The position numbers were made by a program, and so were the translations under genes. Of a stretch of 64,000 nt of DNA, positions 1-64,000 are shown piece after piece. The stretch is from positions 32,001 through 96,000 of the forward strand of contig CAZYIM010000001.1 in NCBI GenBank assembly GCA_964647565.1, written 5' to 3'. Source of the DNA: an uncultured Methanosarcinales archaeon (GTDB lineage Archaea > Nanobdellota > Nanobdellia > Woesearchaeales > CAZYIM01). The number at the start of each line of letters is the position of its first letter. The stretch's first letter is position 1. A model generated the notes under the pieces. That model was not told the DNA's origin and did not search any database. It saw only the letters and a list, made by a program, of their open reading frames with translations.

Positions 1-89
1 ACATTATCTTGTATAGATTTGAGCCAATGGTTGAATAGAAATTCCTCTGCGTTACTGTCTGCACATATTAAAATAACATTCTTCATCAT
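1..89 (-). CDS. 5' part of a CDS running off the window edge (MMKNVILICADSNAEEFLFNHWLKSIQDN...), possibly glycosyltransferase-like
   Basis: ATG at 89 on the minus strand; frame is open to position 1; translated by hand. Confidence 0.4.
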   Translation of the reverse strand, partial: MMKNVILICADSNAEEFLFNHWLKSIQDN

Positions 90-145
90 ATACCCTTATA
101 AAAAAATATTTTCAATGCAGAATATTTAAACCTTGCGGTAAGAAT

Positions 146-544
146 TTATCTGCTTTGTTCTTTTAGATTCTTTTTATAAGTCAGTTTATACTCTAAGAGT
201 CCAAAATAGTTCCCAAAAAGCATACAAGGCATTGTTATCGGGTGCCTCTTAAATAAATTTTTAGGTGTAATCCCAGAATTATTCTCAGCATCAGACTTTA
301 CAAAATAATATGCTGCGATTTCAGTCACATATTCCTTGACTCCGAAAAAACCCAAGATTGCTGCATTTCTTCCGTTTCCTTTGGACAACTCAATTCCACC
401 CCATATCAATAAGGCATAAGCATCCGGAGCATATAAAAACGTCTTTAAGAAAGGCAAACCTATATTTTTAAGTTTCTCCTTAATATTATACTTTGATTTT
501 GGAGCTTTACCAATTACTGAATCGATTGTGGTGTCCTGGTTCAT
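146..544 (-). CDS. hypothetical protein, possibly membrane-associated
   Basis: 132-aa ORF with hydrophobic stretches and an upstream TATA-like box. Confidence 0.55.
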   Translation of the reverse strand: MNQDTTIDSVIGKAPKSKYNIKEKLKNIGLPFLKTFLYAPDAYALLIWGGIELSKGNGRNAAILGFFGVKEYVTEIAAYYFVKSDAENNSGITPKNLFKRHPITMPCMLFGNYFGLLEYKLTYKKNLKEQSR

Positions 545-633
545 GATAAAAATTAAAATTAGATATAATTTATAAAACTTTTTGAAAAATTGCTATTAGA
601 GAGTGAAAACAAATTATTAGGCATATGGAATTT

Positions 634-665
634 TTCCGGTTTTTCCTGCTAAAGATTTATTAATC
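634..665 (+). repeat. copy 1 of a 32-bp intergenic motif (TCCGG-T-tract-C...ATTTATTAA)
   Basis: TTCCGGTTTTTCCTGCTAAAGATTTATTAATC aligns without gaps to copies at 5682, 6417, 7793 and 8581. Confidence 0.65.
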
Positions 666-701
666 AGATTTATCCATTATGAAAAACAAAAAAACTTATA
701 T

Positions 702-720
702 ACTATAGTTGAACTATAGT
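702..720. promoter_or_regulatory. palindromic operator of the MazEF-like TA operon
   Basis: Perfect inverted repeat ACTATAGTT-G-AACTATAGT between a TATA-like box (CTTATATA) and the antitoxin ATG. Confidence 0.7.
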
Positions 721-725
721 CAGTT

Positions 726-950
726 ATGATCACAACAATCCAGCTAAGTGAAAAAATAAAGATGGCTCTGAGCAAGATGAAAAAAAACAACAGGGAAACA
801 TATGAAGAAGTCATAGTCCGTATGATAAAGACAATCAATGATTCTAAATCCGACAAGGAAAGCCTATTAAGAGAAGGCTATAAGGAAATGGCCAAAACCA
901 CTGAAAAGACTCATAAAGAATGGTCTTTGACTGATTCCGGGTGGGATTAA
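726..950 (+). CDS. antitoxin (RHH/MazE-like)
   Basis: TTIQLS...ETYEEVI RHH-like N-terminus; acidic tail ending EW...D; 1 nt upstream of the toxin gene. Confidence 0.8.
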   Translation: MITTIQLSEKIKMALSKMKKNNRETYEEVIVRMIKTINDSKSDKESLLREGYKEMAKTTEKTHKEWSLTDSGWD

Positions 951-951
951 G

Positions 952-1296
952 ATGAAGATTAAAAGAGGCCAGATTGTAATGGTTAAGCTCGATCCTGTTG
1001 TCGGCTCAGAACAGGGAAAGACCAGGCCTGCATTGATCATCCAGAATGATATTGGTAACGAGTTCAGTCCTGTAACGATCGTAGCACCAATAACATCCCG
1101 AATAATTGACAAACAATATCCCACTAACGTACAGATAAGCAAAAAAGAATCAGGCTTGGATAAGGAATCCACAATCCTGTTAAATCAGATCAGGACAATT
1201 GACAAGACCAGGATAATCAAACCATTACGGATTCTAAACCAGGACCTGCTGGCTGATGTTGATTCTGCAATAAAGATAAGTCTTGGCCTGGAATGA
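952..1296 (+). CDS. mazF: MazF/PemK family endoribonuclease toxin
   Basis: RGQIVMVKLDPVVGSEQGKTRPALIIQND, VAPITS and QIRTIDKTR motifs. Confidence 0.93.
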   Translation: MKIKRGQIVMVKLDPVVGSEQGKTRPALIIQNDIGNEFSPVTIVAPITSRIIDKQYPTNVQISKKESGLDKESTILLNQIRTIDKTRIIKPLRILNQDLLADVDSAIKISLGLE

Positions 1297-1401
1297 TTGT
1301 AACAGAAAAACACTTCTAAAACATAGAGATTTTACCACAAATATCTTTATAAAAAAAATTTAAATTTTGAAAACATAGAAAAAAACTAGAGGTGTTTTAT
1401 A

Positions 1402-2703
1402 GTGAATCCAGAGTTATCTGAACATTTTGCATCAAGAAAGCCGTCAGCCATCAGGCTGGCACAGATTGAGTTTGCGAAAAGAAACGACAAAACAATAGCA
1501 GTCAATACTGCAATAGGTAATGTATCATTGCCAATGCACCCTGCAATGATTGAGCGGATGAAGAATCTTGGAGGAGCGGGCAGCCCATTTGTCAAAGGCA
1601 TAGTCAAATACACATCAACAGTGGGCGTGGAAGAATCCAACAAGGCTTTCCTGAATATCATAGCCTCAAGCGGCTTTAAGACAGATAATCTATATTCACA
1701 GATCACTGACGGCGGAAGCCAGGCAATGGAACTAATAATTCTTGGCACATGCGGACCTGCAGGCAGCGATATTAAACCTTTGCTATTAATCGATGCATCA
1801 TACACCAACTATTCAGCTATGGCACAGCGGCTTGGCAGGAAAACAATCTCTGTGAGGAGGAACCTGCACGAACATGGCAAGTTCAGCCTGCCCGACATAA
1901 ATGAGATCGAGAGGGTTATTGAAGAGTTCAAGCCAGGAGCAATGATCGTCATCCCATATGATAATCCTACAGGTCATTTCTATGACCATAAGACGATGGT
2001 GGAACTTGGCCAGCTTTGTGTCAAGCACAACATGTGGATGATAAGCGATGAGGCATACAGAGAGCTGCACTATGTCGATCACGACACATCAAGCATCTGG
2101 GGACTTCTGGATGACGAAGTGCCAGGCATAGAAGGAAGAAGGATAAGCATTGAGACTGCATCCAAGGTCTGGAATGCTTGCGGACTCAGGATAGGTGCAT
2201 TGGTAACTGATAACGAAGATTATCATAAAGCGTCTGTTGCTGAAAACACCGCAAACCTTTGCTCCAATGCAATTGGCCAATATATCTTTGGTGCAATGGC
2301 ACAAGAAAGTCAAGAAGACTTAAAGACTTGGTATTCTAAACAAAGAAAATACTATCATAACATGATGTCAATGATGACCCAGGAGATTAAGCAAAGATTG
2401 CCGGGCGTCATCATTTCAAGTCCAGACGCATCCATATACTCTGTTGTGGATGTAAGGGATATAGCTAAACCAGGTTTCAATGCACTCGATTTTGTCTTGT
2501 TCTGTGCAAAAGAGGGCAAAGTGAATGTTGATGGCAAACAGACAACCCTGTTGGTCTCACCTATGGCAGGATTCTATAATGTAGAAGAAGGTCAAGAAAA
2601 TCCAGGGGATACCCAGATGAGAATAGCCTATGTAGAGACTCCTGAAAACATGGCTAAGGTGCCGTTATTGTTTACAGATCTTTTCAATCAGTACAATAAA
2701 TAA
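1402..2703 (+). CDS. PLP-dependent class I/II aminotransferase
   Basis: DNPTG, ISDEAY and TASKVWNACGLRIG (PLP lysine) motifs; C-terminal MRIAY. Confidence 0.9.
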   Translation: MNPELSEHFASRKPSAIRLAQIEFAKRNDKTIAVNTAIGNVSLPMHPAMIERMKNLGGAGSPFVKGIVKYTSTVGVEESNKAFLNIIASSGFKTDNLYSQITDGGSQAMELIILGTCGPAGSDIKPLLLIDASYTNYSAMAQRLGRKTISVRRNLHEHGKFSLPDINEIERVIEEFKPGAMIVIPYDNPTGHFYDHKTMVELGQLCVKHNMWMISDEAYRELHYVDHDTSSIWGLLDDEVPGIEGRRISIETASKVWNACGLRIGALVTDNEDYHKASVAENTANLCSNAIGQYIFGAMAQESQEDLKTWYSKQRKYYHNMMSMMTQEIKQRLPGVIISSPDASIYSVVDVRDIAKPGFNALDFVLFCAKEGKVNVDGKQTTLLVSPMAGFYNVEEGQENPGDTQMRIAYVETPENMAKVPLLFTDLFNQYNK

Positions 2704-2754
2704 ACCCATTGACAGAATCTACACTTGAGGTATGCGAGATAAAGAGGTGAATCC

Positions 2755-4239
2755 TCAAGATTTTTTCTTTTTCTTGGATTTTTCTTTTTCTTCTAGACCA
2801 AACCAGTTCTTGATTTTGACCTCAGTAACATCTGAACTATCACCACTATATATATAAGGCATGTCGCTGAGCTGATCCTTCGTGATATTTTCAAGGATTC
2901 CAGGATTCTCTGAAATTATTTTATGTACTACAGTTCTATGATCACGAAATTTATTCCCTGTCAGGATCACTGCAAGCTTGGCTTCTTTGGAAAGCTTTCT
3001 GATATCGATTCCCTCTGGTAAATAAGATCTCAGCTGTTCAGCGCCTTTTGCGCTGCGCCTTGCAGCATACATCACATTCTTGAAAAGCTGCTTGGCTTTG
3101 CCAAACTGAGATAGTTTAAGGATATTTTCTGCAATATAACTGACATCTTCAGGGCTTTCACGGCACGCAGCGTATCCAATCGCTGCTTTTGCCAGATGAG
3201 GCCCCATCTTGTCAATAGCCCTTAACTTATTAAGCACAGGTTCCTTGGTTATGCTATTTGCGAACTTAACAAGAGATGTACCGCCAAACTCAGTGCCAAG
3301 AGCAATATATACTTCTTCTGGAAGTTTTGCATCCTTTATCTTCTCAGCAGCATCCAATACATCTTCTGGCCTCTCAGAGATTTTAGTTCGGCCCAAACGT
3401 GCATAGCTTGAATCATTCATTTTCTGGATAACATGATCAACAAATGCAGCTCTTCCAGTCTCAAACAAAGTTTCAGCTCTTCTGACTGTATCTGCAAATG
3501 TATTATCATCCCAGGCATATCGATCTGCAGACTTGTTAAACTTAGGAAGCGAATATGTCCAATCTTTGTTTTTCATTGAATTATACTTATTAGTGAAGGA
3601 TCGGATTGCTTTTACCAGTCCCAGATCATTAACCTTGATTCCAGGATCAATAGCTGATAAATCATCTTTGTCTTTTAATTCCGCATAGAAACTAAATATC
3701 TCATCAACAATTGCTCGATAGTTTTCAGCATTATATCCCTCAATAGCTAACTGTAAAGCTGAAATTAATTCAGAACTTCCTGATGCTTTTTCAATCATCA
3801 TATCTGTTATTTCAGATTGTCCATATACTGCTTGTCGGATAGTCAGATCTATAGCAGGGTTGCTACCGAAATTATATTTATGAGGAAATTGGTTTTCAAC
3901 AGCAGATAGCTGTTCTTTAATATGAGGATTTTCCAGATTCTCTGTTGCAGTCATTGCAGCCTGATAATTATTCTCTACAATATCTGCCAACTCTCTTGCA
4001 ACAGTCGTCCTATGATCAAACTCAGGATATGACGCAATTGCAGCACCGATCCTTGCTCCGTTCTCTGTATAGACTGCCAAGGCTGCAGGAAGAATATCTT
4101 TATATTTTGGCGACATCGCCAAAAGTTCAACAGAATCAACAAACGAGTGATCTTCGTGTGTTAGCTTGAACGCATTCATAGCATCGCCATATGATATTGC
4201 CACCTGGGCCATCATGGCTTTTCCCGAGTTATTTTTCAT
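2755..4239 (-). CDS. hypothetical helical protein with a basic C-terminal tail
   Basis: 494-aa ORF; GGTGG RBS; no motif recognised. Confidence 0.7.
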   Translation of the reverse strand: MKNNSGKAMMAQVAISYGDAMNAFKLTHEDHSFVDSVELLAMSPKYKDILPAALAVYTENGARIGAAIASYPEFDHRTTVARELADIVENNYQAAMTATENLENPHIKEQLSAVENQFPHKYNFGSNPAIDLTIRQAVYGQSEITDMMIEKASGSSELISALQLAIEGYNAENYRAIVDEIFSFYAELKDKDDLSAIDPGIKVNDLGLVKAIRSFTNKYNSMKNKDWTYSLPKFNKSADRYAWDDNTFADTVRRAETLFETGRAAFVDHVIQKMNDSSYARLGRTKISERPEDVLDAAEKIKDAKLPEEVYIALGTEFGGTSLVKFANSITKEPVLNKLRAIDKMGPHLAKAAIGYAACRESPEDVSYIAENILKLSQFGKAKQLFKNVMYAARRSAKGAEQLRSYLPEGIDIRKLSKEAKLAVILTGNKFRDHRTVVHKIISENPGILENITKDQLSDMPYIYSGDSSDVTEVKIKNWFGLEEKEKSKKKKKS

Positions 4240-4375
4240 AAAACACCACCCTCACACATTGATAACCACTCAGAAATGGTTTAAAATTAATAAAACTTTC
4301 TGTTTGTGTGTGTGATTTTTCCCTGACTTGCTATTAAGAAAGTTACTCTCTTTGTATACCAAGCAAAATACCCAT

Positions 4376-5563
4376 CTAAATATTTTTTTTCAATCTTAAT
4401 GCTACTTCATCTATGAACTCCTCACTAAAATAAGATCGTTTAGGAACTGGCTTAGCTAGAGCTGCAAGATCTTTGGTCATTATCCCAGATTCAATTGTTT
4501 CGATGACTGCGGCTTCCAGAGTCTCAGCAAATCCAATCACCTTAGGTGTCTTATCCAGCTTTCCTCTCCTTCTTATAGCTCCTGTCCATGCAAAGATTGA
4601 GGCTACAGGATTGGTTGATGTTGGGTTTCCTTTCATATGCTCTCTGTAATGCCTAACAACTGTCCCGTGCGCAGCCTCATATTCATATTCACCTTCAGGA
4701 GAGACTAATACAGACGTCATAAGGCCTAAACTCCCAAAGCCTGCTGCGACCATGTCCGACATAATATCACCCTCATAGTTCATGCACGCCCAAATGATAC
4801 CTCCCTCATTCTTCATGATCTGTGCAACAGCATCATCGATCAGCAAATATCTATACCTGTTTTCAATACCAGCCAGTCTCATCTCTTCAAGGAATATTTC
4901 CTTGAATCTGGCATGATAATTCTTTGATATTGTGTCTTTTGTTGCAAACCAGACAGGATAATCATTATTCTCTGCATATTTGGCGCAAGACTTGGCAAAA
5001 CTTCTAATAGACGCCTCAGTATTAAACATTCCCTTGATTACACCTGGACCCGAGAAATCGTTTATCTTAAGAGAAATCCCCTTACCTTTTATTGGATTAT
5101 AAACAAGACAGGCATTACCTGCAGAAGGAACCCTAAAATCAACACTGGTGTAAATATCACCATAAGCATGCCGGGCTATGATAATTGGTTTGTTCCAACT
5201 CCTGACAAAAGGTGGTATATTTTTTACAAGGATAGGTTTTCTAAAGACTGTACCATCTAGAAACGATCTTATGGTGATGTTCGGGCTTGAGTATTGTCTC
5301 TTTAGACTGAACTCCTCCACTCTTTCTTCATTAGGAGTTATTGTTGCGCATTTGACACCCACTTTGTATTTCTTGATTGCTTTTGCAGCATCAGTTGTTA
5401 TATTATCATCGGTTTCGTCCCTTTTTTGAATTCCCAGATCAAAGTATTTAAGTTCAACATCAAGGAATGGGCAGATAAGCTTTTCCTTGATCATCTTCCA
5501 AAGCACTCTTGTCATTTCATCGCCATCCAGTTCAACAATCGGATTAGTTGCTTTTATCATCAT
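4376..5563 (-). CDS. icd: NADP-dependent isocitrate dehydrogenase (type II, eukaryote/bacterial-like)
   Basis: [50 protein letters not shown] and [10 protein letters not shown] motifs. Confidence 0.95.
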
Positions 5564-5681
5564 ATATTCACCTCTACATATTCCCCTCTAGATCGAAAAC
5601 CAAGTCTATTTCAGAACCTAGTATGATAATTTGAAAACCCTTTATAAACTTATTGGGGATGTACAAAATAATGTTCAGATT

Positions 5682-5713
5682 TTCCAGTCTTTCTCCATAG
5701 AGATATATCAAAT
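5682..5713 (+). repeat. copy 2 (degenerate) of the 32-bp intergenic motif
   Basis: TTCCAGTCTTTCTCCATAGAGATATATCAAAT; closest to the copy at 8581. Confidence 0.6.
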
Positions 5714-5726
5714 AGAAATTCTATTA

Positions 5727-6323
5727 TCACAAACCATTAAGTATGACATTCCGAAATTTGGCAGGCGGACTTCTTTCTAGCTTGAACACCTTTTCAGATG
5801 TATCAAAACCATGCTTAACCATCATATCCTGGAACTTTAAGAAAATCTTATAGGTAGCTTGGGCATCTGCCATGGCCCTATGGGCCTGGTCATTGACAAC
5901 ATTGAAATGCTCACACAAGAATGCGAGTCTCCTGCTAGGAAGGCTGGGCAATAGTCTGGTTGTCAGCTTACAGGTACATAACCGCTCGTTTGTAAATGAT
6001 CTATCCAAATGCTGTTCTGCATTGTGATTAAGAAAGCCATAGTCAAATGTTGCGTTATGGGCAATCATCACCCTGGAGCCCATGAACCTTAAGAATCTTG
6101 GCAGGATCTTGTTGATAGGTTTGGCCTTTGCAACCATGTCATCGTCTATGCCAGTCAATCTGGTTATGAAACTTGGGATGTGCACTCCTGGATTCACGAG
6201 TGATTGGAATTCATCCTTGACTTCACCATCTTTCACTTTCACTGCAGCCAGCTCTGTTATCTGATGACGTCTCTTGGATAAACCTGTGGTCTCTATATCA
6301 ACAACAACATAATCATCTATCAA
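5727..6323 (-). CDS. DEDDh 3'-5' exonuclease (DnaQ / Pol III epsilon-like)
   Basis: VVDIETTG, AHNATFD and HRAMADA motifs; TTG start at 6323 chosen from a GGTGA RBS and upstream TTTATATA. Confidence 0.9.
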   Translation of the reverse strand: MIDDYVVVDIETTGLSKRRHQITELAAVKVKDGEVKDEFQSLVNPGVHIPSFITRLTGIDDDMVAKAKPINKILPRFLRFMGSRVMIAHNATFDYGFLNHNAEQHLDRSFTNERLCTCKLTTRLLPSLPSRRLAFLCEHFNVVNDQAHRAMADAQATYKIFLKFQDMMVKHGFDTSEKVFKLERSPPAKFRNVILNGL

Positions 6324-6416
6324 CTTTTCACCTATATTTTTCGTAAGATAGACATATATAAAGTTTGTTGGACTGGAAAACAATGTTTGGCAAAGATGTC
6401 TTATTGATCCTAGAAT

Positions 6417-6448
6417 ATCCGGAGTTTCCTCAAAGAAATTTACTGAAA
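6417..6448 (+). repeat. copy 3 of the 32-bp intergenic motif
   Basis: ATCCGGAGTTTCCTCAAAGAAATTTACTGAAA; shares TTTCCTCAAAGAAATTTA with the copy at 7793. Confidence 0.7.
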
Positions 6449-6449
6449 G

Positions 6450-7649
6450 TTATTTATCTAATTCGCTCAGGTTTCCCTTATATCCTATAGATATTGTGCT
6501 TTGACTAGATAATGGAAAACCCGGTAGATAAACTGAGGTGTTATCTAAGAATAATGATTGGTAATTTACTGCTTTTGAAGTCCGAGCCCCAAGCTGTCCC
6601 ATCTTATTTGTAAATCGGGCCATGAATTCTGCAGCAGTATCGCATTCAAGATCCGATAGGGAGAATGAATATGTGTTTTTTTCATATTGCTCTTTACTTA
6701 ATCCGATCTGATTTCCTTTAGTTCCAACAAGCTGGATTCCACCCATACCAGGGATCTCCTCTGGCATGTTATCCAGATCAAACCATTGCGAACCATTAGT
6801 CAGGCATCCTGTAAAAACAGGATCTGGTACAGCTGCAAAACCACAAGCCCTGTATCCGAACTCTTTTGCCAACTGAGTATATGCTTCAAGGGGCGATTGC
6901 CCTTTAAGGAAAAACGAATAACCGATCCCAGTTGCTTGACCCCTAAGTGATCTTAAGTCCTCTGCTTTCATCCCCTTACTGAACTGTTTATGTTTTTCAA
7001 CTATAAAGCTTGTGTCAAACATCTTAAAATTATAAACATGCTCGTTTAACGAAGCCACTTTTGAAAACAAGTCAGCATGACCACTTCTTGCTGCTAAAGC
7101 ATAGTTTAATACTGATTTTCCCTGAAGATCGTGTTCATCTTTAAATATATGCTTGTCAATTACGATTAATCCTTTGCAAACAGGATCTGGAGAGAATTTT
7201 TTCCTTGCCCATTCTTTTAGGTTCCATAATTTCATTGCAGCTTCCCATTTAGTCATGGATAATAGCTCATATTTATCGGGAACTTTTTTTAATGGTGAAC
7301 CGTTTATTATAATATTTTCCTGAGGCGCTACTTGAGTTGAATTTTTTTCTACAAGGGTTTTTGTTTTTCTTGGTTGACCAAGTTTTTTCTGCTGATTATC
7401 CGGAAATATTTCAAAATAGATCCCAAAATTATCTGGCTCCGATAATGTCTCTAATTGATGTGCATATACATTCTGGTCTTTAAAATAGTCCAGAAGTTGT
7501 GATTTGGTCTCTTCGGGTGTTAGCTTAACACCAAAGTTAAACCTATTGAAGATTATATCTGCACCACCTTCGATGATCCCTTTACTGACATCATTAAAAT
7601 TCATATTATGGATTTTATCTGGTTCTACATCCAATTTTATATTTTCCAT
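6450..7649 (-). CDS. hypothetical protein
   Basis: About 400-aa ORF with no recognised motif; start uncertain (7649-7703). Confidence 0.7.
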   Translation of the reverse strand: MENIKLDVEPDKIHNMNFNDVSKGIIEGGADIIFNRFNFGVKLTPEETKSQLLDYFKDQNVYAHQLETLSEPDNFGIYFEIFPDNQQKKLGQPRKTKTLVEKNSTQVAPQENIIINGSPLKKVPDKYELLSMTKWEAAMKLWNLKEWARKKFSPDPVCKGLIVIDKHIFKDEHDLQGKSVLNYALAARSGHADLFSKVASLNEHVYNFKMFDTSFIVEKHKQFSKGMKAEDLRSLRGQATGIGYSFFLKGQSPLEAYTQLAKEFGYRACGFAAVPDPVFTGCLTNGSQWFDLDNMPEEIPGMGGIQLVGTKGNQIGLSKEQYEKNTYSFSLSDLECDTAAEFMARFTNKMGQLGARTSKAVNYQSLFLDNTSVYLPGFPLSSQSTISIGYKGNLSELDK

Positions 7650-7792
7650 TAATACAGGTAACATCTTATAAAGGATTAAAACCACATTTATAAATGTTGC
7701 CACTATACAGGAGTTTAAATTGCTTATGTTTCCGTTAATAATAAAAGAACAATAAAATCCACAAAGAATATATTCACTTTTTTCTAAAAATG

Positions 7793-7848
7793 CTCCGGTT
7801 TTTCCTCAAAGAAATTTATTAAGCAACCATTCTTAAAATCCAATTAGA
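7793..7848 (+). repeat. copy 4 of the motif; extended duplicate of the promoter region of the TctA-family gene
   Basis: CTCCGGTTTTTCCTCAAAGAAATTTATTAAGCAACCATTCTTAAAATCCAATTAGA compared with 8581-8633. Confidence 0.75.
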
Positions 7849-7863
7849 TATAGAAAAGTTTAT

Positions 7864-7884
7864 ATATAACATGATATGTTATAT
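7864..7884. promoter_or_regulatory. palindromic operator of the second TA operon
   Basis: ATATAACAT-GAT-ATGTTATAT overlapping the TATA-like box TTTATATA. Confidence 0.65.
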
Positions 7885-7902
7885 GATTTATGAGGTTATA
7901 CA

Positions 7903-8199
7903 TTGCGGAAGGTCATATTGAACCAGGATTTCCTGATCGAAGAGAATCTAAGAATTGTGAAAAGATTGTGGAAGGTAGACAAAACTTCAGATTTTCCTCA
8001 GGGCCAGGAGTTTTCAATACAGCTATTGCAACAGTTAGCAGGCTACTGGATTCAAATAGCCAGAATAGACAATCAGAAACACAAGAGAAAACCTGGTGTG
8101 CACATTCATAAATTAAACGGTTTTGTGATTTGGGAAGACATGACATTTAAAGAAGCTGTGAAAAGAATTTCGAATATAGCCCAACACACCAGAAGGTAG
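7903..8199 (+). CDS. DUF6516/TumE-like putative toxin
   Basis: LWKV...FPQG.EFSIQ...RIDN...HIH pattern; paired with a downstream HTH gene. Confidence 0.65.
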   Translation: MRKVILNQDFLIEENLRIVKRLWKVDKTSDFPQGQEFSIQLLQQLAGYWIQIARIDNQKHKRKPGVHIHKLNGFVIWEDMTFKEAVKRISNIAQHTRR

Positions 8200-8203
8200 A
8201 AAA

Positions 8204-8566
8204 ATGAGAATTGAGATCGTTAATGAAATTTTTAAGAGAATGAAGACAGATGATGGCTATGTTGAAGCTGCGATTAATGATAAAATAGAGATTGATCCAA
8301 AAAAGGCAGAGAAGACCTTGATCATGACCCCTGCGGTTTTTGCAAAAGTATTCTCACCTCAAAGAATGCACCTGATCCTTAAGGTAAGTAAGAACAACAT
8401 CCAGAACATCTATCAGATCGCAAAAGATCTAAATCGGAAATACGCAGCAGTGCACAGGGATATCTCATATCTGAAAAGCATAGGTATTCTCAAACTCAGG
8501 AAGAAGAACAAAAAGGTTATCCCTTACATTGCAGAAAATATCATGATGCCAAAGATACCCGCCTAA
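8204..8566 (+). CDS. winged-HTH putative antitoxin (HVO_A0114-like)
   Basis: KVFSPQRMHLI...IYQIAKDLNRKYAAVHRDISYLKSIGIL...VIP. Confidence 0.75.
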   Translation: MRIEIVNEIFKRMKTDDGYVEAAINDKIEIDPKKAEKTLIMTPAVFAKVFSPQRMHLILKVSKNNIQNIYQIAKDLNRKYAAVHRDISYLKSIGILKLRKKNKKVIPYIAENIMMPKIPA

Positions 8567-8580
8567 GATATCCAAGATAT

Positions 8581-8632
8581 TTCCGGTTTTTCTCCAGAGA
8601 GATTTATTAAGCAATCCTTCCAAAATCAATAG
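8581..8632 (+). promoter_or_regulatory. copy 5 of the motif; contains the probable BRE/TATA of the TctA-family gene
   Basis: TTCCGGTTTTTCTCCAGAGAGATTTATTAAGC; TATA lies about 25-30 nt before ATG 8633. Confidence 0.7.
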
Positions 8633-9835
8633 ATGTTTTGGCAGATTTTGCTCGCAATAACCCTTGGTGTGACTTCAGGGATTCTTACAGGCCTGATTCC
8701 AGGCATCCATGTAAACCTGGTCTCTTTGATAGCTTTATCTCTTTCACCATTGCTTCTGCAGTTTGTCTCTCCAGTCACTATTGCTGTCTTTATCATCTGC
8801 CTGGCAGTGACTCATTCGTTTCTTGATTCGATTCCTTCAATATATTTAGGTGCTCCAGATGAAGCCCAGGCATTGTCTGTGTTACCAGGTCATCGGATGC
8901 TATTAGAAGGCAGGGGCTATGACGCACTCAAACTCACTCTTGTTGGAAGTTTCTTTTCTTTATTGCTTTGTTTGGTACTTGTGCCCCTGTTTCTCCCGCT
9001 TGTTGAACTCGTCTATCCGATCATCAAGAATTTCATCGGCTATATATTGATAGCTGTCATGGCTTACCTGATCTTAAAGGACAACAAGAGAAAATATAAC
9101 TTCCTGGTTTTTGCATTGAGCGGCTGCCTCGGCTTTGTTGTTCTGAACATCCCTAATGTTGATAATGTTCTCTTCCCTCTGCTATCCGGCTTGTTTGGTT
9201 TTTCAGTCTTGATAACCAGCATCATGCAAAACTCCAGGATCCCAAAGCAAGAAATCTCCAAGAAAACAGATATTGAAAGAAAGACCATTGCCAAGGCAGT
9301 CGCAGGCGCAACCACTGTCGGCTTCATCGCTTCTTTCCTTCCTGGTTTTGGCTCCAGCCAGGCAGCTATCATAGCAACACAAGTTCTAAGAAACATCGGC
9401 AACAATGGCTTTTTAATTCTAGTCGGAGGCATTAATACTGTCAACTTCACCTTGAGCTTGATCACATTATATATAATAGACAAAGCAAGGAATGGAGCTG
9501 TTGTGGCTATTTCACAAATTGTTGATAAAACCACACTGACAGAACTAAGCATTTACTTTTCTGGCGCACTTATCGCAGGCAGTATTGCGGTCTTTTTAGC
9601 CCTATCCATTGCCAAGATATTCTCAAAAATGATCTCAAAGGTCAACTACAAAGTCCTTGTTCTCTCAATCATAGGATTCACAATAATATTGGTATTTTAT
9701 TTCAGCGGAGGGCTTGGCCTTGCCATTTTAATTACAGCCACAGCCCTTGGCTTCTTTGCAGGCTTGTTAGGCGTTGGCAAGAACCACTGTCTAGGTTGTC
9801 TGATTGTGCCCGTTATCTGTTATTTTGTATTATAG
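8633..9835 (+). CDS. tripartite tricarboxylate transporter TctA family (archaeal DUF112-type) membrane protein
   Basis: GLIPGIHVN and SIYLGAPD...VLPGHRMLLEGRG motifs; many TM helices. Confidence 0.85.
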   Translation: MFWQILLAITLGVTSGILTGLIPGIHVNLVSLIALSLSPLLLQFVSPVTIAVFIICLAVTHSFLDSIPSIYLGAPDEAQALSVLPGHRMLLEGRGYDALKLTLVGSFFSLLLCLVLVPLFLPLVELVYPIIKNFIGYILIAVMAYLILKDNKRKYNFLVFALSGCLGFVVLNIPNVDNVLFPLLSGLFGFSVLITSIMQNSRIPKQEISKKTDIERKTIAKAVAGATTVGFIASFLPGFGSSQAAIIATQVLRNIGNNGFLILVGGINTVNFTLSLITLYIIDKARNGAVVAISQIVDKTTLTELSIYFSGALIAGSIAVFLALSIAKIFSKMISKVNYKVLVLSIIGFTIILVFYFSGGLGLAILITATALGFFAGLLGVGKNHCLGCLIVPVICYFVL

Positions 9836-9850
9836 AAAGCTTTAAATATG

Positions 9851-9906
9851 TGTGGTGACTAACTTAAGAAAAATAGAGAAAATTTTTTATTTGTGGTGAC
9901 TAACTT
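9851..9906 (+). repeat. 15-bp direct repeat TGTGGTGACTAACTT x2 upstream of / overlapping the fic start
   Basis: Exact copies at 9851-9865 and 9892-9906. Confidence 0.8.
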
Positions 9907-10783
9907 GGTCTTTGTAAGAAAGAAAAATATCAAGGGAAGGGAGTATTATTATCTTGTTAAATCTACAAGGCAGGGTAAAAAATGGAAGAAGATAGAGAGA
10001 TATGTGGGTATTAATCCTCCTTCTGAAAAAGACATAAACTGTTTCAATCAAGAAATTGATAGTGTTAAGAAATTCCTTGACTCAAAAAAAGAGACTTTGC
10101 TAAATATCGAGAGAAAATATCAGGCATGGTTAAAATCTGCAAAAACAGATCAGCTGCATAATTATGAAGATGAGATAATCATAAGGTTCACGTATGATAC
10201 CAGCCGGATTGAGGGATTAAGCTTGACTTACAAGGATACCCGTCTCCTGCTCCAACAAGGCATAACCCCTTCCCAAAAGCCAATAAGAGACATAAAAGAG
10301 ACTGAAAACCACAAGAAAGCATTCTTGTTCATAAAAGAATGCCTAGGAAAAACAATCACTAAAGATTTCATATTTGAACTGCACAGGCTGCTAAAAGAGG
10401 GAGTGTCAGAAGATGCAGGGAGTTTCAGGAACGCTAATGTAATTGTGGGCGATTTGATTCCAATAAAACCTTCTTTAATAGAGCAAGAGATCAACAATCT
10501 TCTTGTCTGGCTGCAAAAGAACAAGAACTTGCATCCCCTAGAAAAGGCAGCTATATTTCACAGCATCTTTGAGAGGATACATCCTTTTTTTGATGGCAAC
10601 GGAAGAGTGGGTCGATTGCTGTTGAACTTCATCATGCTAAAGAACAACTTTCCGATAATCATTGTTCAGAACAAAAACAAGAGAAGATACTACACTGCAT
10701 TAAGAAGGGCTGATCAAGGCAACTATCTTTTCATGGTTAAGTATCTTTTTTCTGAATTAATAAGGCAGCCTTATTTAAATTAG
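9893..10783 (+). CDS. Fic family protein (class II) with an N-terminal basic beta-strand domain
   Basis: Canonical HPFFDGNGRVGR motif; inhibitory TSRIEG motif; start may be TTG 9905. Confidence 0.92.
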   Translation: MVTNLVFVRKKNIKGREYYYLVKSTRQGKKWKKIERYVGINPPSEKDINCFNQEIDSVKKFLDSKKETLLNIERKYQAWLKSAKTDQLHNYEDEIIIRFTYDTSRIEGLSLTYKDTRLLLQQGITPSQKPIRDIKETENHKKAFLFIKECLGKTITKDFIFELHRLLKEGVSEDAGSFRNANVIVGDLIPIKPSLIEQEINNLLVWLQKNKNLHPLEKAAIFHSIFERIHPFFDGNGRVGRLLLNFIMLKNNFPIIIVQNKNKRRYYTALRRADQGNYLFMVKYLFSELIRQPYLN

Positions 10784-10868
10784 AATCAAACCACCTAAAA
10801 AAATAAGCGGAATTTTAATGTTTTTAAAACACAAAATATTATAAGCACTTTCCAAACTCTAAAAGTTC

Positions 10869-12953
10869 ATGAGCAGCGAACTAGACTACATCGGAATATT
10901 AAAAGCATTAAGAGACATACCTTTTGGTGTTGGAAAAAAACTGTTAATAGAATATCTTCAAGGAAAAGACAGCCATGAATCCATAGTTAGAAACAAGCTG
11001 GACAAACTAGACTCTTTTGGCAGCCTGGCATATGATACTGATGAACTTGAAAAGTTGATAAATAATCTGATCTTAAATAGTCTGATTAAGCAAGTGTCAA
11101 TCAGGGGCAATCGTTTCTGGAAAGTGATGGAACTCAGCCGAGAAGGGAGCAAGGAAATAGATAATCCTCAACTATATAAAAAAAAGATATCCTATAACAT
11201 AAAAACAAAGACAACAAAAATCACTGATCAGGATAAAAAGCGGTTCACAGCATTTGGCGTATTCCTTGATAAGTACAACGACGAACAAAAGAAAGCTATA
11301 ATCTGCAACAACAATCACATCCTATGCATTGCAGGCGCAGGATCCGGCAAGACAACAGTTTTGGCAAAGAAAGTTGAGTTCCTGATAAACTATCAATCAA
11401 TCGATCCAAAAAAGATACTAGCGATCACTTTCACAAGAAAAGCCAAACAGGAAATGCAGCGGCGTCTAGAAAACTTTAGTGACGTATCGATTGAGACTTT
11501 CAATTCATTCTGTGAAAAAGTCTTAAAGACGTACAATGATATGGTATATGATCGCGAGGTTCGCATGATAAGTTATCGGGATAAGATACAGATGACCCGC
11601 AAGGCTTTAACCAAGCTTGGCACAAGCATGAGTTCTGCAATCAACCAGTATTTTTCAGTCGGCCAAAGAAGAGGCAAGACTCAGGAACAGTTGGCGAACA
11701 TTTTCATGAATGACTGCTTTTTTATACGTGATTATCTAAAATCAAAAGGGAAAAACTCAGCAGAATTTGATACGAGCGATCCTGCAGCACAACTGGTTTT
11801 TGGCGTAGGCAACTATATAGATGCACACATGAAAAGAAACGGCCAGAGGGATTTCACTGACCAACTCATCGATACAATCAGGTTATTTAAAGAAAAGAAG
11901 GAATTAATATCAGATTATGATTATGTATTAATCGACGAATACCAGGATATCAACCCTTCACAGATAAGCCTAATCGAATTAATAAATCCTGCAGCGTTAT
12001 TCTGCGTCGGCGATCCGAGACAGTCCATTTTTGGGTGGCGGGGATCAAGCATAAAATATATCCTTGATTTTGAGACCAAGTATCCAGGATCAGAGACAAT
12101 AACATTAACCAAGAACTATCGTTCAAACAAGCACATAGTTGAGATGATAAATAAATCAATTACCGAGATGGGCCTCGCAGATCTTGAATCGACCATAGAT
12201 ACAGAAAAAGACATGCACCTTATGACTTTTGATTCAGAAGCTGGCGAATTTGAATTTGTTACCCAGAAGATCATAGCTTCAACATTACCAAGAGAAGAAA
12301 TATTTGTTCTTGCAAGAACCAACAGGCAGCTGGCAGAATTATCAGCCAAACTAAAGACTGTTGGCATAAAACATGTCCTAAAGAGTGATGAGATAAACAG
12401 GAGCATCGAGGCCAAAACAGGAGAAGTGACATTAGCTACGATCCATGCCATAAAAGGCCTTGAAGCAGAGATGGTCTTTGTAATCGGCTGCACATCTCTA
12501 AATTTTCCCTGCAGAGGAAGTGAGCATCCAGTGATTGACATGGTAAAAGTGGATGAATATGATAAAGAGGAGGAAGAAAAAAGACTTTTTTATGTCGCTA
12601 TGAGTCGGGCGAAAAATCATCTATTCCTGACGTATTCAGGAAAAAAGCACACTCATTTTATCACCAAAGACATGCTTGAGTTGATAAGAAAATCCAAGAT
12701 TGATATTGAGCCTATGCAAAGTTCAAAAACAGCAGCCAGGGGAGATCTTAACGACAGGTTAAGGGCCTGGCGAAAGCGTGTTAGCTCAGACATGAATGTT
12801 GCAGCATTCATGATACTGCATGACAGGACACTAATAGATCTTGCACAAAACCCGCCCACAACTAAACAAGAGCTGGAGAATATCCATGGAATGGGTCCTG
12901 CCAAGATTCTGAAGTACGGCGATGAACTGATTGATGTGATAAATAATAAGTGA
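10869..12953 (+). CDS. UvrD/Rep-family SF1 helicase with an N-terminal RQC-like domain and a C-terminal HRDC domain
   Basis: AGAGSGKT, ITFTRKA, IDEYQD, VGDPRQSIFGWRG, NYRS, TIHAIKGLE and EEKRLFYVAMSRA motifs; HRDC LRAWR...HDRTL...IHGMGPAKILKYG. Confidence 0.92.
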   Translation: MSSELDYIGILKALRDIPFGVGKKLLIEYLQGKDSHESIVRNKLDKLDSFGSLAYDTDELEKLINNLILNSLIKQVSIRGNRFWKVMELSREGSKEIDNPQLYKKKISYNIKTKTTKITDQDKKRFTAFGVFLDKYNDEQKKAIICNNNHILCIAGAGSGKTTVLAKKVEFLINYQSIDPKKILAITFTRKAKQEMQRRLENFSDVSIETFNSFCEKVLKTYNDMVYDREVRMISYRDKIQMTRKALTKLGTSMSSAINQYFSVGQRRGKTQEQLANIFMNDCFFIRDYLKSKGKNSAEFDTSDPAAQLVFGVGNYIDAHMKRNGQRDFTDQLIDTIRLFKEKKELISDYDYVLIDEYQDINPSQISLIELINPAALFCVGDPRQSIFGWRGSSIKYILDFETKYPGSETITLTKNYRSNKHIVEMINKSITEMGLADLESTIDTEKDMHLMTFDSEAGEFEFVTQKIIASTLPREEIFVLARTNRQLAELSAKLKTVGIKHVLKSDEINRSIEAKTGEVTLATIHAIKGLEAEMVFVIGCTSLNFPCRGSEHPVIDMVKVDEYDKEEEEKRLFYVAMSRAKNHLFLTYSGKKHTHFITKDMLELIRKSKIDIEPMQSSKTAARGDLNDRLRAWRKRVSSDMNVAAFMILHDRTLIDLAQNPPTTKQELENIHGMGPAKILKYGDELIDVINNK

Positions 12954-12985
12954 ATCTACACAAGAGATGATCATTTAATTAATCC

Positions 12986-13681
12986 CTAACTCTGCTTAAG
13001 AATATTGAATATACCCGGATTTTCTATTGCTGCTCTGCCTATCATTGCACCTCGCACCCCAATAGATTTCAGATATTGTATCTGCTCATTGTTATTGATA
13101 TCGCCGTTTGCAATGATGATCTTACCAGTCTTGACAATCTCGTTGTAGACACTAAAGTCTGCAGGATCATCGTAGCTCTCTTTACCATGTCTTGCATGGA
13201 TTACAAAGAACTCCGCATCCACTTCATTTATCAGGTTAAGATAGGTTTTCTTTTCTTTTTCAAACTGGTTCATGCCCAGTCTTAACTTTATAGATACAGG
13301 ATAGTCATGATCTTGAATTGTCTGGACCATTTCCTGGACTCTGCGTATTCTTTTGATCAAAGCGCAGCCCAGGCCTCTTTGGACCATGTTCATGCTTGGG
13401 CAGCCTAAGTTCAGATTAAATCCTAAGAATCCTTCCTGCGATCTAAAATTCTGCAGAAACTTATCAAGGTCTTTGACACTGGATCCTATCAGCTGGATGT
13501 AAGTCGGAATCGGTTTAGGAATCTTTATCTTCTCTATTGTGCTTTTATTATTTCTGGCTAGTGCAGATATCCTTGCCATTTCAGTGAATGTTGAATCAGC
13601 CCCGTTTTGGTAGCACAGCTCCCTGAATTCTGGACCTGTATGGTCTTCCATCGGTGCTACCATCAGTTCGAAGTCTTTCAT
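12986..13681 (-). CDS. tRNA-dihydrouridine synthase family protein (short)
   Basis: APME, FTEM, NLNLGCP, SIKLRLG, IHAR, IANGDI and MIGRAA motifs. Confidence 0.88.
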   Translation of the reverse strand: MKDFELMVAPMEDHTGPEFRELCYQNGADSTFTEMARISALARNNKSTIEKIKIPKPIPTYIQLIGSSVKDLDKFLQNFRSQEGFLGFNLNLGCPSMNMVQRGLGCALIKRIRRVQEMVQTIQDHDYPVSIKLRLGMNQFEKEKKTYLNLINEVDAEFFVIHARHGKESYDDPADFSVYNEIVKTGKIIIANGDINNNEQIQYLKSIGVRGAMIGRAAIENPGIFNILKQS

Positions 13682-13725
13682 CAGAAATGTTAGTGAGAAG
13701 TGATTTAAAAAATATATGAATTCAT

Positions 13726-16437
13726 CTATTCAAGCCTGCCCAGAACATCGCCGAGCTTGTCGAAGTTCTCACCAAAGGCAGTCCAGTTATTGCCCATCGA
13801 TTCAATGATCATGTCATAGTATTCCTGGGCCTGAGCAATCAACTCTTGGTTGGTCTGCGATTCTGTTCCAGCCTCGACTGGCTTTGGGGTGGGCTTCTTT
13901 TTTCCAAACAGAACCTCAAGAGCAATGTCAAGATTCTCTTCCATCACAACCCTCTCGCCGTCAGAGACAAGCACTCTCTTCAGTTCAGGAAGCTGTCCGG
14001 TCTCTGCCTGGATATACAGGGGTTCTATATATAGGAGACTGTTTTTTATGGGTATGACCAAGAGGTTCCCTCTTGTGATCCTTGAACCTTGCTGCGACCA
14101 AAGTGTCAACTGCTGTGAAATTTCAGAATCCTGGTCAAACTTGGCCTCTATTTGCAGAGGACCGTAAACAAGCTTATCTTTTGGAAATTTATAGAGCAGG
14201 AGCTTGCCATAGTTCTCATTATCTGATCTTGCAGCCATCCAGGCTATCATGTTATCTTTCCTGATAGGCGTAAATGAGCTCATCAGCACAAACTCCTCTT
14301 CATTTTCCCCAGGCAGCTTGATTATTATATAATAGGGATCAACCTTCACCTTCTGTCCAGTCCCGTATGTCTCAAATGGGATCTGCCAGGCATCCTCTTT
14401 ATTGTAGAACACAGTAACATCATTCATGTGATATGTGCTGTAGATATCTGCCTGCACCTTAAAGAGATCTTCAGGATATCTTATATGCTGTTTCAAGCCC
14501 TCAGGCATCATATCAAATGACTTGAACTGTTTGGGAAATATCCGGGAATACGTCACAAGCAGAGGATCATCGATATCAACAACATAATATGTGACATCAC
14601 CATCATAAGCATCTACAACTATTTTTAAAGAGTTTCTCATATAGTTGATCCGTCCGAATTTCTGTGAATAAGGAAAATTGCCTGTTACAGTATAGGCATC
14701 CTGGATCCAGAATAGTTTTCCATTGTCTATCACCAGGTAAGGATCATGATCTAAAATCAAGAAAGGTGTTATCTTGGATATTCTTTCCTGAATCTGCCTG
14801 TCAAAGAGTATTCTGCTCTCAGCATTCACATCTGATGAAAGCAGTATCTTTATGTCACTAAACCTTATTGCCATAAACAACTTCTTAAAGAATGAGTTGA
14901 GCAAAATGCCACCTGCCCCGTCATATTGGATATATTCGTTAGAGTTTCCTTTTGGATAGTCAAATTCTTCTGTGCCTGTATTTGCCAATATGAACTCATT
15001 GTCATTCTCCCCATAATAAATCTGCGGCTTATCAATCCTTATTGTCTCTTCATCCACATTATATATAGGAGGTATATCCTTTATCAGGTAATTAGGCAAG
15101 CCCTGTTTGGTCACTGAATTCACCGGACTCATCACAACGCCATAGCCATGAGTGTAGATCATATGCAGGTTTACCCAGGTCTTGGCATTCTCAGCTATCT
15201 GCTTTTGGTTCATCTCTCTTGGTGCAAGCATGACCTCTGTGTACTTGCCATCGATTTCATACCTGTCAATGTCTATTCCTGACAAGTCATAGTACAATCT
15301 TATCTCCTGGGTTTGCTTATAGGTCTGCATTAGAGGTCTCCAGTCCAGTATCCTCACATTCTCCATTGTTTCAGAAGCGTTCTCAATGGCTGATAGCGTT
15401 ACCATCTCCACTGAAAAGTCTTTTTCCTCAACATCAGAAAGGCCATAGGCTATCCTGGTAAATTTGATGTTGTTCTCAATGTAAGGCTTCTCAAGGTTTA
15501 TCTCGTTGGGCGAGACAACAAGATTCTGGATAATTCCAGTAAGAATGCCGGGCACTATCAGAAATGCAATAAAATATATTACAACAGCAATCGCCAGGAT
15601 ATGTCTTTTCCTAAGTTTTTGCCGTTTTGAAATTATAAAGATCCAGATATAGAATAATGCTGCCATAAATATGGCCAGGACCATCAATACTTTAACAAGA
15701 GGTAAAAATGCCATTACGTCTGTATAGCCTGCACCTACAACAATGCCTTTTTCAGAGTACATTATCGAGAACCTCTCAAGATAATGCTTAATCGCGAGCA
15801 GGATAAAGAAGAATGATGCCAATACAGAAAGATGTACAAGCGCTTTTTGCTTTAATTGTTGAAAAACTGTCTTGAAGCTCTTGCCCGCAGACATATCTGG
15901 TGTGAACATCTGTACTTTTGGCTGCTTGATGGAATCTACAATGAAAGACTGCAGGTAATCGATAAGCACAACTATTATTGTCAAGACAACGCAGGCCAGT
16001 GCAAAGTCCCAGACTGCAAGCATGAATGGAAGAGAGAAAATATAGAAAGACACCTCTTTTAGGAATATAGGATCTGTAAGATTAAAAGGAACCTGGTGAA
16101 AGTATTGCAGCACTGTAAACCATTTCTGGCTACTGCTCATTCCAACAAATAATGCCAAAACCAAGCTGACCAAGAGTTTTATCTTAAATGCGATGATAGA
16201 TTTATTTAATCTGGTTGATATTGCAAGGTTGACAAGCATAAATACTAGGAATATGATAACTGATATGAAAAATAGCAAAATCTTGGTCTCTAAGGTAATC
16301 ATAAATATCTTCTTAAAACCCAAGGCATCAAACCAGAAGTAATCAGTCACAAAAGTAGCTATCCTTGAGATTGACATGAAGAAAAGAATTATCAAGGCAA
16401 TTATTATTGCATATATACCGTTCTTAGATTTAGGCAT
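13726..16437 (-). CDS. UPF0182 family membrane protein
   Basis: DYFWF, DPIF...FYIFSLP, DIDRY, YTHGYG, NYMRNS and RGNLLVIP motifs; start set at MPKSK (16437). Confidence 0.92.
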   Translation of the reverse strand: MPKSKNGIYAIIIALIILFFMSISRIATFVTDYFWFDALGFKKIFMITLETKILLFFISVIIFLVFMLVNLAISTRLNKSIIAFKIKLLVSLVLALFVGMSSSQKWFTVLQYFHQVPFNLTDPIFLKEVSFYIFSLPFMLAVWDFALACVVLTIIVVLIDYLQSFIVDSIKQPKVQMFTPDMSAGKSFKTVFQQLKQKALVHLSVLASFFFILLAIKHYLERFSIMYSEKGIVVGAGYTDVMAFLPLVKVLMVLAIFMAALFYIWIFIISKRQKLRKRHILAIAVVIYFIAFLIVPGILTGIIQNLVVSPNEINLEKPYIENNIKFTRIAYGLSDVEEKDFSVEMVTLSAIENASETMENVRILDWRPLMQTYKQTQEIRLYYDLSGIDIDRYEIDGKYTEVMLAPREMNQKQIAENAKTWVNLHMIYTHGYGVVMSPVNSVTKQGLPNYLIKDIPPIYNVDEETIRIDKPQIYYGENDNEFILANTGTEEFDYPKGNSNEYIQYDGAGGILLNSFFKKLFMAIRFSDIKILLSSDVNAESRILFDRQIQERISKITPFLILDHDPYLVIDNGKLFWIQDAYTVTGNFPYSQKFGRINYMRNSLKIVVDAYDGDVTYYVVDIDDPLLVTYSRIFPKQFKSFDMMPEGLKQHIRYPEDLFKVQADIYSTYHMNDVTVFYNKEDAWQIPFETYGTGQKVKVDPYYIIIKLPGENEEEFVLMSSFTPIRKDNMIAWMAARSDNENYGKLLLYKFPKDKLVYGPLQIEAKFDQDSEISQQLTLWSQQGSRITRGNLLVIPIKNSLLYIEPLYIQAETGQLPELKRVLVSDGERVVMEENLDIALEVLFGKKKPTPKPVEAGTESQTNQELIAQAQEYYDMIIESMGNNWTAFGENFDKLGDVLGRLE

Positions 16438-16551
16438 ACAGAAGCTAATACAATATGCTATAAAAATGTTGTGAAAACTCGCATATCTTGTCTGCCATTT
16501 ATTCCTTAAATCAAAAACTATATAAAACAGCATTTTAAAAAATATAATAAT

Positions 16552-17034
16552 ATGCATGGATTAGCTCATTTATTGTTTGCAGTCAACATCTGCCTTTTGA
16601 TCTCGTTGTTCTATCCTTTGCAATTGCATAACATCCTGCTCGCTTCAGTCATATTTTCACTTTGCATTGACATGGATCATTGGTTCTCTGAAAAGAGACA
16701 AAGATCTAACGATCATCTCAAGACCTGGATTCAGGAGCCATTCGGCTTAGTTTTTGTTGCTCTGCCGATTGCACTTATACTTTGGTACTTTCTGAGTGTT
16801 GAATGGTTCATACTTACGCTAGTCACTTATGGATCGCACATATTGCTGGATTATCTCTCAAAAAATGAGAGCTCTCCGCTTGCACCGTTTAATAAGAAGG
16901 CTTTCAAAAGAGCTGATAGCTGCTTCTTCATACCAATAGGCGATGAGCATAAGTTCAAGAAAGGCATCCATGAGAATGTCCTCAATGGATTTCTTATTTT
17001 GATATTCATCTTTCTTATTCTTATCAAGTTCTGA
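16552..17034 (+). CDS. membrane metal-dependent hydrolase (YdjM-like)
   Basis: AHLL, IDMDH, SHILLD and PLAPF motifs. Confidence 0.7.
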   Translation: MHGLAHLLFAVNICLLISLFYPLQLHNILLASVIFSLCIDMDHWFSEKRQRSNDHLKTWIQEPFGLVFVALPIALILWYFLSVEWFILTLVTYGSHILLDYLSKNESSPLAPFNKKAFKRADSCFFIPIGDEHKFKKGIHENVLNGFLILIFIFLILIKF

Positions 17035-17103
17035 ATTGTTTGACAATTGTCCAGTAGTGACTTTCAGAAAAATTTATTAAGGTTTTAAATTTCCTGATTT
17101 TTA

Positions 17104-17970
17104 ATGAACGCAATGGATATAGTTCAATCTTTAGAAGGTGAAAAGCGCACCAAAAGAAGAGAGATAATAGTTGGCCAATTGGAAACAATGGATGTCACAT
17201 ATAAAGCCAATAATTTCGGCTTTGGACAAAATATTATTGTATCTTCAGGAAAAGAATATAAAATCGGTATCGGATGCCACTATGATGCTGTGCCAGGAAG
17301 TCCAGGTGCTAATGACAATGCATCTTCTGTTGCAGCCACACTTTCACTTATTGAACGGTTTGAAAAAGAGCCGACCAAGAACATCGGAATAAGGTACTTC
17401 TTCTTTGATATGGAAGAATCCGGATTAATTGGTTCTCATACATATCTTCTCACCCATAAGATCAATAAACTCATCGGATTATATAACATGGAGATGGTAG
17501 GCGACGGCAATAGACTGGCACTCTGGCAATTGAAGGATCAGACTACCAGTTATCTGGCTTCATCCCTGGAGTCTGTGGCCCAAGAGATGGGAATTGGCAT
17601 AGGGCGTTTTGATAATATTGCTAATATAGCTGACTCCGAGCCTTTTGTCATGGCAGGAGGAATGAAGGAAGCATTCACCATCACAGCCATCAATGATGAA
17701 GACCTGCCCTATGTTGACGAATACTACCAAGCTTATGAAAAGGGCGCATCATTTTTAGAACTTTCAGAGTTACTGCTTAAGGTACCAATGATGAGACACT
17801 ATCACAAATCTTCTGATAAGTCAGAGTATCTTAGGGAAGAATCATTACAGATGACAACAGACGCAGTATTCAATGCTGTCAAAAGGCTTGATGATCAGTG
17901 GAAAATACCAGGTTTTCAAGAGAAAGTCATGGCCAACAGACGCCGTACTCTTTCTAAGCAAAAAACATAA
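17104..17970 (+). CDS. M28 family peptidase
   Basis: HYDAVPGSPGANDNAS, FDMEESGLIGS, NMEMVG and YHKSSD motifs. Confidence 0.9.
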   Translation: MNAMDIVQSLEGEKRTKRREIIVGQLETMDVTYKANNFGFGQNIIVSSGKEYKIGIGCHYDAVPGSPGANDNASSVAATLSLIERFEKEPTKNIGIRYFFFDMEESGLIGSHTYLLTHKINKLIGLYNMEMVGDGNRLALWQLKDQTTSYLASSLESVAQEMGIGIGRFDNIANIADSEPFVMAGGMKEAFTITAINDEDLPYVDEYYQAYEKGASFLELSELLLKVPMMRHYHKSSDKSEYLREESLQMTTDAVFNAVKRLDDQWKIPGFQEKVMANRRRTLSKQKT

Positions 17971-17995
17971 AAACACTTGAAACAAGAAATTTCGC

Positions 17996-18709
17996 ATGGA
18001 CATAAAAAAGAGTTATCTCATCAACATACTGGTAATCTTCCTTGTTTTTGCGTCAGGCCTTATAAGATTCTGGTTTAAGGCGAGAGATGTAGAATTGAGC
18101 ATTGGTTCTAACATCGCACCCTTATTTGGCGGAGGTATTTTTGTAATCATTTTGGTTACTGCGTTCGGATTCTCATATTACAGGAGTAAGAAGGGAAACA
18201 AGATCTTTTCTGATTTTGCAATGAGATATGGTCTTAAGCACATTCCGCATTCCACCTTTGGCACAAGAGGTTCGATCTCCGGAAGATACAGGGGATTTTC
18301 AGTGGTCATGAGCAATATCACCAAAGGGTATGGAAAAAGCCGAAAGCAACTATTCTGTATTTCCTTTGGTAATCTCGGATTGCCTACCTATAAGGAGTTT
18401 TTAGCGGTTCCAAAATGGCTGAAGAGCTATTTCACTACATCATCCGCATCTAAGGAGGTCACTAGGGATAATCAGCAAATTGATAAGAAATACAGTCTTA
18501 CTGCTGATGACCCATCATTATTGAAGAAGATTCTTGATGACGTCACCATGATAAGACTCATTGAAAACAAATGGCTGTTGGAACTTAAGACCTGCAGCAT
18601 CAATGTGGTAAAAGAGGGTTATATCAAGAATGTCTCAGAGATGGAAGAGATCTTCAGGTTTGGCTTGAAGCTGGCTGAAAGATTGAGGGATAGTGTGAAT
18701 TATAGGTGA
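17996..18709 (+). CDS. hypothetical membrane protein (2 TM plus a soluble domain)
   Basis: Two N-terminal hydrophobic helices. Confidence 0.7.
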   Translation: MDIKKSYLINILVIFLVFASGLIRFWFKARDVELSIGSNIAPLFGGGIFVIILVTAFGFSYYRSKKGNKIFSDFAMRYGLKHIPHSTFGTRGSISGRYRGFSVVMSNITKGYGKSRKQLFCISFGNLGLPTYKEFLAVPKWLKSYFTTSSASKEVTRDNQQIDKKYSLTADDPSLLKKILDDVTMIRLIENKWLLELKTCSINVVKEGYIKNVSEMEEIFRFGLKLAERLRDSVNYR

Positions 18710-18712
18710 AAA

Positions 18713-18922
18713 ATGAGAACTTTTGTGAAAGTGTGCCCAAAATGTGGAAGTGTTAATATAGCCAATCAAGGCATCAGGATTCTTTTAGAATATTGTAAGG
18801 ACTGCGGATATGGAATCAAAGATGGCCAATGCAATCAAGTAATTTTTCCTGAGATAGATTTCAATAAACTGGACAGATTTAGGGAAGAACTAAAAAAGCA
18901 AAAAGAAAAAAAGCCGGGCTAA
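18713..18922 (+). CDS. small zinc-ribbon protein
   Basis: CPKCGS...CKDCGY; GGTGA RBS. Confidence 0.7.
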   Translation: MRTFVKVCPKCGSVNIANQGIRILLEYCKDCGYGIKDGQCNQVIFPEIDFNKLDRFREELKKQKEKKPG

Positions 18923-18923
18923 T

Positions 18924-19505
18924 ATGAAACCAAAAGATAGAAAGACCAAGAAGATAGTCCTTTTTTCATTGCTAGTCCTGTTTTTAGTTGCGTTGATGAG
19001 CCTTCTCCTGTTTATCAGCCCGACAGAGTTGGTTGATAAGCTCGGTGTTCGAAATGGTTATCTGCTTGCATTCCTTGTTTCCTTCTTCGGCGGTTTTTCT
19101 GCTGCAGGCTCTGTCTCATTCATCAGTTTATTGATCACATTGGTTGCAGGCGGAATGAATCCTGTCATTCTTGGTCTGATCTCAGGTATCAGCCTGGCGA
19201 TTGGCGACAGTATAATGTTTCTAGCGGGTTCTAAGGGTAGAGAGTTGGTAAGCGACAAATGGGATAAGAGAATTGAGAATGTCGCTAAATTTATTAAGAA
19301 GAGAAAATGGCTTGAGACTTTGGTTCCATTACTTGCTTATCTCTATATGGGTTTTGTGCCCCTTCCTAATGATGTGCTTTTGCTATTCCTTGCAGCAATA
19401 AAATATCCTAAGAAAAGGATGGCTGTGATTATCATCCTAGGTGATATCACCTTTGCCTTGATGATCACTCTTTTGGCTGCAAAAGGCATCACGATATTGC
19501 TTTAG
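18924..19505 (+). CDS. VTT/DedA-like membrane protein
   Basis: LAIGDSIMFLAG..GR and PLPND motifs; several TM helices. Confidence 0.7.
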   Translation: MKPKDRKTKKIVLFSLLVLFLVALMSLLLFISPTELVDKLGVRNGYLLAFLVSFFGGFSAAGSVSFISLLITLVAGGMNPVILGLISGISLAIGDSIMFLAGSKGRELVSDKWDKRIENVAKFIKKRKWLETLVPLLAYLYMGFVPLPNDVLLLFLAAIKYPKKRMAVIIILGDITFALMITLLAAKGITILL

Positions 19506-19540
19506 AAAGGTATTTATATTCTTGTTTATTCCATTGCTGC

Positions 19541-19807
19541 ATGAGCATCGATGGAATTATATACAGGTTGAAAACAGCTCACGAGACTGGTAAAACTTAT
19601 GTTCGAAAAGAGATGAGATCAGTAGATGCAGAATGGGGATATATCCCTCCTGAACGCCAATACACAGGAAAACCTTTTTGGGATGGATTCATTGACGGCT
19701 TCTATATCCTGTTCATTGTCCCTAACTTAGGATTTGAATACTGTAAAGGCGCTGCTAAAGAGATGTTTAGAAAAGATAATAATATACCACCTCCCAAGAA
19801 CCAATAA
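19541..19807 (+). CDS. hypothetical protein
   Basis: 88-aa ORF with an upstream TATA-like box. Confidence 0.55.
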   Translation: MSIDGIIYRLKTAHETGKTYVRKEMRSVDAEWGYIPPERQYTGKPFWDGFIDGFYILFIVPNLGFEYCKGAAKEMFRKDNNIPPPKNQ

Positions 19808-19876
19808 TCGCAGTATTTCACTTCTATTCAGTAAATACTAGAAACATTTATATTCTATGCTTGATTACCTTTTTCT

Positions 19877-20857
19877 ATGGCAGAAGAAAAAGAACTAACT
19901 CCTGAACAACAGCAGGCCAGAGCTGATCTAAAGACAGGATTCAAGCTTTATTCTGATCGAATTTACCAGCATGCAATAGCCTATTTTGACAAGGCAATTG
20001 AGAATGATCCTAAGCTTGAAGAAGCATTAATCTGGATGGGCAGGAGTTTTTTGCATTTGGGCGCTCCTGAAGAATATATTGAGTGCTTCAATAAAGCAAT
20101 CGAGATCAATCCCAAGAACTACTGGACTCATTCTGGTCTTGGAACTGTCTATAATAGGATCGGTGAGCTTGAGAAGGCTCTTGAACAGTTTGAGATATCA
20201 AAAGAGCTTGCACCTAAAGGTCATGAAGGCGATCCATATCATGGAATAGGTAAAATACTTGCTCAGCAAGGCAAGACACAAGAAGCAGAGGAAAACCTGC
20301 TTAAGGCCAAGGAAATCCATCCTGAAAAAAAATCATTTCTTTTCACACTCGGCCAGTTTTATTTTGAAAATGAAGATATAGATAAGGCAGAAGAGTTCCT
20401 AGAACCTGTGGTCAAAGCTGTTGAATTAAGTGATGAACACCAAAATACAGGTAACATGATCCTGGCCAAGATCTATCTTGACAGGGAAGATTATAAAAAA
20501 GCTGAAAAGCATGTCAGGAATGTTCCTGAGATAGATCCCTGGATATATACAGTCAGGGCATTCAAGGCCAAGATTGGTTTTGTTGGAAAGAAAGGCGAAA
20601 TAGAAGAGAACATAGAAACATTGCTTGAACAAAATGAAAAAGAGCCTAGTGCAGAGAAGTTGAACAAGATTGGCATCATTTATGCTGCTGACGCTTTACC
20701 CGAGGCTATTGCCAACTATGAACAGAGCCTGGAATTCTTTGCGCAGGCGTATGAGATGGACAGGAATCTCAAGGATGCAAGAGAAAACATCTTGACCATA
20801 ATTAAGATGGACCCAACAAGCGATCTTAATAAGAACTATTCTCGTAGGCTTTACTAA
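19877..20857 (+). CDS. tetratricopeptide repeat protein
   Basis: Repeated A..YFDKAIE.DP / FNKAIEINP TPR patterns. Confidence 0.9.
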   Translation: MAEEKELTPEQQQARADLKTGFKLYSDRIYQHAIAYFDKAIENDPKLEEALIWMGRSFLHLGAPEEYIECFNKAIEINPKNYWTHSGLGTVYNRIGELEKALEQFEISKELAPKGHEGDPYHGIGKILAQQGKTQEAEENLLKAKEIHPEKKSFLFTLGQFYFENEDIDKAEEFLEPVVKAVELSDEHQNTGNMILAKIYLDREDYKKAEKHVRNVPEIDPWIYTVRAFKAKIGFVGKKGEIEENIETLLEQNEKEPSAEKLNKIGIIYAADALPEAIANYEQSLEFFAQAYEMDRNLKDARENILTIIKMDPTSDLNKNYSRRLY

Positions 20858-20902
20858 GCTAGTTCTAGAAAAATATAAAAGCACACTCCTTTTCATGCTA
20901 TT

Positions 20903-21484
20903 ATGAAAGATGCTCTTCTTGATAAGATTAAGATAAAGAATCCTGAAGCAGACATCGATCTGATTGACAAGGCTTATGAATATTCCAAGGAAGCGCACAA
21001 GCACCAGTTGCGCAAGTGCGGCACCAAGCCCTACTTTGTGCATCTCTATGCTGTTGTTGAACTGCTGATTGAATATGATGCCAGTACTGAAGCTATCTGC
21101 GCTGCCTTTCTGCATGACACTGTTGAGGACACAGAGGTTTCTATCGAAGATGTGAAAAAAGAGTTTGGTGAAACGATTGCATTTATTGTCGAAGGCTGCA
21201 CCAAGATCGAGATCAAGGGTAATAGGAAGTTAGCTAAGAAAAAGAGCCAGCAGAAGATCATGGAACACGGTGTCAAGGACAAGAAGGTTCTTATAATCAA
21301 GGTATGCGACAGATTGCATAACTCACATTCTATTCACAATATCGAGGCAGAGTACCAGGAATTGTTTGCCAGAGAGGCGCTTGACTTCTATGTTCCGCTG
21401 GCAGAAAGCCTGGGCATGAAAAAAGCAGCAGAGAAAATAAGAGAAAATGCAGAGAAGCATCTGAAAAAATTGGACAAACTTTAA
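20903..21484 (+). CDS. stand-alone RelA/SpoT-type HD hydrolase (small alarmone hydrolase-like)
   Basis: AHKHQLRK..PYFVH, LHDTVEDT, IKVCDRLHN and FYVPLAESLG motifs; no synthetase domain. Confidence 0.85.
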   Translation: MKDALLDKIKIKNPEADIDLIDKAYEYSKEAHKHQLRKCGTKPYFVHLYAVVELLIEYDASTEAICAAFLHDTVEDTEVSIEDVKKEFGETIAFIVEGCTKIEIKGNRKLAKKKSQQKIMEHGVKDKKVLIIKVCDRLHNSHSIHNIEAEYQELFAREALDFYVPLAESLGMKKAAEKIRENAEKHLKKLDKL

Positions 21485-21509
21485 AAAGAGTCCTTCCAAC
21501 TTCTAATCT

Positions 21510-22676
21510 ATGCCGGTTCACAGAATACATTTCATGCATGATTTCTTTGTAAAGAAGGAGATGAACCTGATCTATCTGTCTTTTTTTATCATAACATTTG
21601 CAGAGAGCATGATCGGCATATTCATACCAGTCTATCTCTACAAGCTCAACTACCCAATTACAGAGATCATCCTGTTCTACCTGTTGATCAGCCTGTTTTT
21701 TGTGGCATTCTCAATATTGGGAGCAAAGACAGTCTCAAAGGTCGGGGTTAAGCATGCTATCCTGTTTTCAACGCCATTCCTGATTTTATTCTATGTATTG
21801 ATGAACTATATCCAATATTCAAGATTGCTTTTTTTTCTATTGCCCTTATTGATATCATTGAACATGATTTGCTTTAACTACGGATTCCACCTCAACTTCA
21901 TCCTGCATTCAAACCAGAAGAAAAGAGGCAAGGAGCTCTCTACTCTGGGCATACTATCCATATTTTCTACGGCTCTTGGCCCTCTGTTTGCAGGACTGAT
22001 AATTGCGTTCTTCGGCTTCACAGCGCTTTTTGTGGCAGGCGCAATCATATTAGTGGCGGGAGTATTGCCACTCTTCCTGACAGATGAACACTATGAGAAG
22101 ACAGGAATAGATCCTAAAAAGACCATCAATTATATTACAGACAGGCGAAACTGGCACAAGTTCTTTAGCTTCACTGGCTATGCCATTGAGGAGATCATCA
22201 GCAGGATTCTATGGCCCATCTTCTTAATCATCCTTCTTTTGACAACAGAGAAGGTTGGCTTTATCGTGACGCTTACCTTCATCATATCAATCTTTGTCTA
22301 TTATATAATAGGCAAGTTTACAGACAAGTACGACAGGGGTAACCTGTTGAAGATCGGATCAATCTTGTATTTCTTTGGCTGGCTGGGCAGGATATTTGCC
22401 ACCTCAGCTCTAAAGGTGGTGATTGTAGACTCCTACAAGAACCTCTCCCAAAAAGTGCTTCATGTCCCATGGTCCGCCAAGTCATATGACATAGCAGCCA
22501 GGGAGAACTATTACATGTTCATTGTTGCCAGGGAGATCATATTCAACCTAGCAAGAGTGATTGTATTGCCATTCATAATCATGATTTTCTATATTGGCTT
22601 CTATCCATTCATAACATCCTTTTTAGTCGCAGCATTGTTCACTTTGCTTTATCCGATGTTGAATAAAACAAAATGA
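21510..22676 (+). CDS. MFS transporter
   Basis: About 12 TM helices; GKFTDKYDR motif-A-like loop. Confidence 0.85.
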   Translation: MPVHRIHFMHDFFVKKEMNLIYLSFFIITFAESMIGIFIPVYLYKLNYPITEIILFYLLISLFFVAFSILGAKTVSKVGVKHAILFSTPFLILFYVLMNYIQYSRLLFFLLPLLISLNMICFNYGFHLNFILHSNQKKRGKELSTLGILSIFSTALGPLFAGLIIAFFGFTALFVAGAIILVAGVLPLFLTDEHYEKTGIDPKKTINYITDRRNWHKFFSFTGYAIEEIISRILWPIFLIILLLTTEKVGFIVTLTFIISIFVYYIIGKFTDKYDRGNLLKIGSILYFFGWLGRIFATSALKVVIVDSYKNLSQKVLHVPWSAKSYDIAARENYYMFIVAREIIFNLARVIVLPFIIMIFYIGFYPFITSFLVAALFTLLYPMLNKTK

Positions 22677-23305
22677 AATATAAACTGATAAGTTTGGACA
22701 TGGATGGAGTCATCTTTAAGAAAGACAACTTCTGGATGAATCTGCATAAAGCCTTGGGCACCTATGAACAGGGCAAGGAGCTGACCAGGAAATACCTAAG
22801 AGAAGACTATGCTAAACTAGTTGAAGAGGTTGTCAATAAGCTTTGGAAGGGAAAAAGTGCTGATGCATATTTTGAGCTTGTGAAGACAAGTAAATATAAT
22901 CCAGGTGTCAAAGAAGCTGTAGCAAGTATGAAAAAAATGGGTTTTGAGCTCTGCATCATAACCTCAGGTCCCAGAGGATTGCTGGATAGGGCTAAAATAG
23001 AACTGGGTATTGAAGATGGGGTTTCAAATGATCTGGTCATCAAGGATAATTTAATCACAGGAGAATTCATATGCCCGATTGCTGCAGACAACAAGCGTCC
23101 GATCCTGGCAGAGATCTGCCTGAAACATGGAATCAGTGAAAAAGAGGTCATTGCCATCGGCAATGGATACAATGATGTCCCAAAGTTTGAGATGGCCGGC
23201 TTTTCCATTGCTTTTAATTCTCATTGCAAGGAGCTTAACAAGATAGCAGATGTTGTTGTAGAAGGCAATGATATGAGAGATGTTCTGGAAGTACTACCGA
23301 AATGA
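22673..23305 (+). CDS. HAD phosphatase (phosphoserine phosphatase-like)
   Basis: DMDGV, ITSG and GNGYND motifs. Confidence 0.85.
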   Translation: MKYKLISLDMDGVIFKKDNFWMNLHKALGTYEQGKELTRKYLREDYAKLVEEVVNKLWKGKSADAYFELVKTSKYNPGVKEAVASMKKMGFELCIITSGPRGLLDRAKIELGIEDGVSNDLVIKDNLITGEFICPIAADNKRPILAEICLKHGISEKEVIAIGNGYNDVPKFEMAGFSIAFNSHCKELNKIADVVVEGNDMRDVLEVLPK

Positions 23306-23425
23306 TAATTAAGTTACGTTCTACTTCGCTTTCTTCGGAAAAAAACTCAGAAAACTACGTCGCGCCATGCCACGAATGCCTCGCATTCAGTGGCTATCAC
23401 GGCAGCGACGGCCGTAATTTAATTA
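23306..23425. other. GC-rich nested inverted-repeat element between convergent genes (structured RNA or REP/MITE-like)
   Basis: Outer arms TAATTAAGTTACG / CGTAATTTAATTA; inner stems CGTCGC/GCGACG, GCCAC/GTGGC and GAATGC/GCATTC. Confidence 0.65.
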
Positions 23426-23442
23426 ATGCAATCTAAGAAATC

Positions 23443-23985
23443 TTACTCTTCATCCTTGACATAGTGATGGTCAAAGTTCTCGTCAGCAATAGGTGCAAAA
23501 GGATCCATATGCAACAAGTTTAGGGCTGCCTTGGCGCCTGTTTTCAATTGGTGTGCATGACCCGATGCAACCTGCTTTACGCCTTGTTTAAGTTTGTTGG
23601 CGACCTTGTCCAGAACAAGAGTGCATTCTCCTTCAAGATTGATAAAGGTCTCGACCACATTGTTATGGAAATGATGGGAAGTTACACAATTGGGCGGGAT
23701 TACCTGCACCAAAATCCCCTTCTTCACATGCATGCCAGGATATCTTGCTTGTGATCCTGCAGAGCACTGGAATTTCTCCTCAGAGAGTTCCCTATAATAT
23801 AACCTATGGTCATGTCCATTGAATTTAGGAAGAAGGATGGATTTCATGTGCTTGTCAAGAAAGGTCTTTTCCTTGGTCCGAACAGAAATAAAGTCTACGT
23901 TATGCTGCATATCAAGAAATTCATCCTCTGTCAAGTCCCTAGTTATAAGTGTGAACCTGTCCTTGGGAACCAATCTGACCCTCAT
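23443..23985 (-). CDS. cupin-domain protein
   Basis: SHHFHNNVVETFINLEG...GHAHQL cupin motifs in the C-terminal half. Confidence 0.75.
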   Translation of the reverse strand: MRVRLVPKDRFTLITRDLTEDEFLDMQHNVDFISVRTKEKTFLDKHMKSILLPKFNGHDHRLYYRELSEEKFQCSAGSQARYPGMHVKKGILVQVIPPNCVTSHHFHNNVVETFINLEGECTLVLDKVANKLKQGVKQVASGHAHQLKTGAKAALNLLHMDPFAPIADENFDHHYVKDEE

Positions 23986-24039
23986 GAAAGCTTGAAAAAA
24001 TCACAGTTTTTATAAATCTTTCCCATATCTCTTATATTC

Positions 24040-24798
24040 ATGGAAACCGACAAACTTGAATTTGACTTTGTAATTAACCTTCATGAACTGCTTGACAATA
24101 AGAATGGTGACGCTGTCAAGGAAGACATGCGAAGGGTTGTTGAGACAATACGAGAAAGGGAGCATGGAAACCACATAACCATCAAGTGTATTCTTGAAGT
24201 ATGTTACCTTACTGATGCTGAGATAGAGCTTCTATGCAAATGGTGCTTAGAATTGGGCATAGACTTTGTGAAGACATCAACTGGCTTTGGAACTGGAGAT
24301 ATAGATATGCACAAGATCCGCGTAATGAAAGAATCTGTTGGCGATGAAGCTGAGATCAAAGCTGCTGGCGGAATAGACACCTATGAAGAATTCATGGAAG
24401 CAATTGAACTCGGCGCACACAGGATCGGAGCCAGCAAAGGTGTGAAGCTGGTTGAGATGCATAAAGAACATAAGCACATGGACATGTCTGACAAGCAGTT
24501 TGCTTCATATATAGACCACACTTTCTTATATCCTGACGGTGAAGCAAATGATATCCAACAAATTGCAAAAGAAGTTGATGAATATGGATTTGCAGCATGC
24601 GTATGCAGACCAGAATTTGTAAAGGATGCGCTTGTTGTTCTTAAGGACTCAGATGCCAAGATCGGGTCATGCATCGGCTTTTCTGGACTTGTTGCCAAGG
24701 ACAAGGATGGCAAAACAGGCTTTATGCGATATAACATCCCAACAGAGCAGAAGATAGCAGAGATCGAGAAGAGCTTCGAGGCCTTGAAAGGATTTTAG
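24040..24798 (+). CDS. deoC: deoxyribose-phosphate aldolase, circularly permuted
   Basis: EFDFVIN, KCILE, FVKTSTGF, IKAAGGI and RIGAS come before IDHT...GFAACVC.P...CIGF, which is normally the N-terminal part. Confidence 0.85.
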   Translation: METDKLEFDFVINLHELLDNKNGDAVKEDMRRVVETIREREHGNHITIKCILEVCYLTDAEIELLCKWCLELGIDFVKTSTGFGTGDIDMHKIRVMKESVGDEAEIKAAGGIDTYEEFMEAIELGAHRIGASKGVKLVEMHKEHKHMDMSDKQFASYIDHTFLYPDGEANDIQQIAKEVDEYGFAACVCRPEFVKDALVVLKDSDAKIGSCIGFSGLVAKDKDGKTGFMRYNIPTEQKIAEIEKSFEALKGF

Positions 24799-25046
24799 AT
24801 TTATTTTTTCTTTAGTTCTTCAAAACCAATCGTATCATTGGGAAATAGGTGAAGAACATAGTTGCCCTCTGATAGTATCCCTTGCATTGTCCTGTATCTT
24901 GTTAAGGCTGCATTTTACGGAAAAGTTATGGCGACAAATAATTATTTATCATCTCCTAGTAGTAAATTTACGAAATATTTAAATACAAAAAGCTATTTCT
25001 TAGACGATATTTTAAAATAACTATAGATTCATTTCAGGCGAGTAAA

Positions 25047-26321
25047 TTGGAAAAGATCATAGATGACCCAAGAAGCGGTAAGATCAAAAAGAGAAAGAAG
25101 ACCCAGATCACAGATATAAACTCAGCACCTTCAGTTACGCGGTCAAAAAAAGGATTTTCAGAAGGAGGGCAACTTCTAAACTATATTGAACATATTGAAA
25201 AAAGCCTAGATAATCTGATATTTGAATATGGTTCGAATTCAATCCAGTTCCACATGCATGCCCAGATGTTGAATGTTTTCCAAGCCCAAAAAACCTTGTT
25301 CCAACAGTATGGAACCTCTAATTCCAAAGATTATATGCCAATTATGAGATCTGGTTTACCATCTGTAGACGCATTGAACTCAAATCTTGAAAAAATATGT
25401 CGGTTAACAAGAAAAAATCCGGATTTCAAGATCATTGCCGCCAGGATGAAAAAAGGCCTCACTGGAAAAAACAAAGGCAAGAGCAAGCACATCTACACTC
25501 TCGTATCAGAAAATGATTTTAATCTTGAATTTGAAAACTTCAAGGGTTTCGAACTGCTTTCTCAAAAAGGATTTCAACTAAGCCAGACAGAAAAAGGAGA
25601 ACTAGTTCTTGATTTCAAAGAAGATATCTTTGTAGATGCTCCTGATGAGATCTCGAAGAAATTCCCTGCATTGATACGTGAAGGAAAAGTAACATACAAG
25701 ATGGCATGGAAGAAACTAATCGATGAATTCGAAGTCTCTTATTTCTTGCCTAATACATCATTAGTGCTCCAGGAAAACACTATTGAATCTGAAGAGAAAA
25801 ATTTCGATGATATTTGCAGGACATACAAATTCAGGTCAAGTCATTATAATATGTATATACCTCCTTTCTCTTATTGGAGTCCAAAGATGATAAATTATGC
25901 TAAATTCTTGGCTTCTGGCCAAAGGGCAAGGATGGCAAGCACAACAGATATTCTCAATAAATTGTCAGAGACATATGAGCAAAAAGTGGTTTTAAAAGAT
26001 GTTAAAGAAGAAGCAATGAATGATATTCTTAAATTTTCTGACGTGCCCTTTGAAAATGCACCTGAGACCGCTCCGAGTGCCAAAGAACTAAAAGAACTGA
26101 ATATTTCCACTAAATTTGATTTAATGCTGGAATCTGGCAGTATAAACATCGGAACTCTGGATTTCACATTACCCGGAGTTTACCAAGTATCTGCTTATAT
26201 AGGAACTGTTAGTAGGTTTCTAAAAGGCCATATGAGTCTAAAAATCTTCGGCGGTAGTGTTGGAAATGAAACCCAATATAAAACTCTTCAAAAATCACTA
26301 AAAACAGTAAAAATGAGATGA
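25047..26321 (+). CDS. hypothetical protein
   Basis: 424-aa ORF with no recognised motif. Confidence 0.7.
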   Translation: MEKIIDDPRSGKIKKRKKTQITDINSAPSVTRSKKGFSEGGQLLNYIEHIEKSLDNLIFEYGSNSIQFHMHAQMLNVFQAQKTLFQQYGTSNSKDYMPIMRSGLPSVDALNSNLEKICRLTRKNPDFKIIAARMKKGLTGKNKGKSKHIYTLVSENDFNLEFENFKGFELLSQKGFQLSQTEKGELVLDFKEDIFVDAPDEISKKFPALIREGKVTYKMAWKKLIDEFEVSYFLPNTSLVLQENTIESEEKNFDDICRTYKFRSSHYNMYIPPFSYWSPKMINYAKFLASGQRARMASTTDILNKLSETYEQKVVLKDVKEEAMNDILKFSDVPFENAPETAPSAKELKELNISTKFDLMLESGSINIGTLDFTLPGVYQVSAYIGTVSRFLKGHMSLKIFGGSVGNETQYKTLQKSLKTVKMR

Positions 26322-26325
26322 TCAT

Positions 26326-27009
26326 ATGGAAAAATTTCTTTCTAAAATAATCAACGATATCAATAAAAGATATACTATTGAAGCCCTTTACATATATGGA
26401 TCTTATGTAAATGGGTATTATAGGGCAGACTCTGATATTGACATTGTTAGTATTTCTTCTCAGGATGCTAAAAGAAAACCTGTAAATATCAAACCAAATA
26501 TAAGCCTGCATATTATACACCCAACATTAACAGACGATTATAATTATACAATCCCTTATTCGCATTTAAGGATGGTCCCGGTCATAAACAAGAAAAAATG
26601 TGAAGAGATTTCTGACAAGATGAAGTTGGAACTGGTCAGAAGGCAGCTTATCAGATTTAAGGATCGTGGGAAAACAGACTTTAATGTTCTGGATCCGATA
26701 ATCAACTACTTATATTCATACTCATCTTTAAGGCCCTGGCGTGTAAAACCCATTAAAAGGACATTGGCATCAAAAGACTCCCTGAATATCCTGATGAACG
26801 CATACAGGAAAGTATTTGACTTATTGGAAGAAAAGCGAGTGATAATGAGAAATGGGGGGAGATATAAAATCAATCCAGATCATGTCTTTGATAAAGGCTT
26901 TGATAAACAAAAAGACGGTTTTCTCTACAAGGTAAGAGAATCATATCTGGGTTATTATTATCTGCGCACATTTCCCGATATTATCAAATTCAACAAGATA
27001 AGAATTTAA
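26326..27009 (+). CDS. nucleotidyltransferase-domain protein (Pol-beta/MNT fold plus C-terminal extension)
   Basis: YIYGSYVNG...DSDIDIV motif. Confidence 0.8.
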   Translation: MEKFLSKIINDINKRYTIEALYIYGSYVNGYYRADSDIDIVSISSQDAKRKPVNIKPNISLHIIHPTLTDDYNYTIPYSHLRMVPVINKKKCEEISDKMKLELVRRQLIRFKDRGKTDFNVLDPIINYLYSYSSLRPWRVKPIKRTLASKDSLNILMNAYRKVFDLLEEKRVIMRNGGRYKINPDHVFDKGFDKQKDGFLYKVRESYLGYYYLRTFPDIIKFNKIRI

Positions 27010-27072
27010 ATTTTCGTCACCATCTTATCACAAAGGAATGTTTTTATATAATTCTTCATTACTGGTTTTAAA

Positions 27073-28029
27073 ATGACACTATTTCCAGATTATTATGAAC
27101 CATATCGAAAAGCTGGCTTTTCATTCGAAGAGTACCAGGAGATTGAACAAAAATCCATGTGGGAAGCCCTGAAAGTAAAGAGGCAGATGGATAAGGAGAA
27201 CGAAGAAAGAAGAGTAAAGCTGATTGCCAGCTACACACCGCAGAAGCTCTTCAAGGAGTTCCTCTCCTTCCAAAAGAAGTTCGAGGAGAATGACCGAAGG
27301 AATTTCTGGTATAAGAGCGATGGTGATAAAAAAGCACCAAAGAGATTCAAATTGCGAGGGCCTAGAAAGGTAGTCCGAAAAACCCCTAAAGAGAAGGTAT
27401 TCAATGGAAAATTGCTTATGCAGAAGATCCGAGACGGGATTGATACAGTTGTAAGTCCTGTTGAATCCACTATCAGCAGCGGTGTTGATAAGATCAAAAG
27501 GGACAACCTTTCAAAGCAGATGAATGCCTATCTTGCTGACAAATTCGACATCCATCCATACAGCTGGGACGAGCTTCCTGATAAGGCAAAAGAGGATTTT
27601 GAACTGAATGGATCATCAGGGTACAATCCCTTAGTCATACCATTGCACAAGGGAGAGGACTATGTGCATATGCAGTTCATGGCCAATCTTGACTATCATG
27701 AATGGCACTTCTTTGATTTCAAGGGTGTTGATCATATGCTTTGTTTCCTTGATAGTAAGGATATAGTAAGAAGGACTCATGTGCTCATGGATATTGACCA
27801 TGCAATGGATGATGATTATCTCTTAGATCTAGGTTCTAAGATACAGTCTTATTTTCTGGAGAACAGGAAAAAAGAGCTAAGGGATGCTGTGCTGATTCCG
27901 ATCAAAGCACATCATATCGAAATCCAGGAAGCTTTTAGTCTCAAACCTGAAGAAAAGCGAAAAAGAAGAGCAAAGGGAAAGATAGTGACAGTAGATTACA
28001 GGTTTGTTGATCCTAAGACTGTAAAGTAA
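27073..28029 (+). CDS. hypothetical protein
   Basis: 318-aa ORF. Confidence 0.65.
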   Translation: MTLFPDYYEPYRKAGFSFEEYQEIEQKSMWEALKVKRQMDKENEERRVKLIASYTPQKLFKEFLSFQKKFEENDRRNFWYKSDGDKKAPKRFKLRGPRKVVRKTPKEKVFNGKLLMQKIRDGIDTVVSPVESTISSGVDKIKRDNLSKQMNAYLADKFDIHPYSWDELPDKAKEDFELNGSSGYNPLVIPLHKGEDYVHMQFMANLDYHEWHFFDFKGVDHMLCFLDSKDIVRRTHVLMDIDHAMDDDYLLDLGSKIQSYFLENRKKELRDAVLIPIKAHHIEIQEAFSLKPEEKRKRRAKGKIVTVDYRFVDPKTVK

Positions 28030-28089
28030 TTCAACAACATTTAAATATGAACCATTTTTTTCTATTCTTATAGCTCAAAGGGTGATAAT

Positions 28090-28497
28090 ATGAAAAAAGC
28101 ATTAGTTATATTAACTGTTTTAATGGCGGTCCTTCTGATAGCTGGCTGTGCCACTGTTGAGGTAAACGATGGAACTACAGCAACTGAGAATGATCAGGCT
28201 CCAGAAACACTGGATGAAAGGCCTGAAGATACAGAAGTAGCTGCACAAGCAACTACGTATACCCTGACAGATGTTGATAGCCACAATAATGCAGATGACT
28301 GCTGGCTTGTCATAGATGGTAAGGTGTACGATGTCACTGATTACGTTGCTTCACACAGGGGCGGCGAGACTATCCTTGAAGGCTGCGGAAGGGAAGCGAC
28401 TGACTTGTTCGAGACCAGGCCAATGGGCTCAGGTACTCCGCATTCAGCAGACGCAAGAGTATTGCTTGACGGCTACTTCATAGGCAATCTCGGATAA
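28090..28497 (+). CDS. secreted/lipoprotein cytochrome b5-like heme-binding domain protein
   Basis: LIAGC lipobox; HNNADDCWLVIDGKVYDVT..HRGG...G.EAT..F...HS. Confidence 0.88.
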   Translation: MKKALVILTVLMAVLLIAGCATVEVNDGTTATENDQAPETLDERPEDTEVAAQATTYTLTDVDSHNNADDCWLVIDGKVYDVTDYVASHRGGETILEGCGREATDLFETRPMGSGTPHSADARVLLDGYFIGNLG

Positions 28498-28760
28498 TGC
28501 GGTTTTTAAAAGAAAAGCTTATAGCTGCTACAGGCGCAATATCCACTCTTCTTGGCGGAGCAGGCGCTGTGTTGGCAGGTATAGGTATCTGTCCGTGTCT
28601 TGCAGGACCAATGCTCTCAGTTTTAGGCATCCTGACCATGTCAGGAGTCTTTCTCTCAAAGCATAAGTTCATCTTTCTTGTAATCGGGCTGGTTTTCCTA
28701 TTAACCAGCTTTTTTTTCTATCAACATAAGAAATCCTGCAAGATCCACAAAAAAGTTTAA
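28497..28760 (+). CDS. small Cys-containing membrane protein (MerT/MerC-like)
   Basis: GICPCL within a hydrophobic segment; second TM helix; C-terminal SC. Confidence 0.55.
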   Translation: MRFLKEKLIAATGAISTLLGGAGAVLAGIGICPCLAGPMLSVLGILTMSGVFLSKHKFIFLVIGLVFLLTSFFFYQHKKSCKIHKKV

Positions 28761-28785
28761 AAAACAACTCCCAATCTTCTAAAAC

Positions 28786-29934
28786 ATGAAAGCATTTGAC
28801 AGCATAATCGTACATTATGACGAGATAGGCCTAAAAGGCAAGAATAGGGGTAAATTCGAAAGGCTTCTTATCAGCAATATACAGAACAAGGCAGGAGAAC
28901 TTGTAAAGTCTATTGAACGAGAGTCCGGCCAGATCACTATCGCTACAACTGGAGCTGAGAAACTTAAGCCTATCTTAGAGAAGATTCCAGGCATTGCCTT
29001 TTTCTCTTTTGCAAAACAGTGCGACCTTGACATCAAGAAACTGGAAACTGCTGCTGTAGCTTATGTAAAAGGTCTTGAATATTCTGATTTCAGGATAGAT
29101 ACCAAAAGACATGAGAAAAGCTTCAAATATGATACAATGGAGGTCAACAAGAAAGTGGGTCAGGCCATTGTTGACGCTTACAAGAAAAAAGTGACTATGA
29201 AAAATCCTGAGTTGAACCTCAAGATAGAGATAACCCATAAGAATGCTTATCTTTCTCATGAATCTGTTATGGGAATTGGAGGCCTGCCCATTGACCCCAA
29301 GCAGAAAGTTGTGGCTTTGCTTTCAGGAGGCTTTGACAGTCCTGTTGCGGCTTTCATGATGATGAAAAGAGGATGTGAGGTTATTCTAGTTCATTTCAGC
29401 AATGCCAACCAATCCACCAAGGCAGTTGAAGATAAGATCGTACAATTGGCCAAGCAGCTTTCAGGATTCCAGCAAAAAACAACTCTATATATCGTTCCTT
29501 TTGAGAATCTGCAAAAAGAGATCATCGCCAACACAAAGGCCAATGTCCGCATGCTGATATACAGACGGTTCATGTTAAGAATTGCTTCAAAGATTGCCAG
29601 GAAAAACAAGGCCAGGTTTCTGGTTGTGGGCGACAGCCTTTCACAGGTCTCTTCCCAGACCATAGAGAATCTCGAGGCCACCTACCAGGTTTCAGATATT
29701 CACGTTCTTTCGCCATTGATAGGCATGAATAAGAGGGAGATAATGGACATTGCAAATCAGATTGGTACTCACGATATATCTGCAATGCCGTATGCAGACT
29801 GCTGCACCTATTTCATGCCCCAGCATCCAGTATTGAATGCAGACAAGAAGATGCTGGAAGATGCAGAATCTGGTTTTGACATCAACAAATTAGTTGAAGA
29901 AGCTGTTGTTAAAGCAAAAAAGAGCAATATTTGA
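28786..29934 (+). CDS. thiI: tRNA 4-thiouridine synthase ThiI (no rhodanese domain)
   Basis: YDEIGLKGKNR, THUMP region, GIGGLP, LLSGGFDSPVA, GDSLSQVSSQT and DCC motifs. Confidence 0.93.
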   Translation: MKAFDSIIVHYDEIGLKGKNRGKFERLLISNIQNKAGELVKSIERESGQITIATTGAEKLKPILEKIPGIAFFSFAKQCDLDIKKLETAAVAYVKGLEYSDFRIDTKRHEKSFKYDTMEVNKKVGQAIVDAYKKKVTMKNPELNLKIEITHKNAYLSHESVMGIGGLPIDPKQKVVALLSGGFDSPVAAFMMMKRGCEVILVHFSNANQSTKAVEDKIVQLAKQLSGFQQKTTLYIVPFENLQKEIIANTKANVRMLIYRRFMLRIASKIARKNKARFLVVGDSLSQVSSQTIENLEATYQVSDIHVLSPLIGMNKREIMDIANQIGTHDISAMPYADCCTYFMPQHPVLNADKKMLEDAESGFDINKLVEEAVVKAKKSNI

Positions 29935-30061
29935 TCGCCTGTGCATATTTCTATTAATATTCTGCACCTCTTGAGAATATTTATTAATAGAATATTATTC
30001 TGTTTTGAATACAGCGAATTCTTTGCAGCGTCTGATTTAATAAAAAAAAGAGGTGATTTCG

Positions 30062-30511
30062 ATGGACGTAAAGAATAAAGCTCTGGCAACCATTCTTGGG
30101 GTTGGTCTGTTGTATGCCACAGGTATTGAGGCTTTGGCATCTGAACCATTGCATCCAGGTTCCCTAGAAGCGCAGGTGCAGGAAGTACAAGACAAAAAGG
30201 ATAAAAAGGAACAGGACAAGTACGATGCATTGGCAAAGCATCTCAAAGAGATTGGAGCCAAGATGTACGGCACTACCACATGCTCCTGGTGTAAGAAGCA
30301 AAAAGAAGAGTTTGGTGGAGCATTGGAAAAGTACAAGATCTATAAGGAAGCAGACACAGACAAGAAGATTATGCAAGAGGCTAAAGAACTTGGAATAAAA
30401 GGCTGGCCAACCTGGGTATTTAAGACCAAGGAAAAACCAGGCTATAGACTAGTTCCAGGATATCATCCTTATGACCATATTGTCATGATGTCTAAGTTCA
30501 AGGCCAAGTGA
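30062..30511 (+). CDS. exported thioredoxin-fold protein (resembles the VKOR-associated Trx domain)
   Basis: LAKHLKEIGAKMYG...CSWC..QKEEFG...GWPTW; N-terminal signal; GGTGA RBS. Confidence 0.75.
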   Translation: MDVKNKALATILGVGLLYATGIEALASEPLHPGSLEAQVQEVQDKKDKKEQDKYDALAKHLKEIGAKMYGTTTCSWCKKQKEEFGGALEKYKIYKEADTDKKIMQEAKELGIKGWPTWVFKTKEKPGYRLVPGYHPYDHIVMMSKFKAK

Positions 30512-30555
30512 ATAGTTTAGAAAAATATTAAAGTATGAAGGTTTAACTAGTTAAA

Positions 30556-31071
30556 ATGAACAACAGAATATTAGGCTTGATCATGGTTGCTGTGTGCATA
30601 ATTATGGGTATATTGATTTTCTCTTTTAATTCAAAACTCAGTCAGCAGGCAGAGGCTGGCTGCCAATGTGAAACCATGGAAGCTGGCGGCTTCTGTCCGC
30701 ATGATCAGGGCACCCCCTGGCAGACCTATCTTGGAATCGGACTGATGGGTGCTATCTTTGCTTTAGGTATTTTCCTTATCTTCTTTGAGAAATCGCAAAA
30801 AGCAATCATATCTACACTGGAAAATCAGAAAAAGATGCAGACAGAAGAAGAGAAGTTCGATATCCTTCTAAAGGGTCTTGATTCTTATGAACAGAAAGTC
30901 ATAAAAGCAGTCAAAGAGCAGGACGGCATCACACAGCAGACATTAAGACTCAGAGCAGATATGCACAAGTCCAAGCTTAGCATTGTCCTGGACTCTCTTG
31001 AGAAAAAAGGCCTTGTCAAGCGTAAGGAAAAAGGCAAGACCAAGCAGGTATTTCTTAAATTTAAGCTTTAA
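30556..31071 (+). CDS. membrane-anchored MarR-like winged-HTH regulator
   Basis: Two TM helices flanking a Cys/His loop; GITQQTL...KSKLSIVLDSLEKKGLVKR...GKTK. Confidence 0.8.
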   Translation: MNNRILGLIMVAVCIIMGILIFSFNSKLSQQAEAGCQCETMEAGGFCPHDQGTPWQTYLGIGLMGAIFALGIFLIFFEKSQKAIISTLENQKKMQTEEEKFDILLKGLDSYEQKVIKAVKEQDGITQQTLRLRADMHKSKLSIVLDSLEKKGLVKRKEKGKTKQVFLKFKL

Positions 31072-31113
31072 ATTCCAAAAGATAAATAAAGGAATAAAGA
31101 TTCCTTTCTCGAT

Positions 31114-32031
31114 ATGACTTCAGCAAATGCAACACAGCTTATCGGAGATATAAATCAACTCAAAAAAGAGAAAGAAGCAGTCATTCTCGTTCATAATTAT
31201 CAGAGGCCAGAAATATATGAGGTGGCGGATTATATCGGGGATTCTTTTGGATTGGCAAAAAAAGCATCAGAGCTCAAGGATGTTAAACGGATCATTTTCT
31301 GCGGAGTTGACTTCATGGCAGAGTCTGCAGCAATTTTAAGTCCTGATAAAGAGGTATACCTGCCCACTCTACAAGCCAACTGCCCTATGGCAGCCATGGT
31401 TGATTCTAAAAGCCTAAAACAACTGCAGGAACAACACCCAGATGCTGCAACAGTATGTTATGTTAACACAAGTGCTGATATCAAGGCCATGTCTTATGTC
31501 TGCTGCACCTCATCAAATGCTGAAAAGATAATCAAGGCCCTGCCCCAAAAAGACATAATCTTTGTTCCAGATAAGAATCTTGCAATGAACACAGCCAAAC
31601 AGCTGCCTGAAAAGAATATCATCCCCTGGAACGGCCATTGCTATGTACATCAGAGATTCACTGTTGATGAAATGAAGAAGTCAAAAGAGAATTATCCTGA
31701 TGCAGAAATCATCGCTCATCCAGAATGCCCTCCAGAGGTTGCAGAGTTGGCAGATTGTCTTTGCAGCACAAGCCAGATGATAGATTATGCAAGAAACAGC
31801 AAGGCAGACACATTCATTGTTTTCACAGAGGTCGGCATGACAGAGCGACTCAAAAAAGAAGTTCCAGAGAAACAATTCTTAACACCTGTAAAAACATGCC
31901 TTCAGATGAAGAAGAATTCCTTAACGCTGATTAAAAAATCCCTTACAGAAGAAAGGTATAGGATCACAGTGCCAGACGAGATAAGCCAAAAAGCCAAACT
32001 AGCTCTAGAAAGAATGCTTAAACTTGGATAA
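31114..32031 (+). CDS. nadA: quinolinate synthase
   Basis: HNYQ, GDS, FCGVDFMAE, CPMA, YVNTSA, CCTSSNA, CYVH, AHPEC and CLQMK motifs. Confidence 0.96.
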   Translation: MTSANATQLIGDINQLKKEKEAVILVHNYQRPEIYEVADYIGDSFGLAKKASELKDVKRIIFCGVDFMAESAAILSPDKEVYLPTLQANCPMAAMVDSKSLKQLQEQHPDAATVCYVNTSADIKAMSYVCCTSSNAEKIIKALPQKDIIFVPDKNLAMNTAKQLPEKNIIPWNGHCYVHQRFTVDEMKKSKENYPDAEIIAHPECPPEVAELADCLCSTSQMIDYARNSKADTFIVFTEVGMTERLKKEVPEKQFLTPVKTCLQMKKNSLTLIKKSLTEERYRITVPDEISQKAKLALERMLKLG

Positions 32032-32061
32032 GAAAATAAATAATCAAGCACATTTGCGATT

Positions 32062-32358
32062 TTATCCGCAGCATTTGGTCATTTCGTTCATATCATAAAA
32101 TATGGTGCAGAAGAAACTGCATGCGGATTTTAGTTCTTTTTCTCCTTTCTTGGTCAGAGAATAGGTTTTTTTCTTGTCTGCAATTATAAGACCTTTGCTT
32201 TTTAATTCCTTCAATGCAGGATATATTGTCCCTGGACTGGGTTTTGTGCCTTTTCTTTTTTCCAACTCTTGGGCAATCTCAACCCCTGTCATTTTTTTCT
32301 TATTAAGAATCCATAGAATCAGATAAGACAGATAACCTTTCATGTCGCAGCATCCCAT
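32062..32358 (-). CDS. PadR family regulator with terminal Cys-Cys pairs
   Basis: PSPGTIYPALKEL...YSLTKKG; begins MGCC and ends CCG. Confidence 0.88.
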   Translation of the reverse strand: MGCCDMKGYLSYLILWILNKKKMTGVEIAQELEKRKGTKPSPGTIYPALKELKSKGLIIADKKKTYSLTKKGEKELKSACSFFCTIFYDMNEMTKCCG

Positions 32359-32365
32359 AAATACA

Positions 32366-32471
32366 GTATCGGATAACCTATATATAAGCTTTTCTATATC
32401 TAAAAATATATATCTGATTACAGATATATTTAAATATGAGTATCAGTTATACGATATTGGATAGCCGACAT
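32366..32471. promoter_or_regulatory. four imperfect palindromes RTATCGG-N4-CCGATAY in the padR/arsM divergent promoter
   Basis: 32366-32383, 32410-32427, 32440-32457 and 32454-32471. Confidence 0.65.
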
Positions 32472-32484
32472 CAGGAGGTGGAAA

Positions 32485-32580
32485 ATGAATTGCAAAACAG
32501 AAAAGGATGTGAAGACTTTAGGCACGATAAAGGGTGCAAATGGAGAACAGGCAACATTACTTGTGTGTGATAGAATTTAA
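32485..32580 (+). CDS. 31-aa peptide with two Cys upstream of arsM
   Basis: GGAGGTG RBS; MNCKTEKDVKTLGTIKGANGEQATLLVCDRI; below the ORF-track cutoff. Confidence 0.55.
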   Translation: MNCKTEKDVKTLGTIKGANGEQATLLVCDRI

Positions 32581-32592
32581 GAGGTAAATAAA

Positions 32593-33336
32593 ATGGAAAA
32601 AGAAAAAATAAAACAAACAATAAAAGATACATATGGAAAAATTGCAAGCCAGAAAGATGGCTGCGGTTGCGAATGTGGTTTCGGCCCGTCTGCAGAGGAG
32701 GTCTCAAAGAGTTTAGGTTATTCCGATAGTGAACTGGATGCAGTCCCTGATGCAAATCTTGGTTTAGGCTGCGGCAATCCAACAGCACTTGGAGAGATAA
32801 AAGAAGGCGAAACTGTTCTCGACCTCGGATCAGGAGCAGGCATCGATGCATTTCTTGCATCAAAAAAAGTGGGTTATTCAGGAAAGGTAATTGGTGTTGA
32901 TATGACTCCTGAGATGATCAAGAAAGCCAACAAGAACGCAAAAAAATACGGACACACCAATGTAGAGTTTAGATTGGGCGATATAGAAAACCTGCCTGTA
33001 GAAGATAACTCTATTGACGTAATCATCAGCAATTGTGTGATTAATCTTGCACACGACAAAACAAAGGTTTTCAGTGAAGCCTATAGAGTACTAAAAAAGG
33101 ATGGCAAGATGTTTATCTCTGATATCGTCCTATTAAAAGAATTATCTGAAGAGCAAAGAAACGATGCTGACTTAGTTGCTGCTTGTGTGGGCGGCGCCAT
33201 GTTAAAGGATGATTATCTGAAAACAGTTAGCGACGTGGGCTTTAAATATGAGATCCTTAGTGAGAATACAGGCGTTGGCGACAATCAATTCAAGGATGTG
33301 CCAATCGAGAGCCTGAATCTAAAGATATACAAGTGA
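32593..33336 (+). CDS. arsM: arsenite methyltransferase
   Basis: ANLGLGCGNP, VLDLGSGAGID, GVDMTPEM, IISNCVINL and ACVGGA motifs. Confidence 0.92.
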   Translation: MEKEKIKQTIKDTYGKIASQKDGCGCECGFGPSAEEVSKSLGYSDSELDAVPDANLGLGCGNPTALGEIKEGETVLDLGSGAGIDAFLASKKVGYSGKVIGVDMTPEMIKKANKNAKKYGHTNVEFRLGDIENLPVEDNSIDVIISNCVINLAHDKTKVFSEAYRVLKKDGKMFISDIVLLKELSEEQRNDADLVAACVGGAMLKDDYLKTVSDVGFKYEILSENTGVGDNQFKDVPIESLNLKIYK

Positions 33337-33395
33337 TGAATTATTAGAAACCTTTTTAAATTCTTAAACCAAATGGATGCTCAGAGGTGATATTT

Positions 33396-33587
33396 ATGGG
33401 AAAAAAATGTTGTGGTCCTGAATGGGTCAACTGGCTGATTGCTGAGATTGCATTTTTCGCATTCTTGTTCTATGCCCAATTCTTGTTAGGTGTAGAGGCC
33501 AATCTTTGGTTGAGCTCTGTAATATTATGGGCATTGATGAATGTTTCAATCATGGCATGTCCAATCACACACAAGTGCTATAAGTAA
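33396..33587 (+). CDS. small 2-TM protein with Cys-rich termini
   Basis: MGKKCC...ACPITHKC; GGTGA RBS. Confidence 0.65.
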   Translation: MGKKCCGPEWVNWLIAEIAFFAFLFYAQFLLGVEANLWLSSVILWALMNVSIMACPITHKCYK

Positions 33588-33731
33588 TTTATTTTCTTTC
33601 TTTTTTTCAGATATAAACGGTTAGAAACCAGAATTTAGGGTTTTAGGCCTTTCTAGATATGTCAGTTTCAGCGCTAAAATATATATCAAACAAGCTTATT
33701 ACTTCTTTAATAATTGGATCGAGAGGTAAAA

Positions 33732-33941
33732 ATGGTAATTATGAAATTTCAAACAAAAGGCATGCACTGCCCAAGCTGCGAAATGCTTGTCGAAGATGAC
33801 TTAGACGAGCAGGAAGGAATAAACCACACAAGTGCAGATCATAAGACAGGCATTGTAGAAGTGGATTTTGACGATCAAAAAATAGATGCTACTAAAATCA
33901 AATGTATAATTGAACAAAATGGATTTAAATTAATCAAATAA
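33732..33941 (+). CDS. heavy-metal-associated (CopZ-like) chaperone
   Basis: GMHCPSC motif. Confidence 0.88.
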   Translation: MVIMKFQTKGMHCPSCEMLVEDDLDEQEGINHTSADHKTGIVEVDFDDQKIDATKIKCIIEQNGFKLIK

Positions 33942-33959
33942 TATAATAGGTGTAATGAA

Positions 33960-35462
33960 ATGACTGAAAACAAAGAACAATTCAAGGCAAAGGGCATGCA
34001 CTGCCCAAGCTGCGAAACATTAATAGAAAAGCAAGTCAATAAGATTAAAGGTGTGAAACATGTCAAGGCAGATTATGTCACTGAGACAGTTGAAGTTGTC
34101 TTTGACTCGAAAATCACCAATCTAAAAGAGATCTATGAAACTATTGAGAAAAAGGGATATGACTGCCAGCTGCTCATCAAACGCATCCCTCTAAAAGGAA
34201 AAAAGAAAGAGGATTCTGATCATTATAATATTAACCTCAAATGGCTCGGCATTGTTTTTGGTTTGATCGGATTGTTAGTCGGAGGGTATTTTATTTTCAG
34301 GATTGCAGAAGGCATAGCGATCCCGACCATAAGCCAGAACATGGGATACGGCCTGTTATTCATCGTAGGCCTTCTTACAGGATTCCACTGCATCAGCATG
34401 TGCGGGGGCTTTGTTGTCAGCTATACAGCAAGAGCTGCCCAGGAAGGAAGAAGTCCATATAAATCACATCTGATGTATGGTGTAGGCAAAGTTATATCTT
34501 ATACAGTCATAGGTGCTGCATTTGGATTGCTCGGCTCCATCATAACATTCACCCCACTAATGAGAGGAATAGCCGGGCTTCTTGCAGGCCTCTTCCTTAT
34601 CATATTCGGCCTCAACATGCTCAACCTGTTTCCCTGGCTTAGAAAGATCAGGATAAAGTCACCCAAGTTTGTAAATAAGTTTGTCGGAAGCGAGGTCAAC
34701 AAGCATAGCAGCCCTCTGATAATCGGATTGCTAACTGGCCTGATGATCGCATGTGGTCCATTGCAGGCAATATATATAATGGCGGCAGGTACTGGAAGTG
34801 TTGTAGAAGGTGCCCGACTATTGCTTGTCTTTGCACTCGGAACCCTGCCAGTTATGCTGGGTTTTGGATTTGTCACAAGCATGATATCAAAGAAAGCCAC
34901 CCACAGGATCCTAAAAGCCTCTGGGGCCATTGTCATAATACTCGGTCTTGTGATGGTGAACAGAGGTCTTGCATTAACAGGCAGCGGACTAGACACCAAC
35001 ACCTTATTAGCATCAGTCTCAGCAACAGGCGAAGATGTGACTGGAGATGTAATCAAGATGGACAACGGCTTTCAGGTAATCCGTATGAATGTTACCAGAT
35101 ATGGCTGGGAGCCTGATAAGTTTGTCTTGAAGACAGGCGTACCTGTCAAATGGATAATCGACGGCCAGGAGATTACTGGATGCAATAATGCAATCCAGGT
35201 TCCGAAACTGGGATTAGAATTTGATATTAAAAAAGGAGAGCAGACCATTGAATTCACACCAGATTCAGAAGGCATTATACCATGGAGCTGCTGGATGGGT
35301 ATGATACCCGGCACCTTTATCGTCAAAGAAGATATTGATCTTGATAATATTGATGAAGTTAAAAAGGAGCTTGAAACAGCACCGACTCCTAAGCCCGCAG
35401 GAAGTTGCGGAGGCAGTTGTGGAGGAGGAGGAGGTTGCGGTTGCGGTTGTGGAGGTAGATGA
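33960..35462 (+). CDS. HMA + DsbD_2/TauE-like membrane domain + cupredoxin fusion
   Basis: [37 protein letters not shown]; Cys/Gly-rich tail. Confidence 0.88.
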
Positions 35463-37633
35463 TGAGAAAGCTGGAGTTATCTATATCAGGCATGCACTGC
35501 CAAAGTTGTGTTACAATAGTAGAGAAATCACTTAACAAGTTGGATGGTATTGAAACTGCTGTTGTAAACCTGGCAACAGAAAAAGCCAGTGTGAGTTTCA
35601 ATGAATCAAAACTGGTTGAACAGGATGTGATCGAAGCAATATCAAAAAAAGGATTTAAAGCATCTTTGATCAAGGGCTCGCAACAAAAAGATAGAGAAAT
35701 CAAGAAAAGAAAAGCAGAGATCAAAAGACTGAAGAGACTTTTTGTTTTCAGCCTTATCTTTGCAATACCTGCCTTTATCATAGGCATGGTTTTCATGTGG
35801 ATCGGAGTCAAGATTCCCTATGAAGGGTACATCCTTTGGGCTCTTGCTACACCCGTACAGTTCATTGCAGGATTTCAGTTCTATAAGGGAGCCTGGGCTG
35901 CTCTTAAGAATAAAAGCGCAAATATGGACAGCCTAATTGCCATGGGAACAAGTGCAGCATATTTCTATAGTGTATATGTCATGCTTTTCGCGCATGGTTC
36001 AGGCCAGTATTTTGAAGCTTCTGCAGTGCTAATCACCCTTGTGTTGATGGGTAAACTGCTTGAAGCCATAGCCAAGGGTAAGACTTCAGAAGCCATAAGA
36101 AAACTGATGCAGCTGTCACCTAAGATCGCAACTGTAATTAGGGCTGGAAAAGAACAAAAGATTCCTGTTGATGATGTCAAGATAGGTGACATCATAGTAG
36201 TCAAGCCTGGAGAAAAGATACCTGTGGACGGAAGGATTGTTGAAGGATTGTCAGCAGTTGACGAAAGCATGATCACCGGAGAGAGCATCCCAATAGAAAA
36301 GAAAAAAGGGGATGTCGTGATTGGAGCAACTATCAACAAGACTGGCTCATTTCAGTTCAAGGCTGAAAAGATTGGTGCAGACACAACCCTATCCCAGATA
36401 ATTAAGCTTATAGAAGAAGCTCAAGGAAAGAAAGCACCTATCCAAAGATTTGCAGATGTTGTCTCAGCATATTTTGTACCAGTTGTTATCAGCATAGCCA
36501 TCATCAGCTTCCTGGTCTGGTACTTGCTTGTTGGAAAAACCTTTGCATTCTCATTGATTGCTGCTGTTTCAGTGCTGGTCATCGCATGTCCCTGCGCTTT
36601 AGGCCTGGCCACCCCGACTGCTATAATGGTCGGAACAGGCAAGGGTGCTAAAAAAGGCATCCTGATCAAGGGAGGAGATGCTCTTGAGACAGCCCACAAA
36701 TTAAAATATGTTATTTTTGACAAGACAGGCACTATCACAAAAGGTGTTCCTGCAGTCACAGACATTGTTTCTCTGAATAATAAATCCAGGGATGAACTTT
36801 TACATCTGGCCGCAAGCATTGAAAAGGATTCAGAACATCCTTTAGCAGAAGCCATTGTAAGAAAAGCACAAGAAAAGAAGATAAAGCTGGCCAAAGCATC
36901 TGCATTCCAGGCAATTCCTGGCTTGGGAGTCAAGGCAAAAATAGCTAAAAAAGCCTACATCTTTGGTAATGCTAAACTGATGAAACAATCTAAGTTAGAC
37001 ATTTCATCTATCAGGGATCAAATCCATGATCTGGAAAGACAGGGAAAGACTGTAATGATAATCGCAGGTCAAAGGAAGATAGAGGGTGTGATCGCTGTTG
37101 CAGATACCATAAAAGAGAGTTCTAAAGCTGCTGTAAGAGCATTGGAGAAGATGGGCATTCATGTTTTCATGATTACAGGAGACAATGAGAGAACTGCCCA
37201 GGCAATTGCACAGATAGCAGGCATCGACCATGTATTTGCAGAAGTCATGCCAGAAGACAAGGCCAACTATGTCAAGAAGCTTCAAAGAAAAGGAAAGGTT
37301 GCAATGGTTGGTGATGGAATAAATGATGCGCCTGCACTCGCGCAGGCAGACATAGGCATTGCAATGGGCAGCGGTACTGATGTTGCAATGGAATCTGGAA
37401 ATATTGTACTGATGAAAAACAACCTTGACGATGTTCCAAGAGCAATAAGATTAAGTAGATTGACTATGACAAAGATAAGGCAGAACATGTTTTGGGCCTT
37501 GATCTACAACACACTTGGAATCCCGATTGCAGCATTAGGTTTATTGAACCCGATGATTGCAGGGGCAGCCATGGCATTAAGCTCAGTCAGTGTTGTCTCA
37601 AATTCTTTATTGTTGAAAGCAAAGAAACTATAG
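35459..37633 (+). CDS. copA: copper-translocating P1B-type ATPase
   Basis: [37 protein letters not shown] and MALSS motifs. Confidence 0.95.
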
Positions 37634-37670
37634 GGAATAAGGATAATATATGAGACGGAGGAAAAAACAA

Positions 37671-38117
37671 ATGAAAAAAATAATGATATTATGTTTAGTC
37701 TTAACATTAGCCATCCTGGTAGCAGGATGCAAGGATAATGTAACAGGAAATGCTGTTGCAGATGGATCTGCATCTGATTATGTAAAGATCCCTCTGGCAG
37801 ATGTCTCAAAAACAGCCCAATTCTTCTCCTATGAAGATAATCGGGTTAAGATAAGCTATTTTGCTGTATTGGGCAGTGATGGAAAGCCAAGAGTAGCCTT
37901 TGACGCCTGCGATGTATGCGGCGGATACCAGGGATATGAACAAAAAGGTAATGACATTGAATGTAGAAAATGTGGGAGAGTATTCAGCATCGACGGCCTT
38001 GGCACCAAGAACAAGGGTTATGGATGCTGGCCCAGCTACCTTCCACACGAGGTACAGGGAGATAACATTATGATAAAAATAAGCGATCTTCAGGAAGGAA
38101 GAAAAAGATTCGTTTGA
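37671..38117 (+). CDS. DUF2318-like Fe-S/Cys lipoprotein
   Basis: LVAGC lipobox; AFDACDVC...ECRKCG...GCWP. Confidence 0.8.
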   Translation: MKKIMILCLVLTLAILVAGCKDNVTGNAVADGSASDYVKIPLADVSKTAQFFSYEDNRVKISYFAVLGSDGKPRVAFDACDVCGGYQGYEQKGNDIECRKCGRVFSIDGLGTKNKGYGCWPSYLPHEVQGDNIMIKISDLQEGRKRFV

Positions 38118-38180
38118 GGGGTACTGAGTAGCAAGCTGCTTGTACATGCTAAAATAAAAAATATTTTAGAGGTAATTAAA

Positions 38181-38894
38181 ATGAGTAAAGAAAACAAAGA
38201 AAATAATGTAATACGAATCAGCAAATCGACTTTATGGATGTCAATCTCTGCTATCCTAGCGGTTTTGCTTGTGATTTCAATATTTACCGGCGGTTTTGGG
38301 GGAAAGACTTCTGCAACAGGTGCTGTTGTAGATGATAGTGCCAAAGCAGCCCAATCTCGAGATGCACAAAAGGCGCCTGGGGATTCAACAGACAACACAG
38401 CTATCGTGGTTGAAGGTAGAGCATTTAAGGGAGCTGAAGATGCCAAAGTAACAATAGTGGAATATTCGAGTTTTTCATGTGGATATTGTAATAGGGTAAG
38501 AGCAACAATAGACCAAATATTGGAAAATTATCCAGATGATGTAAAGATTGTTTACAAGCATTTCACTAGAGGAGGAACCGATAGTATGACTGCTCAAGCA
38601 ACTGAGTGTGCAGGAGATCAAGGAAAATTCTGGGAAATGCACGATATCATATTTGACAAAGGATCCTCTGGCGATGTTAAAGGTTATGCTAAAGATATCG
38701 GTTTGGATGCTGACAGTTTTGCAGAATGTCTTGATTCAGGAAAATATGCTTCAAGAGTTAATGAAGATACTTCAGAAGGACGTTCTTTGGGCATAAGAGG
38801 AACTCCAAGTTTTAATATTAATGGAGAACTTGTAGTTGGAGCCCAACCATATAATGCATTCCAACAGGTAATCGATGCAGAGCTCGCAAAATGA
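38181..38894 (+). CDS. DsbA-family thioredoxin-fold protein
   Basis: VTIVEYSSFSCGYC, ECAGDQGKFWEMHD, GTPSF and GAQP motifs. Confidence 0.9.
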   Translation: MSKENKENNVIRISKSTLWMSISAILAVLLVISIFTGGFGGKTSATGAVVDDSAKAAQSRDAQKAPGDSTDNTAIVVEGRAFKGAEDAKVTIVEYSSFSCGYCNRVRATIDQILENYPDDVKIVYKHFTRGGTDSMTAQATECAGDQGKFWEMHDIIFDKGSSGDVKGYAKDIGLDADSFAECLDSGKYASRVNEDTSEGRSLGIRGTPSFNINGELVVGAQPYNAFQQVIDAELAK

Positions 38895-39256
38895 AACTAA
38901 AAAGTATTTATTTTTTTTTAATTTTTATTCTTTTAATAGTTGTAGTAGTTTTCCTTGTTAACCGCTCCAATGGCCCTGGCAAGTATGACACTTTTGCTCA
39001 GTGCCTAAGTGAAAAAGGAGCGGTTATGTATGGTACTGAAGCGTGTAAATACTGCCAGTCACAAAAAGAGGATTTTGGCAGATCATTTAAGCATATTAAT
39101 TATATTGGTTGCGATTATTCAAGAGAAGCTTGTTTAAGGGCTGACATCACGAACTATCCAACGTGGATTATCAATGAAACAAAACATACTGGAAGGCTAC
39201 CATTATACAACCTGGCATCATTATCAGGATGTGAGTTAGTAGAGGATCTAGAATGA
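38891..39256 (+). CDS. membrane-anchored thioredoxin-fold protein
   Basis: FAQCLSEKGAVMYG..CKYC..QK..FG...YPTW. Confidence 0.8.
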   Translation: MKLKSIYFFLIFILLIVVVVFLVNRSNGPGKYDTFAQCLSEKGAVMYGTEACKYCQSQKEDFGRSFKHINYIGCDYSREACLRADITNYPTWIINETKHTGRLPLYNLASLSGCELVEDLE

Positions 39257-39861
39257 AAAAAACATACAAACTGATCTTACTGGCCATGATTTTTGGCTTA
39301 TTAGCAGGCACCCTTGCATCCCTGATAGTATTTAAGATCACAACCTCAGAAAACAATTTAGCTAAAGACTATTATCGAACAGAAACTCTGCTGCATGTAA
39401 GTCCTCACCATTTAAGGAAAGCAATGGACAAGGGAGATAACAGTTTCATTCTTGTAGACTTAAGGAGTCCCGAAGAGTATGAGAATGAACATATTGTTGG
39501 TGCCATAAACATTCCAGCTTATAGGGATCCTGATACTTCAGCATATAGTGATGTTGAAAGAATAGTTAAGATGTTCGATGCTCTTCCAAAAGACAAGGAT
39601 ATCATTGTCTACTGTTACAGCATACCCTGTATGACAGGCCGAAAAATCGGCAAAATGTTGGCAGAGCACGGGATTCTTGTTCAACAGCTGGGAATCGGAT
39701 GGAATGAATGGAGATATTACTGGGATCTTTGGAATCATGAACATGAATGGAATGTTACTAATGTCAAAAATTATATCATAAATGGAACCGAACCCGGGAT
39801 TATTAAGCAAAACATTAATAAGACTGAAAGTTGTTCTATTAAAGGGGAATATGGTTGTTGA
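39253..39861 (+). CDS. membrane-anchored rhodanese-domain protein
   Basis: LVDLRSPEEYENEHIVGAINIP; IIVYCY; LGIGWNEW. Confidence 0.85.
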   Translation: MKKTYKLILLAMIFGLLAGTLASLIVFKITTSENNLAKDYYRTETLLHVSPHHLRKAMDKGDNSFILVDLRSPEEYENEHIVGAINIPAYRDPDTSAYSDVERIVKMFDALPKDKDIIVYCYSIPCMTGRKIGKMLAEHGILVQQLGIGWNEWRYYWDLWNHEHEWNVTNVKNYIINGTEPGIIKQNINKTESCSIKGEYGC

Positions 39862-39935
39862 GGGAAATAATCTAAGATTGTCTTTCAACTATGTAAAAAA
39901 TGGGCTATATTGAAAAGCAAAGAACCCTGATAAAT

Positions 39936-40499
39936 TTAATGAAACTGCCGGCATTTCTGGTCACAATTTATCTGTTTCTCATTGTCATAGTCAATGTTAA
40001 GCGGCAGGATCAGATCATTGGCTGAACTGATGACAATATTCATCTCCATGTCCTTGACCTTGGGATTGCCTCTAAGGTGACAGTTGACTATGCCTTCAAG
40101 ACGTTTTAGATTAGTCGCCATGAAAAAAAGGCAGAGATTGTACTTGCCAGACATGATAAGTGCATTGATGAAGAAAGGACAGTTCTTGAATTCGCTTATG
40201 GTTGCGGCTGTATCTGTAGAGTTGACCTCTATCTTGGCCAATCTAAGATCGACCTTCCTGAAATTGACTCCGCTAAGATTACATAATATGCCTTTTTTCC
40301 TTAATCTCTTCAGTCTAGCTCCAACAGATGGCTGCGAAAGCTTGATCTTCTTGGCTATCTCTTCCTGTGAGATATGGGGATCCTTTTGGATCATTGATAA
40401 GATGGTGTTATCCCTGTCATCCAGACCAAGCTTTTCGTTGAATTCCAGGTTTTTCTTGAACTTCTCAATTTTTTTGTAATTTTGTTCTCGTCGAGCCAT
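39936..40499 (-). CDS. Lrp/AsnC family regulator with extra cysteines
   Basis: LDDRDNTIL...SQEEIAKKIKLSQPSVGARLKRL HTH; SGKYNL; C-terminal CxxxC. Confidence 0.85.
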   Translation of the reverse strand: MARREQNYKKIEKFKKNLEFNEKLGLDDRDNTILSMIQKDPHISQEEIAKKIKLSQPSVGARLKRLRKKGILCNLSGVNFRKVDLRLAKIEVNSTDTAATISEFKNCPFFINALIMSGKYNLCLFFMATNLKRLEGIVNCHLRGNPKVKDMEMNIVISSANDLILPLNIDYDNEKQINCDQKCRQFH

Positions 40500-40634
40500 T
40501 TTACAATCATAGATAAATACTAACTAATATATAAATTTTTCCTTTGAAATATAAGTTAATATACGATATTCACATAAAATATAGCGGTTATATTTATATA
40601 TTTATATATTAAATATAGAAATTGGTGTTAAAAA

Positions 40635-40847
40635 ATGGCTGCAAAACAAAATATCATAAACAAGGATATGCTAATAGGTGACGTAATAAAGAAGCATCCT
40701 ATGCTTGTTGAGACCATGAGGGACCATGGCATGAACTGTGTTGGCTGTCATATTGCCAGTTGGGAAACCATTGAACAGGCAGCCGAGGGACACGGTATCA
40801 ATGTTAACAGGCTAGTGGATGAACTTAACAAGAACAGGAGTGAGTAA
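40635..40847 (+). CDS. DUF1858 domain protein
   Basis: INKDMLIGDVI..HP...GMNCVGC...ETIEQAA..HG. Confidence 0.85.
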   Translation: MAAKQNIINKDMLIGDVIKKHPMLVETMRDHGMNCVGCHIASWETIEQAAEGHGINVNRLVDELNKNRSE

Positions 40848-40848
40848 A

Positions 40849-40986
40849 ATGGAACAAGAAATCGTCTGCCAAAAAGGCCATTGCGAAGATGTCTATGATC
40901 CGAACACTGAAATAGAACATATTTCTGATCCTGACAACATTGTCGATCAGATCGAACAGGATCTGTTTTCCACGATGATCGGATGA
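40849..40986 (+). CDS. 45-aa acidic peptide with C-x3-HC motif
   Basis: MEQEIVCQKGHCEDVYDPNTEIEHISDPDNIVDQIEQDLFSTMIG; starts 1 nt after the DUF1858 stop, with GGAG upstream. Confidence 0.5.
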   Translation: MEQEIVCQKGHCEDVYDPNTEIEHISDPDNIVDQIEQDLFSTMIG

Positions 40987-41025
40987 ATAGCCCCCACGCG
41001 CCCCCGCGCCCTTGGCTATTCATCC
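40981..41025. other. 12-bp perfect stem with a C-rich loop
   Basis: GGATGAATAGCC-(21 nt)-GGCTATTCATCC. Confidence 0.75.
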
Positions 41026-41103
41026 TGATATTCCAAATCTAAAAATACAGTTAGTAAAAACTTACTAGTATTGTCTATAATACAAATCTGGGAGGTAAAG
41101 AGA

Positions 41104-41571
41104 ATGACATGGCTATCTGAAATAATGCTGAATGATCACTGCCAGATTGAACAGCTTCTAAACAGGCTAAGGGTCAGTATGGAAGTAGATGATGGAGATA
41201 AAGAAGAGAATTTCCAGAAATTCAAATGGGCTCTGGAAAAGCATTTTTTTATCGAGGAAAATGCAGTTTTAGATCTCTTCAAAAACCCACATATCGGAGT
41301 ATATCGAGAAATTTCAGGAATACTAAAGGATCATGACAGGATATTAAGGTTATTGAAGGAAAAGGAAAACCAATTTGAGGAAACAGGACAGTTTGAGATG
41401 TCAGACCTAATCAAGGTCTTGTTGAAGCACAAGCAATACGAAGATAAGCATATCTATCCCTTATTAGATACAAAACTCAGTCCTGAACTTAAAAATAAGA
41501 TAATCCACAGAATCGACAAAGAAAATAAACGTCAGCAATTCACAAAAATAAATAATCTGACAGGAGGTTAA
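41104..41571 (+). CDS. hemerythrin-like domain protein
   Basis: DH...HFFIEE...DH...HKQYEDKHIYP; GGAGG RBS. Confidence 0.85.
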   Translation: MTWLSEIMLNDHCQIEQLLNRLRVSMEVDDGDKEENFQKFKWALEKHFFIEENAVLDLFKNPHIGVYREISGILKDHDRILRLLKEKENQFEETGQFEMSDLIKVLLKHKQYEDKHIYPLLDTKLSPELKNKIIHRIDKENKRQQFTKINNLTGG

Positions 41572-41572
41572 A

Positions 41573-41716
41573 ATGTGTTATGCATGCAGTTCAGCTGAAA
41601 GCCAGTATAAGTCAAATGCTGTTTCAGAACTGGCTAGGAGTATATGGGCGGGCATGACCGTCATAGCAACGTATCATCGAGACGTTTCAATAGGTACAAG
41701 TATGTACAAGGGGTGA
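41573..41716 (+). CDS. 47-aa peptide starting MCYAC
   Basis: GGAGG RBS; fills the gap between the hemerythrin and STAS genes. Confidence 0.45.
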   Translation: MCYACSSAESQYKSNAVSELARSIWAGMTVIATYHRDVSIGTSMYKG

Positions 41717-41722
41717 GTTGAT

Positions 41723-42004
41723 ATGAAAAAAACAAGGATGGAGGATATTTTACCGGAATATGAAGGGGCCTGCAGTCCTAGAGTTGAAGCTTATGCAAGA
41801 AAAGATCCTGATGAACTGATCATCGATCTTAAGAACAAGAGATTCTTACCTGCAAGGGAGATAGGATACCTTATCGGAGTATATAAGAGGTTAGATCAAC
41901 ACGGAGGAGAAGTCAAGCTCGTCAATGTCAGCAGGCCAGTCGAGAAGGTGCTGAATATACTGAATCTTCAAGATAAACTAATATATAACCAGGAGGTAAG
42001 ATGA
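41723..42004 (+). CDS. STAS domain protein (anti-sigma antagonist-like fold)
   Basis: LIIDLKN..FL...IGYLI...GGEVKLVNVS..VEKVLNI. Confidence 0.75.
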   Translation: MKKTRMEDILPEYEGACSPRVEAYARKDPDELIIDLKNKRFLPAREIGYLIGVYKRLDQHGGEVKLVNVSRPVEKVLNILNLQDKLIYNQEVR

Positions 42005-42393
42005 TGGATGCAATCAAAAAACGGAATTTTGTCATCACTGGTATGAGCTGCGGACATTGTGAGCAGACTATCGAAGAGATACTTTCTGCCATTGATGGCG
42101 TAACAGAGGTTAATGCAAACAGCGGGTCAGGCGTAGTCAATATAGAGTATGATCTGGGCAAGACCAATTTCCAGGCTGTTGAGAATGCTATTGAGGAATC
42201 AAGCTACAAGCTCTCAAAAAAATTCTCAGAGAAGCAAAAGAGACAAGGGATTCATTTCACAGAGCAGCAGGAGTTTAATAAGATGAACCAATATGAAAAA
42301 AACTGCGGTGGTTACAGCTTCAATTTCTATTGTGGTGAACAAGATAGAAAGCTGACCAACCAGATCGATAAGGTTATGGAGAAACTAAATTAA
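42001..42393 (+). CDS. heavy-metal-associated domain protein with a C-terminal extension
   Basis: ITGMSCGHC motif. Confidence 0.85.
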   Translation: MMDAIKKRNFVITGMSCGHCEQTIEEILSAIDGVTEVNANSGSGVVNIEYDLGKTNFQAVENAIEESSYKLSKKFSEKQKRQGIHFTEQQEFNKMNQYEKNCGGYSFNFYCGEQDRKLTNQIDKVMEKLN

Positions 42394-42443
42394 ATAGATA
42401 AAATTTAAAAACATAGGTTACTAAACTCCAAGCAGGGGGTATT

Positions 42444-42944
42444 ATGATGAATGAGGAACTTGCTAATGCACTAAAGACTGCCTTGGAGTTTGAGGAGAAA
42501 GGGTACAAAATCTATGAACAGGCTTCTAAAAAAACCAACAATCCTATTGTTGCCAAGACCTTTGCATATCTGGCAGAACAGGAACTGAACCATATAAGCG
42601 AGATAGAAGGATTTCTGGACAACAATGAAATTGATCTTAAGGGCGACAAGCCTGAAGAGACCAAGAAATTCTTCATGATGACCACAGATGAATTCAAGGA
42701 GAAGACTGAGCTTTCTGATGATGACATCCAGGCTCATGAAACCGCAATGGAACTTGAAAAAATTGCATATGAATTCTACAAGAAAGAATTGGAAACTGTT
42801 GAGGATTATGATTTGAAACTGTTCTTCACATTCCTTATGGAACAGGAAAACGCTCATTTCATGCTCGTGCAAAAGGCTCTCGACTTTATCAAGGATCCTA
42901 TTGATTTTTTTGCACAGGAGGAGGAATGGATGTTTGAAGGTTAA
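42444..42944 (+). CDS. ferritin-like / rubrerythrin family protein
   Basis: ALEFE...FAYLAEQELNH; AMELE...FLMEQENAH diiron motifs. Confidence 0.88.
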   Translation: MMNEELANALKTALEFEEKGYKIYEQASKKTNNPIVAKTFAYLAEQELNHISEIEGFLDNNEIDLKGDKPEETKKFFMMTTDEFKEKTELSDDDIQAHETAMELEKIAYEFYKKELETVEDYDLKLFFTFLMEQENAHFMLVQKALDFIKDPIDFFAQEEEWMFEG

Positions 42945-42945
42945 A

Positions 42946-43665
42946 ATGACTGAACATACTGGCGAACTGGTGGAAATCAGGGATGAGACTCTGGATGTAA
43001 GGACATTCAGGATAAAACTAGATGATAAAGTTAATTTTATATCAGGCCAGTACTGCATGGTCTCGATTCCAGGTTCAAACGTAAGTGAGAAAAAACCTCT
43101 CACATTTGTAAATTCCCCCACAGAAAAAGGCTATGTCGAGCTGACTGTCAAGAAGATAGGCAAGTTCACGTCCTCACTTTTTGAGTTAAAGCCAGGAGAT
43201 GAATTAAAGATTGATGGTCCGATGGGAGAGAACTTGAATTTTGATGGGCATGTTAAGGAGGATGTTGTGTTCATTGCAGGAGGATCTGGCATAACCCCCT
43301 TCATCTCTAGCATAAGATATGCTGTTGCAAAAGGGCTTTCTAATCATATAATCTTGTTTTTCAGCAACAGGAGTGCAAAAGACATCATTTATAGTGCAGA
43401 ACTCCAGAGCATTAATAAAGACAATATAACAATCATCAATACATTATCAAATGAATGGCCAAAAGATTGGAAAGGTGAGACCGGCTGGATTGACAAGGCC
43501 ATGATCACGAAGTATGTTAAAAATCCTGAAAAAAAGATCTGGTATCTCTGCGGTCCGCCACCAATGGTCCATGCAATGCTTAGCCTTCTTCATGAGATGG
43601 GTATTTCTGATCAAAATATAAGAGTTGAACACTGGGAGATACCAGGAAAACAAAGGCAAGAGTGA
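42946..43665 (+). CDS. FAD/NAD(P)-binding ferredoxin-reductase-like oxidoreductase
   Basis: SGQY, GKFTS, DGPMG, FIAGGSGITP and YLCGPPPM motifs. Confidence 0.9.
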   Translation: MTEHTGELVEIRDETLDVRTFRIKLDDKVNFISGQYCMVSIPGSNVSEKKPLTFVNSPTEKGYVELTVKKIGKFTSSLFELKPGDELKIDGPMGENLNFDGHVKEDVVFIAGGSGITPFISSIRYAVAKGLSNHIILFFSNRSAKDIIYSAELQSINKDNITIINTLSNEWPKDWKGETGWIDKAMITKYVKNPEKKIWYLCGPPPMVHAMLSLLHEMGISDQNIRVEHWEIPGKQRQE

Positions 43666-43670
43666 ATAAA

Positions 43671-44189
43671 ATGGTAAAACTTTGGAGATGTAAGATTTGC
43701 GGAGATCCTTATATAGGAGACGAACCACCAAGCAAGTGCCCATTTTGCGGCGCTTATCAAAATTTTATAGTTGAAGCTAAAGACTATAAGGAGACTTTTG
43801 ATATTGAGCTGAATAAAAAAGATAAGGCCAATGCTACAAAAGCCCTCGAGGTAGAGATATCAAATGCACAGTTCTATTTCTGTGCTGCTGGAAAGACAGA
43901 TGATCCAGAAGGAAAACAGCTCTTCAAGGCTCTTGGCAAGGTTGAGGCAGAACATGCATCTATCTGGCGAAAGATCCTAAAACTGCCAAAAGAGTCCAGC
44001 CTTAAGTCTGAAGAATGTTCAACCAGCACTCACGACAACCTGGAGGAATCTCATGCAAGGGAAGATAGAGCCATAGAATTTTACAGGCAGGCTGCAAAAG
44101 AATCTAAGAACCTCAGGGTAAAGCAGATATTTATTGCCCTGGTGCAAATAGAAACAGATCATCTAGAGCTTTCAGAAGAGAGACTATAA
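43671..44189 (+). CDS. rubredoxin-like + ferritin-like protein (reverse rubrerythrin-like)
   Basis: WRCKICG...CPFCGA; VEAEH; IETDH. Confidence 0.88.
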   Translation: MVKLWRCKICGDPYIGDEPPSKCPFCGAYQNFIVEAKDYKETFDIELNKKDKANATKALEVEISNAQFYFCAAGKTDDPEGKQLFKALGKVEAEHASIWRKILKLPKESSLKSEECSTSTHDNLEESHAREDRAIEFYRQAAKESKNLRVKQIFIALVQIETDHLELSEERL

Positions 44190-44202
44190 GGAGGTAGTCA
44201 GA

Positions 44203-44430
44203 ATGACCAAGGTAAAAGTTTATTCAACACCGACTTGCCCATGGTGCAAAAAGGTGAAGGATTTCTTAAAAGAGAAAAATGTAGAGTTCGAGGATCTCAA
44301 TGTGGTGGAGAACCAGGATGCCAGAGCAGAGATGATCGACAAGTCAGGGCAGATGGGAGTTCCAGTACTTGATATTGGCGGCGAGATCATAGTTGGTTTT
44401 GACCAGGAAGCCATTGAGAAGCTTCTTTAA
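44203..44430 (+). CDS. glutaredoxin-like protein (NrdH/YruB)
   Basis: YSTPTCPWC; SGQMGVPV; IVGFD. Confidence 0.92.
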   Translation: MTKVKVYSTPTCPWCKKVKDFLKEKNVEFEDLNVVENQDARAEMIDKSGQMGVPVLDIGGEIIVGFDQEAIEKLL

Positions 44431-44431
44431 A

Positions 44432-45331
44432 ATGTACGACACAATTATCATCGGCGCAGGCATAGCTGGCTTGACTGCAGCTCTTTATGCAGCCAGGAAA
44501 AGGATGAAATATGAGATCATCTCTACTGATTTTGGTGGCCAGTTCATGGTCAGCGGGGATGTTTTGAACTATCCTGGCATTCCAAAGACCACTGGCGCGG
44601 ATTTTAGCGCAACTCTTGAAAAGCAGATGAAGTTAAACGATGTGCAGGTCAAGATAGAGACAGTCAAGGAAGTCAAGAAAGATGGCAATATCTTCAGGAT
44701 CATCACCAATAAGGCTGAATATGAAACCAAGACTGTTATTATTGCAACAGGTGCTATCCCAAGGAAGCTTAATGTGCCTGGCGAAGAGAGATTGGCCAGG
44801 AAAGGAGTTGCCTATTGCTCTATATGTGACGGACCATTGTTTTCTGGCATGAATGTTGCTATTGTCGGAGGCGGTGATGCTGCATTAGAAGCTGTTGATT
44901 TCATGAAGGACATTGCAGCCAAGATCTTCTTGATTGTCAGGGGAGACGAATTCACAGCCCATGAATACCTGCAGGAGGCTGTCATGAAATTGAAGAACCT
45001 CGAAGTGATCTATAACGCCAGCACAAAGGACGTTCTTGGGAAAAAGTTTGTCACAGGCCTTAAGTATGAGCAGGATGGTAAAGAGAAAGAGCTTGCTCTG
45101 CAGGGTGTGATCATTGAGATTGGAAGAGTACCCAACACAGAAATCTTCAAGGACTTGGTTAAACTGGACGATCATAAACATATCCAGATTGACTGCAGGA
45201 CCTATACATCTGTAGAGGGCGTCTTTGCAGCAGGCGACTGCGCCTCAGGCCACGAATACCAGTATGTGATTGCTGCGGGACAGGGCTGTATGGCTCTGAT
45301 AAAAGCAGCGAGGTATCTGGCAGGAAAATGA
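44432..45331 (+). CDS. trxB: thioredoxin reductase / AhpF-like disulfide reductase
   Basis: IIGAGIAG, IATGA, YCSICDG, VGGGDAA and GVFAAGD motifs. Confidence 0.9.
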   Translation: MYDTIIIGAGIAGLTAALYAARKRMKYEIISTDFGGQFMVSGDVLNYPGIPKTTGADFSATLEKQMKLNDVQVKIETVKEVKKDGNIFRIITNKAEYETKTVIIATGAIPRKLNVPGEERLARKGVAYCSICDGPLFSGMNVAIVGGGDAALEAVDFMKDIAAKIFLIVRGDEFTAHEYLQEAVMKLKNLEVIYNASTKDVLGKKFVTGLKYEQDGKEKELALQGVIIEIGRVPNTEIFKDLVKLDDHKHIQIDCRTYTSVEGVFAAGDCASGHEYQYVIAAGQGCMALIKAARYLAGK

Positions 45332-45588
45332 ACAGATCAATACTAAACTATATCATAGATGTGGGATTGGCAATCACCTTTCTTATTTCAGCTGTCACAG
45401 GCATCATCAAGTTCCCTGAGCTGACTAAGTATTTTAGGGCAGTATACTTAACGATCCCAGCAAGGACCCTTAACTTTTTGCATGACTGGTCAGGTATTGT
45501 GATGACCGCGTTGGTTTTGGTACATATCATTCTTCACTGGAAATGGATAGTTGCCATGACCAAGAAGATATTTGGGAAGAAGAAATAG
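45328..45588 (+). CDS. DUF4405 membrane protein (cytochrome b-like His pattern)
   Basis: TGII; LHDWSG...LVHIILHWKWI. Confidence 0.8.
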   Translation: MNRSILNYIIDVGLAITFLISAVTGIIKFPELTKYFRAVYLTIPARTLNFLHDWSGIVMTALVLVHIILHWKWIVAMTKKIFGKKK

Positions 45589-45598
45589 GTGTTCAACA

Positions 45599-46459
45599 AT
45601 GAAAAATCTCATATATATTTTAATTAGTCTGGCACTGATCATAGCTGGCTGTACCTCTGGGCCTGCAAATGATACAACAGGTTCGCCAAAGGGAAGCATC
45701 ATGATAGAGAAGATCGGCAGCTTTGATTTCAATGTTTCAGATATAAAGACCATACGGCCGGATATATTTGTAGATGGGCAGTTCTCTGTCTTTGATATCC
45801 TTGCTCATCTTGATGATCAGGGGCTAATCGATATGGAATATGAATTTGATCAGACCATGAACACCCACGTCATTGAATCCATCAATGGAGAATCAGATTG
45901 GTGGCATATGGTATATTATGACGGCGGCTGGCCAGAGAACAATGTTTTTAGGATGGACCACTATCCTTACAAGCAGAAGATGTACATAAGGGTGATGAAA
46001 GAGGACAAGCCTATGCTGGATGAGATGTACGACATCTTCAGCAAGGAAGTGATGCGAAAGGAACAGAACAATGAAAAAGTAATAATCCCTGAAGTAATCA
46101 TCAAGGGTCCAAAGACCAATATCCGGCTTAATAATGTTGAAGTTGAAGCCCATGATTTGAGAAATGACACATTCCAAAAAGGCGTGATAACTGCTATTGA
46201 TGTCATCATGAGCCTCCAGGACCAAAAGGAACTTAGTTATGATCTTCAATGGTATGAATCTATTGGCAGTGCCAGGATTGTCAAGAGCTATTGGGTGGAA
46301 AGGATCAACGAGGATCAGGCGCATGGCAGGTGCGGCTTTGTCTATGAAGCAGGATCAAAGCAGTACTCTGGATTCAGGGGCAACCACATTCACTTGCCAT
46401 CAGATTCAAGAGTGCTCAACTCACCAGAATATGTCGAATTTTTTTGGATATGCTTATAA
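45599..46459 (+). CDS. lipoprotein with two internally repeated domains
   Basis: IIAGC lipobox; SVFDIL...VIESING compared with TAIDVI...WVERINE. Confidence 0.7.
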   Translation: MKNLIYILISLALIIAGCTSGPANDTTGSPKGSIMIEKIGSFDFNVSDIKTIRPDIFVDGQFSVFDILAHLDDQGLIDMEYEFDQTMNTHVIESINGESDWWHMVYYDGGWPENNVFRMDHYPYKQKMYIRVMKEDKPMLDEMYDIFSKEVMRKEQNNEKVIIPEVIIKGPKTNIRLNNVEVEAHDLRNDTFQKGVITAIDVIMSLQDQKELSYDLQWYESIGSARIVKSYWVERINEDQAHGRCGFVYEAGSKQYSGFRGNHIHLPSDSRVLNSPEYVEFFWICL

Positions 46460-46530
46460 AAAAAACGAGGTACTGAGAAATCAAAATAGGTTTGGTACTA
46501 CAAGAATCAAAGATTAGTGAGGTAAATAAA

Positions 46531-46908
46531 ATGGAAAAGAACGATGTATACAAATGTAATTTGTGTGGAAATATTGTTGAACTAGCGCATGTCGGAGGCG
46601 GACAACTGGTCTGCTGCGGACAGCCCATGGAGGCTTTGGAAGAGAAGACCTCTGAATTAGAAGGCAATGAAAAACACGTCCCTGTGGTTGAAAAGACAGA
46701 GAAGGGAGTGCTTGTAAAGGTCGGCTCTGTTGCTCATCCAATGGAAGACGATCATTTCATAGAGTTCATTGAACTGATTGTAGGGGATAGGGTGCTAAGA
46801 AAATATCTCAAGCCAGGCGATGCTCCAGAAGCACTTTTCTGTGTTTGTTCAGAAAGCGAGATGACTGCCAGAGAATATTGCACCAAGCACGGTTTATGGA
46901 AGAGTTAG
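46531..46908 (+). CDS. dfx: desulfoferrodoxin / superoxide reductase
   Basis: [10 protein letters not shown]...[20 protein letters not shown] and YCTKHGLW motifs. Confidence 0.95.
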
Positions 46909-46913
46909 TTTTT

Positions 46914-47657
46914 TTATTTTATTTCTATCTCTGTAAAAAGAGGATAGTGATCTGAGAACAAGGGCTTTTTTATCACTCTGCTCTTGATTGTTACCCTGTC
47001 AGATGAATTTATATTGGCAAGGATATAATCTATCTTATCATCTGTCTTTGATGAAAGATTAGATGTCTGGGTTGCATATTTATTTGATAAGGAGTAAGTA
47101 TTTTCATTATTAAGATCTGGTTCAAAAAGCACGTTGTTCCTTAAGAAAAGATCATAGGACAAATTTAGATCTCCTGCAAGGATTGAATTATTACCACGAC
47201 ATAACATGGATAATAGCCTGAATTGGCTGAGTGTAATTTTAAGCTCATTCGGTTGATTAGCTGAGTAAAGATGGGTATTGAGAATCAATAGTGTGCTGTC
47301 GCCAAATGGAATCTCTGTCATCAAGAATCCCTTTTTAGCCAGTCGCTCGACAAGATTGTATTTTTCAGTGATTCCGAAAAAATGGAATTCAAACAGATAG
47401 GGTCTTTCCTTAGTGAATATCACAAGGCCAGGAGCATTGATGAACCTTTTTGGGAAGGCAGAGACATAATAATCACCCAAGCTTCGATGAAGCCGTTTTA
47501 TATATTTGCTTAAGAAGACCTCCTGAAGGGTTATTATATCAGGCTGAAGCTCCTTGACCATCTTGATAAATCGCGCAAATCTTTTTTTCTGGTCTCTTGC
47601 AAACGGTTTTGGAAGAAGCCATAGATTAAGATTTAAAATAGTAATCTTTTTACTCAT
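46914..47657 (-). CDS. endonuclease/exonuclease/phosphatase family protein
   Basis: NLN, DIITLQEV, NTHL, AGDLN, IDYI and SDHYP motifs. Confidence 0.9.
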   Translation of the reverse strand: MSKKITILNLNLWLLPKPFARDQKKRFARFIKMVKELQPDIITLQEVFLSKYIKRLHRSLGDYYVSAFPKRFINAPGLVIFTKERPYLFEFHFFGITEKYNLVERLAKKGFLMTEIPFGDSTLLILNTHLYSANQPNELKITLSQFRLLSMLCRGNNSILAGDLNLSYDLFLRNNVLFEPDLNNENTYSLSNKYATQTSNLSSKTDDKIDYILANINSSDRVTIKSRVIKKPLFSDHYPLFTEIEIK

Positions 47658-47730
47658 ACAACCACCGGATTTAATTTATGAACAACCTTTTGTGATAATA
47701 AATTGAAAATAGTATATTAATCTATTGGTT

Positions 47731-48966
47731 CTATAGCTCTTCCTCGATCTCTTCTGTGAAATCAGGTTCTGGATAGAACTTGTTGAACAGGTTTATGTAG
47801 TCCAATAGATGTCTTGTGGAAAGGAAGTTTCTCTTGACATGGTCATGACCCTGTTGACCCAGCTTTTGGCGAAGATTGGGATCTCTTAAGAGTTTCAAGC
47901 CTTGTTTTATTCCCTCCTGTCGATTTCTTATCAGAAATCCAGTCTTCCCATTCTTTATCTGCAAAGGGATTCCGCCAACAGGAGTGCCGATGACAGGAGT
48001 TTTCTTCCATAAGGATTCTGAAACTGTCAAAGCAAATCCTTCCTTGACTGAGTTCTGGAAGACAAAAGCTGACTGCTGCTGCAGCACATTGACCAATAGG
48101 TCGTTTTTTTCTGTTATCAGGTGCACACCAGGTATGGTCTTAGCCAGGTTCTGGATCTTGTTATAGATTATTGGGCTCTGAGGATCATCTGAGGGCATGT
48201 CGCCCATCAAGATCAACTGGCAGTCTTCTTTTTCCCTCATCTTCTGATACATCTTAAGCACACCGACATGATCCTTCCAGGGATCAAACCTTGAAATCTG
48301 GGAGATTATAGGCTTATCCATGTCAATGCCCTTGCTTGCCAATAGTTGCTTGCATTTGGCATTGGCGACTTTCTTGTTCTTTTGGGACAAAGGATCAATG
48401 CTGGGATGTATTATGAACTGAGGTTTTCTGATGTGTTTGATCTTGAATTTCGGATGAGAAACAATGATGCCGTCATATCGTTTTATGAAAGGTCTGAGAA
48501 AGTTTAGCACATCTCTGTTTGGATGCGAGATGTCTATATGGCATCTCCATATCCAGTTGGTCTTTTTCGCGTATTCTGTGACCATGCCTGCCGGCTGAGG
48601 ATCGTGGATGACAACAATATCATGGTCCTTGATATGTGTTACAATAGAGTTCCGCCTGCAGTATTCATTATAGAGCTTCTGCCTGGATGGAGTCATCTTC
48701 CATTTTTGGCCCTGCAGCGCATTATGCATGCCCTTGGTGATCTTGAAAAAAGAATGGCTTCCAAACATCACACGCCAGCCTGTGTTAATGCCCAGGTCAT
48801 TCATCAGGAATATCAGGGTATTGAGTATCTCAGCGACGCCTCCGCCTGCAGCAGTGGCATTGACATGCACTGCATGCTTGCCTTCTAATGGTTCAGCTGC
48901 ATGCCTGATATGCTCTATAACTTTTTTGCCTACAATAGGCTCATAGTCTTTGAGTTTAGGTATCAT
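47731..48966 (-). CDS. treT: GT4 glycosyltransferase, trehalose synthase TreT-like
   Basis: HVNATAAGGGVAEIL, IHDPQP, WRCHID, PSIDPLS, SRFDPWK and EGFALTVSE motifs. Confidence 0.88.
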   Translation of the reverse strand: MIPKLKDYEPIVGKKVIEHIRHAAEPLEGKHAVHVNATAAGGGVAEILNTLIFLMNDLGINTGWRVMFGSHSFFKITKGMHNALQGQKWKMTPSRQKLYNEYCRRNSIVTHIKDHDIVVIHDPQPAGMVTEYAKKTNWIWRCHIDISHPNRDVLNFLRPFIKRYDGIIVSHPKFKIKHIRKPQFIIHPSIDPLSQKNKKVANAKCKQLLASKGIDMDKPIISQISRFDPWKDHVGVLKMYQKMREKEDCQLILMGDMPSDDPQSPIIYNKIQNLAKTIPGVHLITEKNDLLVNVLQQQSAFVFQNSVKEGFALTVSESLWKKTPVIGTPVGGIPLQIKNGKTGFLIRNRQEGIKQGLKLLRDPNLRQKLGQQGHDHVKRNFLSTRHLLDYINLFNKFYPEPDFTEEIEEEL

Positions 48967-49086
48967 AGATAGATTTTCAGGGTTATTGTTATTTATATTT
49001 TGCGATATAGATGAATTAATTATTTTGCCACTTAAAAGTAGTAAAAAAGCGAAAGATTTATAAATAGTAGTTGACAGAATAGCTAT

Positions 49087-49851
49087 ATGGCGTACCTATT
49101 AATGGATCTTGATAACACTATATTGTCCAAACAGCAAATAGACGATATAGGCTATAAGATAGTCAGCAAGAAAGTATTGGGTAGAGAGATATCCATGCTC
49201 AAGCATCCTGTAACTGGCGAACCTGATAAAGAGTTCACCAAGCACTCCAATCATGAGATATGGGAATATAAAATACAGCAGGTCAAAGAGAATAATGAAA
49301 ACCTCGGGAATGCTTACAATATCGACCAACTCGTAGGCATGGCTGGAGCTGCATCTTGCGAATATATTCGAAGAGGCAAGACCTGGAAGTCGAAGGTTGA
49401 TGTGTTTCTACAGCCTGTTTCTGTAAAAAAGCTGAGAAATGCCACTCTAGATATTGGCGTGGCCACATCTGGTGCTAAAGAGGTTCAAACAGAGATCCTC
49501 TCACAACTGGGATATTTTGAAGCTGGAATCAATCCAGAACTAAGCACATATGCTGACGAAGGTCAGGATAAGATAGAGCTTATCCAGAGATCGATTTCAA
49601 AATACCTGGAAATCAACTCAGGATTACCCAAGATGCTGATATATATAGGCGATTCTGCAAAGGATATGGAAGCAGTCAGGATTATTCAGGACTCTGAAAT
49701 GTATCCAACAACTTTTATTCCAATCGCCGTGCTTACAGGCAATAATAATTCAAAAGAGCTCTTTGAATCAGGAGCCCTCGCAGTATTTTCAACTCTTAAG
49801 AATCATAAGAATATTGATGCTTTGAATTGTTTCGTGAGGAAATTCAAATGA
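49087..49851 (+). CDS. HAD family hydrolase
   Basis: MDLDNT, VATS, YIGDSAKD and AVLTG motifs. Confidence 0.8.
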   Translation: MAYLLMDLDNTILSKQQIDDIGYKIVSKKVLGREISMLKHPVTGEPDKEFTKHSNHEIWEYKIQQVKENNENLGNAYNIDQLVGMAGAASCEYIRRGKTWKSKVDVFLQPVSVKKLRNATLDIGVATSGAKEVQTEILSQLGYFEAGINPELSTYADEGQDKIELIQRSISKYLEINSGLPKMLIYIGDSAKDMEAVRIIQDSEMYPTTFIPIAVLTGNNNSKELFESGALAVFSTLKNHKNIDALNCFVRKFK

Positions 49852-50786
49852 AAAATAGAAAATACGATGTTGTCGGACTTGGCGCATGCGGAATCGACCA
49901 GATAAGCAATGTTAAGCAGTTTGCAGACAATGACAACAAAGTAACCTCTGATAATCATATTAACCAGGAAGGAGGCGTCACTGCCAACAACATTGTTCAG
50001 TCTGCAAGATTGAGCATGAAAACTGCCTGGTGCGGCTGCCTTGGCAAGGATTCTAAAGCAGATCATCTACTCAGGAAATTCAAGAGAAGCAAGGTGAAGG
50101 CTTTTGCAAAAAGGCTAGGACAGACCCAGAACTGCTGGATAGCTGTTGACAAGAATGGAGAAAGACAGATCTATGTCTTTCCTAATTCTACTGCAAGCTT
50201 AAATGCATACGCTGTAGAGGAGAAATTTAAGAAAGTTATAAAACAGTCAAAGCATTTCCACACTGAAATTGCTGTAATACCACTAAATGCTGCTATCCGC
50301 GGTGCTGAAATAGCTAAAAGAGCCAAGTCATGGGTATTCCTCGATGTTGACGGAGATATTGACTATCTTGTGAAAAAAGTAGGTATCGGCTCTATGTATG
50401 AAGTTGAAAGGCTCATGGGCCTGGCAGATGTTGTCAAGCTGTCAGAGTCAGCTGCAAGACAGTTATCAAGAAAAAAGGATCTTAACGATATCATAACAGA
50501 ACTGCTAAAAAGTTCAATCATAGTCGTTGTAACCCTTGGAAACAAGGGCTGCATCATTGCAAGCAAAAAAGAACGGCATATGTGCCCTGCGTTCAATGTG
50601 GAGTGTGTTGACAGCACAGGCGCTGGCGATGCATTCATGGGCGGATTGTCATATGCTATCCTAAAGAAACTTCCATTGAAGGAAGTTGGAATGTTTGCAA
50701 ATGCTTGTGGAGCCTACTGCTGCACCAGAAGAGGCGCAAGAGGTTCAGGCAACCTGGATAAGGTAATGAAAGTAAGATTCAGATAG
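49848..50786 (+). CDS. PfkB family carbohydrate kinase
   Basis: GGVTAN, VTLGNKG and VDSTGAGDAF motifs. Confidence 0.9.
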   Translation: MKNRKYDVVGLGACGIDQISNVKQFADNDNKVTSDNHINQEGGVTANNIVQSARLSMKTAWCGCLGKDSKADHLLRKFKRSKVKAFAKRLGQTQNCWIAVDKNGERQIYVFPNSTASLNAYAVEEKFKKVIKQSKHFHTEIAVIPLNAAIRGAEIAKRAKSWVFLDVDGDIDYLVKKVGIGSMYEVERLMGLADVVKLSESAARQLSRKKDLNDIITELLKSSIIVVVTLGNKGCIIASKKERHMCPAFNVECVDSTGAGDAFMGGLSYAILKKLPLKEVGMFANACGAYCCTRRGARGSGNLDKVMKVRFR

Positions 50787-50796
50787 GAGGGAAAAA

Positions 50797-51051
50797 ATGA
50801 ATGATAATAAAAATTATGACGGAAATGCTGGAAGCACATATATGCCAATACCAGAAGGAGAAATGTTCCCATCAGGCTCTAGGCCGAAGCTTTGTGCTGA
50901 ATCCTTAAAGATCATGGAGAGTTATTTCAGACTTTTAAGGGAACCTGCCGATAAAAGGACTTACCTTATAGTTACAACCAATAACCCGGACAGGATCGAT
51001 CCAGAAATCAAAAAAAGGTTATTCGAAGCTCCAAGAAATATCAATTCTTAA
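50797..51051 (+). CDS. small hypothetical protein carrying an AAA SRH-like segment
   Basis: GGAGG RBS; LIVTTNNPDRIDPEIKKR. Confidence 0.55.
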   Translation: MNDNKNYDGNAGSTYMPIPEGEMFPSGSRPKLCAESLKIMESYFRLLREPADKRTYLIVTTNNPDRIDPEIKKRLFEAPRNINS

Positions 51052-51071
51052 ATACAAAAAAGATTATAAAA

Positions 51072-51965
51072 ATGTTAGAAAAAGTAACCACAGAAAGTCT
51101 TTCAGAAAAGATTTATAAGCTTGAAAAGAGAAATGCTACGCTTGAAGACAGCAATAAAAAGCTTGAGAAGGAAAGGGAATTGTTGATCCAGGACAAGGAA
51201 CTAGCAATGAGATCCCTTGCAGCAGGCCTCGCTCATAACTTCAATAATAATATGGGCGGCATCCAGGGTTATATAGAGATGTTATTAATGGATGCCAAAG
51301 AGGGTGTTTTAGATCCTGCATCCGCAGCAGAGGACCTCGAAAGAATCATGAAAATATGCAAGAAAACTACCCTGCTAACAAACCAATTGCAGGCATACAC
51401 TGGCAAGAGTGTCACTAATCAGGTCATCAAAGAGCTGAATACAATTGTTGAAAACTTCTTAGATCTGGAGGAAGGTTATGCTAATATTAAACAGTTTGTC
51501 AAGTTTGAGCCTAAAGCCAAGAGCTTTGTAAACAGGGACAAGGGGCAAATAGAGCTTCTTGTTGGAATGTTAGTTGATTATGCAAAGGAGAACATACCTG
51601 ATGTTGGTTATGTGCATGTAAAGACAGAAGATGTATCACTCGATAAAAAGATCAAGAACAGGATAAATGATATTCCCAAAGGCGAATATGTGGTTTTATC
51701 AGTAAGTTATAATGCTAATAATATAAAGGATGCAGATATCGGAGTACTTTTTGAGCCTTTCTATTCCAAACAAAACATGATGGAGAATCTTGGATTAGCA
51801 CCTGTAAAGGGCATCCTGAAGGGCCACGGCGCATATGTTGACATCGAACGGTCTGAAGACAAGACTTCTTTTAATATCTATTTCAATTCTGTCAACAAGG
51901 AAATGCATGAACTAAGACAAAAACTGGTTGATACCATCCAGTATGGTGTCGAGAATAAGAAATAA
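51072..51965 (+). CDS. histidine kinase-like protein with a degenerate ATP-binding domain
   Basis: LAAGLAHNFNN H-box and LFEPFY F-box; N, G1 and G2 boxes altered. Confidence 0.8.
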   Translation: MLEKVTTESLSEKIYKLEKRNATLEDSNKKLEKERELLIQDKELAMRSLAAGLAHNFNNNMGGIQGYIEMLLMDAKEGVLDPASAAEDLERIMKICKKTTLLTNQLQAYTGKSVTNQVIKELNTIVENFLDLEEGYANIKQFVKFEPKAKSFVNRDKGQIELLVGMLVDYAKENIPDVGYVHVKTEDVSLDKKIKNRINDIPKGEYVVLSVSYNANNIKDADIGVLFEPFYSKQNMMENLGLAPVKGILKGHGAYVDIERSEDKTSFNIYFNSVNKEMHELRQKLVDTIQYGVENKK

Positions 51966-52004
51966 GCCGTAAGTTTTTTATAATTAATCATCTATCTTTT
52001 AGTT

Positions 52005-52901
52005 ATGGACATCAAACCTATTTACACCCAATCTGAGGGTCCACTGAATGTCATCTGCTTTGGTTCTGGTTCTGGAACAACTATCGAGGCCCTGATTGCT
52101 GAGCAGAAGAGGCAGGAATTTATGGGGGAGCCCTTCTTCATGATCAGGGGCATCTTTGTCAATAAAAAATGTAGATGCATAGATATAGGTGAGAAGAATG
52201 ATATCCCTGTGATCTATAACAGCAAGGTACGATTCTTTAAGGATAGAAAAAAGAAGTATTCAGACAGGGATACCCTGATAGAATATGACAAGAAGAATCT
52301 TGAGATGCTAAATAAACAGTCTAAAAAAGATGGCTTCACTATTGACCTGATTGCTCTTGCAGGCTATTGGTCAATTGTTTCAGATCCAATACTAGAAGCG
52401 TTTCCTGATAAGATCATCAATAGCCACCCTGCAGACCTATCGATCCTTGATAAAAATGGAAAGAGGGTGTATGCAGGAACCTATGGCAGTGATTCGATCT
52501 ACCAGGCTATGCTGAGAGGGGATAAAGGTACAAAGACCTGCATCCATCTAGTCACAGCAGGTATTGATGAAGGTGAGATCCTGGTGACTTCTGAGCCCCT
52601 CACATTCTTCAAGGAAGTTGAGGAACTTAAGAATAAAAAATATGTACGGGGTCGAGGTACTCAGCAAGTCTTTAATGCTGTCAAGGAAGCTGGCCTCAGG
52701 GCTGCTTCAAGATATCATCAGGAGCTTCAGAAGCAAAGATGCGACTATCCTGCCTATATTACTGCAATGAACCTGATTGCTTTAGACAGGTTTTCGATTG
52801 TGGAAGAAGAGGGTGTCAGGCCTATAATCTTCGAAGATGTAGCTGATGAGGTAGAGTTGCCTTATCAAGGATATGACATGGCCAAACGCGGACCTTTCTA
52901 G
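52005..52901 (+). CDS. formyltransferase (PurN-like)
   Basis: GSGSGTT, LAGY, INSHPADL and HLVTAGIDEG motifs. Confidence 0.85.
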   Translation: MDIKPIYTQSEGPLNVICFGSGSGTTIEALIAEQKRQEFMGEPFFMIRGIFVNKKCRCIDIGEKNDIPVIYNSKVRFFKDRKKKYSDRDTLIEYDKKNLEMLNKQSKKDGFTIDLIALAGYWSIVSDPILEAFPDKIINSHPADLSILDKNGKRVYAGTYGSDSIYQAMLRGDKGTKTCIHLVTAGIDEGEILVTSEPLTFFKEVEELKNKKYVRGRGTQQVFNAVKEAGLRAASRYHQELQKQRCDYPAYITAMNLIALDRFSIVEEEGVRPIIFEDVADEVELPYQGYDMAKRGPF

Positions 52902-53878
52902 AATACTCCTCCTCTCCAGAGTATGAATACAAGATAGATTAAATACATGACCACAAAGATAACTCCCTGATATACATCCAGCTGCTTTTTTTTCTTGCCC
53001 ACGAACATAAAGGCGAACAATAAGAATGTTGCAAAGAGCAGGTAGATGATGTCTATAGATATGTTGCCAGGCACTGCAATGGGCTTGATTAATGCGCTTG
53101 CCCCGAGCACATATGCAATATTGAAGACATTTGATCCTATTATGTTGCCAACTGCCATGTCAACCTTGTTCTTCTTGGCAGCAACAATACAGGTTACTAG
53201 CTCTGGAAAAGATGTGCCCAATGAAATTATGGTTGCGCTTATCAGGAATTCTGACATGCCCAACTGCCTTGCCATCACAACCGCCCCGTCCACAATCCAT
53301 TTGCCACCCAAGAAAAGACCAATAATTCCTACAACAATCATTCCGATGGAAAGCCAGATATTTCTCTGTTTCACATCAAACATATCACTCTCAACCTGGA
53401 GGCGGGTTTTCTTCACCATCTCATAAGCATAGTAAAGGAAGATGAAAAAGAACGCAAGCATCATAATTGCGTCTGACCTGCTGAATACAGATGTCTGCAG
53501 ATTGTCAATGACCTTGTCATGCACAGCAACGAACAATATCAATGTCGCCAGGAAGCTGAAAGGTATCTCTTTCCAGACAGTAGAATGGTGTACGTCGATA
53601 TGATGTACTAAGGCAGTCACGCCTAATATTAATAAAAGATTGAAGAGATTACTTCCAATGATATTACCAATAGCAATGCCCCCGCTGCCATTCAGGGCTG
53701 CAATCACATTAACTACAAATTCAGGCATGGATGTGCCAAAAGCAACCACTGTCAAACCAATGACCAATGCAGAGACCTTGAATCTCTTGGCAATAGAAGA
53801 TGCACCCTCAACAAGAAGGTCTGCACCCTTGATGATAAAAAAAAATCCTATTACAAACAGTATATAAGTTAATATCAT
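52898..53878 (-). CDS. Ca2+/Na+ antiporter (YrbG/NCX family)
   Basis: GTSMPE / GTSFPE and GNIIGSN alpha repeats. Confidence 0.93.
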   Translation of the reverse strand: MILTYILFVIGFFFIIKGADLLVEGASSIAKRFKVSALVIGLTVVAFGTSMPEFVVNVIAALNGSGGIAIGNIIGSNLFNLLLILGVTALVHHIDVHHSTVWKEIPFSFLATLILFVAVHDKVIDNLQTSVFSRSDAIMMLAFFFIFLYYAYEMVKKTRLQVESDMFDVKQRNIWLSIGMIVVGIIGLFLGGKWIVDGAVVMARQLGMSEFLISATIISLGTSFPELVTCIVAAKKNKVDMAVGNIIGSNVFNIAYVLGASALIKPIAVPGNISIDIIYLLFATFLLFAFMFVGKKKKQLDVYQGVIFVVMYLIYLVFILWRGGVF

Positions 53879-53919
53879 ATATGACTCTCTAGAGTTAAGC
53901 TTTAAAAAGTTTGTTGTAG

Positions 53920-54408
53920 TTACAGTCGAATGCTAGGATCCACAACTATCCTTATGTTTGCTTCTCTGACGAATTTCTCAGCAAGCTCAAAGTTATATGA
54001 CTGATTCTGCAGCTTTGGAAGAAGGATATGGTTAGCCTTATCCTGGTAGATTTCGTCAGGAGTAACCAATTTCTCTATACCTGCCTCGACTATGGCTCCA
54101 GCACATGTTGAGCAGGGAAACCATTCGTTCATATGTATAGTACCTCCGCCCAATACATAACCAGCTTGTGCTGCATGTGAAATGCCTTTTATTTCTGCAT
54201 GGATGCCAGTACAGAGTTCCATGCCTTCACCAGAAGGATAACCCGCCCTTAGGCAGCCATCATGCGGAATGCCTCTTGTAGGAGGTCCGTTCCAGCCAAG
54301 AATATAATTGTGCGATACAGTCTCGATCACAACTGCAACTGCATGTTTCTCGCAAACTTTCTCCAAAAGAGCTTTATTAAGTAAATCTCTTATTTTATTC
54401 ACTAACAA
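53920..54408 (-). CDS. dCMP/cytidine deaminase family protein
   Basis: GWNG, HAE and PCSTC motifs. Confidence 0.88.
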   Translation of the reverse strand: MLVNKIRDLLNKALLEKVCEKHAVAVVIETVSHNYILGWNGPPTRGIPHDGCLRAGYPSGEGMELCTGIHAEIKGISHAAQAGYVLGGGTIHMNEWFPCSTCAGAIVEAGIEKLVTPDEIYQDKANHILLPKLQNQSYNFELAEKFVREANIRIVVDPSIRL

Positions 54409-54464
54409 CCACCCCTGGAATCTAGGATAATCAAAATAATATATATTCTTTTCTATGCTCGATA

Positions 54465-54698
54465 CTATAGTTTAGCTTTTGCTTCCTTGCCCCAGCGAAC
54501 AGAATTCCACGCCCGTTCATGTATATAGTAGAAGAGCATCTTAAGACTTATCTCAAAGACACTGACACCTAATGTCAATGTGAAGCTGCCAGTAAAGATA
54601 TAGACCAGGATTGCAGTGGTCAACGATGCTATGACCCTCCAGGTTATTGCCTTTACAACGCTCCTTTCATGTTTCTCCTTGAATAGTTTTTTAATCAT
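54465..54698 (-). CDS. DUF2061 membrane protein
   Basis: RSVVKAITWR...YYIHERAW..VRWG. Confidence 0.88.
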   Translation of the reverse strand: MIKKLFKEKHERSVVKAITWRVIASLTTAILVYIFTGSFTLTLGVSVFEISLKMLFYYIHERAWNSVRWGKEAKAKL

Positions 54699-54784
54699 TG
54701 AACGCACCTCTTGTAAGAGTTATTAGGAAGTTCTGTTTAATATTTTTCGGTAAGGTTTATATATGTGTTAGATTTAAGATAGTT

Positions 54785-55114
54785 ATGGAAGTGAAGAACA
54801 AAGCAGTGGGAACCAAGGGCTTCAAATTGTTTATTGAGATAAACGGCAAAGAGCTGGCCAGGGCATATCTTTATGTGCTCAAGAATAACCTGCACCGCCA
54901 GCCTTTTGGCCTGATGGAAGATGTCTTTGTCGCTGAAGAATGCAGGGGTAAAGGTATAGGGTCTGAATTGGTCAAACAAGTCATTGTAAAGGCTATCTCA
55001 ATGGACTGTTATAAGCTGATCTGTACCTCAAGGCATTCCAAGCCAAAAGTCCACGAGCTCTATCTCAAGCTGGGTTTCAAGGATCACGGCAGGGAATTTA
55101 GGCTGGACTTCTAA
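54785..55114 (+). CDS. GNAT N-acetyltransferase
   Basis: EDVFV...RGKGIG...LYLKLGF. Confidence 0.88.
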   Translation: MEVKNKAVGTKGFKLFIEINGKELARAYLYVLKNNLHRQPFGLMEDVFVAEECRGKGIGSELVKQVIVKAISMDCYKLICTSRHSKPKVHELYLKLGFKDHGREFRLDF

Positions 55115-55151
55115 AAAGCTTTTTATATGGACTTGTATTTCCTCTTCTATA

Positions 55152-55454
55152 ATGGAACCTGAAATTAGAGTAGTTGATGGAAAATTGGTCTGTGACTATG
55201 GATCACACTGCTGGGCTGAAGGTGTTATCGATGGAAATATTTTTAAGATCACTTATCACGAACCAGAACACATAATGATAGGCAGTGTTGAAGGTAATCC
55301 TAATGATATTAAAGAATGCACTATCGAGCACAAACTCGACTGTTTACCCGCAGATCGGATGAAGAGTGCAAGGACAATCTTCAAAAGGGACCTTGGCTAT
55401 GTTGCCAGGATAAGCGGAGATCAGTTTCCACCGATGGATTATTTCTTCATGTAG
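55152..55454 (+). CDS. hypothetical protein
   Basis: 100-aa ORF with an upstream TATA-like box. Confidence 0.55.
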   Translation: MEPEIRVVDGKLVCDYGSHCWAEGVIDGNIFKITYHEPEHIMIGSVEGNPNDIKECTIEHKLDCLPADRMKSARTIFKRDLGYVARISGDQFPPMDYFFM

Positions 55455-56122
55455 AACATTCTTTTCTTTTCATCAAACCTTTCTATAGCATATCTAAGCA
55501 TGGTCCTGGGCATATGCTTGTAGTGTTTTATTAGGAATCTTTCTTCAACTGCCTGGTCTTTCTTACCTATCTCCCTTAGCATCCAGCCAACAGCCTTGTG
55601 GATCAGGTCATGCTTGTCTTTTAACAGGATTTCAGCGATTTTCAATGAGTCATTGAAATCTTCCTCTCTTATGAAATAGAAGGTTGAGATAATTGAGATG
55701 CGTTTTTCCCAAAGGTCTTTTGATCTGGCTAGTTGGTATAGTATTGATCTGTCCTTGTCAAACAGGTAGTGCCCGACAACATGAGGAGATGTAACATCGA
55801 CCAAGTCCCAGTTGTTGATTCTATTAGTGTTTTTTAGGTAGAAATCATAGTATTTTTTCTTGTCTTTTGATTGTTTGTATTTGTTGACTAACACAATCAA
55901 ACCTGTCATCCTGTGCTCATGGACTTTACTGTTGAGCAGGGCTTGGATCTCAGTCAATGAAAGCTGAGTGAATTTTTTTGCTATAGCTCTCTGCTCAGGC
56001 ATAGTAACTCCGATGAACTTGTCACCTTCACCATACTGACCCTTGCCTGTCTTGAAGAATCTTTGTAGAATTTTGGCCTTGTCGGGCCTTGCATGTTTTT
56101 GCAGCTCTTTTTTTATATCCAT
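55439..56122 (-). CDS. DNA alkylation repair protein (AlkD-like)
   Basis: FFKTGKGQYGEGD, INNWDLVD, HKAVGWMLREIG and MPRTMLRYAIE motifs. Confidence 0.92.
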   Translation of the reverse strand: MDIKKELQKHARPDKAKILQRFFKTGKGQYGEGDKFIGVTMPEQRAIAKKFTQLSLTEIQALLNSKVHEHRMTGLIVLVNKYKQSKDKKKYYDFYLKNTNRINNWDLVDVTSPHVVGHYLFDKDRSILYQLARSKDLWEKRISIISTFYFIREEDFNDSLKIAEILLKDKHDLIHKAVGWMLREIGKKDQAVEERFLIKHYKHMPRTMLRYAIERFDEKKRMFYMKK

Positions 56123-56174
56123 GTTCCAAGTGTAAAACATATTATTTATAAATTTTGAGAAATTCCCTTTATTT

Positions 56175-57089
56175 ATGTATGATCTGGTTGGTCTGACCAA
56201 TGCTATCACAGACGTGGTTGTTGGGGTAAAGGAAAAGGATTTAACAAGGTTTGGTCTAAATAAAGGAGTCTATAATCGAAGAAGTGAAATCCCTTTTGAT
56301 GAGATTCTCAAATTTATGTCTTTGAGTGATTCTGTATCCATTCCAGGAGGCTCGCCAGCCAATGTTGTGCACGGAGTTGCTAAACTTGGTGGCAAGACAG
56401 CCCTCTTTGGCACTGTTGGCAAGGATAACTATGGCACCTTGTTCAGAGAGCATATTGTCAGTGCAGGAATAGATCCATTCATAAGAACAGTCGAGGGAAA
56501 AAGTGCGGTATGTTATATTCTAGTTACACCTGATGGAGAAAAGACCCCCTTTGCAGACCTTGGTGTTGCAAACCAGTTTGAATATACTAAGGAACTGATG
56601 GCAAATACAAAGATGTTTCACACTTCCGGCTATGAGCTGGTCAACAATCCAGAGAAGACTAGGGAGCTAATTGAATATGCATTGTCAAGAGGCGCCATTT
56701 TGAGCTATGACCTGGCAGCGCCCATTGAGATTGCAAAAGAGAGGAAACAGGTAGAGGATTTATTGGCTGAGGTTGATGTGCTCTTTTCTACAGAGGAAGA
56801 ATGCACAGAGATAATGGAGATGGAGCTTGAGTATGCAGAGGCACAATTAGCAGATATTGTACCGGTCCTGGCCTTGAAAAGAGGTGCAAGGGGATCCACT
56901 GTCTATAAAGGCGGGAATAAACAGGACATACCTATAGTTGATGTGAGGATTATAAACAGAAACGGTGCTGGCGATGGCTATGCAGCTGGTTTCCTGAGCG
57001 AATATCTCAAAGGCTCAGATGTTGAAACTTGCGGCAAGAAAGGCAGTGAATATGCTGCGTATGTTTGTTCTAGAGTGCAGCCGTTTTAA
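56175..57089 (+). CDS. PfkB family kinase (adenosine kinase-like)
   Basis: NAITD, PGGSPAN, KRGARGS and NGAGDGY motifs. Confidence 0.88.
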   Translation: MYDLVGLTNAITDVVVGVKEKDLTRFGLNKGVYNRRSEIPFDEILKFMSLSDSVSIPGGSPANVVHGVAKLGGKTALFGTVGKDNYGTLFREHIVSAGIDPFIRTVEGKSAVCYILVTPDGEKTPFADLGVANQFEYTKELMANTKMFHTSGYELVNNPEKTRELIEYALSRGAILSYDLAAPIEIAKERKQVEDLLAEVDVLFSTEEECTEIMEMELEYAEAQLADIVPVLALKRGARGSTVYKGGNKQDIPIVDVRIINRNGAGDGYAAGFLSEYLKGSDVETCGKKGSEYAAYVCSRVQPF

Positions 57090-59365
57090 GGGTAGGTTTC
57101 AGTCTTATGCAAGAAAAGTGAATCATAATCTTTAGCTAAACTTACATCATAATAGTGAAGACGCTCACCTAGCTCTTCAGGTCCAAAGAAATGTTTTGTC
57201 CCATCTGCTTTTGGAAAGGAAACTGCTATATTAAAATAGCTGCATACTGCCCTGAAGAGTTCTTCAGGATATCTGTCAAAAGAACTTGTTCCCAAGCATT
57301 TCCCAAGATCATATTCACTCTGGTTATGGGTAACCCCGACGAGTTTTGTTTTGTTAATCCTGTCTTCATACATCTCGATCTTGAGTTTTGTGTACTGCAG
57401 CTTGAATTGGTCAATGCCTGCAGGAACAAGACCTGCTTCATGTGACAAGGGCTCCATTACAGTTACATTATCAGTGTCAAGGTATGACTTGATCATTTCT
57501 GATGAATCATTGACATCCTTATAAGGCAGAACATAAACCTTACCACCTTCTTCAATATGTCTATCAAGATCTGGTTTCATGCAGAACTCATTGTACTGAT
57601 ACCATTCATTGTCTAGATGTGTTTTGGCCAGATCAGGATGCAAGATGATATAGGCTTCATATTTCCGGTCTGCAGGTTCTGTTTCGCCTGTAAGCATCTT
57701 TTCCTGGGTTATTGCTGTGATCTCAAGAGGTTTTATATCTTCAACGAACTTTTTACTTTTCATTTGTGCAATTCTACCCCTGAGTTCCGGCAAAGGGATG
57801 CCCATGTTGAATTCCAATAATCTCAATATGTTTCCACAAGCCTGATCATCCATTTTCTCGAAATACCAATATCTTGCGCCAGATAAAACACCTAAAAGCA
57901 CATCGTATTGATAAATTTCATCCAAAGTTTCAGGAGTGACAGTTTCCCCTTTTAGTTCATTCTGAGTGACCTTCAAAAGATGAGCTTTCCACTCTTCCTG
58001 ATATGGCAGTAAGTTTTCCTCACCACCATGTTTATTATAATGACGTTCAGTTGTAACATCTTCACCACTATTTATCTTATCTATATTATCTTGAGATTCT
58101 CTACTGTAAACATGACCATTTATCATTCCCCTGCTAGTGCATTCAAGATAATAATGTATGAAATCACTGCTTAAATTTTCATAATAGTACCTTATCTTTC
58201 CTGCCACCTCAGGATTGAACTTGACAGCTGTATGGCCGATGTCTTCATAGACATAATGAAGGTCATTCCAATTGCCTAATTGGTCTACATTAAGCTGTGT
58301 TAATAAATAGTCAAGCAGGCCCATGCCAATCACTCTCTTTTGGTCTGGAGTGATCTTGTCTTTGATTTTGCTCATTCTAAAATGCATTAATCTGAAATGG
58401 ATGCTCAGTCCTTGATCGATATTATCAATAACCTTATGATAGATTTTTGTAGCTTCTTCGTCTACAGCACCAGTTTCATCAAGCACTTTTTCTTCCAGTG
58501 ATTTTTTAAGAAGTTCTTTAACTGGATTTTTGGTTCCATACAGATGATAGAATGCGCCTATCGGCTCATTAGATCTTTTAACTATGGCTTTTGTTTCTTG
58601 TTTGGGTATTTCTACGCCATATTGAGGGAACAAGGATAATGATTCATCTGACAATGCCCTGAAATCATAAATGCCAAGCCATCTGTCCCAGAGTGAGCTT
58701 TGCCCTCTGTGATCAAAAAAGCCTGGAATCTGTCTTTTTACCAGTTCCTCATAGAACTTGATATATCTGTCATCAAACTTCTTGATATCCAATGGCTCCA
58801 GCTTAACTGATGCTCTCAATGGATTGAATGTAGTAGGTAATAGTAAAAGATTGACTCCATAATAATCCTTCAGCTCATCTGGAAGCAGATTATATTCTGG
58901 AACTTTTAATAGGGTTTTTTTAAGGTTTCTAGCAGAAATATCTGGGTTGGTCCAGGTCTTGCCCTTTTTTTCCAAGATGCCTGATTCAAGAAGAGCTCGA
59001 GGGATATTACTGGAGATTTCTGTGGCAGCTGTGTCCAATTCATTAAAAGTCTTGAATTCACCTGAATATCCTTGAAAAGATTTGAAGAGTGATGTTGCAA
59101 TAGCAAGATATATTGGAAATTTGAAATCTGGTAGAAGAATGCCAGGAATCCTATTAAGCCCTTGAGCAAGTTTCCTTATCCTATCCAGCTTGCTCTTATA
59201 CTCACCTTTTTGAAATTTGTTGTAAGCCCAGTCAACTTCTTGATCCAGGCCAAAGAATCCAAAGTCCGGCGGTGTATCTGCTGGGAAAAACAGTTCCTGA
59301 CCATCTTTATCAAGGGCAATGTTCCTAAGATCTGGAACGTCCGAATTCCTTTTTACAGGTAGCAT
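57086..59365 (-). CDS. large hypothetical protein
   Basis: About 760-aa ORF with no motif recognised; start uncertain. Confidence 0.7.
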   Translation of the reverse strand: MLPVKRNSDVPDLRNIALDKDGQELFFPADTPPDFGFFGLDQEVDWAYNKFQKGEYKSKLDRIRKLAQGLNRIPGILLPDFKFPIYLAIATSLFKSFQGYSGEFKTFNELDTAATEISSNIPRALLESGILEKKGKTWTNPDISARNLKKTLLKVPEYNLLPDELKDYYGVNLLLLPTTFNPLRASVKLEPLDIKKFDDRYIKFYEELVKRQIPGFFDHRGQSSLWDRWLGIYDFRALSDESLSLFPQYGVEIPKQETKAIVKRSNEPIGAFYHLYGTKNPVKELLKKSLEEKVLDETGAVDEEATKIYHKVIDNIDQGLSIHFRLMHFRMSKIKDKITPDQKRVIGMGLLDYLLTQLNVDQLGNWNDLHYVYEDIGHTAVKFNPEVAGKIRYYYENLSSDFIHYYLECTSRGMINGHVYSRESQDNIDKINSGEDVTTERHYNKHGGEENLLPYQEEWKAHLLKVTQNELKGETVTPETLDEIYQYDVLLGVLSGARYWYFEKMDDQACGNILRLLEFNMGIPLPELRGRIAQMKSKKFVEDIKPLEITAITQEKMLTGETEPADRKYEAYIILHPDLAKTHLDNEWYQYNEFCMKPDLDRHIEEGGKVYVLPYKDVNDSSEMIKSYLDTDNVTVMEPLSHEAGLVPAGIDQFKLQYTKLKIEMYEDRINKTKLVGVTHNQSEYDLGKCLGTSSFDRYPEELFRAVCSYFNIAVSFPKADGTKHFFGPEELGERLHYYDVSLAKDYDSLFLHKTETYP

Positions 59366-59432
59366 ATATGCAGAAAAACACACTTCCTCTTTATAAAGGT
59401 TTTGATTTTTTACCACTAATGGGTGATAAAAC

Positions 59433-60113
59433 TCAAAGCCTGTTTGTCTTTAAATACCATTCCTTGCGGAACTGGATTAAGAAGGATCTCATAAATGTAT
59501 GACGATCTTCTGCAAGCTTATGCGCAGTCTCTGTATTCATGTTATCCTTTAATTTCAGCAGTTTATCATAGAAATGATGTATTGCAGATGGTTCTGCAGC
59601 ATCATGCTCATCATATGTTGCTTTTTCCTGTACCAGATCAGGATTCCAAAGAGCCATCTTGTGTGCCCCTGCATAGGAAAAAGCCCTTGAAACGCCTATA
59701 GCCCCTAATGCATCAAGGTTGTCTGCGTCCTGAACAATCAAAGTGTTGATGTCAGTGACCTGGTTGCCTTTTTTAGAGAATGAATAGTTCTCGTGATGTT
59801 CTATGCAGTAAAGGATCATTTTTTGCTTATCCAATGGCATCCTGCACTCATCCAGAATAATCTTGGCTTCACCTAAAGATTCCTTGGGAGAAACATATTG
59901 TTCCCTGTCAACAGACATGAACCTGTGCAGGTCATGGATAGAAAGGGCAGTACCGATCACCAATCTGTCGCCACCTTCACGCTCCTGTATATAAAGGCCT
60001 AGATCTCGTGCTCTCTTGTGATGGTAGAGATCATGATCAGGCGAAAAACAATCAGTATACAACTCCATATGCTTGTCCAGAATCATGAATAATTGTTCAA
60101 GCTGCTCTTCCAT
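59433..60113 (-). CDS. HD domain phosphohydrolase (YedJ-like)
   Basis: HDLYH, IHD, QDADNLDALGAIG and HFYDKLLKL motifs. Confidence 0.88.
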   Translation of the reverse strand: MEEQLEQLFMILDKHMELYTDCFSPDHDLYHHKRARDLGLYIQEREGGDRLVIGTALSIHDLHRFMSVDREQYVSPKESLGEAKIILDECRMPLDKQKMILYCIEHHENYSFSKKGNQVTDINTLIVQDADNLDALGAIGVSRAFSYAGAHKMALWNPDLVQEKATYDEHDAAEPSAIHHFYDKLLKLKDNMNTETAHKLAEDRHTFMRSFLIQFRKEWYLKTNRL

Positions 60114-60576
60114 AAGATTGGGAAAAATTAACTAGTTTATAATCCTTTCTTTTAAGGCGGACATACATCCTCTCGTAAGGGAATTGTTTGGTTCCAAAGC
60201 CATGCTCATCCCTAAGATAGAGTGCCCTGTTTGAGTCAAAAGCCACCTTGAAATGCGGTGTTTTCTGAGCCCATATAGACTCATAGCAGCTTGGTCCAAA
60301 ATGTATGAATTCGACAAGATGATCTTTCTGCCATTTCCGTTCCATATGGCAGTATTCTAATACGCTTGGTTTTCCCCAGTCCGGTTGTATATCGTCCTTG
60401 AAAAGATCATCAGAAGTGGATGATTTACCTTTTCTCGAATAGAATTCTAATTTCGTTCCCTTGGGTTCAAACAGCTGTTTAAGTTGTTCTTCAAAAGCCA
60501 GGAAGTTATCATACATAAGATCATAAGGTTCCATTGAATTAACTAGTTCTACCAATTGATTGTGGTTAAGAGACAT
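60097..60576 (-). CDS. hypothetical protein
   Basis: 159-aa ORF overlapping the start of the HD gene. Confidence 0.6.
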   Translation of the reverse strand: MSLNHNQLVELVNSMEPYDLMYDNFLAFEEQLKQLFEPKGTKLEFYSRKGKSSTSDDLFKDDIQPDWGKPSVLEYCHMERKWQKDHLVEFIHFGPSCYESIWAQKTPHFKVAFDSNRALYLRDEHGFGTKQFPYERMYVRLKRKDYKLVNFSQSYGRAA

Positions 60577-60649
60577 AAAAAAGGGAAAGATGAGGTAATA
60601 TTTAATTATTTACGTTAAATTTTTAATATATTTTATCTTTCTCTCCTCT

Positions 60650-61174
60650 ATGAACGTAAAAGAAGCTATTGAAAAAAGAAGGAGTATTAGGAAGTATGAT
60701 GACAAAGAGGTTACCGAAGAGGTTTTAAGGGAGCTTATCGACGCTGCTAGACTGGCGCCGTCAGGCAACAATGCCCAGCCATGGTATTTCAAGATAGTTA
60801 CCAGTGCAGAGGACAAAAAGAAACTGAAGGATAGTAATATGTATCCGCAGGACTTTGTCTATACTGCACCAGTGCTTATTATTTGTTGTGCAGATCCAAG
60901 CGTCTATCCTGCTGGCGAATTCATCAAGGGCATGGATCATCCAAACCAGGTAAGGGCCATAAGGGACCTGTCGTTGGCTTGCGAGAATTTAGTGTTAAGA
61001 GCTGTTGAGCTTGGACTTGGCACCTGCTATATTGGATGGATGGACAAGGAAAAGGTCAAGGATCTGCTGGATATACCAAAGGATTACATTGTTCCCTACA
61101 CAATAACTGTAGGCTATCCTGCTGGTGGAGCCGGTGAGCCAAAGAAGAAGAGTGCTGACGATATTTTACTTTAG
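60650..61174 (+). CDS. nitroreductase family protein
   Basis: RRSIRKY, APSGNNAQPW, LGLGTC and VGYP motifs. Confidence 0.93.
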   Translation: MNVKEAIEKRRSIRKYDDKEVTEEVLRELIDAARLAPSGNNAQPWYFKIVTSAEDKKKLKDSNMYPQDFVYTAPVLIICCADPSVYPAGEFIKGMDHPNQVRAIRDLSLACENLVLRAVELGLGTCYIGWMDKEKVKDLLDIPKDYIVPYTITVGYPAGGAGEPKKKSADDILL

Positions 61175-61196
61175 TTGAACATATTCAGGTGGTTAA

Positions 61197-61664
61197 ATGC
61201 AAGAGCTATACATAGATGATATTATTGAGAAGACTAAGAAATTAAGCAAAGAGAAGAAGCATAAGAAGACAAAATTCTATAACTTAATTGGTGAAGTCGT
61301 GCCTGATGAATGCCACATCCATCTTTCTACCAAAGAATGCACTATAATCATATTTGACGAAAAAAAACAGAGCTACACGAAAGCAGCAGTAGATTATAAA
61401 TCAGGATCATATCAAGGTAGAACAATTCTCCCGACAGATGAAATTTTCAGTCTCGATAACTATAAAGCTACCTCCTCAATTATTCCAAGCTATTGCTTTA
61501 ATTATCCTTCTAATAAATGGACTGTTGGCCCGTTTATTCTGTTTGTAAAAAAAATATTCACACACAATCACTCTCCTGTTGCTGAAATCGGACAGTTGAT
61601 AGATAAAGATTATCCTGTAAAGTATTACGCACCAAGAACAGATAAGATACCAACAATAGAATAA
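61197..61664 (+). CDS. paralogue 1 of the tandem 'IPTIE' family, function unknown
   Basis: MQELYIDD...RTDKIPTIE; GGTGG RBS. Confidence 0.8.
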   Translation: MQELYIDDIIEKTKKLSKEKKHKKTKFYNLIGEVVPDECHIHLSTKECTIIIFDEKKQSYTKAAVDYKSGSYQGRTILPTDEIFSLDNYKATSSIIPSYCFNYPSNKWTVGPFILFVKKIFTHNHSPVAEIGQLIDKDYPVKYYAPRTDKIPTIE

Positions 61665-61666
61665 AA

Positions 61667-62119
61667 ATGCAAGAGCTATACATAGATGATGTGATTGAGA
61701 AAGCACATGATCTAGAAAAACAAAAGAAGTATAAGAAAAAGATTTTCACAGAACGTCTCTTGGCTTTGATGCCAAAAAAAGGTCACATAGTACTCAGCGG
61801 CAAGAGGGGAGATATCATCATTTATGATCAGAAAAGCCAGTCCTATAGAAAAGCTTTATTTGATATCGAAGACGGCAATCCGATTGCAGGAAACCAACTT
61901 TTTGAGATCGAAGATTACAAACCGTCCATACCAATAACTAATGAATACTTGATGGATGAGTTAACCACTGCTAAAGAAGCTGCAAATTTTATTTGTTTTT
62001 TAATAGGATTACATGACAAATACAAATCTCCAGTCATTGAGTTCGGCAGGAGAGCAAACAGATATTTTCCTATAAAGGCTTACTCTCAAAGAACAGACAG
62101 GATACCAACAATAGAATAA
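61667..62119 (+). CDS. paralogue 2 of the tandem 'IPTIE' family
   Basis: MQELYIDD...RTDRIPTIE. Confidence 0.8.
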   Translation: MQELYIDDVIEKAHDLEKQKKYKKKIFTERLLALMPKKGHIVLSGKRGDIIIYDQKSQSYRKALFDIEDGNPIAGNQLFEIEDYKPSIPITNEYLMDELTTAKEAANFICFLIGLHDKYKSPVIEFGRRANRYFPIKAYSQRTDRIPTIE

Positions 62120-62121
62120 AA

Positions 62122-62613
62122 ATGGAAATACCAACAATAGATGACTGGCTGGAAAAAGCAGATCAATTAAGCCAAAAGAAAAAATATAAGAACAAAAACC
62201 TAGTTGAGAGACTGGGCAATATAATGCCTAAAAAAGGTAAGTTTTACCTGTCCGGTAAGCAAGGCACTGTCATATATTTTAATATTCCAAGTGAGAGCTA
62301 TAAGCAAGCCATCCTGGGATTCAGTAATAAACAAGAGGCCCAGTTCGAATATAATTTAGAATATATCTTTCCGGGAGAAAAATCATTCAGTCTTGAAGGC
62401 TATAAAGCAACAATTCCAATAACCAACAAAGAATTTTTTTATTATCCCTATAAGTCAGAAGAAAAGCACAATGGTGCTCAATTCCTTTATTTTATCCTTA
62501 AGTTGTTCAAGGAGTACAAATCACCAATCATGCAGATAGGACAAAAAAAGAACAGGTTCTATCCGTTCCAGTTCTACGGCCCAAGAAAAGACAAGATACC
62601 AACAATAGAATAA
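62122..62613 (+). CDS. paralogue 3 of the tandem 'IPTIE' family
   Basis: MEIPTIDD...RKDKIPTIE. Confidence 0.8.
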   Translation: MEIPTIDDWLEKADQLSQKKKYKNKNLVERLGNIMPKKGKFYLSGKQGTVIYFNIPSESYKQAILGFSNKQEAQFEYNLEYIFPGEKSFSLEGYKATIPITNKEFFYYPYKSEEKHNGAQFLYFILKLFKEYKSPIMQIGQKKNRFYPFQFYGPRKDKIPTIE

Positions 62614-62615
62614 AA

Positions 62616-63107
62616 ATGGAAATACCAACAATAGATGATTACATTGAAAAAGCAGAAGACCTTAAAAAAGAGAAAAGGTACAAGAAGATGGGAATATGGC
62701 AGAGACTTTGCTATGTAATGCCTAAAAAGGGCAAGTGCCATCTGTCTGGAAAGCACGGCACTGTAATCATCTATGACGAAGAAAGCCAGAGCTACAGGGA
62801 TGCTATCTTATTTCATTTTGATAAACCAGAAGAATCATATAATTATAGATCACAGTATTTCCTTGCAGGAGAAAAGACCTTTAGTTTGGAAGGTTATAAG
62901 ATAGATACTCCAATTATAAATAGAGAAGAAAGGGGGACTCCTAGTGAAGAAAATGTAAACAAATCTGTAGTGCATTTCCTCTATTTCTTCCTTAATTTGT
63001 TTGAGGAGTTCAAATCACCTGTCATGCAGATAGGCCAGTTTGAGAACCGGTTTTTCCCCTTCCAATTCTACTCATTACGTACAGATAAGATACCGACAAT
63101 AGAATGA
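62616..63107 (+). CDS. paralogue 4 of the tandem 'IPTIE' family
   Basis: MEIPTIDD...RTDKIPTIE. Confidence 0.8.
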   Translation: MEIPTIDDYIEKAEDLKKEKRYKKMGIWQRLCYVMPKKGKCHLSGKHGTVIIYDEESQSYRDAILFHFDKPEESYNYRSQYFLAGEKTFSLEGYKIDTPIINREERGTPSEENVNKSVVHFLYFFLNLFEEFKSPVMQIGQFENRFFPFQFYSLRTDKIPTIE

Positions 63108-63126
63108 AAATATATAAGGTGATAAA

Positions 63127-63699
63127 ATGCAACAAGCAATATTAAACGATTTTTATATGTTAATCATAGACCTGTCAGCAAAAGCAGAAGAAGAAAAGGA
63201 AAACAAGCCCAAGGGAAAAAAACAGCTAGGTTTTAAGTTTCTGAATAAGAAAGATGTTTCAAAATCTGAGACTAACGAAATTTCCAATAAGATTGATGAG
63301 CTGCTAAAAAATAAGAAATTTCTGCTAAAGACTGATTGGGTAACTTATGTTATAGCAGACGAAGAAACAAAGACCTATAGAATTGCAGAATTTGACACAA
63401 TCAAAGGCCAGCCATGCCCTTCAGGACATTTGGTCAATATGAATGATTACAAGCCGGATACAGAGATGTTTATCACAGGTTTCCCTTGTTCAGAATATCG
63501 AAAGGATGGCGGTCCAAAGAATAGGGAGTCAAATACATTAAATTTTTTCGAATCACTTTTAAAGATGCACAGAGCTGAGATTATAGAGATAGGAACAAAT
63601 GAGACATTAGTGTCTACCCAAGCAATAAAAAAAAGATTCTATCCTATGAAATTCTATGGTCAAAGAACAGACAGGATACCAACAATAGAGGAGATCTAA
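63127..63699 (+). CDS. paralogue 5 (divergent) of the tandem 'IPTIE' family
   Basis: ...FYPMKFYGQRTDRIPTIEEI; GGTGA RBS. Confidence 0.8.
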   Translation: MQQAILNDFYMLIIDLSAKAEEEKENKPKGKKQLGFKFLNKKDVSKSETNEISNKIDELLKNKKFLLKTDWVTYVIADEETKTYRIAEFDTIKGQPCPSGHLVNMNDYKPDTEMFITGFPCSEYRKDGGPKNRESNTLNFFESLLKMHRAEIIEIGTNETLVSTQAIKKRFYPMKFYGQRTDRIPTIEEI

Positions 63700-64000
63700 T
63701 GAAAATGGAAGAACTATATATTGATGATGTGATTGAAAGGGCAAGAAAACTTCAAAAAGATAAGAAGATGAAGAAGAAAACAGTAGCGCAGCTTATACAG
63801 TCTGTATTGCCAACAGAAGGCCATCTCTATCTGTCAGGAGAGCTTGGGACTGTGATTATTTTCGACGATGAAAACAAGATCTATAAAGAGGCTGTCTTGG
63901 ATGTTCGAAAATGCCAACCACTTCCCGGCAATAAGATATTTAGTCTTGCTAATCACAAGTCCAACTCTCCTATAGAGACTGCTTATTATGATGCAGCAGG
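63699..64000 (+). CDS. paralogue 6 of the tandem family, truncated by the window edge
   Basis: Translated by hand: MKMEELYIDDVIERARKLQKDKK...LPTEGHLYLSGELGTVIIFDDENKIYKEA...; TAATG overlap with paralogue 5. Confidence 0.8.
   Translation, partial: MKMEELYIDDVIERARKLQKDKKMKKKTVAQLIQSVLPTEGHLYLSGELGTVIIFDDENKIYKEAVLDVRKCQPLPGNKIFSLANHKSNSPIETAYYDAA

Follow-up and report, generated by a model that had tools for sequence, protein, structure and literature searches.

The locus raises the question of whether an open reading frame (ORF), whose deoxyribose-phosphate aldolase (DERA) motifs run in a rotated order, encodes a working, circularly permuted enzyme or owes its order to an error of assembly or to decay. 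Proteins are known to evolve by circular permutation, but clear natural cases within one TIM-barrel family are uncommon. The ORF at 24040–24798 on the plus strand of the window (the whole stretch of 64,000 nucleotides that was analysed) encodes 252 residues in a single frame and ends with a TAG stop. Its chain opens with the motif EFDFVIN (residues 7–13) and proceeds through KCILE (49–53), FVKTSTGF, which includes K78, IKAAGGI, which includes K107, and RIGAS (128–132), and only then are YIDHT (157–161), CVCRP, CIGF (211–214) and TEQKIAE reached. The order is accordingly D.V.N > K.I.E > KTSTG > KA.GG > RIG.S > IDHT > CV.P > GF, and the protein departs from the canonical order of IDHT > CV.P > GFPLG > D.V.N > K.I.E > KTSTG > KA.GG > RIG.S. 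The gene is very probably a real, conserved and naturally circularly permuted class I (Schiff-base) aldolase of the DeoC/DERA family.

The whole ORF has been assigned to this family through profile and phmmer matches. The NCBIfam profile TIGR00126 (deoC), whose cut-off is 117.3 bits, gives the protein 146.1 bits over two stretches, the best of which places residues 7–138 on profile positions 86–210, while residues 150–215 fall on positions 2–63; the Pfam DeoC score is 32.3 against 23.8. Each half scored separately on genomic DNA stays below the TIGR00126 cut-off, and a profile search of the gene's own genome has returned profile 86–210 upstream of profile 2–63 in one open frame. Compared by phmmer with the PDB DERA chains 3ngj, 5dbu and 8qps, the protein matches in two stretches of swapped order with E-values down to 1.9e-33, a similarity far beyond chance. 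The halves have also been aligned separately to an unpermuted sibling (P0384), where residues 6–138 correspond to 127–260 and residues 153–250 to 21–121, so that the two parts are complementary and non-overlapping and just 5 residues of the sibling are left unaligned between them at the cut site. The sequence-only reading had claimed this motif order, with the C-terminal part ahead of the N-terminal part in a single frame, and profile, phmmer and genome searches have all borne it out.

On the plus strand, residues 1–139 (24040–24456) represent the canonical C-terminal part, β4–β8 and the last helix, and align to DeoC profile positions 86–210 and to PDB DERA residues ~82–224. This part holds the codons of D9 (24064–24066), K49 (24184–24186), K78 (24271–24273) and K107 (24358–24360) and, by alignment to DERA, the phosphate-site residues G110/G111 and S132. 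The His/Met-rich linker MHKEHKHMDMSDKQ follows at residues 140–153 (24457–24498) and connects the old C-terminus with the old N-terminus, after which residues 154–214 (24499–24681) form the canonical N-terminal part, comprising a short helix, β1 with IDHT, β2 with CVCRP and β3 with CIGF, and correspond to DeoC profile positions 2–63 and PDB DERA residues ~6–88. An insertion particular to the subfamily replaces the PLG..T loop after β3 at residues 215–234 (24682–24741), and the chain ends with helix α3, now C-terminal, at residues 235–252 (24742–24795), which is helical at 235–250 in the predicted model and whose match to the sibling stops at residue 121, shortly ahead of the cut site.

An in-frame TAA at 24013–24015, eight codons upstream of the ATG, indicates that no N-terminal half is concealed upstream. 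The TATA-like box that had been proposed ahead of the gene has been located at 24009–24016 on the plus strand (TTTATAAA); read from the sequence, its centre lies ~27 nt upstream of the ATG, and it would suit an archaeal promoter whose mRNA is leaderless or nearly so. No run recorded as RNA contains the stretch. The host genome is metagenome-assembled (2.68 Mb in 86 contigs, 86.9% complete) and archaeal, as is evident from the presence of a TBP gene. A profile search of these 2.68 Mb has found no second DeoC-like stretch, the window gene being the sole DeoC homologue found, and no leftover deoC fragments have been seen beside the gene. The earlier claim that duplicate halves are missing thus holds for the flanks and for the rest of this 86.9% complete genome.

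Homologues with the same order do exist, and with the window protein they form a family of ten, in which the nine others are 32–41% identical to the query. Five of them (P0121, P0122, P0123, P0126 and P0127) have been found as full-length, single-stretch matches among 1.84 billion cluster representatives, and two more (P0270 and P0271) cover 96–99% of the query. Within the archaeal order of the host, a search of 401 genomes, its own included, shows that the sole other full-length, one-piece matches lie in two genomes of other families (G331 and G307, 99% and 92% complete), in each of which the deoC profile has matched a single gene of swapped order. A phylum-level sample of 401 genomes has added nothing to these three permuted genes except one match to the C-half only. 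In the pooled set, 11 of 483 two-block sequences (10 distinct) are permuted and the remaining 472 canonical, and all ten members keep identical start and end positions. The rearrangement is inherited and common to a small, old family of relatives.

The five full-length matches among cluster representatives were recovered by an exhaustive search; a word-index search with the single protein has given no full-length match among its best 120. Scanning of genome contigs with the pattern D[FY]VKTSTG[YF] has produced at least 80 loci, mostly canonical DERAs, and of the five with wide query ranges that were examined, L010, L034 and L073 have proved canonical in order on inspection and L012 by a scripted order call, and the fifth (L015) is an unpermuted sibling of the subfamily. 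A scan of metagenome contigs with the closest subgroup (A4) has yielded two loci and no new full-length member, one (L107) being a microcompartment locus whose canonical DERA was picked up via a chance N-terminal motif, and the other (L108) a 29-codon relic of the 5′ end of a related gene. One 355-residue protein matching in three stretches (P0124) has been discarded as an intermediate: it has proved to be a canonical DERA in which ~120 residues are repeated exactly, probably through an error of assembly or a very recent duplication. In open-access full text we have found no description of a natural permuted DERA, in agreement with the earlier claim for the literature outside subscription journals. 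The papers found to pair circular permutation terms with DERA use those terms in unrelated contexts.

The residues expected of a DERA active site have been retained throughout the family. D9, K49, K78 and K107 are invariant in all ten members and occur in 98–100% of 466 canonical DERAs, and the catalytic set aligns to the corresponding motifs of the PDB DERAs. Altogether 32 columns of the ten-member alignment are invariant, among them D9, N13, K49, E53, K78–G82, K107, G110, G111, G130 and S132 as well as D159, H160, G213 and F214, and the residues listed are found in 94–100% of the 466 canonical sequences, with 95–100% for the catalytic and phosphate-site residues of the first half. According to the mechanism of E. 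coli DERA, which we take to apply here, K78 would form the Schiff base with the carbonyl of the substrate, the proton relay would fall to D9 and K107 with K49 nearby, and G110, G111 and S132 would presumably hold the phosphate. Other positions mark the subfamily: R190 occupies a position that is N in 83% and R in 2% of canonical DERAs, and F10 one that is M in 68% and F in 5% of them (n = 466 each). After β3 the GF is kept, the canonical GFPLG..T loop is absent, and an insertion of 15–25 residues has taken the place of PLG..T, with invariant L217, K220 and Y231 in columns that are gapped in 91–92% of canonical DERAs. The window protein has further departures of its own, namely D87, at a position that is G in nine of the ten members and in 97% of canonical DERAs, and D29, L137 and V179 at other conserved positions.

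The closest relatives of canonical order are DERA domains in large multidomain proteins, encoded by a giant ORF of a bacterial Candidatus Omnitrophota MAG (L015, JBFZAG010000152.1) or found in proteins of 763 (P0172) and 800 residues (P0241). These unpermuted siblings share with the permutants the insertion (GF..L...RYDI..EK), the R in the β2 motif and EIDFVIN, and differ from them in their canonical order and in being embedded beside DUF218, cytidylate-kinase-like and ARMT1-like phosphatase domains. Because they carry the same insertion, the insertion is older than the permutation; the replacement of the GFPLG loop announced by the sequence-only reading is present, but it is not a consequence of the permutation. 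In a tree built without the insertion columns, the ten permuted and three unpermuted insertion-bearing sequences form a clade with support of 97/90, and the window protein stands out as the most divergent of the permuted family, its terminal branch measuring 1.31. The free tree places the unpermuted trio within the permuted set at weak support (91/81 and 80/45), whereas holding the permuted ten as one clade raises the log-likelihood by 9.74 over the free tree (p-AU 0.707). A single origin of the permutation fits these sequences and, given the weak nesting, is the best-scoring tree rather than a proven one.

The fold predicted by AlphaFold2 from the 10-row alignment is a closed barrel of eight strands (pLDDT 94.2, pTM 0.92) and conforms, as a model, to a (β/α)8 barrel, which supports the complete TIM-barrel permutant that had been proposed. 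The linker block has the lowest internal pLDDT (82) and retains the helix preceding IDHT in the model, and the insertion at 215–234 is without regular secondary structure at block pLDDT values of 87–92. Aligned by VIA-align, residues 4–250 of the model match whole TIM barrels at Z 14.0–14.6 (6wvs, Z 14.6 over 171 aligned residues; 4j9j, Z 14.4 over 187), and residues 1–146 match DERA residues 82–224 at Z 13.2–13.6, rmsd 2.0–2.3 Å and 32–43% identity. Foldseek is consistent with this result; both programs are sequential aligners, by which the two halves cannot be superposed on one DERA chain together. The chain runs through β4–β8 and the last helix, a linker of 20–27 residues and β1–β3, and ends after helix α3, with its new termini in the α3/β4 loop. 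By general TIM-barrel geometry this loop and the active site presumably lie on opposite faces of the barrel, so that the eight strands could still close into a normal barrel.

That a chimeric join inside a normal deoC had arisen during assembly or binning is conceivable for a MAG in 86 contigs whose region is covered by contigs and not by raw reads, and yet it is extremely improbable. Logan contigs of two studies, X1 record 4 (24163–25200) and X2 record 7 (24182–25200), agree with the window at 0 differences, and both cross the junction near 24460–24500 and the stop codon; the start codon is crossed by X1 record 3 (23934–24084), and X4 record 14 (24058–24208) closes the gap between the start-side and junction contigs. 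This support consists of Logan contigs rather than raw reads, one run is possibly the source of the assembly itself, and coverage of the ORF by runs X3 and X4 is partial. X3 record 10 (36 bases, 24261–24296, 2 differences) has been left uncounted as other sequence with a short conserved stretch. Moreover, the linker is in frame, the identical order recurs in two further genomes and seven metagenomic proteins, and the divergence among the permuted records excludes a single pipeline error behind them all. Somewhat less remote, and still highly improbable, is that the ORF has no function and is what remains, open by chance, of the middle of a tandem duplication that has decayed. No branch in the family is longer than that of the window protein, which also departs from conserved residues, as with D87 for G, and the 29-codon remnant in a metagenome contig indicates that decay occurs in this family. 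A relic is nevertheless hard to reconcile with ten members that share start, end and all catalytic residues at 32–41% identity, with halves that are exactly complementary, with flanks free of leftover fragments, with a sole DeoC homologue found in each of three genomes and with a confident fold prediction.

If the gene is a genuine permutant, its route of origin and its substrate have to be considered. The spacing from RIG.S to IDHT is 20–27 residues in all ten members, matching the two termini of canonical DERAs added together (median 20 residues, n = 282). The linker sequences themselves are unrelated among members; the His/Met-rich stretch remarked on earlier is indeed present at residues 140–153, and it is specific to the window protein and not a family trait. 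A natural tandem DERA–DERA fusion (P0386, 500 residues, one metagenomic contig) is collinear with query residues 1–214 across the C-half of its first copy, a ~30-residue linker and the N-half of its second, an arrangement that a duplication model would predict for the intermediate. Unlike the permutant it is untrimmed and has neither the subfamily insertion nor an equivalent of R190, and the KTSTG motif of its first copy is degenerate; we regard it as a parallel outside the subfamily and not an ancestor, one that shows no more than the occurrence of such fusions. A linker equal to the summed old tails and the existence of a natural fusion point to duplication, fusion and trimming. An ancestral DERA that already carried the β3–α3 insertion would have been duplicated in tandem and fused, and the fusion would afterwards have lost both its ends, in a single event in an ancestor of these archaeal genes, leaving a linker composed of the former C- and N-terminal tails. 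Gene fission with reversed re-fusion, or excision from a protein with repeated DERA modules, is unlikely by comparison. The nearest unpermuted relatives are indeed domains of very large multidomain proteins, and no tandem fusion of the insertion-bearing subfamily has been found among 65 long matches. Yet such routes leave unexplained the linker length, the helix kept before IDHT, and a cut confined to a single loop with 5 sibling residues unaccounted for; no split half-genes have been seen in the 401 genomes of the order, where two-part matches all lie in one canonical-order frame, and P0386 occurs naturally and runs collinear across its junction. As for the reaction, the enzyme most likely, by analogy with E. 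coli DERA, splits 2-deoxyribose 5-phosphate reversibly into glyceraldehyde 3-phosphate and acetaldehyde. The sites at which the subfamily departs from canonical DERA (R190 for N, F10 for M, the insertion for PLG..T) probably lie near the active site, so the substrate may not be dR5P, and there is a real if minor chance that the protein is a folded, permuted class I aldolase to which the label DERA is wrongly applied, the insertion-bearing subfamily acting on another substrate or in another reaction, which might involve another phosphorylated or acidic aldehyde or sugar. This would agree with the subfamily-specific invariants R190, F10, L217, K220 and Y231, with the unusual context of the unpermuted siblings beside DUF218, kinase-like and ARMT1-like domains, and with nucleoside-catabolism (deo-type) genes having been found nowhere within ~7 kb of the gene, although a genomic link to nucleoside phosphorylase and phosphopentomutase is customary for a DERA rather than defining. 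It is opposed by the retention of all DERA catalytic and phosphate-site residues, by the score of 146.1 bits against the deoC equivalog cut-off of 117.3, by searches of three genomes that have found no DeoC homologue besides this gene, as expected for a housekeeping role, and by the nucleoside phosphorylases of the host, which has four PNP-family genes (PNP_UDP_1). In the same 86.9% complete genome the thymidine/AMP-phosphorylase family (Glycos_transf_3) and RuBisCO have no match, and PGM_PMM_I (PGM/PMM) stays sub-threshold at 20.7 against 22.5 bits.

More tentatively still, the invariant Arg190, Lys220 and Tyr231 of the β2/β3 loops may define a new class I aldolase specificity in place of dR5P cleavage, and the permutation may have freed a compact enzyme that stands alone in host-dependent archaea. 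This would provide an unexplored carbon–carbon bond-forming catalyst together with a TIM-barrel permutation documented stepwise, from unpermuted domain through tandem fusion to permutant. For the permuted DERA as described here, a permutant, living unpermuted siblings and a natural analogue of the tandem fusion are all available within one enzyme family, and it can serve as a system for testing how well a barrel tolerates termini in the α3/β4 loop and how these affect folding and catalysis. DERA is a widely used biocatalyst, and from a natural permutant with a remodelled β3–α3 loop one gains new termini to which partners can be fused and possibly a changed range of substrates. Annotation pipelines could miss the gene or label it partial because of half-length matches and piecewise HMM scores below threshold.

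Compared with canonical DERA (EC 4.1.2.4; TIGR00126, PF01791; PDB 3ngj, 5dbu, 8qps and 3r12), to which its larger half is 36–43% identical, the protein keeps the Asp/Lys/Lys/Lys set together with the KTSTG Schiff-base motif and the glycines and serine of the phosphate site, and by prediction it shares the (β/α)8 fold. It differs in running from β4–β8 to β1–β3 with the old termini joined by a linker of 20–27 residues, in the 15–25-residue insertion with invariant L, K and Y for PLG..T, and in the R for N of CVNP. The textbook example of a circularly permuted Schiff-base aldolase TIM barrel is transaldolase B, for which, in the account given in PMC3962226, permutation has been deduced from the different strand of its catalytic lysine (Jia et al., 1996, Structure 4:715), an ancient event between families that, according to the same account, has been inferred from structure alone. 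In contrast, the DERA permutation is a recent one, readable from sequence, that has taken place within one family, with both halves clearly homologous in sequence, with living unpermuted siblings and with a datable cut site.

The 252-codon ORF at 24040-24798 (+) encodes a protein that, judged by its motif order and its relatives, is a real, conserved and natural circular permutant of a DERA-family aldolase with living unpermuted siblings. Its motifs have been found in the order listed by the sequence-only reading: EFDFVIN (residues 7-13), KCILE (49-53), FVKTSTGF with K78, IKAAGGI with K107 and RIGAS (128-132) are followed by a His/Met-rich linker (140-153, window 24457-24498 (+)), and then by YIDHT (157-161), CVCRP, CIGF (211-214) and, as the last DERA motif, TEQKIAE. 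The NCBIfam deoC equivalog recognizes the protein with 146.1 bits (cut-off 117.3), its top stretch placing residues 7-138 on profile positions 86-210, and in a phmmer search of solved structures the DERA chains 3ngj, 5dbu and 8qps match as two swapped stretches with E-values down to 1.9e-33. In the whole-genome search, profile positions 86-210 lie upstream of positions 2-63 in a single open frame, and no further DeoC-like DNA has been found in the assembly (2.68 Mb, 86.9% complete), in agreement with the earlier claim of one frame without leftover duplicate halves. The genomes of its order-mates are small, measuring 0.6-2.1 Mb. An in-frame TAA lies 8 codons upstream of the ATG, and TTTATAAA occupies 24009-24016 (+), about 27 nt upstream of it; the genome encodes a TATA-binding protein and is therefore archaeal.

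A misassembly at the junction near 24460-24500, where the old C-terminus joins the old N-terminus, would produce the same order, and Logan contigs of several sequencing runs have therefore been compared with window 23600-25200. X1 record 4 (24163-25200) and X2 record 7 (24182-25200), from two studies, span the junction and the stop codon with 0 differences; the start codon is spanned by X1 record 3 (23934-24084), and X4 record 14 (24058-24208) bridges this record and the two longer ones. As these are contigs and not raw reads, and one run is possibly the source of the assembly, the permuted order in diverged homologues is the stronger argument.

Such homologues have been obtained by an exhaustive search among 1.84 billion cluster representatives, in which P0121, P0122, P0123, P0126 and P0127 (232-257 aa, 35-42% identical) match the window protein end to end as a single stretch, and canonical DERAs give two-stretch matches. 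A profile search of a word-indexed collection has added P0270 and P0271. Within the same order, 23 of 401 genomes (the own one included) match. In three of these, each from a different family of the order (the own genome, G331 and G307), a single stretch covers the full length. The deoC profile, run against G331 and G307 (99% and 92% complete), matches nothing there but the permuted gene, with swapped stretches. The remaining 20 show canonical order or the C-half alone above threshold, and a script check of ORFs in 15 of these (all except G021, G085, G095, G243 and G311) has found both blocks in canonical order; a phylum-level sample of 401 genomes has yielded the same three permuted genes only. 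The search for homologues with the same order has thus returned nine further permuted proteins, two of them from G331 and G307 and seven metagenomic. The pooled set of 483 sequences with both blocks, which includes some duplicates removed before tree building, contains 11 permuted (10 distinct) and 472 canonical sequences. The permuted DERA is consequently rare, with 3 of 401 sampled genomes of the order and seven metagenomic proteins. A 29-codon fragment (L108:574-663, Ga0233425_10018050) resembles residues 1-28 of the permuted family (71% identity) and then runs into a stop; it directly precedes a ribonucleotide-reductase-like gene of 677 aa and is probably what is left of a permuted DERA gene after decay. 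A further locus, L107 (VAOW01011460.1, 878-6675), picked up through a chance N-terminal motif match only, has been rejected as a member: its DERA is canonical, is extended by 45 residues at the N-terminus and closes a cluster of bacterial-microcompartment type that also has genes for shell proteins, an aldehyde dehydrogenase and an RpiB-like protein.

The ten permuted proteins can be aligned from end to end, with 32-41% identity to the window protein, the most divergent member of the family, and with 32 invariant columns. D9, N13, K49, E53, K78, T79, S80, T81 and G82, as well as K107, G110, G111, G130, S132, D159, H160, G213 and F214, are shared by all ten and by 94-100% of 466 canonical DERAs. 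The subfamily is marked by F10 (M in 68% of the 466), by R190 (N in 83%, R in 2%) and by a 15-25-residue insertion after GF, with L217, K220 and Y231 invariant, which bears out the predicted replacement of the GFPLG (PLG..T) loop. D87 (window 24298-24300), within the GTGG segment that follows the Schiff-base lysine, is peculiar to the window protein: Gly stands there in 9 of the 10 members and in 97% of the canonical DERAs. Its linker (24457-24498) is unusually His- and Met-rich (HKEHKH), and metal binding there would be pure speculation.

The unpermuted siblings comprise three insertion-bearing sequences. Locus L015 of a Candidatus Omnitrophota MAG (JBFZAG010000152.1) contains a DERA domain (~6001-6720) with the hallmarks IRP, GFKNL...KRYDISIEEK and EIDFVINLY in canonical order, within a single frame open across the whole 12.7-kb locus (1-12720, 4240 codons) that also carries a DUF218 domain and a cytidylate-kinase-like P-loop domain, and thus appears to encode a giant multidomain protein. 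Similar unpermuted domains occur in P0172 (763 aa) and P0241 (800 aa), behind signal-peptide-like N-termini and together with repeated GLEE linkers, in P0241 fused to an ARMT1-like damage-control phosphatase domain, which suggests exported or surface multidomain enzymes. Residues 153-250 and 6-138 of the window protein align to 21-121 and 127-260 of the L015 domain, so that the two halves are complementary and non-overlapping, 5 residues are unaccounted for, and the cut falls within one loop.

A maximum-likelihood tree has been calculated from 69 rows and 200 columns, each of the two blocks being aligned on its own before they were joined; the insertion and alpha3 columns, occupied in too few rows, were left out, and a near-identical canonical group was thinned to 5 rows (37 removed) before the careful search. 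The ten permuted and three unpermuted insertion-bearing sequences form one clade (support 97/90). The free tree nests the unpermuted trio among permuted rows, at weakly supported nodes (91/81 and 80/45). When the permuted ten are forced into one clade, the log-likelihood improves by 9.74 (p-AU 0.707), so that one permutation event is the history with the best score, not a proven one. The permuted gene would have arisen by tandem duplication of a DERA gene, fusion and trimming. In every permuted member 20-27 residues separate RIG.S from IDHT; in 282 stand-alone canonical DERAs the N- and C-terminal tails add up to a median of 20 residues (range 12-53). Among longer relatives, a natural tandem DERA-DERA fusion has come to light, the metagenomic P0386 (500 aa), whose inter-copy region is collinear with residues 1-214; as it comes from another branch of the family, it speaks for the plausibility of the fusion route, not for ancestry. 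Linker length, cut site, tree and P0386 together fit duplication, fusion and trimming; gene fission followed by refusion may alternatively have led to the same order. In P0386 the Schiff-base motif is degenerate in copy 1 (KVQASS for KTSTG) and intact in copy 2; the protein is possibly a pseudo-dimer in which one active site is dead. P0124 (355 aa), a canonical DERA, contains an exact internal repeat of ~120 residues, which stems either from misassembly or from a very recent duplication within the gene. Among relatives of 460-861 aa there are many fusions of canonical DERAs, to RpiB/LacAB (PF02502), flavoprotein (PF02441) and PfkB kinase (PF00294) domains, and some join DERA to phosphoglucomutase/phosphomannomutase domains (PF02878 and others), which looks like mutase and aldolase, two consecutive steps of deoxyribose catabolism, in one chain.

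The complete TIM-barrel permutant proposed from sequence is recovered in the AlphaFold2 prediction, calculated from the ten-row family alignment with a mean pLDDT of 94.2 and a pTM of 0.92. Eight strands (6-11, 47-51, 76-78, 105-109, 126-131, 158-162, 186-189 and 207-212) and a final helix (235-250) are predicted, and the linker block has the lowest internal pLDDT (82). Foldseek, being a sequential aligner, covers about half of the model (129-145 columns aligned to DERA chains, rmsd 1.3-2.8 A). VIA-align places residues 1-146 on DERA residues ~82-224 (Z 13.2-13.6, rmsd 2.0-2.3 A, 32-43% identity) and residues 4-250 on the complete TIM barrels 6wvs (Z 14.6, 171 aligned), 7mcd (Z 14.6, 173 aligned) and 4j9j (Z 14.4, 187 aligned). 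Given the eight strands and these whole-barrel placements, the barrel of the predicted model is closed.

The sequence keeps both catalytic set and phosphate site intact, with residue roles that we take to be those of the E. coli enzyme, the permuted gene is the only DeoC homologue found in the three genomes (own, G331 and G307), and the own genome has four PNP-family nucleoside phosphorylase genes; the predicted reaction is therefore most likely Schiff-base aldol cleavage of 2-deoxyribose 5-phosphate. Against this reading, however, count the unrelated neighbours (MFS transporter, HAD hydrolase, cupin, nucleotidyltransferase, ThiI and NadA) and, in the own genome, no match to the thymidine/AMP phosphorylase family or RuBisCO and only a sub-threshold match to a phosphomutase. 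So do the subfamily-specific R190, F10 and insertion, which may alter specificity. Near the gene, the ORFs 25047-26321 (+), 27073-28029 (+) and 17996-18709 (+) (424, 318 and 237 aa) have no Pfam match at E <= 0.001.

For protein evolution and biocatalysis, the permuted DERA is moderately interesting. In line with the sequence-only reading, no description of a natural permuted DERA has been found in the full text of open-access papers and bioRxiv; the examined publications that pair circular permutation with DERA use the terms in unrelated contexts. The classic precedent among aldolases, as summarised in PMC3962226, is transaldolase B (Jia et al., 1996).

Follow-up and report, generated by a model that had tools for sequence, protein, structure and literature searches.

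A putatively translationally coupled array of seven diverged paralogues sharing a C-terminal IPTIE tail in a marine DPANN archaeon, and a possible role of the tail in linking dimers

Seven back-to-back genes of one family were found on the + strand of an uncultured marine DPANN archaeon, by reading the open reading frames of the window (the whole stretch of DNA that was analysed, 64,000 nucleotides) and by extending the contig past its edge. Copy 1 (61197-61664, +, 155 aa, ending ...RTDKIPTIE) was preceded by a Shine-Dalgarno-like AGGTGGT (61187..61193, +), located, as was the one before copy 5, by sequence inspection. Copy 2 (61667-62119, +, 150 aa, ending ...RTDRIPTIE) lacked a Shine-Dalgarno sequence and started 2 nt past the stop of copy 1; copy 3 (62122-62613, +, 163 aa), 2 nt past the stop of copy 2, began with MEIPTIDD and ended ...RKDKIPTIE; and copy 4 (62616-63107, +, 163 aa) had the same start, ended ...RTDKIPTIE and used CCG as its proline codon. 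The spacer before copy 5 carried a Shine-Dalgarno-like AGGTGAT (63117..63123, +). Copy 5 itself (63127-63699, +, 190 aa, ending ...RTDRIPTIEEI) was a long-branch copy with a K/E-rich N-terminal insert. Copy 6 (63699-64190 in window-equivalent numbering, +, 163 aa, ending ...DTGKIPTIE) left the window at 64000, and copy 7 (64187-64756 window-equivalent, +, 189 aa, ending ...NTDRIPTIE) lay outside it; on the extended contig (locus L008) these two occupied 2700-3191 and 3188-3757. The initial annotation had placed a head-to-tail array of at least six paralogues at the same coordinates; the array stood and the count rose to seven.

Three junctions had the spacing TAA-AA-ATG (2 nt), copy 5 followed a 19-nt spacer and a TAATG overlap joined copies 5 and 6, all as first described; an ATGA overlap was found at junction 6>7. 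Genes 2, 3, 4 and 7, each lacking its own ribosome-binding site, started 2 nt after, or overlapping, the preceding stop, and the extra GAGGAGATC codons at the end of copy 5 formed the Shine-Dalgarno-like string for copy 6. The genes were packed as expected for the translational coupling originally proposed. The bodies of the seven copies shared 20-53% identity. Copies 3 and 4 (53% identity, sister pair with support 100/99) are, on the tree, the youngest duplicate pair. Contigs from four public runs of two studies matched the array at 100% and spanned junctions between its genes, which rules out an artefact of assembly; at about 4x depth they showed no variants, joints or copy-number differences, and all the evidence on the array comes from one population, since the contigs of the four runs from two studies were identical. 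None of the public runs listed was an RNA run.

The nearest upstream gene on the same strand (60650..61174, +, 174 aa) belonged to the nitroreductase family (Pfam PF00881, E 1.6e-32), ended 22 nt before copy 1 and followed a 73-nt divergent intergenic region with an AT-rich, TATA-like stretch; it is possibly the first gene of the array's transcript, as inferred from this layout. A scan with a bacterial-type promoter model gave 16 hits against 16.4 expected and was uninformative. Downstream, a recombinase or dedicated partner had been mentioned as possible past the right edge, and what lay there was the seventh copy and, ending 6 nt beyond it, an arrestin-fold gene in convergent orientation (L008 3764-4666, minus strand). 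Arrestin_N matches occurred in 10 of the 401 sampled genomes of the phylum (host included); seven passed the cut-off, and a weak match fell in genome G339 (unpublished). The window held neither an integrase nor a tRNA, local GC was slightly low (0.355) and orphans were among the genes neighbouring the array. A suspected synteny through a large upstream protein, 776 aa in the window and 722 aa in genome G324, both beginning MVKN..LYK, was rejected (best BLASTP E 0.51); the 776-aa protein used as query had no match in G324.

The family proved to be as unrecognised as initially thought. None of the seven copies had a match above cut-off among the Pfam, NCBIfam, PHROGs and PADLOC profiles, none matched a PDB sequence and the ESM Atlas gave no usable match; the best, FAIM1 (13.8 bits, where the cut-off is 22) and phrog_18963 (40 residues, E 0.0025), were at chance level. 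The array copies were the only members in the 2.68-Mb, 86.9%-complete host genome (seven matches in a whole-genome search). Among 1.84 billion representative proteins there were 22 matches: six were the window's own, one was spurious and 15 were credible relatives, with core domains matching the array profile at E 1.6e-20 to 5e-4. The spurious match, P0019 (1486 aa, seven stretches), was dropped as a fibronectin-type repeat protein with a repeat-inflated score, and P0009, in which an unrelated N-terminal part precedes the domain found in P0008, was excluded from the alignments. Genomes of the same order had no member (0 of 40), and those of the phylum a single weak match in 400. A word-indexed homologue search returned only three proteins and added nothing; a five-sequence alignment found no related locus in genome contigs or viral contigs and one singleton locus (L013) in metagenome contigs. 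No conserved gene context was found around the relatives at L013 and in G324. Literature searches on IPTIE and on tandem DPANN paralogues with a C-terminal motif turned up no relevant paper in the matches listed, and the family is taken to be absent from print on that account.

Over 21 family sequences only one Tyr, one Leu and one Ala were invariant or nearly so, and no conserved polar or catalytic residue was seen. As first noted, the copies had no transmembrane segment (19-residue hydropathy at most 0.88) and no signal peptide; their N-termini were polar. Nothing here points to the export role suggested for the tail. Judged from these features, the seven proteins are probably soluble and non-enzymatic.

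The relatives differed from the array proteins at both ends. Most array copies lacked an N-terminal insert of about 30-40 residues present in the relatives, although both groups had an N-terminal hydrophobic-x-hydrophobic-acidic strand followed by a helix. At the C-terminus, the relatives compared (P0007, P0008, P0010-P0018 and P0020-P0022, plus the G324 pair) ended 1-7 residues past the conserved Tyr (further in the poorly aligned P0022) and had no IPTIE. All 15 credible relatives thus stop right after the last core Tyr, which makes the tail a lineage-specific addition. The tail-bearing array was also the only expanded, tightly coupled case, the relatives with known context being the L013 singleton and the tail-less G324 pair.

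Within the array IPTIE was invariant in all seven copies. The terminal D[KR]IPTIE reported earlier as invariant held in this part only: IPTIE formed the very C-terminus in six of seven copies (copy 5 ends IPTIEEI), and the preceding pair was D[KR] in six of seven (GK in copy 6). The genome has 11,185 stop-to-stop frames that are 60 aa or longer, and a PTIE that is terminal or no more than 2 residues from the C-terminus occurred in these seven only; the sharing of the tail is therefore not due to chance. No protein outside the array carried the tail in this genome, and the back-translated motif T-D-[KR]-I-P-T-I-E-stop had no match in a collection of species-representative genomes. The tail block of the copy 1 model (residues 151-155) had a mean pLDDT of 54, so that the tail is predicted to be flexible; this, with its absence from 15 of 15 credible relatives, agrees with the earlier claim of a constant tag distinct from a structural core strand.

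The five IPTIE codons showed four synonymous and no non-synonymous differences across the seven copies, all of them in copies 4, 5 and 7, whose downstream junctions are different or absent (the tail of copy 7, for instance, uses the synonymous codons ATT and CCG). Four synonymous changes out of four would arise by chance with a probability of about 0.003, and this rough arithmetic points to protein-level selection on the tail. Identical residues shared the same codon in 0.76 of cases in the tail (121/159), 0.64 at the N-terminus (45/70) and 0.42 in the body (337/797), the last roughly the value expected from genome codon usage (0.3-0.6 per residue). The constancy of the tail is thus partly a DNA-level effect, for which no peptide function is needed. 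Synonymous sites between the copies were saturated, which made dN/dS unusable.

The tail was found again at the start of two genes. In the MEIPTIDD of copies 3 and 4, the coding DNA repeated 14 nt of the tail just before it: the string ATACCAACAATAGA occurred at 62102-62115 (copy 2 tail) and 62128-62141 (copy 3 N-terminus), and again at 62596-62609 and 62622-62635 (junction of copies 3 and 4). All seven exact copies of this 14-mer in the genome lay inside the array, and junctions 1>2, 2>3 and 3>4 were identical across about 26 nt. The N-termini of distant relatives had the same hydrophobic-x-hydrophobic-acidic motif (LTIDD, ITIDD, IPIDQ), so the tail looks as if copied from the N-terminal strand motif (hydrophobic-T-I-D-D) of the family itself.

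Structures were modelled for copy 1 (AF2, pLDDT 83.7; three helices, one of 18 residues) and for the relative P0007 (pLDDT 87.3), and both were mixed alpha/beta with long helices. The N-terminal motif segment was a beta-strand in both, so that every copy would already have a place where such a strand fits. Two Foldseek searches of PDB and one of BFVD gave no match at E 0.001 or below, and VIA-align wide, run with both models, gave no solved-fold match (best Z 4.2 and 3.9); rows for HK97-capsid and encapsulin were noise (Z 2.2-2.9, rmsd 6-8 A). Going by two confident models, the predicted fold appears to be without a solved counterpart. The family resembled no known domain with a C-terminus that is simply a core strand and, since two independent confident models match no solved fold, is a reasonable structural-genomics target. 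The two variable segments described initially were real and contained indels in the alignment, but their interpretation as specificity loops was an over-reading, because the indels coincide with blocks of low model confidence (residues 71-80, mean pLDDT 71; residues 101-110, mean pLDDT 60), which is usual for diverged paralogues, and because of the saturation of synonymous sites.

Complex prediction for copies 2 and 3 gave an ipSAE of 0.75 (runs 0.74-0.77) against 0.02 for the best of three controls. Of 157 solved complexes 116 attain the mark of the copy 2-copy 3 pair, as do 2 of 215 mismatched pairs; these counts hold only roughly here, where our own alignments were used. The runs shared at least 91% of contacts, and partner pLDDT was 84. 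Because the two chains (chain 1, copy 2; chain 2, copy 3) placed 24 of 25 equivalent alignment columns at the interface, the latter (residues 52-58, 85-94 and 125-137 of copy 2) is pseudo-two-fold, and a symmetric copy 2-copy 3 dimer is supported by the modelling; paralogue-rich alignments were used for both chains, so hetero- and homodimers are indistinguishable in this result. Interface columns were no more conserved than the rest (0.52 vs. 0.50). The confident contacts did not include the tail or the N-terminal strand; the tool calls unnamed residues uncertain, so this does not speak against contact by the tail, and its insertion into a neighbour, raised initially, is conceivable.

These features are consistent with the following scheme. 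Through translational coupling the seven proteins would be produced jointly and in constant ratios, and their folded domains would pair through one symmetric surface, as the modelling suggests, into homo- or heterodimers. Each protein would then expose a flexible extension of about 10 residues with an IPTIE-COOH end that is unique to this lineage; this tail may dock in trans on another copy, at or in competition for the site of the N-terminal strand, and so tie the dimers into larger mixed assemblies. That the tail joins co-translated dimers into larger assemblies, as the IXI motif does in small heat-shock proteins (sHSPs), is the reading we tentatively prefer. Its fuller form is a possible but doubtful extension: codons of the N-terminal strand would have been duplicated to the 3' end of the gene, giving a C-terminal "donor strand" that daisy-chains symmetric dimers into a defined assembly of mixed subunits. 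The sHSP principle would then have been re-invented independently in an unseen fold, with the origin of the docking motif still legible as the 14-nt junction repeat.

The same flexible, invariant tail, putatively under protein-level selection, would also suit a short linear motif for one common external partner (a chaperone, protease, scaffold or the arrestin-fold neighbour), with the seven dimer-forming paralogues as interchangeable adaptors or clients. This is essentially the view first put forward, and we consider it a conceivable though rather doubtful account. As the tail lies outside the confident dimer interface, two tails per dimer would be free for such a partner. Arrestins bind the C-tails of their partners by beta-strand addition, and the arrestin-fold gene 6 nt past the last copy is of a kind uncommon in the phylum (10/401); it is, however, convergent and not co-transcribed. 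The groove of the host's sHSPs is another conceivable receptor, because these proteins have similar C-terminal motifs. Against any external partner, a docking system of general use should appear in several families, and the tail is on no other protein of the genome; the motif had no match in the species-representative genomes, and the context of the relatives was not conserved. It is unlikely, in our estimate, that the tail is mainly a by-product of constrained, homogenised junction DNA, whether through an A-rich unstructured context for termination-reinitiation, repeated micro gene conversion or both, the peptide having little or no function. The raised same-codon use in the tail (0.76) and N-terminus (0.64) over the body (0.42), the identity of three junctions over about 26 nt, the restriction of all seven genomic 14-mers to the array and the dependence of genes 2, 3, 4 and 7, which lack a Shine-Dalgarno sequence, on the junction all fit such an origin. 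Copy 7, however, retains IPTIE with no gene after it, copy 4 retains it before a 19-nt spacer with its own Shine-Dalgarno sequence, the drift in copies 4, 5 and 7 is synonymous only (4 vs. 0), and a pure DNA signal would not need a frame ending in the same five residues in seven of seven diverged copies.

Small, diverged paralogues lined up head to tail are a typical feature of immunity-gene clusters, and a diversified immunity, anti-defence or effector-like repertoire, belonging to a conflict system or a mobile element and tagged by the tail for delivery or recognition, would also agree with the patchiness and extreme rarity of the family (22 in 1.84 billion proteins; 0 of 40 genomes of the order), the neighbouring orphans and the slightly low GC. 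We regard this origin, which includes the effectors and immunity proteins of the initial annotation, as improbable: PADLOC and PHROGs gave no meaningful match, the family was absent from the viral contigs searched, the same-strand gene upstream encodes a nitroreductase and nothing toxin-like, the window lacks an integrase or tRNA and the proteins lack a signal peptide or transmembrane segment, and the tight coupling suggests that the copies are produced together in stoichiometric amounts and not used as alternatives. Tags at the C-terminus often serve as degrons, and the modelled exposure and flexibility of the tail would suit a degradation or processing signal giving all seven proteins equal turnover; this would leave unexplained both the copying of the N-terminal strand and the origin of the tail in the array lineage only, and its probability is very low.

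If the tail ties the paralogues together, the array would be a natural example of the birth of a docking motif by copying of a strand that is already bound, and of the passage from a homo-oligomer to a hetero-oligomer of fixed stoichiometry, with the intermediate kept in the junction DNA. Unexplained genes abound in DPANN genomes, and few give predictions as testable as the dimer interface and a tail-deletion phenotype. The family is based on one uncultured marine population and about 15 remote relatives, with no functional clue in gene context.

Compared with known systems, the tail differs from sortase and archaeosortase sorting signals, since the array proteins end at the motif and have no transmembrane segment or signal peptide. 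Polymorphic-toxin immunity arrays are likewise made of same-strand, diverged small paralogues, but here there was no adjacent toxin gene, PADLOC match or Pfam immunity family, and the locus combines tight translational coupling with a common C-terminal tail. The only recurring structural resemblance was to YdgH/BhsA/McbA (DUF1471), SrfN, YahO, RcsF and DUF74/YbjQ, in the C-terminal half of each model, with 64-74 residues aligned (mostly rmsd 2.6-4.4 A, with SrfN against the copy 1 model an outlying row at 6.8 A), at Z 3.0-3.9, far below the 7-8 that the tool reports as typical even where a model has no clear match, and below any level indicating common ancestry. The matched proteins are mostly periplasmic bacterial stress proteins, the matches cover only half of the protein and no sequence similarity supports them, and the resemblance is treated as a common arrangement, not homology.

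Among the closest parallels were the sHSPs, which belong to another family by sequence: Pfam scans of the seven copies gave no HSP20 match at E up to 0.1, and the two sHSP genes found in the host by a whole-genome search with PF00011 were on contigs C6 and C70, outside the array. The alpha-crystallin domain is an all-beta sandwich; the array models have three helices, and four PDB fold searches had no sHSP chain among the matches listed, although an unlisted family may still match. The array tail is I-x-x-I, with isoleucines three positions apart, and the sHSP motif I-x-I; the tail is IXI-like in style only, and this spacing means that the classic dock geometry is not directly transferable. 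The likeness implies no chaperone function for the array. In the sHSPs a flexible IXI motif at the C-terminus connects dimeric cores into oligomers, and an N-terminal duplicate of it competes for the same groove (PMC3638399, PMC11604994). Array proteins and sHSPs share a dimeric core (predicted for the array), a flexible C-terminal extension with a short hydrophobic motif and an acidic C-terminus, and a similar motif near the N-terminus; the host's own two sHSPs, ending KINID and VKID (motifs I-N-I-D and V-K-I-D), have tails of the same style as the array proteins, hydrophobic residues followed by an acidic C-terminus.

The array comprised seven tandem paralogues on the plus strand from position 61197; the initial annotation described it accurately, except that at least six copies, the sixth running off the window, had been counted. 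Five complete ORFs (150-190 aa) and a sixth crossing the right edge were present in the window; in the next 16 kb of the contig (L008), copy 6 was completed at 163 aa and followed by copy 7 (189 aa, plus strand, 64187-64756 in coordinates extrapolated past the window end). With copy 2 as the query, the entire genome (2.68 Mb in 86 contigs, 86.9% complete) gave seven matches, all contiguous; the genomes of 40 relatives of the same order measured 0.6-2.1 Mb. Four public marine or seawater runs (two studies) yielded contigs that matched the array at 100%, with no sequence variants seen, and single contigs spanned copies 1-3, 5-6 and 6-7, so the array is not an assembly artefact.

The copies were separated by TAA-AA-ATG (three times), a 19-nt spacer before copy 5, TAATG between copies 5 and 6, and ATGA between copies 6 and 7. 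Shine-Dalgarno-like strings were found for copy 1 (AGGTGGT) and copy 5 (AGGTGAT), and GAGGAGATC arose from the two extra codons of copy 5, immediately ahead of copy 6. Upstream of copies 2, 3, 4 and 7 such a string was absent, from which we infer translation by termination-reinitiation, which would fix the stoichiometry.

A nitroreductase-family gene (Pfam) was located on the same strand, 22 nt upstream of copy 1. Divergent from this nitroreductase-plus-array unit were a 159-aa orphan gene (60097-60576, minus) and, overlapping its end, a gene for a weak HD-domain protein (59433-60113, minus; Pfam E 0.014) matching phrog_3921, of unknown function (E 5e-14). A 776-aa protein (57086-59416, minus) had no Pfam, PHROGs or PADLOC match, and one clear relative among 400 sampled genomes of the phylum: a 972-aa frame in G082 (E 1e-26, 24% identity). 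To the right, where a recombinase or dedicated partner had been considered possible, no recombinase or obvious dedicated partner was found in the next 16 kb. Copy 7 was followed there by a convergent gene for a 300-aa arrestin-fold protein (window-equivalent 64763-65665, L008 3764-4666, minus; Pfam Arrestin_N E 2e-14, Arrestin_C E 5e-12, Rgp1 E 1e-9), the two stops lying 6 nt apart, and then by a PNP/UDP phosphorylase, a DUF488 protein and orphans. Of 401 sampled phylum genomes, this one among them, 10 had Arrestin_N matches (seven above the cut-off, and G339, which is unpublished, with a weak one); used as a query, the arrestin-fold protein matched none of the 400 others. The same 16 kb included a 221-aa ORF (L008 9582-10247, minus) with only an N-terminal DEAD/DEAH helicase core (PF00270, E 4.5e-36), resembling the leading half of a Ski2/Hel308-type helicase whose gene may thus be split or truncated. 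A 546-aa protein encoded there (L008 11853-13493, plus) has a hydrophobic stretch at the N-terminus, long repeats of coiled-coil-like character and, at the C-terminus, a D/E-rich tail of ~60 residues that is extremely acidic.

The family was indeed unrecognised: none of the seven copies reached the threshold in Pfam, NCBIfam, PHROGs or PADLOC, PDB sequences gave no match, and the ESM Atlas no usable one. When 1.84 billion representative proteins were searched exhaustively with an HMMER profile (E <= 0.001), there were 22 matches: six of the window's own, one dropped as spurious (P0019, a fibronectin-type repeat protein), and 15 relatives, real but remote (E 1.6e-20 to 5e-4); no multi-domain fused form was found among these proteins. 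The family was not found in the 40 other genomes of the same order or in viral contigs, and occurred once in a metagenome collection, as a singleton adjoining a VapBC-like pair. A broader profile was positive in 1 of 400 other sampled phylum genomes (G324, E 1.7e-5). Its two adjacent, overlapping paralogues (247 and 228 aa; G324 contig C12, L023 8297-9716), very remote array relatives, had long N-terminal extensions and no IPTIE tail, and show that tandem duplication occurred more than once in the family. The N-terminal resemblance of the 722-aa protein beside this pair to the 776-aa protein was not significant (BLASTP best E 0.51). The patchy distribution would suit a repertoire belonging to a conflict system, but PADLOC, PHROGs and gene context lent this no support and we consider it improbable.

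AlphaFold2 models of copy 1 (pLDDT 83.7, pTM 0.76; seven-copy alignment) and of the distant relative P0007 (pLDDT 87.3, pTM 0.78, core near 95; 21-sequence alignment) had a common plan: N-terminal strand, helices, beta-meander, long helix and two final strands. Foldseek gave nothing at E <= 0.001 against the PDB (twice) or BFVD, and the best VIA-align scores against 48,161 representative chains were Z 4.2 and 3.9, where even a model lacking a clear match typically reaches Z 7-8. The sole recurring likeness (Z 3.0-3.9 over 64-74 residues) was between the C-terminal half only and small sheet-plus-helix domains (YdgH/BhsA, SrfN, RcsF, DUF74), which we read as a common arrangement and not homology. 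By these tools the predicted fold has no recognisable counterpart, a missing match being no proof of a new fold. Across 21 family sequences only one Tyr was invariant, and one Leu and one Ala nearly so, which argues against an enzyme.

Complex prediction for the adjacent copies 2 and 3 (a family alignment for each, three runs, three controls) gave an ipSAE of 0.75 (0.74-0.77 between runs) vs. 0.02 for the best control. Of 157 solved complexes, 116 reach the mark applied, as do 2 of 215 mismatched pairs; these counts are only rough with user alignments, and close cousins of a true partner also pass it. Contacts agreed by at least 91% between runs (partner pLDDT 84), and the interface was symmetric, with 24 of 25 interface columns common to both chains (copy 2 residues 52-58, 85-94 and 125-137). 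The prediction supports dimerisation of the array domain, without separating hetero- from homodimers. Conservation was 0.52 in the interface columns vs. 0.50 in the remainder, and 0.84 in the tail. As to the proposed insertion of the tail into a neighbour, a dimer was predicted, with the tail and the N-terminal strand absent from its confident contacts, which is not evidence against their touching.

IPTIE was invariant in all seven copies and formed the exact C-terminus of six (copy 5 ends IPTIEEI); the preceding pair was D[KR] in six and GK in copy 6. PTIE at the frame end, or at most two residues from it, was restricted to these copies among 11,185 stop-to-stop frames of at least 60 aa. All 15 distant relatives terminated soon after the conserved Tyr, so the extension of ~10 residues (x-x-R-T-D-[KR]-I-P-T-I-E) is specific to the array. 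In the copy 1 model the final block had a mean pLDDT of 54; the tail, as modelled, is a flexible appendage rather than a strand of the core, which sets the family apart from a known domain with a structural C-terminal strand. The constant tag initially proposed was thus supported in part, whereas the export, effector and specificity-loop ideas attached to the array were not borne out. That the tail is a degron seems very improbable. Its presence in all copies suggests that it either predates most duplications or spread among copies. In a maximum-likelihood tree of the copies and relatives, scored by label changes and bootstrap trees, a single origin was compatible with the topology (one label change, 66% of bootstrap trees; branch support only 63/15), with P0007/P0008/P0010 as sister group. 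Copies 3 and 4 were the youngest pair (support 100/99), and copies 5 and 7 were on long branches.

The tail appears to be the family's own first strand, copied to the C-terminus: distant relatives start with a like motif (...LTIDD, ...ITIDD, ...VTIDA, ...IPIDQ), and both models form a strand here. Copies 3 and 4 begin M-E-I-P-T-I-D-D, and the 14-nt string ATACCAACAATAGA encodes both this N-terminus and the preceding tail, 26 nt apart. The exact 14-mer occurred seven times in the genome, always in the array (five in tails, two at N-termini); one-mismatch matches elsewhere numbered four, at the level of a reversed-pattern control (eight).

Both DNA-level and protein-level constraint appear to be present at the tail. 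Identical residues shared the same codon in 337 of 797 pairwise cases in gene bodies (0.42), within the 0.3-0.6 per residue predicted by genome codon usage, so synonymous sites are saturated; the share was 0.76 in the tail (121/159) and 0.64 at the N-terminus (45/70). Together with the identity of junctions 1>2, 2>3 and 3>4 across ~26 nt, this points to nucleotide-level homogenisation or constraint across junctions, and such codon uniformity would be expected were the tail a by-product of junction DNA. However, across the seven copies the five IPTIE codons differed in four instances (ATT, CCG twice, GAG), all synonymous and confined to copies 4, 5 and 7, whose downstream junction is different or absent; the chance of four out of four is ~0.003, by rough arithmetic ignoring transition bias and shared ancestry. 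This synonymous-only drift makes a by-product unlikely. Binding of the tails by a shared external partner is hinted at by the free tails and the rare arrestin-fold neighbour, but that neighbour is convergent, the tail was in no other protein of the genome (among the same 11,185 frames), and the back-translated motif had no match in species-representative genomes; such a partner is somewhat unlikely, though likelier than a by-product.

The seven-member, tightly coupled, lineage-specific array of a very rare family is a real, well-defined feature, with a predicted symmetric dimer and a putatively selected C-terminal tail whose N-terminal-strand origin seems still visible in the DNA. Mechanistic statements beyond this anatomy are inference or modelling. 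So far confined to one uncultured population and tied to no known process, the array recommends itself for structural and biochemical work, for which it makes sharp predictions.

The reading we tentatively favour is that the tail docks in trans on another copy, and that trans-docked tails would link dimers into mixed assemblies. It is favoured because the array's anatomy (a predicted dimeric core, a flexible C-terminal peptide under selection, an N-terminus with the same motif, and inferred co-translation) matches the principle of small heat-shock proteins (sHSPs). According to two published accounts (PMC3638399, PMC11604994), oligomerisation of sHSPs requires the C-terminal IXI motif, which binds the beta4/beta8 groove of an adjacent dimer, and alphaB-crystallin has a further, N-terminal IXI as a competitor for that groove. 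None of the array proteins is itself an sHSP: the HSP20 model matched two other genes of the genome (contig C6, 32162-32473, minus; contig C70, 6200-6499, plus) and none in the array. These two true sHSPs end K-I-N-I-D and V-K-I-D, a classic IXI at the extreme C-terminus with an acidic residue behind it, so tails of this style are already in use in the organism. A weak point of the favoured reading is that the array tail has the spacing I-x-x-I and not the I-x-I of sHSPs.

Follow-up and report, generated by a model that had tools for sequence, protein, structure and literature searches.

The paralogue array and its repeated 14-mer

An array of seven tandem paralogues (p1 to p7) was found at positions 61197-64756, running past the end of the window, which is the whole 64,000-nucleotide stretch of DNA analysed here from a genome of 2.68 Mb (Table 1). 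The earlier note on this DNA had recognised the array, and that part stands, but it has seven members rather than five or six, as two genes (p6 and p7) extend beyond the window end. The array and the nitroreductase-family gene that precedes it probably form one transcription unit. The head of p2 is identical to that of p1 over the ATG and the next 21 nt, and p4 is the sister of p3 (tree support 100/98). A 19-nt spacer with a Shine-Dalgarno (SD) sequence, AAGGTGAT, follows p4, and the two additional codons (EI) at the end of p5 (GAGGAGATC) create an SD for p6.

Table 1. Positions of the genes and repeated elements of the array, numbered from the first base of the window
Feature	Position	Strand	Remarks
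nitroreductase-family gene	60650..61174	+	22 nt upstream of p1, same strand
p1, 155 aa	61197..61664	+	upstream SD of its own (AGGTGG); head MQELYIDD, tail RTDKIPTIE
14-mer, p1 tail	61647..61660	+	at -20..-7 of p2 start
p2, 150 aa	61667..62119	+	start 2 nt past p1 stop (TAAAAATG), no SD
44-nt junction module 2/3	62101..62144	+	G, tail 14-mer, ATAAAA, ATGGAA, head 14-mer, TGA
p3, 163 aa	62122..62613	+	start 2 nt past p2 stop, no SD; head MEIPTIDD is a 14-mer copy
44-nt junction module 3/4	62595..62638	+	identical to junction 2/3
p4, 163 aa	62616..63107	+	14-mer copy in head; tail has CCG in place of CCA
14-mer variant (CCG), p4 tail	63090..63103	+	adjoins no start
p5, 190 aa	63127..63699	+	most divergent member; tail IPTIE + EI
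14-mer, p5 tail	63676..63689	+	within 30-nt stretch identical to p2 tail
p6, 163 aa	63699..64190 (window-equivalent; contig C1 95699-96190)	+	cut by window end at 64000
14-mer, p6 tail	64173-64186		exact; p6 tail overlaps p7 start (ATGA)
p7, 189 aa	64187-64756, entirely outside window		last gene; tail ATTCCGACAATAGA

The 14-mer ATACCAACAATAGA is present in exactly seven copies in the genome, all within the array. Five are in gene tails and two in gene heads (p3 and p4), and the remaining two tails differ from it by one (p4) and two (p7) synonymous changes. On the + strand of the window there are six exact copies, at 61647, 62102, 62128, 62596, 62622 and 63676, a copy with one mismatch at 63090 (CCG) and an unrelated match with two mismatches at 38499. 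These eight matches with up to two mismatches compare with 0.74 expected, and 0 of 100 shuffles reached eight. The window and genome searches bear out what had been reported of the paralogue tails, including the one change (CCG) in paralogue 4, and of the starts of paralogues 3 and 4. The idea of a general signal found no support, as the genome scan gave no copy outside the array, and the end of p5, earlier placed at the 14-mer, had to be moved two codons further on (IPTIEEI).

Exact direct repeats of at least 17 nt number eight in the array (44, 30, 26, 26, 24, 20, 19 and 17 nt) and all are at gene ends, with none in the gene bodies. Junctions 2/3 and 3/4 are identical as originally quoted, over 44 nt, and the sequence said to be shared by p1 and p2 was recovered as a 26-nt stretch (AA followed by ATGCAAGAGCTATACATAGATGAT).

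The C-terminal tag and the protein family

The 14-mer codes for a C-terminal tag, D[KR]IPTIE, that does not vary among the seven paralogues; six tails end in IPTIE and one in IPTIEEI. The tag was absent from 15 distant metagenomic relatives and from all other frames of at least 60 codons in the genome. When two contig collections were searched with the tail peptide pattern, 86 metagenome-contig and 5 genome-contig matches were obtained, with no relative among them. An alignment of the relatives showed no stretch of conservation. A word-index protein search returned four matches, all to the array's own proteins. Genome searches turned up no orthologous array: 40 relatives of the order yielded one weak match (E 0.008), and 400 genomes of the phylum one match with an E value of 8e-6 (G324). 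A protein of 1486 aa with seven stretches (P0020) was set aside as spurious, being an animal fibronectin-like repeat protein. No family was found for the seven paralogues in Pfam, NCBIfam or PADLOC; the hits to FAIM1 (0.047), DUF1985 (0.026) and VakA (0.0097) in these family searches were sub-threshold noise. The array defines an orphan protein family of 150-190 aa with a lineage-specific C-terminal tag.

The monomer model of p3 had a pLDDT of 87.2 with a low-pLDDT tail, and the C-terminal tail is probably disordered. The top feature score in the ESM Atlas was 0.76, under any useful level. Foldseek searches of the PDB with the p3 model gave a best E value of 0.23, and in VIA-align against 48,161 chains the highest Z was 3.4, for 4evu_B (63 aligned at an rmsd of 2.7), so that none reached a Z of 5. 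No fold match was detected for the p3 model, which does not in itself prove a new fold. A homodimer was predicted with a confident interface formed by residues 52-60, 95-104 and 138-150. Polymerisation by exchange of equivalent N- and C-terminal strands had also been suggested, but the predicted interface names neither terminus (residues 1-8 and 155-163, where unnamed means uncertain rather than excluded) and the tail was modelled with low confidence.

Codon identity and translation initiation at the junctions

In the last 12 alignment columns, residues shared between paralogues were specified by the same codon in 121/159 cases (0.76, versus 0.38 expected), compared with 382/867 (0.44, versus 0.42 expected) in the bodies, which are saturated at synonymous sites. 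The tail windows were the top 5 among 109 sliding windows for codon identity. In the five tails that adjoin the next start, 24/25 tag codons match the consensus, with a probability, if the tails are assumed to be independent, of about 2e-9 from genome usage or 7e-7 from the usage of coupled gene tails. A conserved peptide combined with the codon bias of an AT-rich genome would account for the five tag codons all being among the commoner synonyms (genome usage ATA 0.35, CCA 0.30, ACA 0.39, GAA 0.61). However, the run ATA CCA ACA ATA has a probability of 0.015 per gene from genome usage, the 24/25 match is far beyond it, and invariant residues within the bodies lack codon identity (for example, same-codon pairs are 3/21 for L at column 97, 7/21 for A at column 117 and 11/21 for Y at column 223). 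The same-codon comparison and the coupled-tail consensus test refute codon bias as the sole explanation, and we give it next to no weight.

Conservation of the nucleotides at the junctions exceeds what the protein and codon bias require. The earlier note had claimed that synonymous positions are conserved here although the bodies are diverged, and had treated the junction as a unit at the DNA level; the first holds, and the second is supported as far as conservation of the nucleotides goes. Codon bias, which it had named as the explanation that would overturn them, fails in the usage, same-codon and probability tests, and its two proposed causes, gene conversion and translational coupling, stay the leading explanations.

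The spacing from stop to start is +2 nt at junctions 1/2, 2/3 and 3/4, -1 nt at 5/6 and -4 nt at 6/7, while 4/5, with 19 nt, is not tightly spaced. With stop and start this close, the five final codons of a gene double as the upstream half of the initiation region of its successor. The 3' end of the 16S rRNA is canonical (GGATCACCTCCT), and a 4-mer SD is absent at four of the six junctions (1/2, 2/3, 3/4 and 6/7), as it is at about 41% of 442 coupled junctions in the genome, and present at 4/5 and 5/6 (GAGGAG at 5/6). Relative to the start codon, the block of 44 identical nt extends from -21 to +23, and 44 nt is approximately the size of a ribosome footprint.

At the four SD-less starts, the minimum free energy of the region from -30 to +30 was -1.6, -2.8, -1.1 and -1.2 kcal/mol. 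The SD-led starts of the array had values of -3.5 to -5.1, and 232 genome starts had a median of -5.5 and a 90th percentile of -1.8. No conserved RNA structure was detected over the seven aligned junctions (RNAalifold, 0 pairs). Among 288 synonymous recodings of IPTIE, none was less structured than the native sequence at 1/2, 2/3 or 3/4 (33-51 tie), four were at 6/7 and 146 were at the SD-bearing junction 5/6. No Rfam family or tRNA was found in the window. A promoter and terminator scan gave no excess (19 vs 16.1 and 4 vs 2.5 expected), though it used bacterial consensus sequences and is uninformative for an archaeon.

[quoted passage not shown] 2023, PMC10666635), and in Haloferax the SD is dispensable and other nearby sequence matters (Huber et al. 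2019, PMC6728339).

Candidate causes and comparison with known systems

The explanation we prefer, with a probability of about 0.4, is that the junction is a module with two uses that selection on re-initiation has preserved, together with at least one templated copying event from tail to head. The 14-mer is the coding sequence of an invariant C-terminal tag (…D[KR]IPTIE-COOH) on a short, probably disordered, lineage-specific tail, borne by all seven tandem paralogues of an orphan family of a small marine archaeon. At the four SD-less junctions, the next gene would be started by the ribosome that has just terminated (termination-reinitiation). The module, consisting of the tag codons, stop, AA, ATG and first codons, would be held letter-for-letter by purifying selection on an unstructured, SD-less re-initiation region, acting in addition to selection for the peptide. 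The 14-mers in the heads of p3 and p4 would have a single origin in the common ancestor of these two genes, templated from the tail 26 nt upstream, and would then have been passed on by the p3/p4 duplication. The peptide tag, its absence from relatives, the excess of synonymous identity, the close spacing, the lack of an SD and the low RNA structure are observed; the role of re-initiation efficiency as selective agent and the templated origin of the head copy are inferred.

Selection on re-initiation is favoured by the confinement of the excess identity to the gene ends, and by the low structure of the junctions, with native codons minimising structure where the SD is absent. The footprint-sized span of the 44-nt block, the close spacing without an SD, the published findings in Escherichia coli and Haloferax and the status of the tag as a protein feature also speak for it. 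Exact copies also track coupling to the next start. All five tails that adjoin or overlap a start are exact, and both others (p4 with its 19-nt spacer and p7 as the last gene) are synonymously changed. Third-position A is raised in the tails of 437 other tightly coupled genes (about 0.5 vs 0.4), and the A content of SD-less junctions is 45-48%. This genome-wide trend is weak, as just 26/437 have A at all third positions of the last five codons, and it counts against the same explanation, as does the insufficient specificity of structure avoidance, 11-20% of synonymous sets (codon-usage weighted) being equally unstructured. The K/R codon before the 14-mer is AAG or AGG in 7/7 paralogues, though the A-ending AAA and AGA are commoner synonyms, and this invariant G is not predicted by general A-richness. 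The uncoupled tails (p4 and p7) are still partly conserved, with 7/10 consensus codons versus 4.0 expected (P = 0.051), and p1 and p2 share their heads over seven codons though the p1 leader is different and bears an SD. The position of the 14-mer relative to the next ATG varies (-20..-7, -23..-10 or -14..-1). Nor is it a general signal, as its sub-words are not enriched in other coupled tails and its complementarity to the 16S rRNA does not go beyond chance (best run 6, as low in only 3/200 shuffles). Finally, three other arrays in the genome have end-conserved codons, reaching past the initiation region and 30 codons into the gene in one of them (C14), although these arrays were chosen for repeated 14-mers and the choice is biased.

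Concerted evolution as the main cause, with gene conversion over short tracts or templated repair acting among the members of the array, is nearly as likely. The segments that can still pair (tails, junctions and heads) would be re-homogenised as the bodies drift, with selection acting on the peptide alone and the fit to translation incidental. The array contains patches in which the nucleotides are far more alike than in the diverged remainder, and all eight exact repeats are at gene ends. The non-adjacent p2 and p5 are identical over 30 nt in their tails despite 30% protein identity; p5 has the most distant body, which may reflect a conflict between patch and body genealogies but is a pattern that selection would give as well. 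The invariant G of the K/R codon and the identical heads of p1 and p2 behind different leaders are in keeping with conversion, as is the end conservation in the other arrays, with the same bias of choice. The 14-mer in the heads of p3 and p4 equals the tail copy 26 nt upstream and differs from the p6 head (GAACTATATATTGA) at 6/14 positions and from the p1/p2 head (GAGCTATACATAGA) at 7/14, so that six or seven substitutions would be a far less parsimonious origin than a single templated event. The last member, p7, has the most diverged tail, and a most diverged terminal member is the usual edge effect in arrays. In a free tree, p5 groups with tail-less relatives (94/98) and, if this is true, its tail was acquired secondarily, as conversion would allow. 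However, a single clade of all seven paralogues was not rejected (p-AU 0.279), so the tail may have arisen just once, long ago. Conversion also does not predict the exactness of the copies adjoining starts, or structure-minimising native codons at the SD-less junctions only, and homologous stretches of 14-44 nt bounded by heterologous sequence make a poor substrate for recombination. No polymorphism or variant was seen in four runs, where power was low.

Two other origins of the tail, read-through into the next head and a 26-nt tandem duplication, were considered and dropped. The two copies, being 26 nt apart, are mutually out of frame, and the 12 nt that follow one copy do not match those that follow the other (4/12 by eye).

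The 15-mer GATACCAACAATAGA could alternatively be a sequence-specific mRNA or DNA binding site for an operon regulator, which might be the array's own proteins, but we regard this as distinctly unlikely. Conservation begins sharply at the 5' boundary of the block and includes an invariant G that A-richness does not explain, all nine copies lie on the same strand within 3.6 kb with none elsewhere, and the region is predicted to be single-stranded. Against this, there is no known candidate binder and no precedent in the protein family of the array, and the block is found only together with the invariant peptide, which by itself accounts for 10/15 positions.

The earlier note had also proposed that the head and tail repeats are recombination sites at which whole genes are excised as circles, duplicated or shuffled. 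Tail and head copies are both read as IPTI; a deletion between them would preserve the frame and could fuse neighbours (26-nt deletion) or drop one unit (494-nt deletion). Unit spacings are regular (455, 494 and 494 nt) and the array evidently grew by unit duplication. However, head copies are found in p3 and p4 only, the repeats are direct, and there is no inverted repeat or structured site. A nearby recombinase did not appear: no integrase or recombinase family was found among the 41 neighbouring and array ORFs (34 in the Pfam and 12 in the NCBIfam search, overlapping), of which seven neighbouring ORFs match no family. Eight DNA runs with matching sequence, from two marine or seawater studies, were among those listed, and no RNA run. 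In contigs of four public runs, which were identical to the reference, no joint, indel, loose end or structural variant was seen over the array, at a depth of about 4-5 that gives no power for rare variants, which contigs also drop. The contigs break at the 44-nt repeat, as 31-mer assembly would lead one to expect, and one spans junction 2/3 in the reference order. Cassette recombination is, on this evidence, very improbable.

A more elaborate form of the preferred explanation would make the 15-mer a dedicated SD-independent re-initiation element inside coding sequence, passing the terminating ribosome on to the following gene, and, at the same time, the docking tag of seven subunits, fixing the stoichiometry of a hetero-oligomer of the paralogues, with the p3 and p4 head copies allowing reversible 26-nt fusion deletions. 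We consider this unlikely.

The junction is a natural example of a short coding segment apparently constrained at two levels, as a peptide tag and as the initiation region of the next gene, for which the saturated bodies act as controls within the same genes. If its cause is selection on re-initiation, it provides a compact sequence with which to test what archaeal SD-less termination-reinitiation sites need. If short-tract conversion is the cause, a DPANN-type archaeon would show concerted evolution over stretches of a few tens of bases. In either case, the family that the array encodes is an orphan for which no fold match was detected, with a dimer predicted confidently and a C-terminal tag specific to the lineage.

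Among known systems, the Hsp70 tail …PTIEEVD, which is bound by TPR clamps, is likewise a disordered, acidic C-terminus with a fixed motif, and the letters PTIE (PTIEE in p5) coincide. Unlike Hsp70, the array tails do not carry the terminal EEVD and the protein is unrelated, and the resemblance may be due to chance. Loci where antigenic variation proceeds by segmental gene conversion, such as Anaplasma msp2 and the homology sequences of Borrelia vlp/vsp, resemble the array in that short conserved sequences bracket diverged bodies with more identity than the protein needs. Unlike those loci, the array has no silent cassettes and expression site; its copies are complete, co-oriented and apparently co-expressed, its conserved blocks are just 15-44 nt and no variants were seen.

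Coupled gene pairs of archaea and bacteria (PMC6728339 and PMC10666635) share with the array a single strand, spacings of -4, -1 or +2 nt and an upstream 3' end that doubles as an initiation region. In some pairs the SD is dispensable, and the products of a pair are often parts of the same complex. The available text of these two studies calls the requirements of SD-less termination-reinitiation gene-specific and unexplained, and describes no specific sequence like the 15-mer. Coupling in the array is a prediction from sequence, unlike that of the described pairs, and the SD usually found within the upstream 3' end of coupled pairs is absent at 1/2, 2/3, 3/4 and 6/7. The array also differs from these pairs in reusing, at five junctions, an identical non-SD 15-mer that also encodes an invariant peptide.

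The paralogue array and its protein family

Seven paralogous genes, p1 to p7, are arranged head-to-tail across the end of the window (Table). Their products are 150–190 aa long, share 20–53 % pairwise identity and in all seven cases end with IPTIE, preceded by [RDN][TK][DG][KR]; in p5 this tag is followed by two further residues (IPTIEEI). A nitroreductase-family gene on the same strand stops 22 nt before p1. Downstream of p7, a convergent gene encodes a 300-aa protein matching the eukaryote-type Arrestin_N (E 2e-14) and Arrestin_C (E 5e-12) and a short stretch of Rgp1, and an arrestin-like protein is unusual in a small archaeon. The genome contains a match of 1405 bits to the archaeal SSU model, a model that also matched bacteria in controls.

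Table. Location of the array, its neighbours and other tandem arrays. Positions are window coordinates, or window-equivalent (numbering continued past 64000), unless a contig or locus is named.
Feature	Position	Strand	Remarks
776-aa ORF	57086-59416	-	Upstream of array
159-aa ORF	60097-60576	-	Upstream of array
Array	61197-64756	+	p1 to p7
p1	61197-61664	+	
p2	61667-62119	+	
p3	62122-62613	+	
p4	62616-63107	+	
p5	63127-63699	+	
p6 Shine-Dalgarno region	63684-63699		End of p5
p6	63699-64190	+	Crosses window end
p7	64187-64756	+	Beyond window end
Arrestin-like protein	64763-65665 (L014:4763-5665)	-	Convergent
C14 array	C14:135-4325	+	Heads 0.70-0.72 over 30 codons; tail 13/14
C18 array	C18:2186-4995	-	Head 0.65; tail 8/8
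C41 array	C41:16306-19368	-	Head 0.62; tail 7/12
G324 tandem pair	L016:513-1932 (contig C12)		247 and 228 aa; 11-nt overlap

No family was found in Pfam, NCBIfam or PADLOC for any of the seven paralogues, nor for the 776-aa and 159-aa ORFs. A profile search of 1.84 billion representatives returned 22 matches at E up to 0.001, made up of six of the array's own proteins, 15 distant metagenomic relatives (E 1e-20 to 6e-4) and an animal repeat protein that was set aside as spurious. The nine relatives whose clusters were looked up were all singletons with no informative source name. All 15 end 0–10 residues, mostly within 4, past a conserved C-terminal Tyr and none has the RTD[KR]IPTIE tail, which is therefore an addition of this lineage. 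Their heads read M..[DQ][ILV]T[IL]DD[IV], so MEIPTIDD, with which p3 and p4 start, departs from the family pattern no more than MQELYIDD in p1 and p2 does. The metagenome protein P0010 (245 aa) is identical to the relative P0009 over residues 111–245 (135 residues) and unrelated over its first 110; this reflects either a fusion or a chimeric contig. Another 440 genomes from this order or phylum yielded only two weak matches, and one of them (G324, E 8e-6) likewise consists of two tandem copies, neither of which has the IPTIE tail. In a tree of the paralogues and relatives built with the tails removed, p3 and p4 were sisters (support 100/98) and p5 grouped with tail-less relatives (94/98), while a single clade of all seven was not rejected (lnL difference 0.56, p-AU 0.279).

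The AlphaFold2 model of p3 (7-row alignment) is a confident alpha/beta fold (mean pLDDT 87.2, pTM 0.83), in which mean pLDDT drops from 81 in the penultimate block to 50 in the last (residues 161–163), and the tail is therefore probably disordered. A two-copy p3 complex scored 0.60 against 0.02 for the best of three controls, using a 19-row alignment. In calibration the mark was reached by 20 of 30 proteins whose solved structures are pairs of one chain and by 1 of 23 solved as single chains, counts that apply only roughly here because the alignment was our own. Three dimer runs agreed in at least 90 % of contacts (partner pLDDT 84–86), which supports, at the level of model confidence, a symmetric homodimer. 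The residues named in the predicted interface (52–60, 95–104 and 138–150) include neither head nor tail, so that the probably disordered tag would seem to be a free C-terminal peptide serving a different partner. The Hsp70 tail PTIEEVD, a string present in the literature, shares the letters PTIE(E) with the tag, but its defining EEVD is missing here, making the resemblance a lead only.

Codon identity at the gene ends

The tag is encoded by the 14-mer ATACCAACAATAGA, which the earlier note had seen at gene ends and at two gene starts; this holds, and now extends to nine copies in seven genes. The window contains six exact copies and one with a single mismatch, and at up to two mismatches there are eight matches against 0.74 expected, a count reached in none of 100 shuffles. 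A scan of the whole genome (2.68 Mb), which the earlier note had called for, found seven exact copies, every one inside the array: the tails of p1, p2, p3, p5 and p6 and the heads of p3 and p4. That the 14-mer is a specific binding site is improbable. The remaining tails differ by synonymous changes (CCG in p4, ATT and CCG in p7). All exact direct repeats of at least 17 nt in the array are located at gene ends. The longest, 44 nt, makes junctions 2/3 and 3/4 (stop-to-start regions) identical, exactly as the earlier note wrote them; a 30-nt repeat is shared by the tails of p2 and p5, a 26-nt repeat by the heads of p1 and p2 with the two preceding bases, and repeats of 26, 24, 20, 19 and 17 nt by other tail pairs.

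Plain codon bias, raised in the earlier note as the explanation that would undo its reading, is scarcely credible. With usage taken from 1336 long ORFs (ATA 0.35, CCA 0.30, ACA 0.39, GAA 0.61), ATA-CCA-ACA-ATA is expected in approximately 1.5 % of IPTI peptides. In the codon alignment of the seven paralogues, gene pairs with the same residue used the same codon in 382 of 867 cases in the bodies (0.44, expected from usage 0.42), indicating that the bodies are saturated at synonymous sites, and in 121 of 159 in the last 12 columns (0.76, expected 0.38). The tail holds the five best of 109 nine-column sliding windows, and invariant body residues (L at column 97, A at 117, Y at 223) lack codon identity. 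The five tails that abut the next start match the consensus at 24 of 25 tag codons (P ~2e-9 if tails are independent). Given this excess and the saturated bodies, the codon-bias explanation fails.

The reading of the 14-mer as a cassette recombination site is very unlikely. Tail and head copies share a reading frame, so losing the DNA between two copies would join adjacent genes in frame (26 nt lost) or take out one unit (494 nt); the sequence would allow such events, but none was observed. Array DNA was present in public runs from marine and seawater metagenomes (two studies), and the contigs of four runs were identical to the reference with no joints, at a depth of approximately 4–5 that is uninformative on rare variants. 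The nearby recombinase anticipated in the earlier note did not appear, as a scan of 41 ORFs from the array and its neighbourhood found no recombinase family.

Junctions as translation starts

The 16S rRNA ends GGATCACCTCCT, hence the canonical Shine-Dalgarno (SD) applies. Junctions 1/2, 2/3 and 3/4 (TAA-AA-ATG, +2 nt) and 6/7 (ATGA overlap, -4 nt) have no SD, while junction 4/5 has a 19-nt spacer with AAGGTGAT and junction 5/6 (TAATG, -1 nt) has GAGGAG, which the two codons added to p5 create. There, GAG ATC after the final GAG of the tag spells GAGGAGATC, an SD for p6, and judged by sequence the C-terminal extension of p5 appears to exist to supply this ribosome-binding site. Genome-wide, the spacing of same-strand pairs has peaks at -4 nt, with 258 pairs, and at +1 nt, with 75 that typically read TAA-A-ATG; of 442 tight pairs (-4 to +5 nt) 59 % have a 4-mer SD, against 23 % at random positions, leaving approximately 41 % without even a 4-mer. 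In Haloferax, the SD is reported not to be essential, and undefined neighbouring sequence to matter (PMC6728339).

The four array starts that lack an SD rank with the least structured starts of this genome, with MFE (-30 to +30) of -1.1 to -2.8 against a median of -5.5 and a 90th percentile of -1.8 for 232 starts. When all 288 synonymous codings of IPTIE were compared with the native sequence, none was less structured at junctions 1/2, 2/3 and 3/4 (33–51 tied) and four were at 6/7, as were 146 at junction 5/6, which has an SD. All five tails in contact with the next start are exact, and the synonymous changes fall in the two without contact (p4, p7). Relative to the ATG, the identical 44-nt block extends from -21 to +23. 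Together these observations fit a translational role. The most likely account, to which we give a probability of roughly 0.4, is that the junction is a dual-use module, with an invariant C-terminal peptide tag and the start region of the next gene in the same codons. The tag codons would form an SD-less, unstructured re-initiation region, selection would keep the module uniform and templated copying would have contributed at least once.

Possible roles of gene conversion and selection

Gene conversion as the main homogeniser of the junctions is a tentative alternative, nearly as likely, and the two are not exclusive. Structure avoidance is insufficient, since 11–20 % of synonymous sets are equally good. 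The genome-wide preference for third-position A in coupled tails is mild (~0.5 versus 0.4), and in just 26 of the 437 other coupled genes do the last five codons all end in A. In every one of the seven genes a G (from AAG or AGG) precedes the 14-mer, though the synonymous AAA and AGA are more frequent. The two uncoupled tails (p4, p7) retain 7 of 10 consensus codons against 4.0 expected (P = 0.051), and the heads of p1 and p2 are the same codon for codon despite the different, SD-bearing leader of p1. At other coupled junctions, enrichment is confined to SD-like words and does not extend to sub-words of the 14-mer; complementarity of the junctions to 16S rRNA is nothing unusual, and no conserved RNA structure (0 pairs) was found there. 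Re-initiation leaves these points unexplained, and they agree better with short-tract gene conversion. The same is true of the head copy of p3 and p4, which is identical to the tail copy 26 nt upstream and differs from the p6 head at 6 of 14 positions and from the p1/p2 head at 7 of 14; parsimony thus strongly favours a single templated event in the ancestor of p3 and p4 over six or seven substitutions.

A genome scan for 14-mers recurring at gene-size spacing identified three unrelated tandem arrays (C14, C18 and C41) with codon-conserved heads and tails and near-random bodies. In C14, conservation reaches 90 nt into the gene, beyond an initiation region, which points to a general homogenising process, in a comparison biased by the choice of these arrays for their repeated 14-mers. 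The C14 heads read MTEKDDIIEN..SGRKPRRV, and the C18 and C41 arrays are lipoprotein-like, with conserved signal peptides and last residues.

The junction pattern is a variation on known kinds, namely synonymous constraint in coupled genes and concerted evolution, found here in an orphan family of an archaeon.
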